A stretch of 62,634 bases of DNA, counting the filler, from Vermamoeba vermiformis (lineage: Eukaryota): the NCBI GenBank assembly GCA_045837725.1. It is 5 parts of 5 records of this genome, joined end to end, with 100 filler letters (N's around TTAATTAATTAA, not from the genome) between each part and the next. Parts side by side here need not be neighbours in the genome. Positions count along the whole stretch, not along the records: positions 25,635 to 35,068 come from JBEWZL010000070.1; 4 more parts are not named here. The stretch is one strand, 5' to 3'. Shown piece after piece: positions 1-62,634 of the stretch; position 1 is the stretch's first letter, and each line of letters begins with the position of its first letter. The position numbers were made by a program, and so were the translations under genes. Below the pieces are notes generated by a model. That model did no database searches and was not told the DNA's origin. It worked only from the letters and a program-made list of their open reading frames with translations.

Positions 1-172
1 GCACTAGCGTAAAAAATCCCGTTGCCCTCAAGGTCTTCCTTGGTTCTTTGGGCATTGAGTCAAGTTATGACGAAAAATAAAAGCAGGACTGAAAGTATTG
101 GCTCCCCTCCTTCCTTGCAATTTTTGGTAAAAGTTTCTTTCAACTCGCAGTCGAATATTGGCAACACTCAAT

Positions 173-1087
173 ATGGAGCGGAAACAACCTACAGTGATAA
201 AAAGCAAGGTTCTCTCTGCCAGCCTCGATCTACTTCCAAAAAAGCAAGTTGTCAAGCAGTCTATGGACAAAACGAAGTATTATATTATTTTAAAATCGCT
301 GCCAATGTTAGGCGATTTTTTAATTGCCAGTTCTGACACGCACATCACGGTGGCTGAAATACAAAATAATTTAGCGCGGATGAAGATCGGAAAAAATTGG
401 AAACTTCTCTCTAACGATGAAGATATCGCTAAGGTAAATTCCTAATACTATTAAATTATTTTTAACATTCAAAATCTACCTGCGAAATTCTTGGAAACGT
501 ACTGACATTGGCTTCTCGATCAGATTCGGCCACTTCTCGAAGCCAAAACGCAGCTCGACGAATATTTAGCGTTAAAAAGAACAAAATTTGAGCTTCCTCT
601 TGATCCTGCTGGTTCTGAGTTTCAAAAGGTACTTGTCGATACGAACATGACATACCGAGTATTTCAGTGAATGATGTCCGTGGCACAATATTGACTTAGT
701 TTCTTCTTAGCGCGTCTGGACTGAATTGCAGAATATTCCCGTAGGGGAGACGGTATCCTATGCCAACTTGTCCAGTAAAATCTGCAACGCTCGTGGACAC
801 GCAAGGTAAAATACCTTTTATTATGTTCGTTCGTTCGTAGAATACAATACGCAATAAACTAACAATTATATCTTATTAGAGCAGTCGGAGCGGCTAATGG
901 GTCAAATCCGATAGAAATTTTTATTCCCTGTCATCGGGTCATCGGATCGACAGGTCAACTCACCGGCTATGCTGCAGGATTACCAATAAAGCAACTGTTA
1001 CTTCAATACGAAACAAAACTCGCTGCGAGGCACCGTAGATTAGCTGCTGAATCAAAATCTTCGAATCCGGACAACAAAGAGAAATAA
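173..1087 (+). CDS. MGMT: O6-methylguanine-DNA methyltransferase (Ogt/MGMT), 4 exons
   Basis: Manual splicing gives ...[54 protein letters not shown]...[46 protein letters not shown]. Active-site PCHRV motif present; TAA at 1085-1087. Not captured as one ORF in the track. Confidence 0.93.
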
Positions 1088-1373
1088 TGAAGATTCGAAG
1101 TGCATATTAATAGGCGCATTCAATTACATCAAGATAAAAAGGATGTAGCAAGGATTGCAAATACGAAATTGCAACGTGTTCGGACGAGTCCGGATTCGTG
1201 TTCGTTTGTCAACTCACAAAGACAAGCCGAATTGCCGGAAACATAAAGAAGGTACACAATAAAATCTTTTTGTTTTATAAAGCTCTAACTATTTACTAAG
1301 ATAGTTGATACAACGGGAGAAATTGCTCTTGTTTTGCGATGCATTTTCTTTGTAAAATTACAATTCAATGCTC

Positions 1374-2036
1374 TTAAGGGCGAACGCATTGAGCAGGTTG
1401 GCAAGGAGCGTCAGGGCAGGTGTGAGTGACACGACGACCGCAGCCTTCACGACCAGCGACGTAAGTGGGCCAGGGCAAGAGAGGATCGACAGATTCGTCG
1501 TAGTTCAAGACGCCGTATTGTTGCAAGAAGCGAACAGAGTCGGACAACCATTCAGTGAACTCGTAGAATTGAGTGCCAGCGAAGTTGGTCTTGCCGAACC
1601 AGATATCGTTGACGACAGACTTAACACCAGCTTGGGTGGTTTGTCTGAATTGGACCTTGACGGCGGCATTGCGAGTAGCAGCGTCGATGGCAAAGCCGTC
1701 AGCTTCAATGAAGACGGTGACGTTGTTGGGGCGAGAAGTGGGCACGCAGAAGCTGTCAATGTCAGCCAAAGCAGCAGTGAGGCCATTGTAACGAACGAAG
1801 AGGTAAGAGAAGAGCACATCCTCGTCGAAAACTTCAATCATTTTGTTTCTGTTGCAAGTAGTGTATGACTCGGCAAATGAGAAGAAAGCACGTTGAACGC
1901 GACCACGATAGCCGACGAAGAGAGGGCCGTTGTAGATGACACCCTCGGGCAATTCATACCAGTTCTCGCTGAATCCTTGAGCAGCAATGATACCAAAGCA
2001 GCCCAAAAGAGCGACAAGTAAGATAGTCTTGTTCAT
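1374..2036 (-). CDS. Secreted protein of unknown family, intronless, Cys-rich C-terminus
   Basis: 220-aa ORF with hydrophobic signal peptide MNKTILLVALLGCFGIIAA, strong codon bias, and a TATAAATAA box about 55 bp upstream on the minus strand. Confidence 0.85.
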   Translation of the reverse strand: MNKTILLVALLGCFGIIAAQGFSENWYELPEGVIYNGPLFVGYRGRVQRAFFSFAESYTTCNRNKMIEVFDEDVLFSYLFVRYNGLTAALADIDSFCVPTSRPNNVTVFIEADGFAIDAATRNAAVKVQFRQTTQAGVKSVVNDIWFGKTNFAGTQFYEFTEWLSDSVRFLQQYGVLNYDESVDPLLPWPTYVAGREGCGRRVTHTCPDAPCQPAQCVRP

Positions 2037-2086
2037 TGTTTTGTGTTGGTTAGTTTTTGATTGAATTGATACTGTGCCGAATCAAG

Positions 2087-2096
2087 TTATTTATAC
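2087..2096 (-). promoter_or_regulatory. TATA box of the secreted-protein gene
   Basis: Plus-strand TTATTTATAC reads GTATAAATAA on the minus strand, upstream of the ATG at 2036. Confidence 0.55.
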
Positions 2097-2385
2097 CTGC
2101 ACAGGGCACGTGATTTTCGGCTGTCACAATTTAAAATTTATTTCTTTCGTAACTTCATATCTCGAATTCCAAGTTTTTGCGCACTTTTTTTTGTGAACGG
2201 ATTACTTAATACTTTTATATTCAGCCCAGAATAGCTCCTGTCTTGCGTCTATTCCTGATTATAGCGGGATTACAAATAACGCTTGTTCACCCTCTGCGCC
2301 AAGGACAAGACTGAAGTTTTAGTGATTGCCGCAACGGAGCTCCAAGACAATTCCGTTACACAAAGTTTACGAAAACTGGCACGTT

Positions 2386-4725
2386 ATGTCCTCAAGGAGA
2401 CGAGATGATAAGCATGCTGCGGTCGGAATAATACGCCACAAAAGCCGAAAGTACGGATCTAACGATCTGCGCTTGTAGGTCGGGTCTTTGATCCGGTTTA
2501 TACCTCTAGGTGCGATCATGACTGGCAAACAATACACGTATTCTTCAATAGCTCCCTACGGACAGTGTGCACGCTTCAGATTAGTTCTCGGAGAACCGCG
2601 AGGTTCGTGTGAACCGACATTTTGATTAAATTTATTAATTTATTTGAACACAATAGATACAGCATAATAACGACTGCCAATAACTTCGGCAGAGGCACGA
2701 GACATCATTTTGCCCGTGCCACGCCTTTTGTGGAATTTATTCTCGGGACTGGTAGCTTTGCGTTAATTTATCGGTGACATTTCATTTCAGGTACTGGTTA
2801 TATTTTATATAGCCAATATTTTATTTTAAATCCTCGGGTCTATTATTATTAGTCTATCAGCTCGTATTTTTTGCCAACTCATCTCGCTGTGAGCACAAAT
2901 CCGTTCTAATCCGCTTTCAAAAATATGACATTGCAATTTTATTCGAGTTCTCGCGAAAATTGTAGAACGATTTGTTCACGGTTGAAATATTTGACGCGGT
3001 GGTGGTGCGTATTAATCATTAAATTCCAAACTAACCCCGACCACGCAAGGCAACGAACAGGGCAGAACTCATTCTGTAGAATTTCCTTCGAGAATGGTTT
3101 TTATGGTTATGGTCACGTTGCGTAAAGATGAAAATGCGATTAAAGTAATAGATCAGCTGAAAGATGGAAATTTGGCAAAGAGCATCGCTAAAATCAAAGC
3201 CGACAACCTGATTATTGTTCAATTTCGATGTAGTGACAAGGATCTACAAGGTAAGTAACATCCAACATCCAGATAAATTAATTACACCAACTTACATTTA
3301 ACGTTCCATTGCGCAAGAAGAATATAATTATAATTGCATTGTATGAGATTTTCTCGATAAAAGCGAAAGTTTCTTTATTTTGTCGAAATTTCTTTCGTTA
3401 TTTTCTGGATGCGCTGCTCGTCGATTAATTGCACTTCTTCAGATGTTTTGAACGGACTGAGTAGCCTCGGTTGCGGAATAGACTTTGGTGTTATCGATGT
3501 TCTTCCTATTCTCGCTACAAAACCAATCTTGCCCGGAGAAGGCGTTCCGCAAGCTCGTAATCGATTGCCTACCGAAGTTATTTATCACAATTTGGAGAGT
3601 GCCTCTCAAGTCACATTCGATTATGCAATGCTACTGATACTGGCGTCGATTTTAGCTGGCATTGGCTTGGTACGCAGCGCAAATCGCTCTAAGCGTGGTA
3701 GTACTGACATGTCCTCTTTGTAAGGCTACCGACAACGCAGTTACTGTTGTTGCCTCTATGCTCGTATCGCCTCTAATGAATCCCATCCTTGCTTTTACTT
3801 TCGGAACAAATATTCGGGACAAAAAGCTAGTTCGAAGAGGTAAGTTTAAACTCGCATTTGATTCGACGGTGCGCTCAATCTACGTTAGGTATTTATACAG
3901 AATTTATTGGCTTTCTGATTGTGTTTGGCTGCGGACTCGTTCTTGGATTGATTTTAAGCCCGTTCGGAAATAGTCTTGGCTTTCCGACGTTTCAAATGGC
4001 TGATCGTGGAACTGCAGTTGGACTTGCATTCGGTGCTGCAATTGCATTTCCATCAGGAATTGGTGTCGCTCTCAGTGTGACAGGTAATTATACGTGGTGT
4101 CGTTTATTAGGTTTTAGCTCACTTAATTTCAGGTGGTGTTATTAGTGGCCTTGTAGGTGTTGCTATTTCTGCCGCGTTGTTGCCTCCAATCGTTAACTCG
4201 GGCATGAATCTCATGTTTGCTCTAGCTGGCCCCTCGTTCTCTGGTCTTGATAGAGAGGAACATTTAATTATTGCCGGTTACAGCTGTGCCTTGTTTTTAG
4301 TGAACATTATTTGCATATGGATTGGTGGGTGCATTCTATTCAAAATCAAAGAAGTTGCTCCATTCAAGAAGTATTCACCTTTCTGGCAAGAACTACCCAA
4401 AATCATGCACCAAAAACCTCAAGACAGACCTTGGAATCGTCCCAATACCTTGCAACGTGTAGTATCAAACCATGAGGCTCCATTATCAGTAACTCCTAGC
4501 AGCTCTCAGCGCATTAGTAGAGCAACAGTTGACTCAATCAGTGCTGTAAATCCATCTGTCAATCCTCCTCCACAAGTAAGTGCTCTAGATCAACCATCAA
4601 TTATTGGCATGAGGAAGTACAATGACCCAATGTGGAAGATTATGTTGGCTGAAAGGTTAGCCACATTAATTCCTGTTGATGGCACAGTTCCTCCTGAGGA
4701 GTTGTATAATTACACAATTCAATAA
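2386..4725 (+). CDS. DUF389 (TIGR00341-like) multi-pass membrane protein, multi-exon; 5' start uncertain
   Basis: Spliced ORF pieces: FDYAMLLILASILAGIGL|ATDNAVTVVASMLVSPLMNPILAFTFG...AIAFPSGIGVALS...SGLVGVAISAALLPPIVNSG, typical of DUF389. Upstream exons (2479-2602, ~2658-2751, ~3157-3250) are inferred. Confidence 0.8.
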
Positions 4726-4999
4726 AGCTCAAAGACAATATGTAATTATGTAAAGCTGAATTGAATCAAATAAAAAAATTACAAAGTGGCTTGAGTCCAG
4801 TTCAGAGCTAGTTCCCATGCTTGCAGTTTCTTCCAGGCAATCTCAGGTATTGTGTGGCGTCAAGCAAAGCAAACCTAAACTAACCACTGTGTTCTGATTT
4901 CCTTGCTGCCAGAAAAGAAAGCCTGAAATGTCTGCTGCCGACCCAGACCCTTCTCCTGCCAAGTCATGCAAGGCTGACACCATGTCTTCTCCTTCCATG

Positions 5000-5159
5000 T
5001 GTGAAACGACTGATGAGTAACGCGGGAAGTAACGATCGTAAGTGAAATAGCGCTTGTGTTTATTATACAAACGCGGCTAGCAAATTGCTAGACGTGATTG
5101 AGTACAACATCGTTCGTTTTATCAATTTTATCTTGGGAAAATTCCCGTGATATTTCACA
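5000..5159 (-). repeat. 3' LTR (160 bp) with TGTGAAA...TTTCACA inverted ends
   Basis: TG...CA termini, 7-bp terminal inverted repeat, adjacent PPT, internal AATAAA on the minus strand. The second LTR is absent, so the call is not confirmed by duplication. Confidence 0.75.
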
Positions 5160-5170
5160 TTCTTCCCCCT

Positions 5171-6934
5171 TTAGTCCCGAGCACGTGGGAGCTTTGCAAT
5201 TTCCGGTTCAAATTCGGCATTAAATTTGAACACCAGCTTGAATAACAACTCAAGCATGTCATCGTAGGATTTCTTGGCCTTGGTGATGATCTGGCGGAAT
5301 TGATTCGCGCGTGTAGAGCTGGTCACGAAAGGTTTGTCCAAGATCTCGATGAGCTGTTTGGCCACTTTCGCCAAAGGAACGTTGGTATCGCGCACGGTAG
5401 TGTAGAGTAAGAAGAGACTCTGGAAGTATGGCTCCAAGGCTTCTGGCACGTCAGGTAAATCTTCGTCATCTGGATTGACATTAAATTTTCTAATGTCCGG
5501 CACAGATTTTGCGGGCGAAGCAGCCAAAAATTCAGGAAAATTACTGTCTTCAATAGTCAAGGAGGGGTTCGTTAACCCAGCGCCAATGCGATCAGATTTC
5601 GATTTTTCTGAATCCAAATCGGACTCAACGAACTCATCATGAGCATCAGCGTCAGGTATACATACCATATCTTCCTCCCCTTCTTTAGACGCAAGAATAA
5701 TCCCGAAATCTTTGTAAGTACCGACGATCCGATCCTTGATTTGATTGAAGTCTTTTGATCTGTCTACCAAATATGCAGGCTTGATGCGTTCAATGTTGGC
5801 ATTAAAAACTGGCCCTCCATAGATGCTGCGTATGCCATAGACGTTGGGATTGAAGACTTCCACAATCTCGTACGGTCCGATCCAAGGGAATGTCAACTTC
5901 TTAGTCAGCCCTTGGGTGCGTTGAGGAAAGAAGTACCACACGACCAGGCCTTCGGGTAAGCAGAGTTCCTTACGATCAGTGTTGTTATTACGAGCCTGAC
6001 GTTCTCTTGCTTCAGCGTTATATTTCGCGACGAGCTCAAAACACGCTTGCAATCGTTTATGCAGCTGATTGACCCAAGCTTCGTCATCAATATGCTCTTC
6101 TTCGTTGGACGATGGGAAGATGCGATGTAGTGGCAAAAACATGTCGCGGCCGTGCATCATGTAGAACGGCGAGAACTTGCTTGACGCGTGGCGCGAAGTG
6201 CGATAGGCAAGCAACACGTAGGGCAGATACTGGTCCCAGTCACGCTGATTGGCATCCACGTATGCGGTAAGCATCTGAGCAAGTGTTTTGTTGAAGCGTT
6301 CCACTAACCCGTCTGTTTGCGGTCTGTAGGGTGTCGTGAAGACCTTTTTGATTGCCATGTAGTCATAGATGGCGTCAGCGAGCGTAGACATAAACTGTGT
6401 TCCGCGATCGCTAAGCAACTTCAGAGGGGCTCCATGTCGAGCTACAACTTCGTCGACGAACACTTTGGCGATGCTTTCAGTTGTAGCGTCGTTCAAGGCA
6501 AAGGCCTCGACCCATTTGGTCAAGTAGTCAGCAAACACAACGATGTAGCGTTTGCGAGTAGAAGTGATCAGCAGAGGACCCATAATGTCCACACCAACCA
6601 TCTCCCAAGGTGCGTTGGCAACGATGTGCATGAGGAGACCAGGTTTTGCTCGAGTAGGTGCTTTACGGCGCTGGCAAACATCGCAAGTTGTCACGTAAGT
6701 CTTGACATCTCGCCACATAGATGGCCAGTAGAACTGTTCTCTGATCTTGGCATAGGTCTTGTCCAATCCCAAGTGAGCGTTCTCGATTCCGCAGTGCATA
6801 CGATGCAGTACGTAGTTCTGCAAGAGCTCCGGCACGCACAGGGCATACGTCACTTCACCAGGGCAATAGGCATGTGTGAGGACGCGGTATACCACACCAT
6901 CCTTGACAGCGTAGTTGCATTCTTCTTTGTGCAC
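5171..6934 (-). CDS. Gypsy-type integrase (HHCC zinc finger, DDE core, GPY/F motif, long C-terminal extension); 5'-truncated pol
   Basis: H..AHLG...CDVC; VDIMGP; LLSDRGTQF; QTDGLVERFNKTL; WIGPYEI. Reading frame uninterrupted for 587 aa. Confidence 0.95.
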   Translation of the reverse strand: MHKEECNYAVKDGVVYRVLTHAYCPGEVTYALCVPELLQNYVLHRMHCGIENAHLGLDKTYAKIREQFYWPSMWRDVKTYVTTCDVCQRRKAPTRAKPGLLMHIVANAPWEMVGVDIMGPLLITSTRKRYIVVFADYLTKWVEAFALNDATTESIAKVFVDEVVARHGAPLKLLSDRGTQFMSTLADAIYDYMAIKKVFTTPYRPQTDGLVERFNKTLAQMLTAYVDANQRDWDQYLPYVLLAYRTSRHASSKFSPFYMMHGRDMFLPLHRIFPSSNEEEHIDDEAWVNQLHKRLQACFELVAKYNAEARERQARNNNTDRKELCLPEGLVVWYFFPQRTQGLTKKLTFPWIGPYEIVEVFNPNVYGIRSIYGGPVFNANIERIKPAYLVDRSKDFNQIKDRIVGTYKDFGIILASKEGEEDMVCIPDADAHDEFVESDLDSEKSKSDRIGAGLTNPSLTIEDSNFPEFLAASPAKSVPDIRKFNVNPDDEDLPDVPEALEPYFQSLFLLYTTVRDTNVPLAKVAKQLIEILDKPFVTSSTRANQFRQIITKAKKSYDDMLELLFKLVFKFNAEFEPEIAKLPRARD

Positions 6935-7775
6935 TCGAGCACTATATATACTCTAGGGCTAAAATTTTTGCTAGGGTTTCTTGTGTATTGATTTTTTCAA
7001 ATAAAAAACAAAAATTTCAAAACACTATATACCCTATAGGGGTAGGGGTGGGTAGGTGGGGGGTTGCGTATTCTATTTTCATTCACATCAGCATCAAACA
7101 GGATGCACGATTAAATATGATATTAGCGGTGTTAGCCCCCGCATAGAAAGGAGAATGAAAGTGAAGTTTATTGATTAAAGTGATGTTTGTTGTTGAGTGA
7201 GATTTCATTGTTAATTCTCATGAAGAATGATGATTGAGGTGCATAGAATAGAGTGATAGTGATTCAATTAGAGGGTGCATAGATAGATGATTTGATGTTA
7301 AGTATTGATTCAATCTGATTTGATCCCCGTATACATAGATGTTGAATGTGTTGATCATTATTATTAGCACCCATTAGAGGTGCATGAATGATCTAATTGA
7401 ATGCATCTGAATGAGGGGGTGTATACAAATAGAATGAAGATGATGATTGTAATAATGAAGTTGAATCCAAATAGAGGGCGTATACATAGGGTTAGGGGCA
7501 GATTCCTGAGTAAGTGAAGTTTGCCATGGGGGGTTTAGGGGGGCTTGCCCCCCTAATAATGATAATAATCACCATATTATATTGATGTACATGCATGTTA
7601 ATGTGAAATAAAGCTGTATAATACCAAAAAATGCCTGCTGATTCCCACTTTTTATCAGAATTTTGGTGAAGTTGCAGGCTGATCTACTTTTATGATAGAA
7701 ATCAGTAGGAGATATAATAAACTTTTATATACAGGGATATTGACACTTAAATATGAATGTTCGGATTGCAAACAT

Positions 7776-7821
7776 GGTCGGCAAAGTCGCAAACTGGTCG
7801 GCAAAGTCGCAACTTGGTCGA
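7776..7821 (+). repeat. 20-bp tandem repeat (GGTCGGCAAAGTCGCAA core) x2 plus a partial copy
   Basis: ggtcggcaaagtcgcaaact ggtcggcaaagtcgcaactt ggtcga. Confidence 0.85.
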
Positions 7822-9047
7822 ACTAGCTGTACAATAGTGCATTAATAGTGATAACAAATTAATTATAATAAATAAAAAGCTTAAAAATAATAGCACTAAT
7901 GCGAACCTTAAGCATAATTAAGGATATAAAAGCAAAAAAGAATCAACAAGCAAAACGCATCTTTCCGTGCAGCCTAGAGGAATGTCCCCTTGCTATCCAC
8001 GTTTATCCTTGCGTGCAAGTCTTACCAGTGAAGGTAAAATTCAGCCCCCGATGTGCACTAGGGAATTCCCCAGGAGTGATCTCATACATCCCGTTGCCGG
8101 GAGGGCTTGACCAACTTATGCATTCTGAGTCACTTTATTGGCTCCCTCACATCAGAAACAGAACTATTATGGGATGAACACCCTCATCTAGCCATGAGAA
8201 AGCCCTTTAAAAGAGCTTTTGATCAAGGCCCATCTTCATGTTCAAAGTTGCATATACACTGAGTATAGGGGGACCAAAGAACACCAACCCAAATCTCTAT
8301 ATCTATTAGTAATATAGCTATATTAATGGATATTCTTGCATAAGCATATTAATAGGCTTTATAATAAGAATGTCCTTTTAACTTTTTAATATGACCATAG
8401 CATTAATAACACTAGTCTAGAGTCATTGGCTTGAATAGTGCATGACTAATCGTTTAAGTTTTAGGTATGTATTAGATTGAACTCTGCTAATAGATTGTTA
8501 TTGCCTATTAATCACATAGGCTATCTATATATATAAACCAGATCCACAGAGTTAAAGAATGCTTGGTAGTGGAACTCATAGCTATGATAAAGCAGATTAA
8601 TATTTCAATAGAAAGCTTATGATTGTGCCTATAAGCAAATGAGATCCACAGCCAACTCAAGTCAACAAGCTTGCAATAGATAGAGTAAAGTGAGAGCTTC
8701 AACTTCTAAATATGAACCCTTACTAGATTTGCTTTGCTAAGGCAGATCCATAAGCATGCAGATCAACAAAGTTTATTGAAAATTCAAGAACTTTGACTTA
8801 CCTATCTAAAAGCTATAGAATATGCATGACAAAGCCTTGTGTAAGAAAATAAAGCTTGTTAAAGACCTTTATCCAAGTAAATGCTTGAATCTGATCCTTT
8901 GTCAAAATCAAAGTGAGGGTTGAACCAGCAATCCTAAAGTTTTTAGTATGGCTAAATAGGGCTTTAAAAACCCTGCAGAATGGTGCTAGTCTTGAGTCAG
9001 TGGCTGTCCTAGAAAGGGAGTAAATCAAGTTAGGGTTTAAGGCTAAG

Positions 9048-9250
9048 TTAGGGTTAGGGTTAGGGTTAGGGTTAGGGGTTAGGGTTAGGGTTAGGGTTAG
9101 GGTTAGGGTTAGGGTTAGGGTTAGGGTTAGGGTTAGGGTTAGGGGTTAGGGTTAGGGTTAGGGTTAGGGTTAGGGTTAGGGTTAGGGTTAGGGGTTAGGG
9201 TTAGGGTTAGGGTTAGGGTTAGGGTTAGGGTTAGGGTTAGGGTTAGGGTT
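9048..9250 (+). repeat. Telomeric repeat array (TTAGGG)n at the contig end
   Basis: About 200 bp of TTAGGG with three TTAGGGG variants; G-strand runs toward the contig end; one isolated unit at 9030. Confidence 0.98.
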
Positions 9251-9350
9251 NNNNNNNNNNNNNNNNNNNNNNNNNNNNNNNNNNNNNNNNNNNNTTAATT
9301 AATTAANNNNNNNNNNNNNNNNNNNNNNNNNNNNNNNNNNNNNNNNNNNN
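9251..9350. other. Artificial contig linker
   Basis: N44-TTAATTAATTAA-N44 (stops in all six frames); identical at four places in the window. Confidence 0.98.
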
Positions 9351-10215
9351 TCGATGTAATTTGCTAATGATGCTCGTTAAGGAATATAATGTCTCTTTCT
9401 AAGTATTAATTTAAATATGCTATTAATAGGATACTAGGCGTCCAGCTCTGGTTCGTGCTTTGACTTCATACAACTCCGCGACTCCGTTACAAATGTAACA
9501 CAGCACTTTGGCGTGATTCTTATCCTTACCAGGTAGAAACTAATATCGAGTATTAGATACGTACACCGTGCAATTATATGAAGACGTACTCGTAAGCTTT
9601 GTGGCACGAGCGTAAGTATCGACAACGAAAAACACGCGCCTTGTTCGGCTACTTCGGCGACAAACGATTCATAAAGAGCCGTATCTATTAAGAATGGTTA
9701 TAATGCGTTCCTTGACGTATTAGTTGAGTACCTTCATCGACGTGTCCCTTTAACTTCCCGTCGGGTGGTCTGCGTGTTGTGAATGCCAGTAAATTGCGAT
9801 GTACATTGAGGCTTGCGCTTATGACATCTATTTTCTTCTTGTGCTTGTATAAATTAGCCCAAACCGGCTCGTGTCCGCTCCCCACAGTTGAGGGAAACTC
9901 GAGAATATCGATCCACGTTACCACATTATTTTCCTGCATTCAAAAAACCATATTAAATATGACAGTTATGTATAAAATATGCGTGGTAGATTAAGATAAT
10001 TAATTAGCATTTTTGAATAATTTAATATTTAAAGAACGGTCACATCCACTGATTTCAAACTTTACCTCGTCAAAATCTTCCCGTGCAAATAAAAATATAG
10101 AGTCGCTTTCTTGACCGACAAGTTTAATTGATACAGGTTGGGTATTGTCATTGATCGGTGGTTTGCTATTTCTAATTGACGCGTAGAAATCAAACCATTT
10201 GTTAAATTGCAACAT
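9351..10215 (-). CDS. GSAP: Gamma-secretase-activating protein / pigeon-like, N-terminal exons (3' partial)
   Basis: Exons MLQFNKWFDF...LVGQESDSIFLF and NLYKHKKKIDVISASLNVHRNLLAFTT resemble the GSAP N-terminal region as I recall it (LLYTFEKDLQVFSCSVNSERTLLA). Runs off the contig. Confidence 0.55.
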
Positions 10216-10418
10216 GGAAGAGCACTAATGCAGCATCAACAACGGCTTTACTTGAAATTTGCTGGCATTCAGGTTTCGAGCCAATGACAGAACATTTTGA
10301 CGTGTGACAGGTCGTTTGAAATTTACGCATCGTCCTCGCCGCTTGCTGAAGTTAACTACGCTTGCAAGAGTTATATCCGCCATTATTGTGATTACTTTTG
10401 TCGTTTTAACATAGTTCT

Positions 10419-11390
10419 TTATTTGGTTGACTGTTTTGGTTTTCTTCCGAACAACCGCTTTACTGCAGCCACAGCACGGTCAATTTTAGGCCCAATGAAC
10501 CAGGCCACGCGCGGAGTCAGTGTGAACGTCAAAAACCACCTATTGAAACAAGCAAATTTTAGATATGTGCATTTATGCGCTTGTGAACCGCTCAAGATTT
10601 GGTGCGGTCAAATGTGTGAATATAAGAACATTTGAATGATTCACATACCGCAGAGGCACAAGTCCCATGGCATCCAATCCTTTCACAACCACGTATGTGA
10701 GTGCACCAGTCGTAAATGTGCCGTGTAAGTTGATGTTGTACTTGAGGAGATCTGCTTCCGTCCATCCAAAAAAGTTCAAGATACTCTCCACAGGTATGAC
10801 ACCCCATGATAGCAGCGAGAACACCACGACGTACGAGGTGATGCCGAGTATCTCGTGGATAAATATGAATGTACTGCCGTATTCTAGCAGAAATTGTGCT
10901 TTCTTTTGCTTGAATCGTTCTTTGGTTCCAAACCACCAACTTTTCTTTTCAATAACACCACTTCCACTCGCAGCTATGTTATTGCCGTTGTTATTAACTT
11001 GATTCGTGTTTGTAGTTGTTGCGGTATCTTTATCACTTTGCTGGTTTGGTGTGCTCGAGTAATATCTTGGCCTGTGTAGCGAATCATAATTTCTGTTTGC
11101 CGTGAAGTTGATTGCAATAGCTTTTGTTCTTAAAGTACTCCGTAGTAGCTGAGGTAAGGATTTTTTTGATTTACTGCTCGAAGCAACTAGGCTAAAGATC
11201 GAAGGCAATTAATACCAAAAAATACCAATTAATTCTAATAATATTTAATTTAATATTAAACGGGCTAATAATTGTATTTTAAAGCAGAGATCCTATTGAC
11301 AGTCTACCTTGTAAGATTCCGAGCACAATTTGCTTTGTGGTTGAATAATCGCACTAATTTACTCTGATTTCTACTTAGTGCGCCTAACAT
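10419..11390 (-). CDS. DUF1279/FAM210-like mitochondrial membrane protein, 3 exons
   Basis: Inferred exon 1 MLGALSRNQSKLVRLFNHK (presequence-like); core KQKKAQFLLEYGSTFIFIHEILG...ALTYVVVK...LVPLR|WFLTFTLTPRVA. Confidence 0.7.
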
Positions 11391-11553
11391 GGTGCGTGGT
11401 TATTAAATTTTTGTCGGAGAAAATGAATGTCCGAAAAAAAGCGACGGTCATTTGTAGTGGCGCGACTTACGAACTCCACGCTACCAAAATAACATTACTG
11501 CACTTTATATTTATTATTTAAGCGAGCTATCGCACGAAGACTGAATACACAGA

Positions 11554-12468
11554 ATGGATCTAGAGCATTATTGGGCTAGTTTTGTCGACAAATACGAACC
11601 AATCCTCGGAGGACCTTTATTCAGTCCGGCGATGGGCAGTATGTTGTTTTTGACCCTATCTACACTCTGCCTAGTACTGGACGAGACTCAGGTTGCCGAC
11701 AAATGGAAAATACAGAAAAATAAATACACCACAAGGAAGGACGTCATCAAAGTTTTGCTTAGTTGGACCTTTACGTGAGTACAAAATTATTACTTATTAT
11801 TCCGAGCGAAATTGAATTTTTGATTTCGCTTTTCTGGATTTGACTGACAGTTCCTTCGGGTAGTCAATTTATATTTATGGTAATCCCCACTAGCATTGCC
11901 ATGTACAACGGTGTATTTTCTCCGATACCACGCACGCTACCATCATTCAAAGATTTCGTGTCAGGTATTGCAGTTAGTTTTCTTGTTTTTGACGGGCTGT
12001 ATTTCTTCTGGCACTGGGCGCATCACAAAGTACCCTTCTTGTATCGAAAATTCCACGCCGTTCATCACGAGGTACGTGCTTATTTACTGCGCAGTAAAGC
12101 AGACCAGCATGCTAACGCAGATCCTTCAGTACAATGCACCCTTCTCATACGTGGCTCAATACTTGAATTTTGGCGAAACGCTTATGAGCGGCATATTCGC
12201 AGCAGTAGGACCGTGGATTATGGGCCCTATGCACCCGCTTACAATGTGGATCTTCATGATTATTCTCATCTCAGCAAGTGTTGAAGATCATAGCGGCTAC
12301 GACTTCCCTTTTAGCTTGTCTAATTGGTCATTTGGATTGTACGGCGGTCCTAAGGCGCACGACAGACATCATGTCGCGTTTTATGGCAACTACGCGCCCT
12401 TCTTCTCGTTCTGGGACAAGATCTTTGGTACTGAACTCCCTTTGAAAGACGAAAAGCATTCCGATTAA
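11554..12468 (+). CDS. Fatty-acid hydroxylase / sterol desaturase family (methylsterol monooxygenase or cholesterol 25-hydroxylase-like), 3 exons
   Basis: His boxes HWAHH, HAVHH, EDHSGY, HDRHH; GNYAPFFSFWDKIFGT. Confidence 0.9.
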
Positions 12469-12579
12469 ATGAATAGGTAAATAAAATAATGTAGCATAAA
12501 CGAGAAGCGTTGCTTTGTGACGGTCCACCGTAAATATTTTTTATTTGCTTCTTAAACGATATTTATAGTACCACGGGTC

Positions 12580-13227
12580 ATGGCTAATAGATTTACAATC
12601 ACGAAAGAAGAGTACGAGAAGCTCAACGCCGAATTCCATAAAGTGACCCACGACGATAACGTAACTGAATCTGCGTTCGTTGAAGCTACTAAAAACGCTC
12701 TTGGCGAGGAAAAGACAAAAGGATTTGATTTAACACGATTTTACAAAGCCTTAGATATTAACGGTGACAAAACGGTCGATCGTTTTGAAATTGGATTTGG
12801 GTTCTCGTTTTTCTTCAAGGGTTCTATTTCAGAAGCTTTACAAATGCAATTTAAAATTATGGATGCCGATGGCTCTGGTACTATAGGTAATTAATTGAAT
12901 TTTTAAAATTCTTTTTTTTGGATCAAAGGACGGCTTAAAAGACTTTTTGCTGAATATTCGCATTACTCGATCCTAATATTACCGATTTCGTTAGACTTGG
13001 AAGAAGTAAAGAAATTCTTCCGTCGCTGCTTGGAGGCTCGAGCGCGCGTCACTGGTAGACCTTGGAACGAATCCTCTTGGACTGCAACCGTTCCTCACCT
13101 CGAACGAAGCTTTAAGGCCCTTGATAAGAGTGGCAGCAATGAAATCAAGTTTGACGAGTTGATCAAGGCTGTTTTGAACGATCCTGACCACCCGATGGGT
13201 CTCCTCATCACCGATATGATTCATTAG
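12580..13227 (+). CDS. EF-hand calcium-binding protein (calcineurin B/recoverin-like), 2 exons
   Basis: EF loops DINGDKTVDRFE, DADGSGTIDLEE (across the intron) and DKSGSNEIKFDE. Confidence 0.88.
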
Positions 13228-13449
13228 TGCTATTATGTAAATGCTCGTATGTTTTAAAATTAAAAATTAACCGGCACAAAGCAAACCTGCTGTATTTGAT
13301 GTGATTTGTAAGTGAACTGATTCGTGGAGATTGCAAAATACAGCGAAATTGATCTATTTATATCTTCTATTATCAAACCGCAAATAAATAATACAAAACT
13401 GGGGTATATACAAGAGGGATTGAGACAAAATTGTTCGTTCTTCTTCGTT

Positions 13450-16047
13450 TTAGAACTTTTGTGACAGCCACACGTTGCCTTGCGGCATCATCATGTGCTG
13501 GCTGTCCATCAAGAACGCAGTCGGCACCGTGCCTGCAGTATTGACGACTTGACTGAAGGGAGGCAAACCCGCACTGTACGAATAATTAAATGGTACAGCC
13601 GGAGGTGCTTGAGTGCCGTCAGTTTGTGTCGGTTGTGGTTGAGGTAACAGACTGTAGTAAGGCACGCTGAATGAAGGAGCAGGGCTAGCCTTTTGAGGGC
13701 TAGTCATAGGACTGAAGCCCATCGCTTGGTTGCGCTGCTCGCGCTTGCTCAAGCCTTCTAAGGCAGCAACAGCATCAGCTTCAAGAAGAGCACGATCTGG
13801 TTGTTGGTAATGTCCAGCGTGCGGCTCTGAAGATATCAAGGTTAGTTCCATTCGTTCGCGAGCAGGTGAGTTAAGACTTACCAAATGGAGAGAATGAAGG
13901 CGAGTGTCGCTCGACAACAGGTGAGGCGGATCTCTCTTCCTCTTCAGAGTGCTTACGTTGACGTCTGTTGTATCGTCGCTTCTTAGGCTCACGAGATCCA
14001 CTATTAACAAATAAGTTAGCAACCCGGCCGCTACCTTCCTTCCGCTTGACTTACCTCGCTGAGTGGTCTTGCGAGTTGTTGCAGATCTTGCGCAAATGCT
14101 CAACGACGACCTTGTGATCTAATCCGAACATTGTGACACCTTCACATAGTTGTAAGAAATTGAAACGGACCGTGTATCAATAGTCATGTGACTCACCATC
14201 TGGGATCGTTTGAAGTTCCGAAAGTGGACCGTGCTTCTCAGTTGCACGCTGAACGATTTGTTTCCAGCACTCGTTTGGTGAGGATCCAACGAAAGGATGG
14301 CTCTATCATTAGGGTCAAATTTAAAGTTCCAAAAATGGAGCGTTCAATTTACTTACCGGATCGTCCTCCGCAGTGACAACGAAAGAAGGCTTGGCATCAC
14401 TCTCGTGAACTTCGCAGGTGTAAGTGACGTGATGGGACGAGAGAAGGCTTAAGAAACTTCTCGCGCTATTTGCAGAAAGAAGTCAGAAACAGGCTACGGA
14501 ATTGAGGTCGAAACTAGGGTTCAAAATTATGTGGATGTGTTCCCCTTCTTAAGGACGCACAACTCCGATGGATTAATTTGCAATCATGAGGATAATTTAC
14601 CTTTTATAACCGACGGGCCAAATATGAGTGCTGTCCATAAATGGCGGATGTGGAATTACATGTCCCATTTGTAAAATGATAAATTCGCCAAGGTTGAGCG
14701 GCAAGTCAATGCCCACGTTGTCGTCCATTGCATCGCTCTTTCTGTTCGAATAAGCATACGTGTGAGTAACACAAACAATCAATATGAAATGTGACCAAAT
14801 GACGTACCTCTTTCTGCTCGTGCCTGATCTACCGCTGCTGCTATCGCTCGATCTCTCGTCACTATTTTCTTCATTGCTAGCATTCGGTGATTCAACGGAA
14901 GACGCACTGAAACAAGAAAACGATTAAATCTTGTGGAATTTCAGTTTTGGGAGCAAATGTTCAATTTGTGTCACAACGAGTCGCGTATGAAAATCTGCCA
15001 CTTACTTAGGGTAAATCGATGCTGGTTGCGCTGGGTTGTTGAAATATTCCTTTTCGTAGGCGAGCAAGAACTTCTCGTAATTCTTCTTCAAACGGAACGA
15101 CGAATCTGTAATGGACGGATCAAAGTTTGGAATAGCCTTCCATATCTTCGACCAAGTACCCACTGCTTCAACGACCTATTTATAGAAATAGATTGATTAG
15201 CATCCGGCTCGAAACTCGGTCCACTGAAAGAACTGTAAATTGGGACGGGAATGGGAGACGGGACTGCAGTTCAATGTGAAACGTGACTTTTAACGGACCC
15301 GATAGGAATTCCGAAGTTAGTAGTGAGACGCGAAAGGGGACTTGATGTGGCAGGTCCCGTGCTTTTGTTTCCTTCGCACATGTATGGCTTTAATATATAA
15401 TAAGAAAGGAGACTTTAAGTCCCTCCCTTCGGATGTATTCCAGTGCTTTGCAATTTGAACGCGCACGTTTTGATTCGCAGTCTATATTTGATACGTATCA
15501 TGATTTTGAGAACTGATTTTATGCGAAAGCACTTAAAATTGAATTTGCGCCTCCGATCCAGAATGGGTAACATTTTCATTTCCAACGAATTTGGAAAATC
15601 GTTAATTGAGGTCTTGATTACATATATTTAGCATTTATCGATATGTTTAATCATAAGACTGAACGTTTAGTGATTAAATGTGCTGGATTTAAGCGTTTGT
15701 TCCCATTTTCGTGATCCGTACTTGACTGAAAAGTAAATTTATTGATTTTCAAGTGATTAAATTTGTTGTAAATAATAATAAAAGTCAAATCAACACATAA
15801 TTGCTTATTTGTTTCGTTTAAGAAGGATGCCTTCGACATTATATTCAAAAATAAGGAAACTTACCTTTTGAAAGCCACCGTAGCATAGAACCTCTTTGTA
15901 GAGCGAATATAAGTCTAGTTCTTTGTAGCCCATGACCGGAATCTTCGAAATACTTTTGTTTCTTGAAGTCATAAAAGTGGTGTAATGCGCGGTCCAGATC
16001 TTGCGCTCAGGCAGGTGAGCGCCTACTTCAGGTTTGTATTGAATCAT
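13450..16047 (-). CDS. ARID + FYR (FYRN/FYRC) domain chromatin protein, multi-exon
   Basis: ARID: KIPVMGYKELDLYSLYKEVLCYGGFQK|...WSKIWKAI...SFRLKKNYEKFLLAYE. FYRN: LPLNLGEFIILQMGHVIPHPPFMDSTHIWPVGYK. Low-complexity P/Q tail. Confidence 0.85.
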
Positions 16048-16873
16048 GTCGAGTGAGTCGCGTGGCTATCTGTTTGATCGATGAAATCAAAATGGAACAT
16101 AACGTCCAGATAACAAAAAACAATGAGACAAAAGTGGACAAAATGTGTTCTGTGATTCACACGAGATTTTCAAATGTGACTGAAGGGACTGCAAGTCATT
16201 CAAAAAGTGATTATGTTATGCCAGGATTATACGGGTGATTATATTGGAGTTTGGAGTGGACTGCCGCGAAAATTATAATTCCGAACGTACCTTCGAGCTG
16301 TCAGACACTCGTCAAGCACATTGTGAGTGCCTTTACGAGTTCGGACAACGGTCCCATTTTGCTATCAATGTTCCAACATGTACCAAAGAGGTCTACGCAA
16401 TAATTGGACGGTCCACGTTGAAAATAACCGAACAGTGTGATAAGGTTGCACTGGGATTATTGCTTGCGCCAATAAGGAATCGCCTCCAAAGAAAATTGTC
16501 AGAATTAGCAATGATACACGTTGCAGGGAACTATTTGGTAATATTATTAGCCATTAACTATTATTTAAGAGCGAGCACATCTGGGCTCGATTTATTTCAT
16601 AACGTAATTATTGAAATACCATTTAATTTTGGCATTGCATTAAACCGTTACTATTTTAATGTATGATCCTCAATTGATAATTAAAAATAATTAGTTAAGT
16701 TTGGAATTTCGTTAAACGCAACGCCCATCCCCGCAGATGAGACAAAATCGACTGTCGTTGCGGGTAGGACTTACCTGTGAGAGTTCGAATATTGCAATGC
16801 TATGTTGTGCGTACTACAGCAAGGTCAATAGAACTTTACAACCAAATTTTGCTTTATCCCCGCTGTAGCAACA

Positions 16874-19089
16874 ATGAGGCACTACAACTACGCAGCGCTA
16901 GCAGTATTATTAGCATTAAGTGGTATGTATCGTACAGAGCTTTTCTTTGCCATACGGTATCGTTTGTTGTACTCGCCTGATCCTCTTTTTGTAGCGCTGC
17001 TCTGCGTGAGATCTGAAAATGTCGGTCTTACAACAGAACTATGCGGTGACGGCATCGATCAAGATTCAGACGGAGCAGATCTGCTGTGTCCTGGTGACGA
17101 TAAAGACAACGATGGCTTCACTAGCGACCAAGATTGTGATGATACAAACAGGTACGAGCAACTGCTATATAATATTGCTACTATAGCTATTGATAACGAT
17201 GGCGTTATTTTTTAAAAATTAAAATGTTAATTGAGGATCCTTTTTCGTGCAGGTATATTTACGACAGCATTAGCGTGGCTTGCTCGTGTTCAGGAGGTTC
17301 CGGGTGGAAGACTTGTAAAGGAAGTTCGTTCACCTCTTGCGAGTGTGCTGCTCCTCTGTGCGAAGGTACTTGATCGGATCGTTTTACCTACCGAGCTAAC
17401 CCGCAGTATTTTAGCTACAGGCGACGGAAAATGCTATTATGTAGATTCTGTAAATGGAGACGATGCTAATCCTGGTACTTACGCTCAACCTTGGAAGTCG
17501 TACTTGAAATTTAACACGTATTACTCTGAGAACTTGAACGGCAAGTAGCGCAGCACTCATTGCTAGCCAGAACTAATTGTCTAATAGCCGTCAAACTCTC
17601 CGCTGGTGATTGCGTCTATTTCATGAACGGCAGCTACAGCGACACTTTCAAGTACGACCAGAGTACTTTTGGAATGTTCTTCCGCTCGTTGCACCCCACG
17701 ACACCTATTATGTTGAAGAACTATCCTGGCCACATGCCCACGTTCAATGCTCCTGGCACACTTGGCATCCACCTGCTGCAGAGCTCGAACTTCATCATCG
17801 AGGGCTTCGAAGTCACCGCTCCATCGTACGGTGCGGGAATTTTCATTGCTGAAGTCACCAACGTTACCATTCGCAACTGCTGGGTACACGACATTGACGG
17901 TCGCGACAACAACAACATTGCTGGTGTGCATCTGTTGACTTCGTACAATGGACACGTGCACCACAACCGTATCAACGACAACTACGACCGAACGAATGAC
18001 GACACTGGTGGAGTTAAGACAGCGAACTCTCGTAACATGGTGTTGTTCAACGGCGGTGACAACAGAATCGTGTACAACGTTATTTATCAGACCAAAGATC
18101 CGCTCGATGATGTCACTGGTGGAGGCATCACGTACAAACACCGTGGTGACGACGACAAGACTTTTGAAGTCGCTTACAACTACTTTTGGAGTAAGTCACT
18201 CTATGAGCATCGACCCTATTCTAACGATTGTATTCGAATAGACAGCGGCTTCCACGCCATCGGATCTGGAACAGCGTAAGTCTCCAGTCAAGTCTCGGTT
18301 CTCTAATCAATATCTGTGCAGTAATTCACACGTTCATCACAATTTAATTGTCAACTGCATGCAAGCTTTCTCGTTCAACGATCACGGAGGAGGCACGTCA
18401 ATGGTACGACATAACTTTAGTAAACTATTGTGCCGTTGTTAACAGCTAGTTCGCAGTTCGGCAACGTTATTGAATACAACACGATTGTGTCCACGACTGG
18501 CCTGATCTACATACCCGTCGACACTTATGGCACTCCCATTGGCTCACTTGAATACACGAACAACGTCATCGTGGACAACACTGCGGAGTTCAATCGGTTA
18601 CACCCGACCTGGGAGACCAAGCCAATTATTGCCATCGATCGTTACGGTAGCAACGACTACTACAACAAAACTGTGCCGTTCTTAACCTTCGACAACAACT
18701 GCTACGCTTACCTCGCTGGAAATGAAAAGAGTTGGGACTTGTACAGCTTGGGCGAATCATACGGAGGTACCTCTTTAATTTCTAATACTTCAATTCCAGA
18801 GCGTACTAATTAGGTTGCAACAGGTACTTACAACATTACTGAGTGGCAAGCCGAAGGTTTCGATAAAAACTCCTTCATCGAAGACGCAGGCTTGAACACG
18901 TACTTTGTCGCAACCTCCACCAACTGCAAGGGCAAGGGTTTTGCAACCTTCTCTGGCAGCAATCCAAGCAGTCCAACCTCGACCAGTCCATCTAGTCCGA
19001 GGTCACAAACACCGACCAGATCTGCGACTTCCAGCGCTGCTTTAACGGTGGTGTCAGGTTTATGTGTCGCTGCACTCTTAGCTCTCTAA
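16874..19089 (+). CDS. Secreted, probably GPI-anchored right-handed beta-helix protein with N-terminal Asp/Cys metal-binding motifs
   Basis: Signal peptide; ELCGDGIDQDSDGAD/DKDNDGFTSDQDCDDTN; YYVDSVNGDDANPGTYAQPWKS (DUF1565-like entry motif); beta-helix repeats (SSNFIIEGFEV, NVTIRNCWVHD); S/T/P stalk and hydrophobic tail. Confidence 0.82.
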
Positions 19090-19323
19090 GTATTCATCAT
19101 TGATGATGCTCTGTATTAATTTGAAACAACAAAGTGTTTTTACTAGAACAACGAGCTTTACATTAGCGTTGTTTGCTCTTTTCCTCGTGCGTAATTGCTC
19201 GTTCAAAGGGAGTGACTGATGGGCGCTAGTCAAGCTAGCTTAGGACGGGCGCTTTGACAAGTCAGCTCGGCATCCACTATCTCGAAGGCAGTCGTCTTGA
19301 TTCGTGTTCGCAACTATTGCTCT

Positions 19324-20709
19324 CTAAGTCATGTCTGGGTACTTGCACTCGGCGTACTTGCAGGTGTAGAACAAATAGTTCTCGGGTCGTTGTTTCGTGT
19401 TGAAGTTGCCGCAGTACTCTTCAGTGACGGGGTGAATGTTGACGGTGAATCCTGCCTCTCTCATCTTCTCAACGAAGAATGGCACGCCCTTAACAAGCAA
19501 TCATTAGTCACTGACAGAATGAAAATAACTCGGTTTGATAGGCTTTGCACGAGAATTTGATTCAGATTTATAGGTAAGGTAGCCTGGGTTTATCGTCAGG
19601 TTCATTCGTCGACATAACGTCGAGTGAATAAACAGTCGGACAAATGCCGGTTTTCATCACGCAAAAAAACTCGTGCCCATAGTGAAGGATAAAAAGGGCG
19701 GACTGGATCCAATACTTACGTCTCTATCAGTAGACAGCAGCTCGTAGAATACACCATCGGGCTTCATGTATCGCTTGATAACTTTAACGAGTGCTTCAAC
19801 ACTCTTGGGTGAGTAAGTCAACTCGGAGCCCATAACCACATCGGCTTTTGGGAGTGGATCGTCCTGAAGGTTGGTCAATACTAAGGACTCGTCATGAATA
19901 GAAATGAGTTACGTACCTCTTCTTTGAGATTGTCAATCTCATCCCAGTTCAAATAAGCGACTTTGGTGGTGGCGATCTTGTCTCGAATCTCCTTTGGCTG
20001 CACTTCATCTTCGTCGCCGTCCATAGAATTCAAGTGCACGTTGTACTTCAAGTTGTCAATCACTGGATCGAGGTAGTCGGTCAAGTAGACTTGTTTAGCG
20101 TAACGAGCCATGACAATGCCAGTCAAGCCACATCCACTGCCAAGTTCTATGGTGAGCAGTTAGCAGCTGACAATTTATATCATGAGCGCGCATGATGCTT
20201 ACCAATCACAGTACTATCCTTGAATAACGCAGCGTGCTTGTTGACCCATCTAGACATGATAATGGCTGCATCCCAAATAGCGCAACCAAGGCCACCGTCG
20301 ATAATTGAAATCTCTCTAACAAATGTGTGAAAAATTAAAGAAAGCAAAGGGCAACGAGAATAAATATTGGGGGCCAATCGCATCTCACGATGCGATCTAG
20401 AGCGATCAAAAAGGATATATTTCAAAGTCTGACCATTTCTTGTTCTTCTTATCGAAGGTACCGAAGCCTACCGTTTTTCGCTTCGTTCTATTGTGGCCAA
20501 GAGCGTACTCTTGCCAATTTACACCAAGATCACCTGCATCAAAATAAAATTAAAAACTTTTATTCGTAAAAATATATTTGCTAGTACTACGAGTGTACGT
20601 TTAATTCATATGCCCAAGCGTAATATTATGTAAAATATCAGGCACGGCAGACCTGGCACCAGTATCCAGGTTAGATTTACTTACCAACACGCTCTCGTCC
20701 GTTGAGCAT
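19324..20709 (-). CDS. SAM-dependent protein methyltransferase, Methyltransf_16 (METTL21/EFM-like) family, multi-exon
   Basis: GLGCAIWDAAIIMSRW; VI|ELGSGCGLTG; YLTDY; LNW; DVVMGSELTY. The first exon (MLNGRERV) is inferred. Confidence 0.85.
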
Positions 20710-20921
20710 CGTGAACTATACACTAGAGCTCTATTACACGAGATGTTATGGTCGTAGTATTGTGCGTATGATTTAGAATGAGGATTGATGATAACTGAGC
20801 GAGCTAAAAATGGGTTGAATAAAATTGATAACAGTAACCAAGGAAAAAGTTCTGAAGCAAAACCTTTGTTCCGTGATCTGTTGACCACAACTCACTTGTA
20901 TTATACGTGTATATTGTCGAT

Positions 20922-22198
20922 ATGGGTCATCCGATTTTGACTGAATCTGATTTGGACGGATACATCTCAGTCTTGAAACAATGCAAAGTCCTTCCTGAAC
21001 CAGACCTTAAGCGATTGATCGAAATGGTAATTATATTACCGCTATTAGAAGCACAATTATTAGATTCAGTCAATTTTAATATTCAATTTTTGAAAATAAT
21101 AATATTCAATTTCAGTCGTTGTATTCTATCAATCAACTTGCTATTAATTTTAAAAATATTATATGCACCATAAATATTAATATTTGCATTGCCAGGTCAA
21201 ATATATTTTGATGGAAGAACCGAACGTTCAAGAAGTCGCTCCTCCCGTGATCGTCTGCGGAGACATTCATGGTCAATTTCACGATTTGCTAGAATTATTT
21301 AGAATTGGTGGCGAAGTTCCTCACAGCAAATACATCTTTATGGTACGTACACGCGCCGTGGGAAATCCAATCCACCGACAAAATCTCCCGCTATCTGGCG
21401 TTGCAAATGTCGCTAATATGAATTATTCTGTAGGGTGACTACGTTGATCGTGGCTATTTCTCAGTTGAGACATTCACTTACTTGTTGGCACTCAAGGCGA
21501 GGTAAGACATCGCATCCTGCAATTCTTCTGCCTTAGTCTTGATGTCCGTACATATTAAATCCATTGAATTAATTGCGCATTACAGACACCCCGACTGCAT
21601 CACTTTGTTGCGCGGTAACCACGAGTCCAGACAAATTACTCAAGTCTACGGTTTCTACGACGAGTGCTTCCAGAAGTACGGCTCAGCCACTCCTTGGAAG
21701 ATGTTCACTCAGATCTTCGACTTGCTCAACGTCGCTGCCGTGATTGGCAACAAGGTCTTCTGCGTGCACGGCGGTCTTTCTCCTGAGCTCAAGACGATCG
21801 ATCAGATCCGCACCATCAAGCGCGACCAAGAAATTCCCATTCAAGGCGCGTACTGCGACTTGATGTGGTCCGACCCTGAAGAAATCGAAACGTGGCAAGT
21901 GGGTCCTCGTGGCACTGGCTGGCTGTTCGGCTCGCGTGTCGTCGGTCACTTCTTGCAGCACAACGGCCTCGACTTGATGGCGCGTGCTCATCAGCTCGTG
22001 CAAGAGGGCTACAAGTTCATGTTCGATCAACAACTCGTCACCGTGTGGTCTGCCCCTAACTACTGCTACCGCTGCGGTAACGTCGCATCAATCATGACGC
22101 TCGATGAGGGCTTGAACCGCGACTTTAAGATCTTCAACGCCGTGCCTGAGAACGAACACTTCATTCCCAAGCACAAGCCCATCTCTTACTTCACTTAA
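20922..22198 (+). CDS. PPP6C: Ser/Thr protein phosphatase 6 catalytic subunit (PP2A-related), 4 exons
   Basis: [58 protein letters not shown]. Confidence 0.92.
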
Positions 22199-22388
22199 AA
22201 TGCTCACGACACAGAGTGTTTTTCTTTTTGTTTAGTTTTCTCTATCAGCTTGTAGCTATGCGTTTAGTTTAGTCTTAAAAATGTAATATAAAATTGTTGG
22301 TCTTTTCGTACCCGCGTCTATAACGATAATCATAATTTATATATGCGTATGATACATTTTTAACGTTGTTTTACTGTTATTGCTGCAC

Positions 22389-23629
22389 TTATTTAGTATC
22401 AGCATCCGCCAAACGAGAAGTGACATCCGGCAACTTGTTGTAAATAGGCAAAGCGACAGAGTCAGATGTCTTAATTGAAATTGAGCGTACATTCGACCAT
22501 TTCTTGGGCAACTTGGCGACAATATCGTTGATTGATTGCGTAATGTTTTCAGCGACTTGTTGCTCAGTCATGGTTGTGCGTGCGATACGAACGTTCCTTA
22601 CCGAAATATTAGACTCAAATACGAATGTACATGCAGCCAGTGGCACTTACAAGCATGATCCAGCAGGGATGGTAACAAAAGTGCATTTCAAAATGTTCTC
22701 GTACTTCTTAGCGATCGAGGTTTGCGTGATCTTAACTGATACGGGGTATCTACGTGTTTGTAAGCAATTGTAGCTGCATGTAAATTCGCGAACAGGACTT
22801 ACCGCTTAGATTTGAAAAATTCGCGGCCGAGGTACTTGGGGAGCGTGTTGCTGAGTGCCTCATCGCAAACAAACAGATCGTAAGAGCCGAGCAATTTGCG
22901 GCGAGCTTCAAAATTGTTGTATTTTGCCTTTAATTTTGCAGGGGATAAAATCTACATTTTAAAAGGTCAATATTAATTCGTTGATCGCGATCAACCAAAT
23001 CTCGATCTTGGATCGCAAATTCGAGCGTACCTTTTTGGGTGAAACGCCAACTTGTTCAAACATTTCTTTGTATTGCTTGATGGGATCTTTTACAAAGAAG
23101 CAAACTTCAACATTTTGGTCGTGAAGGGGATTCGGCAAGGGGCTAAATAAAATTAATTCAATCAGCGCCATCTTCCATAGAAAAAACCAATGTTATTATA
23201 TATGCATACATTGGTGATGGCTTGTAATTTTTAGCCTTCTCTGGAATTTTGTTTAATGTAATAATGAGTGAGATGAAGTCGTCGTTTTCGAACAGTTGCG
23301 CTTTCTGACTATCCTTTCCGTGCACATATTTCAATAATGATTTAACTGCTTTGGAGACCTAAGTAAATGGACGATTAATATTTCGACAATTAACGATCCA
23401 GTAAATCCGCGATCAAAAATAGAAATCAAACGTGTAATGAAATAAATTGCGCCATATTACTTACCAAACCGACATTCAAGTGATCGTGGGGCTTTAAATC
23501 AAGTGTATCTTCTTTAGGAGTTACTTCCATCGCATCTTTCGTTTCCTTTTGTTTCTTCTTGGATTCGTTGTTTGCAACGATGACCTTAGTCTTTTTCATA
23601 GGTTGTGCTTGAGCTACTTTAGTTGCCAT
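22389..23629 (-). CDS. RSL1D1: Ribosomal L1 domain-containing protein (RSL1D1/Utp30/Cic1), multi-exon
   Basis: VCFFVKDP; NNFEARRKLLGSYDLFVCDE; LPKYLGREFF; LPKKWSNVRSISIKTSDSVALPIY. Confidence 0.88.
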
Positions 23630-23710
23630 TTATGTTATTCAACGCCTCTAGTGGTTATTCGTTGATTTGGATCAAAAACAATAATTTCATTCACCTCGAT
23701 CGCACAAGTC

Positions 23711-24595
23711 ATGAGCAAGAGAAAGGCCGGGTTATTCGAGGGTAAATATTTGCAAGAGAATACGTATGAAAGTTAGTTAATTGTAATATAGAGGACAACG
23801 CTGGGGGCGCTCGAGGCGGAGGATCGAGAAGAACTTCAAGTAAGTCAAATAAGGCTGCCAAAATATTTTTAATATTTATTAATGTTTATATAGCACGTAG
23901 TAAGCAATGGGCCGCAGGATTTCGTGTTGTTGACGATCAGACGAGGCGGGAACAAAATCAAGCTAGATTAGAAACGCTGGAGCGAGAAAATTACGATGAT
24001 AGAGAGAATAACATACCCGAAGATGAGGACTTTAAAGTAGTGCTTGACAGTGATGACGATGAAGGAGGTAAGTTATTTAAAATTATTTATTTTTATTTTC
24101 GTTCATACATGAGAAATAGCGCTTATAAGATTGGTCTTTAATAGTAATTTTATTATAATAAATAGACGTATTTTCCAAACGACCAACAAAGCGAAGGAAG
24201 ATCCGAAAATCTCAAGACGGCCCTAAGCGCCGACGAGTGCGTTACAGTAACTTCAATCAAGTATTAGATCACGAGGTAGGCTCCATTTGAAGTAAAATTT
24301 CGTGCAATAGTGATATTCTAATGCTGTTTGACAGCACTACGATGCGTACCCAGCCTCGGTCCCCACTTACCTTTCCATCGCTGCACGACCCTCAGTATTG
24401 CCGCCGCGCGTGTTTTGCTTCGTGTGTGGGTAAGTCTTATCGATTGTTATTCCATGTACGGTGAATGACAGGTTTGCTAATCTGTTGTGTAGCCAACAAG
24501 GTCCGTACTCTTGTCCTCGCTGTGGTGTGCGCTTCTGCAGTGTGAAGTGTGATGCAGTACACAAGGAGTCACGTTGTCAGAAATTCATCCAATAA
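23711..24595 (+). CDS. ZNHIT1: HIT zinc-finger protein of SWR1/SRCAP (ZNHIT1/Vps71/SWC6), 6 short exons
   Basis: Manual splicing: VVDDQTRREQNQARLETLERENY...PTYLSIAARPSVLPPRVFCFVCG|QQGPYSCPRCGVRFCSVKCDAVHKESRCQKF. Missed by the ORF track. Confidence 0.88.
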
Positions 24596-24982
24596 TTGTA
24601 GAGTGTACACGAACTTGTATTATAGAATAAATATGTCGATTAGCAATAAATTTTATAGAACTATTAACTACCAACCTCACTCACGCTACTTTAACTCGGA
24701 TACGAAAGAAAACATAGATTATGGGCAATATAAAAGTTCCAAACCTGCTGGTGGTTCGAAACAGTACAATAAAAAGCGAAATTTCTTAAACGTAATGCGT
24801 AAATCGGTCTTAACTCTTTGTTAATGCTCTTATTAACAAATGACTGATGTTTTTGGTGACCACCGGGCGCGCGGTTACAACCTTTTCCAATTTTATTCTC
24901 GGGCAAGGAAAACTCGTGCACGTTCTGAACGGTGAAAGAATTTTCTGTTTTCTTTGGTTAAATTTTATTTGTACTGATAATA

Positions 24983-25534
24983 ATGAAATATCTAGCAATA
25001 GTTGTAATCTACCTATTCGCGCTTCATTTCGTCTCGTGCTCTCGCGATCCGAGGGAATGGAAGTTGCTTCGTTCAGCAAGAGCGGATGAGCCAGTTACTT
25101 TCCACGTTGCACTTCATCAGCGCAACACAGATCTACTCGAGGTATTTTCTAGCTTTTGGCGTTTTATCCAATTTACTAATCTTGCGTTTTTAATATTAAT
25201 CCAGAAATACTTGTTTGAAATTAGCGATCCGACGCACACTCGTTATGGTAAGATCTAATCACTTGTATTAGCATTACTTAAGTAATGTCGCATCTACAGG
25301 TGAAGAAATGACTCGCGAAGAGATCATGTCTCTGATCGCTCCTCCAAAACAAGACCACGATGCTGTCGTCAGCTGGCTTAGATCTTATGGTTCGTATACA
25401 TATGAGAAAAGCGATCGATGTTAACATATAATGCTCAGGTGATGAAGTGCAAATCCGTTCGTTCGGTGATGCGCTCAAAGTCACATCACCTTCACATTTG
25501 GTCGAGAAGATGCTACGGACACGCTTGTATAAGT
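24983..25534 (+). CDS. Sedolisin/tripeptidyl-peptidase I (S53) prodomain, 3' partial
   Basis: Signal peptide, then VTFHVALHQRNTDLLE|KYLFEISDPTHTRYG|EEMTREEIMSLIAPP...VVSWLRSYG (Pro-kumamolisin activation domain). Confidence 0.85.
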
Positions 25535-25634
25535 NNNNNNNNNNNNNNNNNNNNNNNNNNNNNNNNNNNNNNNNNNNNTTAATTAATTAANNNNNNNNNN
25601 NNNNNNNNNNNNNNNNNNNNNNNNNNNNNNNNNN
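25535..25634. other. Artificial contig linker
   Basis: N44-TTAATTAATTAA-N44. Confidence 0.98.
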
Positions 25635-25687
25635 AAGTATTGTAAAAACGCATTTGAGTAAATTTCGCACTTTTATAAGACAACTGG

Positions 25688-28600
25688 TTATTTTTTCCTT
25701 CTTTTCTGTTCATACTCTGCCCATTCCTGGTTTTTGCTTTGGTCAGCATCAATGAAGCAATTTCGTGGTTCCCACGATTGCTCTCCATTTTCCCACAGAA
25801 CCAACCATTCTAATCTGTTTCCATTCTTCCTATGGTCAACTACTCTTTTGACAATCCATTCCTCTTGGTCTTGAAAAGAATTAGTATTGGTTCAAATAGT
25901 TGCCAACAGCATACCCTGAGTGAAATCTCGTTTGCGCTTTTTGGTTAACACTTCTACCTCTGGTTTTGAGCTAGTACTAATTATTGGGGCAGGCACTTCT
26001 GGTTTCACTTGCCCAATGGAGAACATTGCTTCAGAACTTTGAATCGGTTTGTATTGTGCCAGAGCTTCGAAATATTCAATTGCCTAAACTAGCCTTAAGA
26101 AACGGTTTCAAAGTTGAAAGCTTACTTGTTTTGACAAGAATTTCTGAGCCTTGCTAACAATAGTTTGAATCAAATCGGCAGAAGGGCAAGTGGGTTGTAT
26201 CACAGAAGGCTGACCAGATGGAGCTGCGCTGAAAAGTTCATCTTTAACTTCCGTCCATTCATTATCCAGTGACTGTTTCTTATACAAAAGAGAAGGAGTG
26301 TTGTCAAGTCCAGGTTTGATCCAAAATGCATACTTGTCCTTATGTCCACTTATTGACTGTGAAAAGCCAAGAAACCATTTCTTCCATGAATATACTGGCC
26401 ATTGTAATTCACGAATGAGAATGTCTTTTGGATAGATGGCTCTGGCAAATTCCACTGCTTGGTCCATAGTTTCTATAACTTTCCATCGAAAGTAAGTGTG
26501 GAATAACTGAAACAATCTATCAATGTCTTCATGGGTATGTCCAGGTTGAAGGTAGTGAATGAATATTTCATCGAACCAGTTATGGTGCACTAAAGCTGCT
26601 GCAAACTGTAGCAGATACTGGTTCTTTCCTTCTGCGGCACTGTTATCTACTTGCAAGTAAAGAGTTCTTGGTCTCTTGCCTGGGTCTAGAGTGAGAAGTG
26701 ACTCTTTTAGGTGATGGAAAAGCAGTGAGATGTAAAAGTCTGAATCTGCTACATAATCTGTTTCCTTGAAAAACACCAATTCTCTCTTGTTCAGACCATG
26801 GTTGATGAAGCCAACAAAACTGACAGGTAGGAAAGTTACATTTGTCCATTCTTTTGGCATTGGATGAAAATGAGGCAACCAAAATGAGCCACTTTTGTCC
26901 GTAATGACACTCATCTTGAGGTGAGGTTGCTTGATAGCAATATCTGTTCGAACTCGATAACCTTGTCTATCTCTGGTAATATAGGCTATATGATCTTGCA
27001 TTTGTTGCTTAAGAGCTGAAAGAGTTTTTTCACACAGACCAGATTGAAGTCGCTTCTGTTTAATTAATAGGCATGTTGAGCACTTTCCCAGTCTGGTTTC
27101 TTTCGGTCTTTTAACATTCTAAATTGATAATTAGTATTAATAGGATTCAAGTTAATGTACCTTAAATTGCTTGTGCCTCACTTGCTTGAATGTCTCAAAA
27201 CTGGGAATATCTTCAGTTGGCCGTTGCAGTTTGCACTCTTCTGCAAAAAGTTTGTACCACTCTTTGTTTCTGAAGCTAGTAATTACAACCATATTCTATT
27301 TTATATACAAACTTACGTTAAATGAGATGGTAAGTGAATTTCATCCTTTGTAGGAACATAGTCTCCATAGGTTTCACAATAAGCTGAAATCCATGCTGCA
27401 ACAGAGTCTCTCTTTGGAGTATCATATACTCGAAAGTAATTACCATGTAGAGTTGCAGTACTGCCATTAAGGTGCATTTGCTTGCAGTGAATCACTTTCT
27501 GAACGGCTACACCATAGATCCGACAGAAAGCCAACTGACAAACTGACATTCCATTGATCAAAAACACAACTGAAGGATCTGATATATTCATGTTGGTTCC
27601 CATAAATTTCAATAGCCAAGTTGTTTTTTCACTTTCATTCATGTCAGCTACCATTTTGCGACATTTGAGAATCTGTTGATACGTAAACAATGAAGTGCAC
27701 CTTGCATTACAACAGCTATCTTGTTGAACTGGTGTAAACAAGTTAGAGGTGTTTTTTTAGAAGCGAAAACATACCCTTTGTTATTGACTGTTCACTCACT
27801 AGTTTGTCTTTCTTTGCATGTTGGGCTTTCTGAGAGGGAACTTTCACGGCTGTGAGCTCTCTGAAAAATGAGCGAGAGATGAGTGGCTCCTCTTCAGCTT
27901 TTGATATAATGGATTGAAACAATGCAATTCCATTAACTTCTTTCTTAGTTGCCAGGTCCTATTTAGATTGTCAATACTGGAATACAGACAAATGTCAACA
28001 GACCTGCTGCTTAATGTACACCAAATGATCAATGTATTGTTTGTTTTTGCTAACATTGATATCTTCATTCACTCGATAGGCTATACCATTGTTTTGCATC
28101 CCATCATAAAAGTATGTGGCGTTGTTGTTAAGAAAGTAACACGTGGTGTGCACCCCATCACACATCAAAGCACTTAGTAGACTATATGTGCTATCTCCAA
28201 AGTGGAGAGTTGGTTCAATTTGTAAATTAATATTGGTGAACTGTCTCTTATATCTGCCCAACTCCACTGTGAGAACGGTTGGAAGGTGCATTGTTCCTAA
28301 CACATTTGTAAGAATATATCTTTGACATCACTGGAGTTTCTTACGATGTTCCACTGCAAATTCTCCACAAAATTCACACGGCATAGGCATTTTTTGGCAA
28401 TAGTCTATCAAATGGTGAATTGAAGCCTGAACGGAGAGCGTACTGTCAGAAAGTTTCTCAGCAACATAAACAGTTGGGTTGTTGAATTGTTTGATAGTTA
28501 AGGGGCAGCGGCAATTTGATCTGTGCTCTTCAGAAGTGCAAAAAAGGGTTGCTTCAGCTGTGGGCAAGGTTTTGATAGCAGCAGACAGTATTGCTCCAAT

Positions 28601-28898
28601 AGAAACGTATGATTGGCACGGAGTCCATCCAGCTACTGGTCCAAGAGCTTCAATTAAATCAACTTTCAATTGATGTAATGCTGAGCTTGATAATGGTGCA
28701 AATTGAATCCAGGTTGCAAGCAAGCGAAAGAAATTACTAGTCAGCTGCAAATCAGGAATACACTGCAGTGTTAGGCGAAGCACCAGGGCAACAGTTTCAA
28801 TAGTGCACAGATCTTTCATTCCTAGTTTCTAGGTTAGTACTACTAATGAGAAAGCTCACCAAGTCCTACCAGCTGAGCCCCACAGGAATCCTTGAAAT
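25688..28898 (-). CDS. Spliced transposase: USP-like cysteine-protease domain + Cys-rich region + Sola-like/DUF7869 DDE core + C-terminal chromodomain; first exon not found
   Basis: ORFs 28328-28819, 27995-28303, 27313-27741 and 26108-27001 join through short GT-AG introns. Motifs: LVGLGMKDLCTIE (Cys box-like), CEFC, YSLLSALMCDGVHTTCYF...YFYDGM (His/Asp box-like), CCNARC, VCQLAFCRIYGV, LGKCSTC, LQVDNSAAEGKN, GHTHEDIDRLF. Last exon 25869-25688 reads EEWIVKRVVDHRKNGNRLEWLVLWENGEQSWEP. Confidence 0.82.
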
Positions 28899-29007
28899 CT
28901 AAAAAAGACAAGTCAGTCACTAACTTGAGCAGTGATTTTTCAACGAGCCAACAATATAATATATAAACTATAAATGATTAACAATATTCAATTATCAATG
29001 AAATAGT

Positions 29008-29459
29008 GTTCGGCAAAGTCGTAGACCAGAGGTGCAAAAGTTGGTGCAAAGTTTGTTTCGACATCATCGCTGAGTCATTTTTCAGACAGTCGAATATCAT
29101 TGAATTAGGCATAATGTGGTGTATTAAGTGCATATATTAAGTTAGTTTTGTTCGGCAAACAGTTGCGCAATGGGAGGACTCAACAACCGAACTGTAACTA
29201 CCAGTCAAGATTTTTCATTTGATAAGTAATTGCACGTTTATATTATGCACAATTAATACTTCATATAATTACTCTTTAGGAAGTTCGGCAAAGTAGTGTT
29301 GGAAAGTGGTTAAAGTTGGATCTGACTGCCGGCAGAACTTGAGAAGCCATACAAAGGCTACAAATGTCAAATAGGACAATATATTCATTTATCTATCTTT
29401 TCTGAGTTATCTGAATGCTGTATATGGAGTTACAAGTGCATTTAACTTGGTTGCCGAAC
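29008..29459. repeat. Four exact copies of GTTCGGCAA (three forward, one inverted)
   Basis: 29008-29016, 29150-29158, 29283-29291 (+); TTGCCGAAC at 29451-29459 (-). Confidence 0.9.
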
Positions 29460-29726
29460 ATTTTACTGAGGGCACGGGGTAGTTGGCATTAAAGATAAGC
29501 TATAAACAAAGCATAAACAAAACAAAGCCCATAAGTGCATTATATACTATATTAATATCATCATATAATATTAACAGCACTGAATAATTATTAGAAATGA
29601 CTTGCGAGGCAGATATGAAATTGTGCCGATCACTTTTTTCATTAAATTGTCAATTCCTTCATTAGGATATTATTAGAGCTGTACTTTAAAGCCCTTTTAA
29701 TTATTAATAACTCAAAAGAATAATTT

Positions 29727-30101
29727 CTAATGACTTCCGAAGAGGGAGGAAAATCAAATCTGACCCGGCTTACCTTGAATTAATCTCCATAGTGTTTTGA
29801 ATAAAATGACCAATGATATTGATGTTATTATTAATAGTAGCTGTAGTAGTTGTGGGTTATCTTGTTGATAGTAATAAGAAAATGGCTTGGTAAATTGGCT
29901 CGTGCCCAAAGCCCTGGTAACTTCCTTTTTTGGGAGAACAAAATCAGAAGTTGCTCGGAAGTCATTAGATAACCACAACAATGGCTAATAACCCAGAAAA
30001 CTCTATTATTGAAGTACCAACAACCCCCGAAGATGCAAGCCCTCCCGAGCAAAAGACTGAAACTGATTCCTCAGATCTGAATCCATCTCGGAAGTCATTA
30101 G
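29727..30101. repeat. Three exact copies of TCGGAAGTCATTAG (one inverted)
   Basis: CTAATGACTTCCGA at 29727-29740; TCGGAAGTCATTAG at 29955-29968 and 30088-30101; degenerate AATGACTTGCGA near 29596. Confidence 0.9.
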
Positions 30102-31436
30102 GTATGAGATATTACCTTTAATAATTAGGATATAATAGTAAAATAATATACATTAGCTTAATGTAAGCTTAATTTCATTTTTCAATAGCTGACAATTCTG
30201 CCGATGATTCAAATCTAGCTCGATCCAAAGAAAAAAGCTCAGATCAACTCCTCAATACTATAGGTAATAAATAATTACACTACTATCTAAAATATAATAT
30301 TATAATGCATTATTATAGAAGATAAAGCCATTAGCTTGGACGGCCAAGAAAAGCCTGTCGCCGATCCAGTTTCATCCGAACAAGACAAGAGTAAGTCCTA
30401 CTGTTTGTACACTTCTACAATAGTTAACTCTCACTGCAGAGGACATCACTGAGTACTTCATTTACTTTGGAGAGCCTTGGGAAAAGAAGTGTTATTACAA
30501 AGTGACTCGAAGAGTGGACAACTTCTGCATCGAGGCAGGAGACTTGGTTGCCTTGAAATCAAATGCTGGGCTCCACACTGTCCTTCTCATTAAGAGAAAC
30601 AAACAATACAACAAAGTCCTTCTTGCCGACCCAACTCTAGCAAAGGTCATCGAGGTCAAGTTCAGCGAGGTCCTGACAATCCACGGCAAAACAAGCTCTG
30701 GGCAACAGCCCCAACTGGACATATTATTCAAGGAGTACATCAGTGCAAAGGTAACCTAGCTATCTATCAAGATAAAAGCTTATTCACCTTTGTAGAAAAA
30801 AAAGTTATCTCCGGCAAAGTCCAAATTAAAGCCCAAAGAAATGCATCCAAAGAGTGCAACTCGTACCCAACCACCTCGTTCTTCTCGTTCTCCTCCTGTG
30901 AAGAGTGTGCCAGTAATCAAAAAAGGTATAATCAAAAACATCAGTAGTATCATCTAATAACCTTGAACTTAGAGCTAAAGCAAGCAATCCCTCAGGCACT
31001 GCGTCGAAGAAAGGAGCGCAAGCCAGCTCCAAAGATATTACCTGACTCCTCATCCTCTGACTCGGAGAGCTCTGTTAGTGTCAAGCCAAAGCCAAAGCAA
31101 CAAAAGAAAGTGATGGAGGCTCCAAAGCTCAAGCCAGAGACGCTGCTCAAACCAACCCAACCATTGAGTGATAGTGCTCTTCAAAATGCACCGTCTCTTT
31201 CTAATCAAGATTGTTCTCCAAATCCGATTGCTTTGGAACCTGCCACGCACAATGTCACTCCACTGTTCAACGTACCATTCCAGCTTCAAAAACTGCTAGA
31301 GCTTCAACAAGTGCACCATCGGCATGCAATGGCACAACAACAGGCTAATTTCATGTTGTTGTTACAACAGCAACAGCAAGCTGAGTCTCAAGAGGCATTC
31401 AGTGCAGTAGTGCAAACCTTCTCGAAATTCAAATAA
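29981..31436 (+). CDS. Uncharacterised multi-exon protein: acidic N-terminus, small beta-rich domain (possibly BAH/Tudor-like), K/P/S-rich linker, Q-rich tail
   Basis: ATG at 29981 (MANNPENSIIEVP); GT-AG introns near 30102, 30263, 30391 and 30751; domain KSYYKVTRRVDNFCIEAGDLVALKSNAG. The domain identity is a guess. Confidence 0.65.
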
Positions 31437-31552
31437 TTAGTTCCTGACGTTCTGCGAAATTCTTGCTAGTTAAATAAAATGAGAAACTTCTAGAAGTAAT
31501 AGATTTCGTTGATTTTTCGTCAAAATTTCGCTGACTTTCTAAAATAGTAGGG

Positions 31553-31560
31553 TATAAAAG
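31553..31560 (+). promoter_or_regulatory. TATA box of the NEIL1-like gene
   Basis: GTATAAAA about 60 bp upstream of the ATG at 31615. Confidence 0.6.
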
Positions 31561-31614
31561 GAGAATTCTTAGCAAACTGTCATTTTTAAATTGATTCTAA
31601 AGACAACACAACAA

Positions 31615-32658
31615 ATGCCAGAATACCTTGAAAACAAGCTAGATGCAAGTGCCATCAATGCCAAAGCAAAGGGCCACAAGTTCAACTCAATATCCACTGG
31701 TCCATACAAAGTACCTACTTCTTCAGAGCCCCTACCTACCATGAATGGACAGTATACTCTCTCTGCCTCTGCCATTGGAAAGTGGCTTATTATCAAGCTG
31801 CGGCAAAAACGTCAACTTAAGCACACTCTCTACATCTCTCTCAGCATGAAAGGACAAGTTGTGTTTCTTACCCCTGAACAGTATGAAGCTGAAAGCAAAT
31901 TTGTGGCTATTGCTTTCCATCGTGCAGATGGCTTGGTCATTGGACTCTTCCACAAGCCCAGCAACCACATTGTTATATATGTGGATTACAAACCTGACAC
32001 TCTTTCACATGACTTCTTCCTTGAACCATCAGCATTCAAAAAGCACCTGCAACAGAAGTTGAAAGCTACCCGCAAGAACCTGGCTACTACTCCTCTCTGT
32101 GTATTGATGCTGGATCAAGACTTCTTTCCTGGAGTTGGAAACTATCTGCGTGCTGAAACTCTCCATAAGGCAAACATTCCACCTTTCACTCCTGCTAGCC
32201 TCCTGAACGAACCTCAGTTTTTGCAAACTCTGTTGGATGCTCTACATGCAATTGTGATGGAATTCATTGCCAAGTTACCAGATCACTACAACATGCAAGA
32301 TGCTCAAATGAAAACTTGGTTTGAGAATGATTTCCTGAAGGTGTATGGCAAACAAGACTCCCAACGTGCCTTTGACTCCAGTGGAAAGAAGATTTGGTGG
32401 AAAGGACCAGGGGGACAGCTTCCCTATGTACCAACAGAAGATGTATCCAAAGAATCTGTTGGTCCTTATAGTGGATGGGCAATGGAGCTGGAACAAACTG
32501 AAATTACTCACCAGGACAAGCAAGCTCTTCACTATGCAGTGCGCAAAGGAAAGCGTGGACGACCTAGAGTGATACGCAACTCTATTGGAAGACCAAGCCT
32601 GGGCCGCCCTCAATACAATAATAGAAGAGCAAAGCAAAAGTTTATGTACCGTAAATAA
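31615..32658 (+). CDS. Fpg/Nei-family DNA glycosylase/AP lyase, NEIL1-like, with C-terminal AT-hook-like GRP motifs
   Basis: True start MPE (catalytic Pro-Glu); SASAIGKWL (cf. NEIL1 SASARGKEL); SMKG; H2TH MLDQDFFPGVGNYLRAETLHKANIPPF; zincless-finger-like LKVYG...DSSGKKIWW; KRGRPR. Confidence 0.92.
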   Translation: MPEYLENKLDASAINAKAKGHKFNSISTGPYKVPTSSEPLPTMNGQYTLSASAIGKWLIIKLRQKRQLKHTLYISLSMKGQVVFLTPEQYEAESKFVAIAFHRADGLVIGLFHKPSNHIVIYVDYKPDTLSHDFFLEPSAFKKHLQQKLKATRKNLATTPLCVLMLDQDFFPGVGNYLRAETLHKANIPPFTPASLLNEPQFLQTLLDALHAIVMEFIAKLPDHYNMQDAQMKTWFENDFLKVYGKQDSQRAFDSSGKKIWWKGPGGQLPYVPTEDVSKESVGPYSGWAMELEQTEITHQDKQALHYAVRKGKRGRPRVIRNSIGRPSLGRPQYNNRRAKQKFMYRK

Positions 32659-32703
32659 ACTAAATGTACCCAAATGCACTTTTACAATACCTTTCGATTC
32701 TAG

Positions 32704-33340
32704 TGAACTTGAATCGTACTTTCATTCATGTCTAGTCTACACACCAAAATACTGCCATTTCTCAAAAATAGACAATTTTAGTGCACTACGAGCAGTTGGA
32801 ACACTAAATTGGAACGCAGCGAAAGATCCAGTGGCCAGAGATGCAGGCCTTGCCGTTTTTGAGCGACAAATTATTAAGAGGCTTGCTCTTGATATATTCA
32901 AAGACCCAATCGATGCAGCAGAGCTCACAGAATTTTCAATGGCAAATATCTACAAGAAGTACTTCATCTTGCAGGAGCGAGAACGACGCGAAGCTGAAAA
33001 GGCAGCCAAAGAGGCCCAAAAAAAGCTTAATCAACAGAAAAAATTGACTAATGCTCCTGCAAATGACACACCGAAGGTTGCAGGCAAGCGAAAGCGAGAA
33101 GACAATAAATCCACAACGGAAAAAAAGCAAGAAAATTCCAAATCGAATCCAAAGCGGCGGCGCACCACTACTAAAGATGAATACAATTTTTTAGTAGCTT
33201 ATTTAGACAAGGATTCACCTTTATCGGACCAAAGTTTCGAAGAAATCCAAAAAAAGCTTGGATCGGAGTGGGATGCAGCAAGGATAAAATCATGGCTGCG
33301 AAATAATAGACAAAGGCAAAGGAAAAGTAAAAATAAATAG
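32704..33340 (+). CDS. Exon encoding a coiled coil, NLS and divergent homeodomain; probably exon 2 of the NEIL1-like gene
   Basis: KRRRTTTKDEYNFLVAYLDKDSPLSDQSFEEIQKKLGSEWDAARIKSWLRNNRQRQRK has homeodomain spacing (W48, N51, R53). No convincing ATG or promoter of its own; TTCTAG acceptor ends at 32703. Confidence 0.7.
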
Positions 33341-33622
33341 TAAGCTCGTGTGGTGTTCCGTTCAATTTTTCCCGTTTGATTGGTCACGTCAACCAGGGCG
33401 CCAGAATGCTCCTTTAATCCTTTGGAAATCTCAGCATAATCTTCGAGTAAGATAATATCTAATTTAAAGGGAAAATCAATTGGGTCGGTAGGGTTAAGGC
33501 TGGCTCATATGGGGTCAATGGTCCTGATACTACGTAGAGTGAAGTACACACGAAATTGTTTTTCGGTTGCAAACTTTATCTGCACTTTCTGACTGCGACC
33601 ACACTATTAAATAACTACAAAT

Positions 33623-33929
33623 ATGGCTCGCCTTCACGACACCCTTGAATTGGTCAGCGTTGAAGACCGCTTCGTCTTGATCGCAAACGACAAGAGTGGA
33701 TTGCAGATTGACCGCAGAAGTGGTGCTATTTCAGGTAAATAACGAATATTAATCTGTCCTTAGTATTATTTAACCATGCCGTGTTGCATTATGGATTTAT
33801 CTTGTGGATTTGACATACTTCATGATCTAACGTCTTTTTCTTGCTTAGTCCTCAGCAATACTGAAGAAATTCAAGGAGCTGCTAAAAAGACTGTTTTTGG
33901 TATTTTGGGCATTGTGACTTTGCTTAGAG
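33623..33929 (+). CDS. SAC1: SAC1-family phosphoinositide phosphatase, first two exons (3' partial)
   Basis: MARLHDTLELVSVEDRFVL...LQIDRRSGAIS|...KTVFGILGIVTLLRG, the characteristic SAC-domain N-terminus. Confidence 0.75.
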
Positions 33930-33992
33930 GTAAGCTTTCAATATTAAGAAATAAATAAATTTCGAAAATTTTCTAACCGGCAATCAAAATCC

Positions 33993-35052
33993 ATTATACT
34001 CACTCGTAATAACGAATAATATAAAACTTTATTACTGGAGTACCTCCTCTATTTTCTACGCTCCGATCTACAAATTAGTCGCGTGATACAAAACCCTGGT
34101 AGATCGCCAGGTTTTTAGCGCGCGTTGGCCTGTCCGACATTTTTTGCCTTTTCTTTTTCTTTCGCTCGACCACGCAAGGCGCCTGCGTTATCACTGGCGC
34201 CTTGTTTCGTCCTTCAGCCCTCCGCGTAACAGGGAGGCCCCACTGGGCGGGCGAATCTATTGTTATTTGTTGTTTATTTGTTTCTTGGGGTTTTTTATTA
34301 TTCCCCACGCCCTCACGATACGCCGTCTGTGGTATTGTCCGTGTGACCTCGAAGCTAGGGGCACACACACTGGAACGCTCTCTCTCATCTGGATTTGGTG
34401 ACGTCACCAAATTTTTCCTGTGCGTTCTGGGGCCGAGCCTTGCTCCTCATGAGTTGCGGCTGCCTGCTAAGCGCGCTCATGAATTTTTGGTAATTTTTGG
34501 AGCTCAACAAGCGATTTTGGAAGAACGGATCGCGAATGCCCTCAGGGGTAGGGCGACGCTAGCCCTCCTTTCCTTGCTCGGCTACGCCCATGGGATGTCT
34601 TGCTGCCCGATATGCTGTTGGTATCGAAGGAGATTGATTGTAGAAGCTGGCGCATCTATCGTGTAAGATTGCAACGAGACTTTGCTGTCACTGCCGTGTT
34701 GTTGGCATCTGTTACTAGTGGCTTATGGTGCATTGTGCATCGCTTTACCAGCACACTCCGTGCTGAAGGGACCCACTCCGGGTCTGGCCATTTGGGATCC
34801 TCATCGGATCAGATGGACTTCGCAATTTCTCCGGGCGTCGACGCCTGCCATCTCTTGCTGTTCTCTAGGATACACGAATTGATGGTGCTTGGTGGACCAT
34901 CTCTCTCATCACTTAGGACTTTCTGTTGGCAGCCGCAACAGTCAAGTGGTTCAAGATCTACGTGGCTGGGAACCACTTGTGGGTAATTTTCTTCATCTAC
35001 ACAGTTCCAGTAATAAAGTTTTATATTATTCGTTATTACGAGTGAGTATAAT
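33993..35052. mobile_element. Non-autonomous TIR DNA element (~1.05 kb) in a SAC1 intron, probable TA target duplication (Tc1/mariner-like)
   Basis: Perfect 47-bp inverted repeats at 33993-34039 and 35006-35052 (ATTATACTCACTCGTAATAACGAATAATATAAAACTTTATTACTGGA). No transposase inside. Confidence 0.85.
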
Positions 35053-35068
35053 AGAAAGAAATACGATT

Positions 35069-35168
35069 NNNNNNNNNNNNNNNNNNNNNNNNNNNNNNNN
35101 NNNNNNNNNNNNTTAATTAATTAANNNNNNNNNNNNNNNNNNNNNNNNNNNNNNNNNNNNNNNNNNNN
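35069..35168. other. Artificial contig linker
   Basis: N44-TTAATTAATTAA-N44. Confidence 0.98.
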
Positions 35169-35528
35169 TGAAAAAATTGTCAAATGAATAAAAATTAAAT
35201 CGGTGAACTTGTCCCAAGCAAAAACCGTAAAAAATGAATTTCGAACATTTAATGCGGCCGGTTCTGAAACACTGAACCTACAGGTAAAAGCCCATAAAAT
35301 GACGCGATTTGATCCTGTTATTTCTCTCCTCGTGCTAGACAAATGTTAAATCCGAAAAAAAATTTCACTAAAATTAAAATTAACGCACTGGAAGCGCTAG
35401 AATAACGTAAAAATGCTTTTATTTCGCGCTTGAAGAGCTTAACACAAGACTGTAAATATTTTTGAACTAGTAATACATGAACTACGATGCTAATTGCGTT
35501 CCATTTTAGTACCGCAGATCCACACCTC

Positions 35529-36373
35529 TTACATGAACAAACCAAAAACAGCTACAGCAGCACCGACCAACGAGAATGAAGTCAATGAAGCTGATGATGC
35601 CTTAGTGGGTGTTGTTACGGCAGCAGGAACATTGGTAGTCGGAGCCGCGGTCAACGGAGTTGTTGTAGCTCCGGGAGCGGCGGGAGGCTGAGGACAATAG
35701 AATGCGAGGTAAATACTATTCACTGTGTCTGCTCCGCACGTGGCATCCGGCATATTGATTGCGTCTACGCTACATCCATAACTAGATGCGAAGAAGAGAT
35801 CGGAAGAGCCGTTTACGCATGAAGTAGCCTTAAATGAATAGGTAGCGTTGTCGTCGTCGGTCACGGAAAACGGTCCGAAGTTCATGCAAAGGTTGGGCTT
35901 GACTATTATTAAATTTTAGATTTGTATCCGTAAAGCAGATCCAAAAAAACTTACCTGCGTAGGTGAGTGCATTAGTTTCATCAATAGTGCTACAGTCATT
36001 ACCCACAGCGGCGAACGGCGCAAGTAAGGCGTAAGCCCAATCTAGTGAGAATTCCAAAACGAACGGGTCAAGGCCTTTTTTAATATCGTAGAATTGCCCG
36101 TCAGATGAAGGTGTGCATCCGATCGAGCGATAGTTACTCTGTTTGAAAATCAGCATTATTCAACCGACATCCGGACAACTGATATTTATTTTTTATTATT
36201 AAAAAGGCTAAATTAATTGTAGGCAAACTTACCTTTGGATATTTGGCTGGAGCGTTGATAAATCCAACGCGACTTGAATCTGAGCAGTCGCTGCTCGTGT
36301 AAACCGACAGACGAACATCAGATCTTGCGTAGCCGATCAAGCAGAGAATAGCGATAACAATGGCGATCTTCAT
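35529..36373 (-). CDS. Secreted/GPI-anchored Cys-containing surface protein, paralog 1 of 4 (3 exons)
   Basis: MKIAIVIAILCLIGYARS signal; YRSIGCTPSSDGQFYDIKKGLD; P/T/A stalk; hydrophobic tail SFSLVGAAVAVFGLFM. Confidence 0.88.
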
Positions 36374-36869
36374 ATTATGAGTTATACTATGCCGGTGTGG
36401 GTTAGCACAAATAATAGAAAAATAAGCAAAACATTAAAATTTATTGGCCTTTCTTTGCCAATAAAAATCGCCAACAAGTCAAAACTAGAAAATAAGTGCA
36501 AACTCTATTATACGTGAGAATTTATCAACCTTGAGCGATTAAAATAATTTCCGAATTTGTTTTTGTTGGATCAACTCCAAATTTGGTAATTTTGTTTTTT
36601 GCGTGAGTTTTTAGGCTGGCAGTGTTTTGTCTTTCGATAGCATCGCTTGAAGCACAACTACTTTGCCATATAACTAAATTAGCTCGATGCGAGTTGAGTC
36701 ACCAAAAATAGATTTATCATTTGAGTTTGAGATTGACACTTGCTCTGGGAACGTATTAAAATTTATTTATTATGTTTATGCGTGAACTGCTTGTAAATGA
36801 GCTGCGATGCTTATTGCGTTACTTCTAATAGTAACGCAGTTAAGAAAAGGCAAAGCACATCCACAGCTG

Positions 36870-37786
36870 TTACAAGAGCAAACCGAAAACAGCTACAGCA
36901 GCACCAACAATCGAGAATGAAGTCAACGAGGCGGATGATGCCTTAGCGGGTGTTGTTACGGCAGCAGGACCATTGGAAGGGCCACTAATAGGGGCACTAT
37001 TGGGTTCGGTCGGAGCGGTCGTGAGAGGAGTTGGTGGTGCTCCGGGAGCAGCGGGAGCCAGGGGACAAAAGAATCCGAGGTAAATACTATTCACTGAGTC
37101 TGGTATACACTCGTTGTCCTGCATAGTGATGGCTTGTACGCTACATCCGTAACCGGATGCGAAGAAGACGTCGCCCGTACCGCATGAACTAACCTTAAAT
37201 GAATAGGCACTGTTGTCAGCTTGGGACACTGCAAAGGGTCCGTAGTTCATGCAAACACCAGGCTTGACTATGATAAATTGTTTCGTCAGATTTGTAACCG
37301 CCAAAAAGGAAACCAAAAAAAATCAGATTAACGATAAAACTTACCTGCGTAGGTGAGTGCATTAGTTTCATCTATGTCGACGCAATCGCTGCCCACAGCG
37401 TAGAAAGTTCCTGTTAGTACGTAAGCCCAATCCGGTGAGGGTTTCAACACGAACTCATCAAGGCCTTTTTGAATATCATAGTATTGCCCGCCAGAGGAAG
37501 GGGTGCATCCGATCGAGCGATAATCACTCTGGTTAAAAATCAGTATTATTTACTTGTCGTTATGAATTTATCGGCTTACAAACCGACAACTGATCTTTGA
37601 TTATTATTAAAACGGCATTATTGGCAAACCTACCTCTGGATAAAATACTGGAACGCCTTCTGGAACGTTAATAAATCCAATGCGACTCGTATTTGAGCAG
37701 TCGCTGCTCGTGTAAACGGAAAGACGAGTTGCTGATCTTGCGTAGCCGATAAAGCAGAGAATCGCAATAAAAATCGTAATCTTCAT
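36870..37786 (-). CDS. Surface protein, paralog 2 of 4
   Basis: Same exon structure and motifs; MKITIFIAILCFIGYARS at 37786. Confidence 0.88.
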
Positions 37787-38162
37787 ATTAAATAATTTTA
37801 CTGTGTCAGGTGTTGTGCTTAGAATGCTACTAGTAGAAAAAAAACGAAAAGGCAAAACCCAAAAAATTATCGGGATCAACATCGGTTTAGAAAATCGCAT
37901 CCGCTCTATGCAAATACTATTATACGTCATACGTCATGAATTAAAATAGAAATATTTCTTAAAATGACCGAAAGAATTGTTTCATCGATTCTTTTCTTAA
38001 TTAGGCAATTATTATTTTGGTTCGTTCGTTACAAGCATTGGTAATATTGCACTCCGGATCGCAGATTTCGTCAAATTATGTGAAAACAAGTTGTTACAGC
38101 TGTTAGGCGTATCGATTTCATTATTTTTTGTAAGCGGTTGTTTTTTAGGAGCACATCCGCAC

Positions 38163-39070
38163 TTACAAGAAGTAACCGAAAACAGCTACAGCAGCACCAA
38201 CAATCGAGAATGAAGCCAATGAAGCTGAAGATGCCTTAGAGGGTGTCGTCATGGCAGCAGGAACACTAATTGGGGCTCTAATGGGTTTGGCGGTAGGAGC
38301 CGATATTGCTCCGGGAGCGGCGGGAGCCTGGGGACAGAAGAATGAGACGTAAAACTCATCATCTATGTCTGATCCACATGTCCCGTCCTTCATAATGCTT
38401 AAATATACGCTACATCCGTAACCTGACCCGATGAAGATTTGGGCAACGCCGTCTATGCATGAAGTAACCATAAATGAAGTGGTGCTGTTGTCTGCTTCTG
38501 ACACGGCTAAAGGTCCGAAGTTCATGCAAACATCAGGCTTGACTATCATTAAATTTTTGAGTCAGATTTGTATCCACTAAAACTGAATCCAGAAAAATTC
38601 AATTAACCATAAAACTTACCTGCGTAGGTGAGTGCATTAGTTTCATCCATATTAACGCAATCACTTCCCACAGCGGAGAAAGATCCTTGGAGTACGTAAG
38701 CCCAATCTAGTGAGAATTCCAAAACGAACTCATCAAGGCCTTTTTGAATATCGTAGTATTGTCCGCCAGATGATGGTGTGCATCCGATCGATCGATAGTC
38801 ATTCTGTTTAAAAATCAGTATTATTTGCTGTCGTTATAATTTAGTTTTCTTTTCTGACAGTACTATCTCTGTTTAAAAATTGTTATTAAAAAGGTTGATT
38901 AATTATTGGCAACGTACCTCTGAATACAATCCTGGAACGCTGGCTGGAACGTTGATAAATCCTATGCGACTCGCATCTGAGCAGTCGCTGCTCGTGTAAA
39001 CGGAAAGACGAGTTGCGGATCTTGCGTAGCCGATCAAGCAGAGAATAGCAATAACAATAGAAATTTTCAT
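38163..39070 (-). CDS. Surface protein, paralog 3 of 4
   Basis: Same exon structure and motifs; MKISIVIAILCLIGYARS at 39070. Confidence 0.88.
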
Positions 39071-39487
39071 AGTATAATAAGGTGTTGTGGTTAGAATGCG
39101 AGTCGAAAAAAAAAACAAACGGCAAACTCCGAAATTTATCGGGATCAACATTGGTATCGCACCCGTTCAATGCAAATACTATTATACGTCATGCGTCATG
39201 ATTTAAAAGAGAAATATAGCTTAAAATGACAGAAAGAATTGCTTCGTCGATTCTTTTCTTAATTAGGCAATTATTTTGGTTTGCGCGCCGTTTCAACTTT
39301 GGTGCTAATTGAACGTTAAGTTCCGTTTTCTTATTTTCCTTTTGCAAAATTGGGTCGGAAAACATCCTTAAATGGGCCGATTACGCTGGATCTTGGTTTG
39401 TTAAATCTGGAGCAAAAAAAACTTAAAGAATTAAAAACATTTTGTAATATCAGCTGGTTAGGGAGTTCATCCACTCCATTACTTCTT

Positions 39488-40461
39488 TTACAAGAATAAA
39501 CTAAAAACGACGACAGAAACACCAAAAATCGAGAATGAAGTCAACGAGGCTGATGATACCTTAGCCGGCGTTGTCACGGCAGCAGGAATATTGGTAGGGA
39601 TACTAATAGGGCCACTAATGGGAGTTGTGGTTGGAGTCATGGTCGGAGCTGTTCCGGGAGTGTTGGGATCGACGGCGGGTTCCGTGCTTGGGACTGTTGT
39701 AGTTACGGGAGCGGTGGGAGGCGGGGAACAAAAGAATCCAAGGTAAAGATTATTATTTGTGTCTGGCGCACACGTGGCGTTCTGCATACTGAATGATTGT
39801 ACGGCACATCCGAAAATATCCGCGAGGACGAGATCGGAAGCGTTTGCTACACATGAAGGAAACTTAATTGACGAGGTAGCGTTGTCTGGTTCGGCCACGG
39901 AAAACGGTCCGGTGTTCATGCAAACATCAGGCTTGACTATGATTAACTTTTTGGGTCAGATTTGAATCCGAACGGAAACCAAAAATCCGATCAACGGCAA
40001 CACTGACCTGCGTAGGTGACTGCAATAGTTTCATCCATAGTAGAACAACTACTTCCCACAATAGAGATGGATGCTACTAGTAAGTAGTTGAAAGACCAAT
40101 CCACCGGTGAGAATCGAAGATCGAACTCATCAAGGCCTTTTTTAATATCGTAGTATTGTCCGTCAGATGAAGGTGTGCATCCGATCGTGCGATAGTTACC
40201 CTGTTTAAACATCAGTATTCTTTTCTGACAGTATCTCTAATTAAAAATTGTCGGATTTTCATTAAACCGACAACTAAGATCTTTGATTATTATTAGGCTT
40301 ATTTTTAGTGGCATAATTACCGCTGGATATAAGGCCGGGGCGTTAATAAATCCAATGAGACTCGAATTTGAGCAGTCGCTGCTCGTGTAAACGGAAAGAC
40401 GAGTTGCGGATCTTGCGTAGCCGATCAGGCAGAGAATAGCAATAACAATAGTAATCTTCAT
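39488..40461 (-). CDS. Surface protein, paralog 4 of 4 (longest stalk)
   Basis: Same motifs; MKITIVIAILCLIGYARS at 40461. Confidence 0.88.
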
Positions 40462-41199
40462 ATTCTACTAAGGCGAGGTGTTGCGGACTGAGCGTAATTA
40501 TCAATAGCTGCGAAGAAAATAAAGCAGAACTCAAATTCTCGTCGAGTCGCCTAAAATCAAAACGCGAAACTTAAGTGCAAACTCTATTATACGTGTGCAT
40601 TTATCAATCATGCACTATATATATTGGTCCAATCATAAGCATATGGGGCACACGCGTTGGCCCGTAAAAAACCCACGCAAAAACAAACTTGCCAAATTTA
40701 GAAATTGCACTTATTTTTTGATAATAATTAGCGCGACGAGAACAAAAATGATATAGTTTAACAATTGATAAAAAATAAGACTGTATTAGCTAATTTTTAA
40801 ATCGTGGATGCGAAATGTTTACATCAGCTTGCGACTGAAAAAGAAAAATCTGTGTTTTGCTTATAATTGCCGCGAAGCCACTTTGGCAATTTTTAAAATT
40901 CCTTTGTAATATATTATTATTAAGGCATACTTAGCTTATTTAGATTTCCAAATTATTTGAAAGCGAAGAATGGTTTTTAATCCACCTACAAACCAAAATG
41001 GTTAGAAAACTAATAGGCCCTATACTACGTTAATAGGCCCTATTTAATAGTATTTTTGTGATTTGCCGTACCTTTTTGGACGGCGGATCTAACTGATATT
41101 GCGTTGTTTTGAATGTTTGATTTCAAAGTGATGTTCGTATATTTACATTAGTATTTACAGGAGTATAAGCCTCTATAGTTGATATGCGTGCATTCGTTC

Positions 41200-43106
41200 T
41201 TACATTAAATCGCTGAAATCAGTCGTTAAATCGTCAGGCAAACTAGGACCAGTTTCGTTCGTCAAAAATTCGTTGAAATTGAAGCCAGAGAATGCAGGAG
41301 CAATATCTTCTGGTGATTGATATGGTTGAGGACTATCATTTCTATTGCTATTATTGTCAATAGCGTTATTATTAGGAGCAACGCTGGTACCAGATTTGTT
41401 TTCTGATATTCCCAGAACTCGTTGTAATTCGTTTCTAATCGTCCAAAAGAAATTCAATCTATCTTGATTTTGATATCGTGATAGCAGATATAAAACGTAA
41501 TCGATTACGCTCGTGATCCAAAGCCTGGATTCGACTCGCTTAAGTTTTTGAAAGCTTTCAACAACGTTGTTAATATGCAATATTAGTTGTTCTGGATCTT
41601 GTAATGAGCATGCTGCTTTCATCAAATTCAAAAATAACTCGAAATTTGTTTTCAGGTCCAAATCCTCAACTGCATCCACGAGAGGTTCAATTTCGACAAT
41701 TTTTAGTCGAATAGGCCTATAAAAATAATAGTAAGTATCTAAAGAAAGCATACTTTAAATAAATAACTGAATCGTCTGCAACACAGACGGGTCAACAAAC
41801 TGGATCGAAGTATCAAATCTGCGGAGTTTGAATCTGATCCAGGACTCGTAATATATACGTGTGCCAGTACTTACGTTAGATCTGCTTCAGTAAAATTGAA
41901 TTCAGGCAATAGCATGGCACCAATGCAGGTAACAAACCCGCTGATGATGATTGTACGAGGATCCTGAAAAAATCAAAATAGGAAGGGTTAGTTTAAGATA
42001 TTGAATGATAATAGTATTAATATAACGTACTGTTACGGAAGCATTCAAATTCAGCTTTTTGGCCCAAAGTACACGTTGCAGCGGATCCATTGCGGTGATG
42101 CACAAAACAGAGTAAAGTCTGAAGAATGAGTAAGTTATATAGACCTCATATTATAATGATACTTACAGGTCGAGAGGTGCTTCGTGAACGTATTGTTCTA
42201 TATTGTCTAAGAATCCGAGAGTCGCTGAAATCAACGTGCGGATCGCGACGTACCGGCCGCTAATAACGAAGTAAATAAGAAGATGGATGAGCGCCATTGC
42301 TAAGTGGTTGCATATAGCTGCGTTCTCTTGAGCATTTAGCTCGAGTATTGCTATTAATAGAAGCGATTGCGAGATACTTTGGAAATGTTCTGACAAATCC
42401 AAAATACCTAAGGCACGCGAGCCTATTTTACGAGTGTCAATAACTATATAAGGTTCATTCGAATATTTTTCGTACCCATAGCAAATAGAGAGCAGTATTC
42501 TGACATTTTAACGATTGTTTCTGCATCTGAAGAGCGGATGGAAGGAACAAAATCCTCAGGAATTTTATCCATGCATTTGATCCATAATGTTGTGGCATAT
42601 TCGAGTGAATATTCACGTGGGTAACTCGGTAAAAATGGTTCTACTATTGCATACACCGCGCTAAAGACAGAGGTGATGGCGGATTCAGTTTGCGAACAAA
42701 ATGTCAAAGTCTCTTCTTTAAACCGGGGCTTTCGTGTTAAAAGCTGGCTAACTAAATCTCCGTTCGTGGCTTCTTGATATTTTTGTTTCCAATAAGCTGA
42801 AATGTTCTTTTGATTTTCTAGCTCGATCTTCAAGGCTTCCATTTTTTGCTTTAAATATTCAGGATTATCTAATCTTCTCTTCATTTTCTCTTCTTTACTA
42901 ACTGGTTGTCGTTCATATTGGCATTGCAAATTTCTTTTTTTGCATTGAAAGCAAGGAAGCTGCCCATCGCACTTGATCTTCCTTTTGTTGCAAAAATCAC
43001 ACGCTGGCGCTTTGGCAATATTTGTTCTTTTATTTATAGAATTTTTTGAAGGCCCGTGCTGATTTGACTCAGAATTGCTAGCATCGTCCACAGATTGACG
43101 ATCCAT
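41200..43106 (-). CDS. Zn(II)2Cys6 binuclear-cluster transcription factor, multi-exon
   Basis: ACDFCNKRKIKCDGQLPCFQCKKRNLQC followed by a coiled coil; acidic C-terminus; likely start MDRQSVD at 43106. Confidence 0.88.
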
Positions 43107-43378
43107 TCTCCCGCGTTGATTCAATAGTCTTACGCCTCGTACTTCATGAATAATAACAATAATACGACTTGTGGTAAGACGTAAGACTGAACGGAAAACA
43201 AACAATAACTTAAACTCGTGCTCTTTCTTTTTCCGACTTTCGCACTCAACTGAACACTGAACACCTGCAATAATCATCTTATCATAATATGCTATTTATA
43301 GAATTATTTTTACACCTTTTGGACATCGCAGAAATCATTAGGAGTTAATTAATTAATTTTTAAATTAGAAAATATTTT

Positions 43379-43699
43379 TTATTGACATAAGCCAACAAGT
43401 TTACACGCGGCATGCGGGTTTTTGGTACCGTTTCGTATAATGTCGAATAATTGCGGTCCAACTTTATCCAAAACCGCGTCGCATCTCACGTGGCAAGATT
43501 CGCATTCAAGAACGCACGTTTCCGACGCAAATTCAGCCGCTTGGAAGTATGTAATTTTAGGATTTAAGTCCAAACTTGTTTCTAATCCACTTGCAGTAAG
43601 CTCACAGTCAACACAAGTTTTGGTTGGAAGCGTTTGCGAGATCGAGCCAGCAATGCAGACCAGAACCAGCGCAATAACGGCAAAAATAGTGTGTTGCAT
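43379..43699 (-). CDS. Secreted saposin-like protein (SapB/amoebapore-like)
   Basis: Signal peptide from MQHTIFAV; CVDC...C...C...PHAACKLVGLC saposin Cys pattern. Confidence 0.85.
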   Translation of the reverse strand: MQHTIFAVIALVLVCIAGSISQTLPTKTCVDCELTASGLETSLDLNPKITYFQAAEFASETCVLECESCHVRCDAVLDKVGPQLFDIIRNGTKNPHAACKLVGLCQ

Positions 43700-43900
43700 T
43701 TGTGTAGTGCTATTGATTATTCTCGTTAAGTTTAGAATAATGTACCGGTTCACCTTTGATCTCAAAGAAACTTTTCGGTTAAGAACCAGACCAAGACCAA
43801 ATTCAGAAAGAAAATGAAATCTCTGTAACAACGATCAACGTTCAGCACAACAAAAGGAATTCAATTCGAGAGCTGATACGATTATAATTGAATACGAAAT

Positions 43901-45839
43901 ATGAGTGAAGGTAATAAGATCAAAGACTCTATTGTTCAATAATTATCACTTAAAAAAACAATTTTCCTCTTATTATTTAATTTTTAATAAAAATCAATAT
44001 TTTTCTTATTTAATATGCATATTATATCAATTAATTTGCCATTTTTAAGCGCAAGATCTGATCGAGTGTCCGGATTGCAAGTCTTTTGTGCCCAAAGAAG
44101 GCGAGGATTATTATTGCCGAGAATGCAAAGAGGTCAGTATTAGTTATATATTAAATTTACTCTCAGTATTAGAGGATAATTATTTTTTTTGTTGGATTTA
44201 GTATCTCGTGACTAACACGTATCAACTGGCGAATATGGATCTCCAGGCGATGCCAGTAAAATTAATATTCGACGAATTTTATATTTTAGAGTCGAACCAA
44301 GATCAATTCAAAATGTTGCAAGGAAAATTAATTACAAGTCCCACGTTAAAATTTTTGTATGCGCTCGTGCTTGAAGAAGAGACTCTAACTTGGCTCGAAG
44401 AATTTATAAAGAGACATACAATATTAACGAAGCTACATATTATTTGGCAATGTTCAACCGAACCACAATTTATCAATACTTTTTTGGGCGGATTGAAATT
44501 TGGCACTAATTTGACGGAATTAGAATTTTCAAGGCTGAAAATAACAAAAGAATCTGCAAAGATGTTCGGAGAAGCTATTAATGCACTCACAAATTTGCAA
44601 ACTCTAGAAATTCGAGAATTAGTTTTGGATGTGGATGCGGATGAACTTCAGCACGTAAATGCAGCCTTAAAATCGAGCAAATCGATATGTAACCTACATA
44701 TACACGATCATTTAGAGTCATGGAGACTATTGAGCGGTGTTTTTGAAGAAAACAAATCGATCAAAAGTTTGCAGCTGATCTCCTATAGAGCTCCATTAGG
44801 CACATTACACGATGATATTATTCGCAGTATATTCAACGGATTGAAGGTCAATACTACATTACAAACATTACATATTGAAAGACCACCGTTAGACACATCC
44901 GTTGTGAAGATCTTGGCAGACTGTATCGGATCCAATTCTTCGATTACTAGTCTTCATCTTAATATACACATGGGCGATTATGATATTATACATATCGCTG
45001 ATGCGTTGAAATCAAATCGAACGATAACTGAATTGGATCTGTCGAGAAATAATTTCACATCCGTTCCAGAACCAATTTTCAAAATAACGTCATTAACGGA
45101 GCTTAATTTAAGCGATATTGACTTGATACATTTAAATCCACTATTGTTATATGATATGATACGATCAAATAAGAGCCTGAGCAGACTTCATATTCCGATC
45201 TGCACCAACGCGGGATGTAGATCTCTCGCGGATGGATTGAAAATCAACAATACAATAGACAGACTATATTTAACGCAACACAACGTGGATCAAGACGCAT
45301 TTAGTTATTTGAGCTCGGTTCTGGAAACACATCCAAGTTTGACGACACTTTTTCTCAAAGACACGGACACCAAAATTTCCATATTTGGATGGCTCAAAGA
45401 ATTCATCAAGAAAAATACAAATTTGGAAATGCTTTTTGTTATCGGACAATATGAGTCCGAATATATTGGATCCGGCATGTTGAAGTGGCTGGAACACAAC
45501 GACACATTAACTGGTTTCGGAGTGGACCTTAATGATAATAATTGTGTAATGTTAGCCGCTGATGAAGAGATTAAGGAATTATTTGACGTTAATTATGCGT
45601 TACGTTCGTTATCAATGTGGGATGTTTCAGCATCAAAATATTGTGACCGAAATATCAAATATCAAAGCGAGATGCGAGCAAATACTGCTATACTTATTCA
45701 TAATATAGCACGTGATCCGTTCAGTTTGAACGCCAAGTTGCCGATCGAGATCTGGATCAACGTTTTTAAGCACTTGCGCTATCCTGGCATAAAATCGTTT
45801 GAAAGACTGGCACGGAATATATTTAAAAAATATAAATAA
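43901..45839 (+). CDS. RNI-like leucine-rich-repeat protein with an inferred N-terminal CxxC/CxxC exon and a C-terminal F-box-like motif
   Basis: Repeats such as ADALKSNRTITELDLSRN and GLKVNTTLQTLHI; upstream exon LIECPDCK...YYCRECKE (44056-44132); LPIEIWINVFKHL near the end. Start exon inferred. Confidence 0.8.
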
Positions 45840-45897
45840 ATTTACCCTAATTATTACTGTAATAATAAAACTTAAAACTGCTAAGATCCGATTTTTT

Positions 45898-45947
45898 GAA
45901 GTAGGATTATTTGTATTCGATGGAAGTAGGATTATTTGTATTCGATG
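45898..45947 (+). repeat. Perfect 25-bp tandem duplication
   Basis: GAAGTAGGATTATTTGTATTCGATG x2. Confidence 0.95.
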
Positions 45948-46541
45948 ATTGTCGACGTGTGCTTGCAGCTGTGATACCGTCCAATACTTTCCTATAAATA
46001 TTGTGCGCTCCTTTTATATTGGAAAATCATTGTAACGAGAATAGGGATCAATTTGGAACGGAGAGGACTCATCTGGATGTTGTTAGAACTTGAGTTACAT
46101 TACTGTAATTAGAACATTATTATTGTGCACATTTTTATTATTAAGTTTAATACTAATAACAATCAGATCTGGACCGAAGAAAATGAATCGTAAATAAAAA
46201 GATCTTTTTAGCTTTACCTCTGTTGCCGTTAATGATAATAATACGTTGTATGGATTAATAATAAGGTGAAATATTATTATTGGCTAGAAAACTAATGTGA
46301 TCTGGCCGAACAGCAGATGTGCACAGCTTTAAAAGCACTCTCATATGCCGATAAATAGCTTATATATTATGCACGTAAGCTGTTACGAAATATTGACCAC
46401 TCGTGGCTCGAGTTTTCGTTCAAGGAAAAATAAACAAATCTTCGTTCGCAAAAGTTTAGAAACAGCGCGGATGTGGCAACAGATGCGCTTTAATATTTGA
46501 TAATCTAGCTTTGTGAATACATATTATTATTGTAATATATA

Positions 46542-48286
46542 ATGGAAGCCAGGCAAACAATTTCTTTCGATCAGTTCGAAGCTTCCAACCAAACTTACGT
46601 GCCAATGGCGTCCATGGAGCGTGCACATTCTGATCCATTGACAAATATTATAGGCGCAACACTATATGGCACGATAGGTATTATTCGAGCGTTACAATTG
46701 TTTACCACATCCGATCTGAATTTGAAATTCGAAATAATTATTTAAAATATTCTATTATAGGTTTATTGGCTATATTTACAATGGGATGGAAAGCCGTGAA
46801 ACGAAGGCGCGCCAGAAAAGCAATGGTAAAAGTCATAAGAAAAATATCGCGAACTGAAAATCAAATCCAAATCATAGGATATTTTTTTTAAACATAAGCC
46901 TAATATAACAATCATATGGTTAATATAGATCATAATAGTATTTTAATTAATGCTTTGGAAACAGATGCAAGCCAGAACTCGATCGCCTTACGCGTCCATG
47001 CGAGACACTGAAACGGACGACACGCCAGTAGCACAAATTATAATTATAGAGCGTCTATTTAAAGTATTCTTATTGGTATTTCTTGCAAGTAAGTTCAACG
47101 GACAGATCGGATGCAGATTCAAATTTCTAATCCACTTTTTTTTAAAGGTCGTATTGTATGGCTAGTATTACAAACGCTTGAAATGGCTGGACCAGTATCA
47201 TTTGTATTCAATCGATTGGCTTTCGCCTTTTTTTATTCAGCTTTTACGTTGATCATGTTTTATTGGTACGTGCGTTCCGGATCCCGTTTAAAAATTACTT
47301 TAAGTCGTTATTAATATCGAAATAATCGTTAAATATATTCTATTGACATAATCATAATATTATAGGGCTGAAATCACGCACAAAAATTATTACGAAAGCA
47401 CGACTTTTATGCCCAAGCTTGGTACGTCAATTCAAAACGATAAAAATTACTTTAAAAATATTAATTTTAATATTTTTTATTAGGCTACGTATTTTTCATT
47501 ACAAACGTGATAGTATGGAGCTTGCAAATAGTCTTCGTAATTTTATACGAGCTGAGAATCAAAACGGATTTATTATACGACCTCAATCAATGGATAGATG
47601 TTGGATTGAGTGCCTTAATAGCACTTGGATTCGTATTTTACGGCGTTAGATTGATTTGCATGCGAGCTGGATCTGACACCTTGAATCCGGATCTCAGAAA
47701 AGAGCTGCTAAGGGTAAGAAATCAATAATATCTCCGTATAATATAATATTTATATTATTATCTAACATATTTTGAATTTTAAATGAAAAAAATTCATTGC
47801 CAGCGTTACGGATCCGTTCTAAATCTAGATCTTGTCTAAATATTACTGCTTTATATTTCGGAAATAGCTATTATTATATTAATCAATATATATCTATATA
47901 GATGTTACTCGCAACAGTAGTATTTGCCTCAGCTTTCTTGTTACGCGTGTTCATGTTCGCGTACCGCCCTTTGACAGGAAGATATTTCGACGACCACACA
48001 TTTATGATCCTTGGATATTACGTCTGTGAAGTAAGTACATTAATATTAAAAATTAATTAGATTAGGGCTAAGAGATTTTAAAGCAAATTTTTAAGTTTTT
48101 GGATGCGAATCCCGATCCTATTTTGGAGGTTTGTTTAACTAATTTTCTTATTAGATCGTACCATCTATGGTCGAAGTATACATCTTTTACACTACAAAGC
48201 ACGAGACTAAGATGCAAATTGATTTTATTGACGATTTGTACGACCAAGATCAGCAAGATGAAAACTCACCCCTAGTTAAAGAATAA
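46542..48286 (+). CDS. THH1/TOM1/TOM3-family (GPR137-like) 7-TM protein, multi-exon
   Basis: FNRLAFAFFYSAFTLIMFYW|AE; LIALGFVFYGVRL; FLLR; YYVCE|IVPS; acidic tail ENSPLV. Confidence 0.8.
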
Positions 48287-49257
48287 TAAGGATAACGCTT
48301 CAAGAACGAGTACGTATTAATCTAATAATGACGCTTGTATTATACTCAATTTTGCAACGCTGAAACATGTAAATAGACTTTTATCAAATCTTATTCCGCA
48401 AAAGTGGGCTTCGTTCAAGCCGGTGATACCTTTGCCGGTTTCACATTCAGCGAGCTCTTTTCAATCCAAGTGCCATGATGATGTTAGTATTAAGTGTTTG
48501 CTAGTGTTGTTGTTCTGGTCGATGTTTTGAACTGCTGAAATAAACTATCTCCTTCAGCGCCTTAAATATCTTTCGTAATGGACTTGCCTGTCCGAGTATA
48601 ACTTGACTTCTGTGTCCAAAAAAACAATGTGTCACGAACTTCTGACCCTCACTAAATAGAAGTACTTTATACAATAGATTATAGGTAGTACTATAGTATT
48701 ATTGAGGTGCAAAATTGAGTCGGTAGTTCGCTTCGACGCAGCGTGAATTACGAGCTTTTCAAAGAATTAGTAGAAAAATCTGAGAATAGGAAACATTGGT
48801 CCCGTTACATGTAAATAAGATATTGTGCCTTCATATTATTGTTTCTTTATGTTTGAGTCAAGATCCTCTATCCAGGTTTGTTCGCGAAATAAATTGTCAT
48901 TTTCTTTATTTGTAACGATTATTTTTAGATACACAAGCGATCAACATCTACAATGGCGTACAAATAACGCTTTAATGACAAGTATACACAATAATAACGG
49001 ACACTTGGACCTGTGCAAACGAGGTAAAACTAACATCCAAAATTATTTATTTTACTTCTTTCATTTAAGCAGCTTTAAAACTACGTTGAGTTGGTGAGGT
49101 ATTTGCGTAGTTGATTTTTGACCGTGAATGAAATTTTAGCGCGCGTCATGATTTTTAAATAAATTTTTGATCAGTCGGATTTGCTTTATTTATCCTTAAG
49201 AATTTGGAATTCAGTGAAATATATAATATCACCGAATTAATGACATTTACAATCTAA

Positions 49258-50555
49258 TTACAATTTCGAGATCGTAAGCAAAACCAAAAAACAAAAGATC
49301 CAAATAGGCAAGTTGACCAGCGTCTGACGAACTTGTCCTTTTTGATTAATTTGTTCTAATTTTGCAATACGATCGTTTAAAGCACATATTCCTGCTTCAA
49401 TTCTATTTACACGCTCGCAAATCTGCTTGAGATCTTCAGCTTGATTTTTCAGAGCCTTTGTATGCACGTTTACGGCATCCGAAACGTATGGAATAATTGC
49501 CGTATAATCTACATGCAACAAGCCTATAGAAATTTCGTTAATCTATATTTATGGTCGATACACAAAGTTATTTTTTGGATCACATCTACCCTCTTGCCGA
49601 TATTTTCCAATATAATGCTATTATATACTTACCATTTAGTTCGCATACAGCTTCATGAACGACACGTTGGACTTGCTGGGCGGAATAACCAACAAACTTC
49701 TTATTTTTCAAGCCGAACATTTTATACCGGATCCCAGTGAGTTCAGAAACGACTTTTTCAGCGTTATTTACTGTAAGTAGATATATTAGAATGAATATGC
49801 TTTATGATTTGCTAACCCTTACCATCAGTCAATTTCTGAGAGTCAAACTTTATCCGCATGTCGGATGTGCGATAAAAATTGAGCGCCCGAAAGTTTCCAA
49901 GGACCTCAGCATCGCCTTGAGCTAATACTTGATAATTATTAAGCTCCATAGGCATCATATTTACATCTGCCAAGTCGTAGTTTGGCTCGGGCGCTATTTC
50001 GGTCAGATTTGATAGCGTTTGATCTGCCACTCTCACGACCAGACAAGGCAAAGAGCCACCACGAGAGGTAGGTTTGGCATCATCTATATATAATATAATT
50101 ATGACGCCGTTAAAGTAATTATTTTACGGATGGATCCTACCTGAATCCGAGTTTGAACCTGAGTTTCTATTCTTAGGCAACAATACAAAGCTCGGTGAAA
50201 AGCGCTCAGGATCAGCGGGATTATTAGAAGCAAAGCCTACGCATCCAATGAAGTATTTTGGCTTCCTGAAGTGCAAGATCCCTTCAACAATCCGAAGATT
50301 GAATCGGTGCATTGACGGATCCGTTGGCACGCTTGTTTCTTGACCCTTTTTGGGCCACTTGAATGCTTTAATACCAGGTACGCACTTCCATTCACTTGCT
50401 AGATCGTCTTCGCGATAATAGAGCTTCATTTCTATTTGTTGATCTCCAAACTTCAAACCGAAGAAATTTTCATTGGATTCGAGTTGCAGATCCACCTCGC
50501 CATACGTAGATTCGAAGTAGATCGTGAATAAGTTGCGCACGTGGATGGATTGCAT
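49258..50555 (-). CDS. Peptidase S74 / intramolecular-chaperone domain protein with C-terminal hydrophobic segment (MYRF/MrfA-like layout), multi-exon
   Basis: RTSDMRIK; GYSAQQVQRVVHEAV; LHVDYTAIIPY; coiled coil; LPIWIFCFLVLLTI. The 3' end may continue after an intron. Confidence 0.78.
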
Positions 50556-52396
50556 GCTTAATTGAAGATATTATTCGTTGCTTGTTGTTGATAGTTTTCA
50601 TCCCTTGTTAAATGAAAAAATCTCAGAGTCAGCAGTCAATTTTTAATACTCCCCGTTCGTACGTATTTCGCAACTTTTGAGTACGCAGAAATTTTTACGT
50701 CGGTTAGATATTTAAACAAATAAATTTTACATTGCTCGATCTGCATCCAAAAACGGATCCGTTAGGTTAAATCTTTACGATAATACAAGGGCTTGTACCT
50801 TTGATATTAATCATTCTTATCCGTTTTCGAGCTTGTGATCGGAATAAAGGCAGAATGACACATTTTTTGTGAAACAACCTGTCATTTTCTTGACGTGCTT
50901 TGCACCAGCAGTTGTTTGCCCACAAATTGGACATTTCTTATCATATTTCCTACGTTTATTAGAACGAGTCCTCATTAAAGCTTTTTAGTGCTCTTTTGAG
51001 TCCGTTGAAAATATGACACGGATCGCAGGTTGACCGGCAGGACCTGATGATGCTTTAAAATATCGCTATTTATAATACTAATTAAGGAAAGCCAAGGAAT
51101 TATCAATTAAATGTGAATTCGTTGAGCTCGCGCACTACTCTTCTTCTAGACGGCTCCGTTGTTAAGAACGCTTGGCACCATTCTAAATTCTCTAATTACG
51201 ATTTACTATAATCGCTATAATAGATTGCATTCTGACTTGTTAAACGGATTACGTAATCGGTGAGTTCAAAAGTGGACTTTGAAGTCCAGTCGTAAAACCA
51301 GCAGTGTTCCATGTTCGTTTTCAATGGTTGAATATGAACGTGGCGCAATAGCTGCTCTTATTGCTCGTCTGAAAATTCTCGTGCTAGAAAAGTTGCTTCG
51401 ATAGTCATTAAATGAGGAGATTGAAACGTCTTGTAATTAATTAGAAGAACAGCTATCAAATACACTATTAATTAATAACCTTAGTGTAGCAGTCAAGATT
51501 TTTGTGCAAAACGCAAGGAAATCGTTTAATTCTTTTCGACTCGCATTATTACAAGGCCTTATAATGATTGCCGCCAACTGAAAGATCAACGTTTTTATAT
51601 CATTTTGAGATCACGCCAGAACAGCGCAAATTGAAGTTGATGCGCACGAAGAGTTTGATCGAACGATCAGCCATTCCTTCATTCCCACCACCTGAAGAGA
51701 GCTCTTCGCCGAAGACGTTGAAAGTTCTGAGAGGACAAGCGCGAGGTACGTAAATCCAAGTGGCTTCCTACGACCCTTACAATAATAAGAAAGCTGGTAT
51801 TTTGAAATTTCGTTAGATTTGCAAGTTTCTTGCCTTCGTTAACGAATCGTAATACAGCGAAATTCCCCATTTCATCTCTTGCATCTAAAGCGACAAATTA
51901 ATTTTGTAGAATGTCAGTTTCAACTAGACCTAGACCGCGACTTTGCTCGTTCCGTTTCTCTAAACATTTGCTCGTCCTCGATACCAAATGAAGATATTCG
52001 ACGAGATTGCATTGACTTAAAGGCTTTCAATAGGCCCTTAGTGCAGTCGCTTCACTAAATTTAGTGAAGCTTGCGAACTTGACCAGCACAAGTGAGAGTC
52101 TGCTTCCTGCCTCACTATTTTAACCGCGTGCTTGACAAACCGGTTTTTAGCGCTGAAGAATTGGATCTGGCGACTTAAGAATATCAAATCCATTTTATAA
52201 TGGCATTATGCTAATGCTGCTTTTAGAGCATCGTGGTAGCATCGTTTATAAGATTTTTGGTTCTTTAATGTCCATACAAGTTAAAAAGTTACCGTCAAAT
52301 GTCAAGTGTCATAATGTCACCGAAATCTTTTTTACGTTGCGATTTTCACGTCATTATTTTCAACCAACGTTGATATTAACACAACGCAATTCGACT

Positions 52397-54999
52397 ATGA
52401 AAGTATCTCTATTATTAGTCGTTCTAATTGCCCTTCAAGTCTTTTTGGTCTGTGGCCAAGCGCCAGGTAAAAAAACCAAAAAATAATTGCTTCGGATTTC
52501 TAACCATTATTTAAGAATCTGTTAGTTTCATTGGCCTAAATAGCAATATTATTCACCAATACGATCATTTGGGAGCATTTGTTCAATCGATAAACCCCTC
52601 TTGTCGAAGTAGTAAGATCCGATCTGCTATCCGATTATTGTTAACTAATCCGTATAAATAGCATATAATTTTTCTTCCCTTGATGCTACTCTCGGAGGTG
52701 ACGGCAAAATATGGTCGAGTTTAGGAACTCAGTTGAATTATTTCGATCCGGAAACATGTAAAACTTAATTTTTACGTATTAATCAGATGAATGTGGTCAA
52801 ATTAATGTCGGCACCTTCGGAGTTCGTAGTGCTGTTGCTAGCCCTTCAGGAAAGCACATCTACTTCATTCTTCAAAACGGTAAGATCAAGATTTAACCGC
52901 AACGCGTTGCGGTTAAAAATCTAATGTTTATATATTTAGGAAACATTTATAGATACAATCTACGTCTCCGTACTACCGAACTAGCGTTGCAAAAGACAAC
53001 CTACGGCTACTATTCCGTAGGTTTCTTCGGATCGTCCCTTGTAGCCTCCAGACCTCTCAATGTGACCGTAGAAGTATACAATATGGATGGTAAGTATTGA
53101 TACACTCGTAGTAATAATATTACTACTAAAGCGATAAAAATTCTAATTTGTTGTCGCATCTGTTTTTTAACGAGGATTCTTTTATTTTAGAAAATGATAA
53201 TATCATCCTGCCTGCAACATCCGTGGTTCAATTCAACAATAATTTCAGTCCTGCTATAAAGATCAAGACATGTCCCGGTGGCCAGATCTGCTTCCAAATC
53301 AATTCTTACTCTATTTCTCGACAAAACGGCAATTTTTTGGCACAAATTATCAATTTTGTTTACCCGAACCAGCAAACAGTATGTTATCTACACGTAAATA
53401 TTACAAATGGCGCTAAATATTTGCCACACAGATCACCGATTACTGGACGGCGCCTTGGGGTCAAATGTACATCGTAGGCAGCCTTCAAAGATTGTACACA
53501 TATACTCCCCCTCTTGTTAATGTTCAAAACTACACCAGTGCAACATATTCGACCACGTTTGTAGCGTTAATGGGTAAGATCCGCTTGACAACTTTGACAC
53601 GTGTCAACCGCAAATCACTGTGATCACAATAGAATTATAATAATATTCTCCTAATACAAGCTTTGCAATTATTAATAGCCCGAATATTAGGTTGACACGT
53701 GAAAAAATTAGTGACACGTGTCAACGATAATTTTTCACAGCCAATTTTAGATATCTTATATCTTATACGCTATTTTTAGATGCGCCTACTGTTTCTATTG
53801 CAAGCAACTGCCAAGCTTCAGTTCAATTCAGCTCGTACAACTGGACTTCAAAGTACACCGTGCAAGTTCAAAACCCCAACACTGGTCTCTTTGAAGACGA
53901 TCACGTGCAAGCTACACCTAGTGCAGGCGCTCAAAACGTACAATTGACGTCAGTCTGTGATGGCTCGTCAATGAGGCAAGTTTCAGTTAACAATAGGGTC
54001 CATAATCTAATGATTGTTCTAGAGTCCGTTTAAGATTCGATGGAGTCGCGTCAACTGATCCGATCTTCTCAATGCCCAAAACAGTCAATTGCACTTGCCA
54101 AGCTCCCGTGCCAAACATCATTCCGATCCTCGAATGCATCGAACAAACAAGCAACGGTCTCGTGGTTCACTTGGGCTACAACAACGCTGAATCATACGTA
54201 GCGCAGATTGCAGTAGGTCCTAATAACAGATTTAGCGATGTTGATGGCCGAAATCAACCGACTTTATTTGCCGTTGGTAGATCAAGTACGTAGATCCAGA
54301 TCTGCAAATCAAAATTCATTTCCTCGAAATTCCGTCATTAATTAATCTTCTAACAACGAGTTTATAGGCTTCTATCCAGCTTCAGCCTTTTCTTTCGCTT
54401 ACGAAGGAAATGCAACGTGGTTTTTGAGCACGTACGCACTCAACTTTGACACTTCTGACATGAGCTTGATGTGCCCTCAGAACGTGTCATTCGTGCTCAG
54501 TTTTACGTCCAGCACCAATGTCACGGCAGATGATATTGAAACTATTCGCTTGAACTTTGCAGACCTGTTGAACATCACGTCAAACAGAGTCAACGTCGTC
54601 AATGTCACTTTGACACCTGTCACCAAGAAGAGAGCGACAAATTCTGTCCAGATTACATTCGAGATCACTTTCAGTGAAAATTCTAATGAACTTAGTGCCG
54701 CTGAATCAGTCCGAACGATTGTAGCCCTGCTTGATCAATCACCGCAAACATTGAACCAGCTCGTCAATGCTGGCAATAACAACAACAGCCGAACAGTGCA
54801 ATCAGTGAGCACTGTGCCGAGTGGTACTGAACAACAAGGCCAGTCAACGGCACCTCAGTCAACGCCGTACAGTGGTGCTACTCCTACCAGCTCCACGCCA
54901 GAATCAGTGCCTCACTCCGTCACTTCATCAAGTATGGTTTGTCTTCCCAACGTCGTATTTGCGTTGCAAATTGTTTTGTTGCTCTTATTGGCAATGTAA
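52397..54999 (+). CDS. Secreted, probably GPI-anchored multi-domain surface protein, many exons
   Basis: Signal MKVSLLLVVLIALQVFLVCG; beta-rich exons; PILECIE...HLGYNN domain; S/T/P stalk; hydrophobic tail. Confidence 0.78.
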
Positions 55000-55253
55000 T
55001 GAATAAATATCTCGACGAAATCTCCCAAGTAAATTTGCAAATGAAGTAAACGCGTGGTTTCACCAAAATCATTGGATCGAAAAAAGTATAACGTTCAATC
55101 AGTTATTCTCGTCATGTTTGTTAGTGTTTAGTATTAGAGCCATAGATTTAATGATCATTAATTGAAGATACACAGGTGAGTTCATAAACAACACAAGAAA
55201 AGCGCAACGTGATCCTTTCGCAGTATTTTTACTATTTCATATTTAAAACAACA

Positions 55254-56715
55254 ATGACTGATAAGAAGAATCAAAAAGAAGGCGTTTCATCTTTCCTGAT
55301 CGACTGCTTGTTGGGTGGCATTTCAGCTGCGGTCTCCAAATCTGCTGCAACCCCTATAGAAGTTTTTAAATTAAGACTTACTATTGCGGATAGTAAGGGT
55401 CTATTTAATGATCAGCATAAAGCAACGAATTGATAATTCTCATTTTTTTCTGCGGATCAGCTCAAATTATTTTAAATTGCACGCCAATAAAATATTTGAT
55501 GCAATGATGACGTATTATTATTCAATAATAATATGATTTTACAACAAGTTTATTAGTTTACCTAATCAATTTTTATTATGATCGCCAGGGCCGTACAGGG
55601 GTTTAACTGACTGGTTCATAACAACGATCAAAGAAGAAGGCGTAGCATCAGTATGGAGAGGGAATTTATCGATTGTAGCGCGTTATGCTCCATCGCAAGC
55701 GCTGTGCTTCGGGTTCAAAGATCTGCTCAAACGAAACATGTTCAATTACACTAAAGACAAAGACGGACGACTGAAATGGTTTACTGGTACGTGATATATA
55801 CTCAATCAATCGTGCTTGTTGATTAATTTCATTAAGATCCGCGAAAAACTTTGACACGCAGAAAAAATATCTGTGAAAAATTGGTGACACGTACAATAAT
55901 TTTGCAATTTTTGCCTTAGACGTTTACCTACTTGATCTTATTAAAGAATTTTAATAGGAAACATCGCTGCTGGCGCTACCGCAGGCGTTGCAACGATATC
56001 GATCATGTACCCAATTGACTACGCGCGTACGCTGCTAGCCGTTGCTAAACAAGTTAAAACACCTCCAAAATACACCAATTTGCGCGACGTTTTCAAGAAA
56101 GAAGGTAAGCAAGCATTATTTCCGTTGAATTCAAATTTGATCGAAGCGTCACACTTGTTGAGGAGCAGCTCCTTAGATCGATAAATTTTGCGACGCTGAT
56201 CAAAATTGTCACGAGCGAAAAGGACATATCGCGATAGGCATTTAGCGAGACTTTTTTTTCTTTCGCTCTACAAAACTTCCTCATCGTACATTAAACTTTA
56301 TTTTGTATGCTAATGCTATCTTCATCATATTATAGGCCTTGCAAAGCTTTATTCCCGATTTGGCATCAGTTGTGCTGGCATTGCAGTGTATCGTGGCCTG
56401 TACTTCGGTCTATTCGACACATTCAAGCCAAAAGACTCGTTCGTTGGTTCATTTTTCCTAGCCTGGCCTGTTACTATAGTCGCTGGTATAGCCTCTCATC
56501 CTATTGATACTATACGGAGACGGATGATAATATCTGCGGAAAGCAAAAAATACAAGAGCTCGATCCACGCGTTCACTGAAATAGTAAAACGAGAAGGAAT
56601 TAAGTCGTTGTTTAAAGGCGCTGGAGCTAATGTCCTGCGAGCTGTAGCTGGTGCTGGTACTTTGGCCTGTTACGACAAGTTGCAACGAGTTTTCTATGGC
56701 AAGAACCAGATGTAG
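55254..56715 (+). CDS. Mitochondrial ADP/ATP carrier-like protein (SLC25), divergent, 4 exons
   Basis: [77 protein letters not shown]. Confidence 0.9.
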
Positions 56716-57078
56716 ATAGATTTGGATCGAGCTTGTAAAGGAATGAACTTAATGTAAATAACCGGTTTTTAACGAGTATCAGGATGGTAAATTGTATTTA
56801 ATATTCAAGAAGCTTGATCAAATAAAATCGTTGGTGATCCGTGATATCTTAAGATTTGATTGATTCAGATTTGATTTATCTCCGGAAAACCAGAGAGGCT
56901 GCGCAACAAATTTATTAATTGTTAATATTATATTTAAGCCACAGTTTCGATGAAATGTGAGAAATACACAATTACAACCCTTCGTTCGCGTGGATTGAGG
57001 AAAATTTTCGTTTGTTTTCCAGTTAGCGACCACAAACGAGACTTCAGTGAAATCGTTGAACAAAATTTCTTTCTTCAT

Positions 57079-58804
57079 ATGGATGAGGATTTACTCCAAA
57101 TGGTACGTGAGCAAACAAGAATTCTACGCGGATTCCTTTTTTAATTATATTATTAGCCTTGTTAACCTGCCTAATATTTAGGAAAATTTGCCCATCGAAA
57201 TATTATACGATATTGTATCGTTTTTGAAAGGAACAGATCGACGCAGTGTTCGGCAGTTAAATACTTTTTTCTACTCACTGCGCGCACGGTCGAGACTGGT
57301 AGTAAGACGATTGAAAAGTAATCAATTGGATGATTTTTGCAAAATTGTACAACTTATTGGAGGAGAGCTTAACGTGCAATTCAATAATTTGGTCCATCCG
57401 CAACTTCCGTTCGCTCAACTCATTAGCAAGCTTACAAGACTTACCAATATAGTCTCCTTGTCTTTTAAAGAGTGTAATTATCACGTCAATGGAGTTGCAG
57501 CGTGGAATGGCTTGTCGAACCTCATCTCGGTAACGAATCTCCAGATTAACAGCAGATATCCTGCCATTCAACAATTGGAAGCGCTCACGAGTATAAAAAA
57601 ATTATCAATACGTGGCTATGACGTGGAAAATGAAGTCAACAATACCAACAGCTTTATTTCTTTGCCGAATCTGGAAGATCTCGAAGTTTTGCGTGAAAAC
57701 AATGTTACTTTTCGTTATAGTTCGATCAAAATAGACTTGAATAGCTTGGACAGGCCCTATTTAATAACTAGATTATCCGTCAATGTTGACCAATGGGATT
57801 CTATGACACCTCAACAGAGTAAATTAACCGCGCTGAAGACTTTGCAAATATTTCCCTATTATCAAGCCAAATTACCTAATATGGAAGTCTCAGTGACTAC
57901 TTTGGAATCGTTGGAATTCGAAACAGATTCTTTGACGACGTTAAAAAGATTGGTCGACAGCAACCCAAGATTGCGAAGAATAAAATGCCTAATTAAGGAG
58001 AAACCAAATCAAAAAGATGTACCAGATCAAATTTTTGCAAAGTCTGATCTTCAGAACTTCGAAGTTGTCGATATTACAGTCCCTTATGAGGATTACGTGG
58101 ATCTTCTTCCGGATGGTGCCACAGCGATAGGAATTACGAGCAGAATTTACAAGAAAAACGCTGTTTCTGATTACAAACGGTTCACGAGACTCGGTTCATT
58201 GGAATTGTATCCATCGCACAACAATTACGACTTCCCAAGCACTTTGACAGCATTGTACGCTCAAGGATCCAGCGCGGTCAGCTTACCGCTCACGCAATTG
58301 CCTAATTTGGAAACATGCCACGTGTTCGTGAATCTACAGAACTTTGCAGATTTGGTCAAACTTACAAAATTGGAAAATCTTGCGATTAGCTTGCCTTCAT
58401 ACGGCACTGAAGAGCTTACAAAGTTGAACAGATTAACGAAGTTCATGTTATTGAACGAACCAACGGAAAGCTGGCAATATAACAAATTGGCGCAACTTAC
58501 GGATCTTGAAGAGCTGTACGTTCATCGCATCAAATCCGACGACCAGATCCACACTTTATCAACGCTAAGGAACTTGACGAAATTATTCTGCGTAGAATTG
58601 GTGGCACCTGGCTTTGCTTTGACGTGTTTAACGAGTTTGCAAGTATTCGAAGCCTATTTGCCCGAAGATCAGTTCAGAAACAAATCCATCGCGCTAACCA
58701 ACTATGTGCTCGATAAGTTGCCATTCTGCGTTGCAAAAATTAATTATAGCAGTATGGAGTTAAGAGGAAATTCAATGCTGAAACCTTGGTCGGACGCGCA
58801 ATAA
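57079..58804 (+). CDS. F-box/LRR protein
   Basis: ENLPIEILYDIVSFL F-box motif after a short first exon, then degenerate LRRs (LTKLENL, LTDLEEL, LTSLQVF). Confidence 0.82.
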
Positions 58805-58907
58805 ATAAATAATTTATTTATTTTTACTAAAGTTTCATTTACTTTAAAGCTTCGTGCACGTTCAATAAGTTGCAAGACTTGAAATACTCCAAAAATGCAT
58901 TAGAGTC

Positions 58908-59660
58908 ATGGTAAGCAAAAGATCGGGAGACGTGATCGAGCTGCGGATTTAAATCTTCAATACTACTCTTATTAACTAAATACTCATAGGAAAAATTGCC
59001 AAATGAAATAATTTATGCAATTACAGCATTTCTATGTGGAGCAGATCGAGCCAATTTCAGACGAATTAATATTTATTTTTATTCGCTAAATTTTCTCCGA
59101 AGCAATTTACCAGTACGAGTAAGACGAATTAAAGATAGTCAGCTAGACGAATTTAGCAAAATTCTTACCAAAATTAAAGAACCAATCGCCATCCGGTTCC
59201 AGAATCTAGCACATCCGCTACCCGCATTGTCCAAACTAACTCGAAAACTCAAAAATATCACATCGATATCACTTGAAGAATGCAATTACATCACAAAACG
59301 GGGTTCTGTATTCAATGGCCTGTCAAACTTAACGGCGCTGACAGATCTGCAGATCAGCAGCCGAGCACCAATTAAATACGAAGCGTTGATCAATATACAA
59401 ACTTTAGCTATATACGGATTTGATAACAAACATGATGAAGGCAAGGCTCTTCAATGCACCTTAAAAAATTTGCAACCTGACGGATCTCGAGATTAAAAGA
59501 ATTCCACCGATTCAACAAGATTTCTGCGCAAAAATACAGCAGAATTGAATTTAAATGAATTAATTAACCCACATAAGATTACTAGACTAGCTATTGACGC
59601 CGACAAATGGAACTGCATCAAGGTTCGAGCCACACTTTTGACAGAATTGAAGTCTTTGCA
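58908..59660 (+). pseudogene. Truncated, frameshifted F-box/LRR paralog
   Basis: EKLPNEIIYAITAFL aligns with the upstream paralog; the frame shifts near 59480; homology ends at ~59660 (LTELKSLHIF). Confidence 0.75.
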
Positions 59661-60006
59661 TATATTCGAGTCGGACTCGACGGAGTTGCCTCAAGCTCTC
59701 TTGCATTTCCTCAAACTGTCAATTGCACGTGTCAAGCACCTGTTCCGAATGTCACCCCGATCCTTGAGTGCATCGAACAGACTGGCAATGGTCTCGTGGT
59801 TCACTTGGGCTACAATAATGCCGAGTCATATGTCGCTCAGTTGACAGTGGGTCCCAACAACCGATTCAGTGACGTTGATGACAGAAATCAACCCACGTCG
59901 TTCGCTGTTGGTCGTTCAAGTAAGCATTTGGAAAGTAATTGGTGGCAATATAACTGACCTCCAATTGCAGACTTCTACCCCGACTCAGCGTTCTCGTTCT
60001 CATATT
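59661..60006 (+). pseudogene. 5'-truncated paralog fragment of the 52397-54999 surface-protein gene
   Basis: IRVGLDGVASSSLAFPQTVNCTCQAPVPNVTPILECIEQTGNGLVVHLGYNNAESYVAQ matches 54023-54286, with the same intron position. Runs off the contig. Confidence 0.75.
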
Positions 60007-60106
60007 NNNNNNNNNNNNNNNNNNNNNNNNNNNNNNNNNNNNNNNNNNNNTTAATTAATTAANNNNNNNNNNNNNNNNNNNNNNNNNNNNNNNNNNNNNN
60101 NNNNNN
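60007..60106. other. Artificial contig linker
   Basis: N44-TTAATTAATTAA-N44. Confidence 0.98.
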
Positions 60107-60132
60107 TATAATATTTTAAAATTAATACGAAG

Positions 60133-60315
60133 CTAGATAATATTAGCACATGATCTTATGTGAGTAGGAATCGATACAAGTTGCGCAGCAGTAATATTGG
60201 TAAATACTTCGGGGCTTAACTGCTGAAGTTCATGAGCGGTGAGGTGCGCCCAATCAATCTGGCACCGAACAGCTCCAATAATTAATGCCAATACTAAGGC
60301 CGCGTAGAGCTTCAT
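60133..60315 (-). CDS. N-terminus of a secreted protein (probably partial)
   Basis: Signal MKLYAALVLALIIGAVRC, then repeat-like LQQLSPEVFTNITAAQLVSIP; lies at the contig edge. Confidence 0.55.
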   Translation of the reverse strand: MKLYAALVLALIIGAVRCQIDWAHLTAHELQQLSPEVFTNITAAQLVSIPTHIRSCANII

Positions 60316-60627
60316 GGCCTTAATTAATGAACAAAGTTAGCAAAGTAGATTCGGTACAAAAAAATAATAGTGTTCTTATTTGAGCGCTTATTAATATTAA
60401 CATTAACGAAACGAGAAAAATAATACAACGATAGCATACCAACGACTGCTTTTGCTCTGCTTGGAAGTAGAACAAATATTAATAAGCGAATTGCACGGAG
60501 CGAGTTACCTGCGAAAATTCTTGTTAGCCCTGGTTAATTAATTTATCGCTAACTAAACGCGCTTTCATCAGACTAAAATTAAGCTTTATTACGAATCAAA
60601 ACAAACACAATGCATCGCAAATATTTT

Positions 60628-61365
60628 TTAGTTGTGAATGGAGCCTTGAGCAATTACTTCCTCCGCTATTTGTTGTGCATCTGCCCGAGTTGATGCTGGT
60701 GCCGGGGTTGGAGTTTGTCCATCCGAGTTATTATTAGTCCCGAGAATAGAGGTAGCCTGCGGAATAATTGAAGGTACTAATTGGAGCATAGCTAAGGTGG
60801 CCACTTCTAAAAGACGGTTTGCTTTCGCCATGTGCTTCTCGCAGTTTTCAACTACATGCAGTGCCTTCGTCACCGTCTCCAGTTCAACATTGGCCATTTC
60901 TTCAACTTTTTGTTTCTTTTTTTGTTGTTCTTGCTGTCTTTCTTCCTCAGCTGCATCAATGAGGTTGTTCATCTCCGATGCAGTTCGCTTTGATCCTGAT
61001 TTTGCCAATATTTCTCGCTGCTCCATTTTTATTATGGCAGTAACAATTTCACCATGCTTATTTTTATGGTCTTCTTGTTCGCGTTCATGTTCTGCTTTTC
61101 GAACAAGATAGATGTCCTCAGGCTCATCTCGATGCTTCGCTTGAAACTCTTCCACTTGGTATTCGTTTTGCCAGTACTCATCATTCTTCATGTTATTATA
61201 TTTTGTCTTGATTTCTTTCGCGGTACGGTTACACTTATGTAGATCTTGATGCGTGGCTGCAACTTTGTCCCAATTTTTACCACTCTCATATAATAATTTA
61301 ATCATGCTATATGTCTCCGCAAAACTCCAGTTTGCACCACGCTTAATGCGAGAGCCCTTCACCAT
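60628..61365 (-). CDS. Harbinger Myb/SANT (trihelix) DNA-binding protein
   Basis: WSFAETYSMIKL...WDKVA...RTAKEIKTKYNNMK plus a C-terminal coiled coil. Confidence 0.9.
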   Translation of the reverse strand: MVKGSRIKRGANWSFAETYSMIKLLYESGKNWDKVAATHQDLHKCNRTAKEIKTKYNNMKNDEYWQNEYQVEEFQAKHRDEPEDIYLVRKAEHEREQEDHKNKHGEIVTAIIKMEQREILAKSGSKRTASEMNNLIDAAEEERQQEQQKKKQKVEEMANVELETVTKALHVVENCEKHMAKANRLLEVATLAMLQLVPSIIPQATSILGTNNNSDGQTPTPAPASTRADAQQIAEEVIAQGSIHN

Positions 61366-61483
61366 GTTTGCTATCAGTGAAGGAATATTAAATTTTAAAA
61401 ATTTGAGAAACTAAAAAATTGATAATGTCTCCTGGAGTATCGTGACCGAAACTTCGAGAAGCAAATTTATTAATCATTGAAAC

Positions 61484-62500
61484 ATGGATCAACAATTAAT
61501 ATTTAAAAAAAATCCTATCCCTCTTCTAATATTAATAATTGGGCATTGTTTGCAGCAACTGAATAGCCTATCAATTATAGTCGCTGTTTGCAAGCAAATT
61601 GTTAATTTTAGATGGCGCAACGTCCACAAATACCTCCATCTACAACCACGAAAGCGGCCACGAGAGAAAAAGAAGCAAGTTATACAAAAGAAAGCAAAGT
61701 ACACAGATACATTAACAACAGCGGAATTATATGATATTCAAAAGCACACAGGATTGACCCGAAAGCAATTTAATGACCTATTTAATCTGATCAAGAACGA
61801 TCTGGAAAAACCAAAGAAAGGAACAAAGAGAAATGCTACCATATTATCGCCTCCACAGCGACTATTAATGGTGCTGCATTGGCTCCGAAAATATTTAGAT
61901 TACCACACACTAAGCATAATCTATCACGTTTCTGAAAGTACCATCTCTCGAGAGATTCGCTATTTACTGCCAATCATGTTCGAGCGATTCAGATTTATGA
62001 CACCATTAAATACAAACGGACCAAAAATTATGGGGTGCATTGGTGTAATAGACTGCACTCCCCACCAGCGTGATCGAGTTCATCCGCGATCAGGAGATTA
62101 TTACAGAGGCGACAAAAAATATTTTTTCTTGACAGCCCAAATTATTACACACCTCAATGGAACACCGGCAGAAGTTGTTGTTGCTCTTGGCCACAATAAT
62201 GACCAAGCACTGTTCAAGCTGTCAGGGGCGAAAGATTTTGTCGAACTGAATCAAGTCCATCTCCTCGCGGATCGTGGCTATTCTCATCACAGATTGATCA
62301 ATTCCTACTCGAAATATTGGACTAGTGATTGTTCAGCTACTAGGATTGTTGTCGAGAATTGCATCTCTGTTGCGAAGCAATTTAAAGCCCTACGAGCCAG
62401 ATTTACACAAGGACCGGAACTACAAGCCTGTGCAATTATTATTGGCTTTGAATTGGCCGCCTACACATTAAAATTTGCTCCGTTGCGTTATTCACCGTAA
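61484..62500 (+). CDS. Harbinger/IS5-like DDE transposase (HTH_Tnp_4 + DDE_Tnp_4)
   Basis: LSPPQRLLMVLHWLR...VSESTISR; GVIDCT; GHNND; LLADRGY; RIVVENCI. Confidence 0.93.
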   Translation: MDQQLIFKKNPIPLLILIIGHCLQQLNSLSIIVAVCKQIVNFRWRNVHKYLHLQPRKRPREKKKQVIQKKAKYTDTLTTAELYDIQKHTGLTRKQFNDLFNLIKNDLEKPKKGTKRNATILSPPQRLLMVLHWLRKYLDYHTLSIIYHVSESTISREIRYLLPIMFERFRFMTPLNTNGPKIMGCIGVIDCTPHQRDRVHPRSGDYYRGDKKYFFLTAQIITHLNGTPAEVVVALGHNNDQALFKLSGAKDFVELNQVHLLADRGYSHHRLINSYSKYWTSDCSATRIVVENCISVAKQFKALRARFTQGPELQACAIIIGFELAAYTLKFAPLRYSP

Positions 62501-62634
62501 ATAAAGCTTAATTTTAGTCTGATGAAAGCGTGTTGAGTTAGCGATAAATTAATTAACCAGGGCTGCGTCGAAAATCCAACGGAAATTTCTACGCTAACAA
62601 GATTTTAATCTGTTGAAGTTCGCTTAATATATTG

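Follow-up and report, generated by a model that had tools for sequence, protein, structure and literature searches.

Relationship to described transposons

Several described groups of mobile elements share features with the locus reported here. Sola transposons encode a DDD transposase, carry terminal inverted repeats (TIRs), are 2–9 kb long and have a 4-bp TSD (PMC10741241, consulted in part). Accessory genes occur in this group, such as a Fanzor in amoebozoan Sola2 and, from the consulted part of PMC12477816, a ParB-methyltransferase in Ectocarpus Sola1. Helitrons and Helentrons carry a papain-fold deubiquitinase (DUB; VTD or OTU) within their main ORF, and the VTDs cleave K48 and K63 chains and have been proposed as protectors of transposition proteins (PMC9741609, in the sections consulted). 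Gypsy integrases of chromoviruses and of independent algal lineages end in a C-terminal chromodomain that follows an RNase H fold (PMC12477816, same part), and fungal TIR DNA transposons carry TET/JBP dioxygenases that were proposed to undo silencing (PMC12730594, excerpt).

The element described here lies on contig JBEWZL010000070.1 of Vermamoeba vermiformis, which occupies positions 25,635 to 35,068 of the window (the whole stretch of 62,634 nucleotides analysed, to which all coordinates refer). Like Sola, it has a DDD transposase, TIRs and a size within the 2–9 kb range. By eye, the Sola2 sequences in the supplement of PMC3627910 share with it the order CxxC, D, D, H-x-x-x-D-x-D at similar spacing, but one of them reads HGKSDVD where the present family has HTHEDID or GHTHEDID, so that the HGK-type motif is absent here. 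USP, chromodomain and Nei cargo are also absent from the Sola descriptions examined, as far as the consulted parts of those sources go. We regard the element as a Sola-like DDD transposon, the sequence comparison covering Sola2. Unlike the rolling-circle Helitrons and Helentrons with their other DUB classes, it places a predicted USP-like domain on a DDD transposase; unlike the chromodomain-bearing Gypsy elements, which are LTR retrotransposons, it is a TIR element whose chromodomain cage has no third aromatic. It resembles the fungal elements in pairing TIRs with an enzyme directed at DNA bases, but here that enzyme is a predicted base-excision glycosylase/lyase rather than an oxygenase. The idea of chromodomains or proteases in Dada elements found no support in the consulted part of PMC3706591 and was dropped.

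Boundaries and layout of the element

The element spans ∼7.07 kb, from 25635 to ∼32697, and half of it is the spliced transposase gene. Its two transcription units are divergent: the USP/transposase/chromodomain gene on the minus strand, and ORF2 and ORF3 (a NEIL1-like glycosylase) on the plus strand. The sequence-only reading of this locus had annotated neither the TIRs nor the NEIL1-like gene and ORF2 of the three-gene element. As expected of a cut-and-paste transposon, the ends form inverted repeats (no strand assigned). The imperfect left TIR (25635..25665), from which the contig end cuts off ∼4–6 terminal bases, matches the right one at 25 of 29 positions (best of 200 shuffles, 22 of 29), and the right TIR and element end (32653..32698, terminus at 32696–32698) is identical to the terminus of a sister element, L002, at 41 of 46 positions. 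Because this L002-like terminus is the one adjoining the glycosylase gene, that gene lies inside the element.

At the right border, a contig of sequencing run X1 has other letters joined directly to 32699; the same run holds no contig on the element itself. Taking 32696 as the terminus, the bases that follow read ATTC in the window and ATAT in L002; the left end of the element is lost at the contig break. Beyond the border lies a target frame that the element interrupts (32699..33340, plus strand) and that is present uninterrupted in X1. Its C-terminus has a homeodomain-like region (Pfam Homeodomain, E 0.00087, below cut-off), and it is probably the tail of another transposase. A motif in it would point to a Mutator-like transposase.

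The divergent intergenic region contains three copies of the 10-nt motif TTTGCCRAAC (29008..29292, minus strand; spacing 142 and 133 nt), against 0.36 expected in the window. L002 likewise has three copies, spaced 142 and 142 nt, at similar distances from its first exon. An Rfam search of the contig returned no matches. Overall, it is fairly likely that the locus is a cut-and-paste DNA transposon with divergent units, autonomous in design and of the DUF7869 (Sola-like, DDD) kind.

A probable spliced gene joining predicted peptidase, transposase and chromodomain

Nine minus-strand exons, joined by eight GT-AG introns of 41–48 nt (48, 48, 45, 46, 41, 42, 42 and 45 nt in gene order), form one 950-codon frame whose only stop is at 25690–25688. 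From N to C, the predicted protein consists of a USP-like papain domain (exons 1–3, 28898–28870, 28821–28345 and 28296–28004), a linker (exon 4, 27958–27775), a DUF7869 (GHTHEDID) transposase with its N-terminal region in exons 5 and 6 (27728–27317 and 27275–27161) and its catalytic part in exon 7 (27118–26126), a second linker (exon 8, 26083–25915), and a chromodomain in the last exon (exon 9, 25869–25688). The proposal that the open reading frames and further unlisted exons join in frame through short introns is thus borne out, and L002 matches the model. All eight introns stand at homologous places in L002, including the one at the USP-transposase junction. Five of the eight differ in length from those of the window by other than a multiple of three (L002/window, 50/45, 50/46, 46/41, 44/42 and 46/45 nt), and the exon lengths differ by multiples of three throughout, apart from exon 2, from which L002 has lost 2 nt. 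The acceptor of intron 2 in the L002 model was taken from another copy, L001, where it is intact, L002's own being mutated.

The cores of L001 and L002 are 71–72% identical to that of the window (71% for L002). Synonymous sites between the window and L002 are at or near saturation (pS 0.74–0.98), and the USP exons still keep 53–59% and the chromodomain 71% amino acid identity; the exon 8 linker keeps 31%. Because L002 retains all eight introns in place with differing lengths, the fusion of USP-like domain and transposase in one protein is probably real. L001 and L002 share a frameshift and so count as one decayed lineage, not as two tests. In P0034, core and chromodomain lie within one reading frame.

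A start codon was sought upstream of 28898 in the window copy without success, and this copy may therefore not be translated in full. Candidate upstream ATG exons were rejected: they would need introns of 361–568 nt, against 41–87 nt elsewhere in the element. In four of the seven listed sequencing runs no read crosses any splice junction and none is joined within the element, which says nothing on expression. Runs X5–X7, from a related organism, have a few reads on the chromodomain exon (2–3 per run at the listed sites), and these are not evidence of expression either.

The USP-like domain

The first three exons (28004..28898, minus strand) encode a putative catalytic Cys (28807), His (28150) and Asp (28105), with four conserved Cys between them and 15 residues from His to Asp. 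All three putative catalytic residues are kept in the window, in L002 and in the relative P0160, and an ESM Atlas query with P0160 returned USP/UCH clusters as neighbours (0.95–0.96, 179–189 shared features). These observations agree with the USP-like peptidase type suggested at first, but the Cys box GLGMKDLC given for it came from a wrong donor: L002 does not keep the first-exon frame that ends in LVGLG, which was therefore set aside, and the shared frame reads FQGFLWGSAG-MKDLC, with the donor at 28869. The identification is limited, because it draws on one tool plus motifs: Pfam and NCBIfam gave no family match, PDB sequences nothing meaningful, and the single-sequence fold of P0160 was of low confidence (pLDDT 39.6) with no structural match at E 0.001. 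The domain is best described as a USP-like papain-fold peptidase, and a deubiquitinating activity appears somewhat more probable than its absence.

The transposase core and its relatives

The catalytic exon (26126..27118, minus strand) matches Pfam PF25273 (DUF7869) with E 4.7e-39. The residues of its putative triad, all Asp (26899, 26647 and 26521), correspond to D74, D158 and D200, which are kept in at least 90% of 130 alignment rows. The third acidic residue, the nearly invariant D200 within GHTHEDID, is Asp, making this a DDD core and not the DDE core initially reported. In a predicted structure (pLDDT 95.4) the core folds like Mos1 and Metnase (Z 10.4, rmsd 3.4–3.6, 166–170 residues aligned), with an RNase H fold and a D-D-D triad, and we infer a catalytic role for D200. 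The N-terminal region of the transposase (two exons, 27161..27728, minus strand) is helical, contains Cys residues, matches many family members, and is 62% and 56% identical to L002 in its two exons. It is probably DNA-binding.

DUF7869 has 2400 relatives at E ≤0.001, the named ones including amoebozoan, nemertean and amphioxus sequences. Among 151 of these, one matches the chromodomain and none the USP exons. Of 65 relatives scanned in Pfam, one carries part of a Ulp1/C48 peptidase on the N-terminal side of the core; no UCH or Chromo domain appeared at E 0.01. A search with the core for longer relatives gave two matches, neither with USP or chromo, and a transposase search in viral contigs gave no relative. 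Our literature search, which lay outside subscription journals and Repbase Reports, found no paper on DUF7869.

The chromodomain

As a single sequence, the last exon matches Pfam Chromo with E 0.0016, below cut-off. A profile of four sequences matches cpSRP43 best (5.6e-8), followed by HP1-alpha (7.3e-7) and CDYL (1.5e-6), and identifies a genuine chromodomain. cpSRP43 is not known as a histone reader. The first and second cage aromatics are invariant Trp residues, so that two of the three cage positions are filled in all four sequences. Behind the second Trp the loop has three residues fewer than in HP1-alpha and CDYL, and for this reason the third aromatic of the HP1/Polycomb methyl-lysine cage is missing from all four. 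Of the initial chromodomain call, the fold thus stands, with the third cage aromatic lacking; per-domain searches yielded chromo matches and, for the peptidase, USP/UCH neighbours of P0160 in the Atlas against no match in Pfam and PDB.

The glycosylase and ORF2

ORF3 (31615..32658, plus strand) is an intronless frame of 347 aa, predicted to encode a NEIL1-like Fpg/Nei DNA glycosylase/AP lyase whose tail is basic and AT-hook-like. Pfam Fapy_DNA_glyco scores above cut-off and H2TH just below, and the best PDB match is human NEIL1 (E 9.5e-11). The frame has the Pro2-Glu3 start, conserved Lys, H2TH and finger motif of Fpg/Nei enzymes, and Pro2, Glu3, Glu6 and Lys56 are invariant in five of five aligned sequences. 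The catalytic roles of Pro2, Glu3, the conserved Lys, and the H2TH and finger residues are established knowledge. Alignment with human NEIL1 covers the N-terminal Met-Pro-Glu, the conserved Lys, H2TH and a segment resembling the zincless finger, but the finger Arg is Lys in four of the five sequences and ORF3, unlike NEIL1, sits within a transposon. The N-terminal half of ORF3, searched alone, had no PDB match onto which base-flipping or void-filling residues could be placed.

Four clusters of glycosylase relatives are 67–70% identical to ORF3, the same distance as separates the cores of L001 and L002 from that of the window. The longest contigs of four of 11 listed members are 7136, 7139, 7167 and 7611 nt, three of them approximately element-sized; those of the other seven are 1.1–4.8 kb. 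No relative was found in viral contigs or prokaryote genomes, and none of 79 loci holds the glycosylase or ORF2, L001 and L002 ending before that part. ORF2 (29981..31436, plus strand) has six exons and five introns and is open over 390 aa, with a terminal stop only. It contains one globular stretch (30440–30750) amid low-complexity sequence; no Pfam or NCBIfam family was found, and its Atlas matches are all under 0.9.

Alternative interpretations

Might the USP-like domain instead be mainly a free protein, because the junction intron is retained, the transcript ends there, or the peptidase cleaves itself off the transposase? The junction intron (27959..28003, minus strand; 45 nt, phase 0) has a weak donor in the window (GTCTGT at 28003), and its retention brings a stop after two codons both here and in L002. 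P0160, which is encoded on a 3.7-kb contig and is 52% identical across the USP region, likewise ends two residues beyond the junction position. The exon 4 linker is poorly conserved (28% identity to L002; tblastn E 4.7e-6 for L001 and 0.002 for L002), and no transposase relative among the 151 matches the USP exons. L002, however, keeps a phase-0 donor (GTAATA), a branch-like motif, an intact acceptor and an open homologous linker exon despite a 5-nt change that makes its intron 50 nt long. The linker exon of the window contains no in-frame ATG, and the database entries are mostly single-exon gene calls, unable to reveal a fusion. In L001 the acceptor is altered. We hold a mainly free USP-like domain to be improbable and retain the fused protein as our reading.

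A comparably small probability attaches to a reading in which the glycosylase and ORF2 do nothing for the element, being either host genes that it captured passively (Pack-type cargo) or simply neighbours. Their linkage to the transposase is read directly in this window alone, that is, in one genome, ORF2 relatives are absent from the 79 loci, and giant Sola1, KDZ and EnSpm elements bear accessory genes of unknown function (PMC12477816, consulted in part). Yet the glycosylase is full-length, has invariant catalytic motifs at 67–70% identity, lacks introns although the genome is rich in them, has its end at the TIR, and has three relatives on element-sized contigs, all of which argues against passive cargo. 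Slightly less improbable, but still unlikely, is the earlier proposal that the chromodomain reads H3K9me or H3K27me and guides integration into heterochromatin as in chromoviruses, aided by histone deubiquitination. It draws on the clear chromo fold with matches to HP1, CDYL and CBX, on the two invariant cage aromatics, on the insertion of the window copy into what is apparently another transposon, and on the precedent of Gypsy integrases (PMC12477816, same part). The missing third aromatic weakens it, as do the short loop and the best match to cpSRP43; moreover, a single insertion site is characterised, and the flanks of L002 are other sequence.

Proposed function and implications

We propose that the leftward unit would produce one spliced protein with USP-like peptidase, DNA-binding region, RNase H-fold core and chromodomain, and the rightward unit ORF2 and the NEIL1-like glycosylase. 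Acting at the TIRs, the transposase core would excise the element and insert it. The peptidase may strip ubiquitin and so avert proteasomal clearance in the manner proposed for Helitron DUBs; its likeliest substrate would be the transposase itself or a partner protein. Through the chromodomain the transpososome would be anchored on chromatin or on a basic peptide, a contact that probably does not use a canonical trimethyl-lysine cage. As a maintained accessory, the glycosylase might act on element DNA or on intermediates of integration, either by removing bases that are damaged or modified or by nicking at abasic sites. In a more speculative version, which we consider unlikely as a whole, the two enzymes would form a joint counter-defence kit: the glycosylase, held via its basic tail or the ∼142-nt-spaced motifs, would excise host-placed or oxidised base marks from element DNA, and the fused USP would strip ubiquitin from the transposase or from chromodomain-engaged nucleosomes. 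If true, base-excision repair would here serve a TIR transposon against silencing, in parallel with the TET/JBP fungal elements.

Judged by titles and the starts of abstracts, no paper on an architecture of USP, transposase, chromodomain and glycosylase was found, nor, with subscription journals and Repbase Reports outside the search, one on a TIR transposon with a Nei-family glycosylase; such a glycosylase on a transposon, kept under selection, did not appear in the literature searched. With this analysis the uncharacterised DUF7869 family gains a predicted transposase fold and a complete element. One compact cut-and-paste element here unites a predicted ubiquitin protease with a chromatin-type reader and a base-excision enzyme, which suggests that it is equipped for chromatin reading and for countering host defences. 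Its modules are small and assayable, so that the ways in which DNA transposons escape degradation and silencing and select their targets could be tested directly.

Gene structure and conservation

The window consists of contigs linked through N spacers; its short GT-AG introns, closely packed genes and TTAGGG repeats suggest a protist. The USP-transposase-chromodomain gene lies within the contig at 25635–35068 of the window, where nine minus-strand exons (28898–25688), separated by eight GT-AG introns of 41–48 nt, give a single 950-codon frame ending at 25688. We scanned metagenomes with a 20-sequence alignment as the query, which returned at least 446 confirmed relatives, from which 79 loci were kept. 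Two of these 79 listed loci, L001 and L002 (core identity to the window, 72% and 71%), also have matches to the USP, linker and chromodomain exons; because both carry the same frameshift, we regard them as one decayed lineage. The sequence-only reading had proposed one spliced frame, and the predicted exons probably do join: L002 keeps all eight introns at homologous positions, the second compared using the acceptor intact in L001. Between the window and L002, five intron lengths differ by non-multiples of three; apart from the 2-nt deletion behind the shared frameshift, every difference in exon length is a multiple of three. Synonymous sites between the window and the sister locus are at or near saturation (pS 0.74–0.98), despite which protein identity is kept (USP exons, 53–59%; core, 71%; chromodomain, 71%). 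An independent protein relative, P0034, encodes core and chromodomain in a single frame.

The GLGMKDLC reading of the first exon came from a wrong donor, and FQGFLWGSAG-MKDLC is the frame that is conserved. An ATG directly precedes the first conserved motif in L002 and is absent from the window, where we found no start codon for the first conserved exon. No read spanned a splice junction in the runs compared with the element, which is not evidence on expression.

Transposase core

The core belongs to Pfam DUF7869 (E 4.7e-39) and has 2400 relatives at E ≤0.001. A model built from 130 sequences (pLDDT 95.4) has Mos1 and Metnase as its best structural matches (Z 10.4, rmsd 3.4–3.6, 166–170 residues), with retroviral integrases and IstA less than one Z unit behind; Foldseek at E 0.001 returned four matches, namely IstA and an STLV integrase. 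The core has been rightly called a transposase and wrongly called DDE: D74, D158 and D200 are conserved in at least 90% of alignment rows, and the triad is therefore DDD. We infer a catalytic role for these residues. In its triad the core resembles Sola, described in an excerpt of PMC10741241 as DDD transposons with 4-bp TSDs; AWWT is the Sola1 target in part of PMC3845634. Compared by eye, the DUF7869 family has HTHEDID where one Sola2 sequence has HGKSDVD (PMC3627910, excerpt).

USP-like domain

Searches of Pfam, NCBIfam and PDB sequences gave no match to the USP-like domain, and its fold model was too poor for use; the proposed peptidase is supported instead by Atlas and by motif residues. 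The nearest Atlas clusters of P0160, a natural relative 52% identical to this region, carry USP-domain names or PF00443 UCH (0.95–0.96), and its ten best Atlas family matches all agree on USP/UCH. The putative catalytic triad (Cys, His, Asp) is conserved in the window, P0160 and L002, as are four intervening Cys, which would fit a USP zinc ribbon. L001 has Asn in place of the putative Asp. A USP-like fold is likely, and we lean towards the predicted cleavage of ubiquitin. Among 65 scanned DUF7869 relatives, one (amphioxus P0121) carries part of a Ulp1/C48 peptidase N-terminal to the core, which suggests that the family has captured Ubl proteases repeatedly. OTU and C48 proteases are named among accessory domains of DNA transposons in part of PMC5751038, and in Helitrons the VTD domains have DUB activity, for which an excerpt of PMC9741609 proposes a role in shielding transposition proteins against the proteasome.

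Chromodomain

A four-sequence profile matches cpSRP43, HP1-alpha and CDYL (E 5.6e-8 to 1.5e-6), and the chromo fold is real, as judged from sequence profiles. The first and second cage aromatics are invariant; beyond the second, the loop is shortened by three residues, and all four sequences lack the third aromatic. The claimed chromodomain survives as a fold and not as a complete methyl-lysine cage, and trimethyl-lysine reading is doubtful. Only one of 151 DUF7869 relatives compared matches the chromodomain. Many DUF7869 transposases (P0001, P0002, P0008, P0020 and others) end in a domain with an FWLAxI-like aromatic motif, perhaps a candidate SH3/Tudor-like barrel at the chromodomain's position; a crude pattern picks out 25 of 72 long proteins.

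Element ends and companion genes

The element extends from ~25631 to 32696–32698, because three observations place its ends: an imperfect inverted repeat (25637–25665/32662–32690; 25/29 matches, against 22 in the best of 200 shuffles); a right end identical to the L002 terminus at 41 of 46 bases, with divergence beyond; and a contig of sequencing run X1 that joins other letters directly to 32699 and is at least 99% alike to the window elsewhere. This contig carries the target frame in uninterrupted form. The left tip and TSD were lost at the contig break. The target frame (32699–33340) ends in a homeodomain-like region; its start may be akin to the motif at the C-terminus of Mutator-like transposases, which would make it another unusual domain pairing.

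Two genes inside the element point away from the transposase. ORF2 (29981–31436, plus strand; six exons, 390 aa) is open, and Pfam, NCBIfam and Atlas searches gave it no family identity. The other (31615–32658, plus strand) is intronless, 347 aa long, and has human NEIL1 as its best solved relative (E 9.5e-11). Four clusters of this glycosylase are 67–70% identical. Among the 11 members listed, the longest contigs are 7136, 7139, 7167 and 7611 nt in four (the first two entries being one cluster) and 1.1–4.8 kb in seven; contigs of the element's size would be expected from a collapsed repeat. Neither gene occurs in the 79 listed loci, L001 and L002 ending before that part.

A 10-nt motif, perhaps serving as a promoter or a binding site, occurs three times between the divergent genes, spaced 142/133 nt in the window and 142/142 in L002, where the surrounding DNA is otherwise unalignable. 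A second motif, TCGGAARTCATTAG, lies in the central region in both orientations (29727–29740, 29954–29968, 30087–30101) and once in L002 (55–68), where its distance to the first exon corresponds. Outside the element, two 20-nt repeats (7775–7814) resemble the 10-nt motif region.

Other features of the window

A compact Harbinger-type element (60526–62564; 65-nt TIRs, 97%) encodes an open DDE_Tnp_4 transposase (61481–62500, plus strand) and an open, divergent Myb/SANT gene (60628–61410, minus strand). A ~1.07-kb element (33990–35055; 50-nt TIRs, 98%) lies just past exon 2 of a host gene whose start is near 33623; in X1 most of the element has depth 77, and that host exon is joined to other letters. 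The window also holds a Gypsy-type integrase frame (5171–6952; H2C2, rve, SH3-like), a TTAGGG array at a contig end (9035–9250), probably a telomere, and four tandem paralogues at ~1.3-kb spacing (35529–39955), whose Cys-containing, Thr/Pro-rich, hydrophobic-tailed products are perhaps surface proteins.

Alternatives and proposed mechanism

Canonical heterochromatin targeting, as first proposed for the chromodomain, is unlikely; the fold speaks for it and the incomplete cage against it. The USP might instead be mainly a free protein, made when the junction intron is retained; in every form seen, the retained intron brings in a stop at once. This intron is in phase 0 in the window (45 nt, weak donor) and in L002 (50 nt, GTAATA donor), an open homologous linker exon follows it in both, and its acceptor is altered in L001; we give a mainly free USP little weight. 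We think it similarly improbable that the glycosylase and ORF2 are passive cargo. Published elements carry comparable cargo: TET/JBP in fungal elements (PMC12730594), a ParB-methyltransferase in Ectocarpus Sola1 (PMC12477816) and Fanzor in amoebozoan Sola2 (PMC3627910). Pro2, Glu3, Glu6 and Lys56 are invariant in all five glycosylase sequences.

In the open literature searched, we found no description of DUF7869 or of a TIR transposon with NEIL1, nor the combination of USP, DDD transposase, chromodomain and Nei glycosylase; each ingredient except the Nei glycosylase is precedented there in some transposon class. We infer the functions of all modules, and the reading that we consider probable is a cut-and-paste element: its transposase would be protected by its own fused deubiquitinase and tethered by its chromodomain, and a maintained glycosylase would work on the DNA of the element or of the sites where it integrates.
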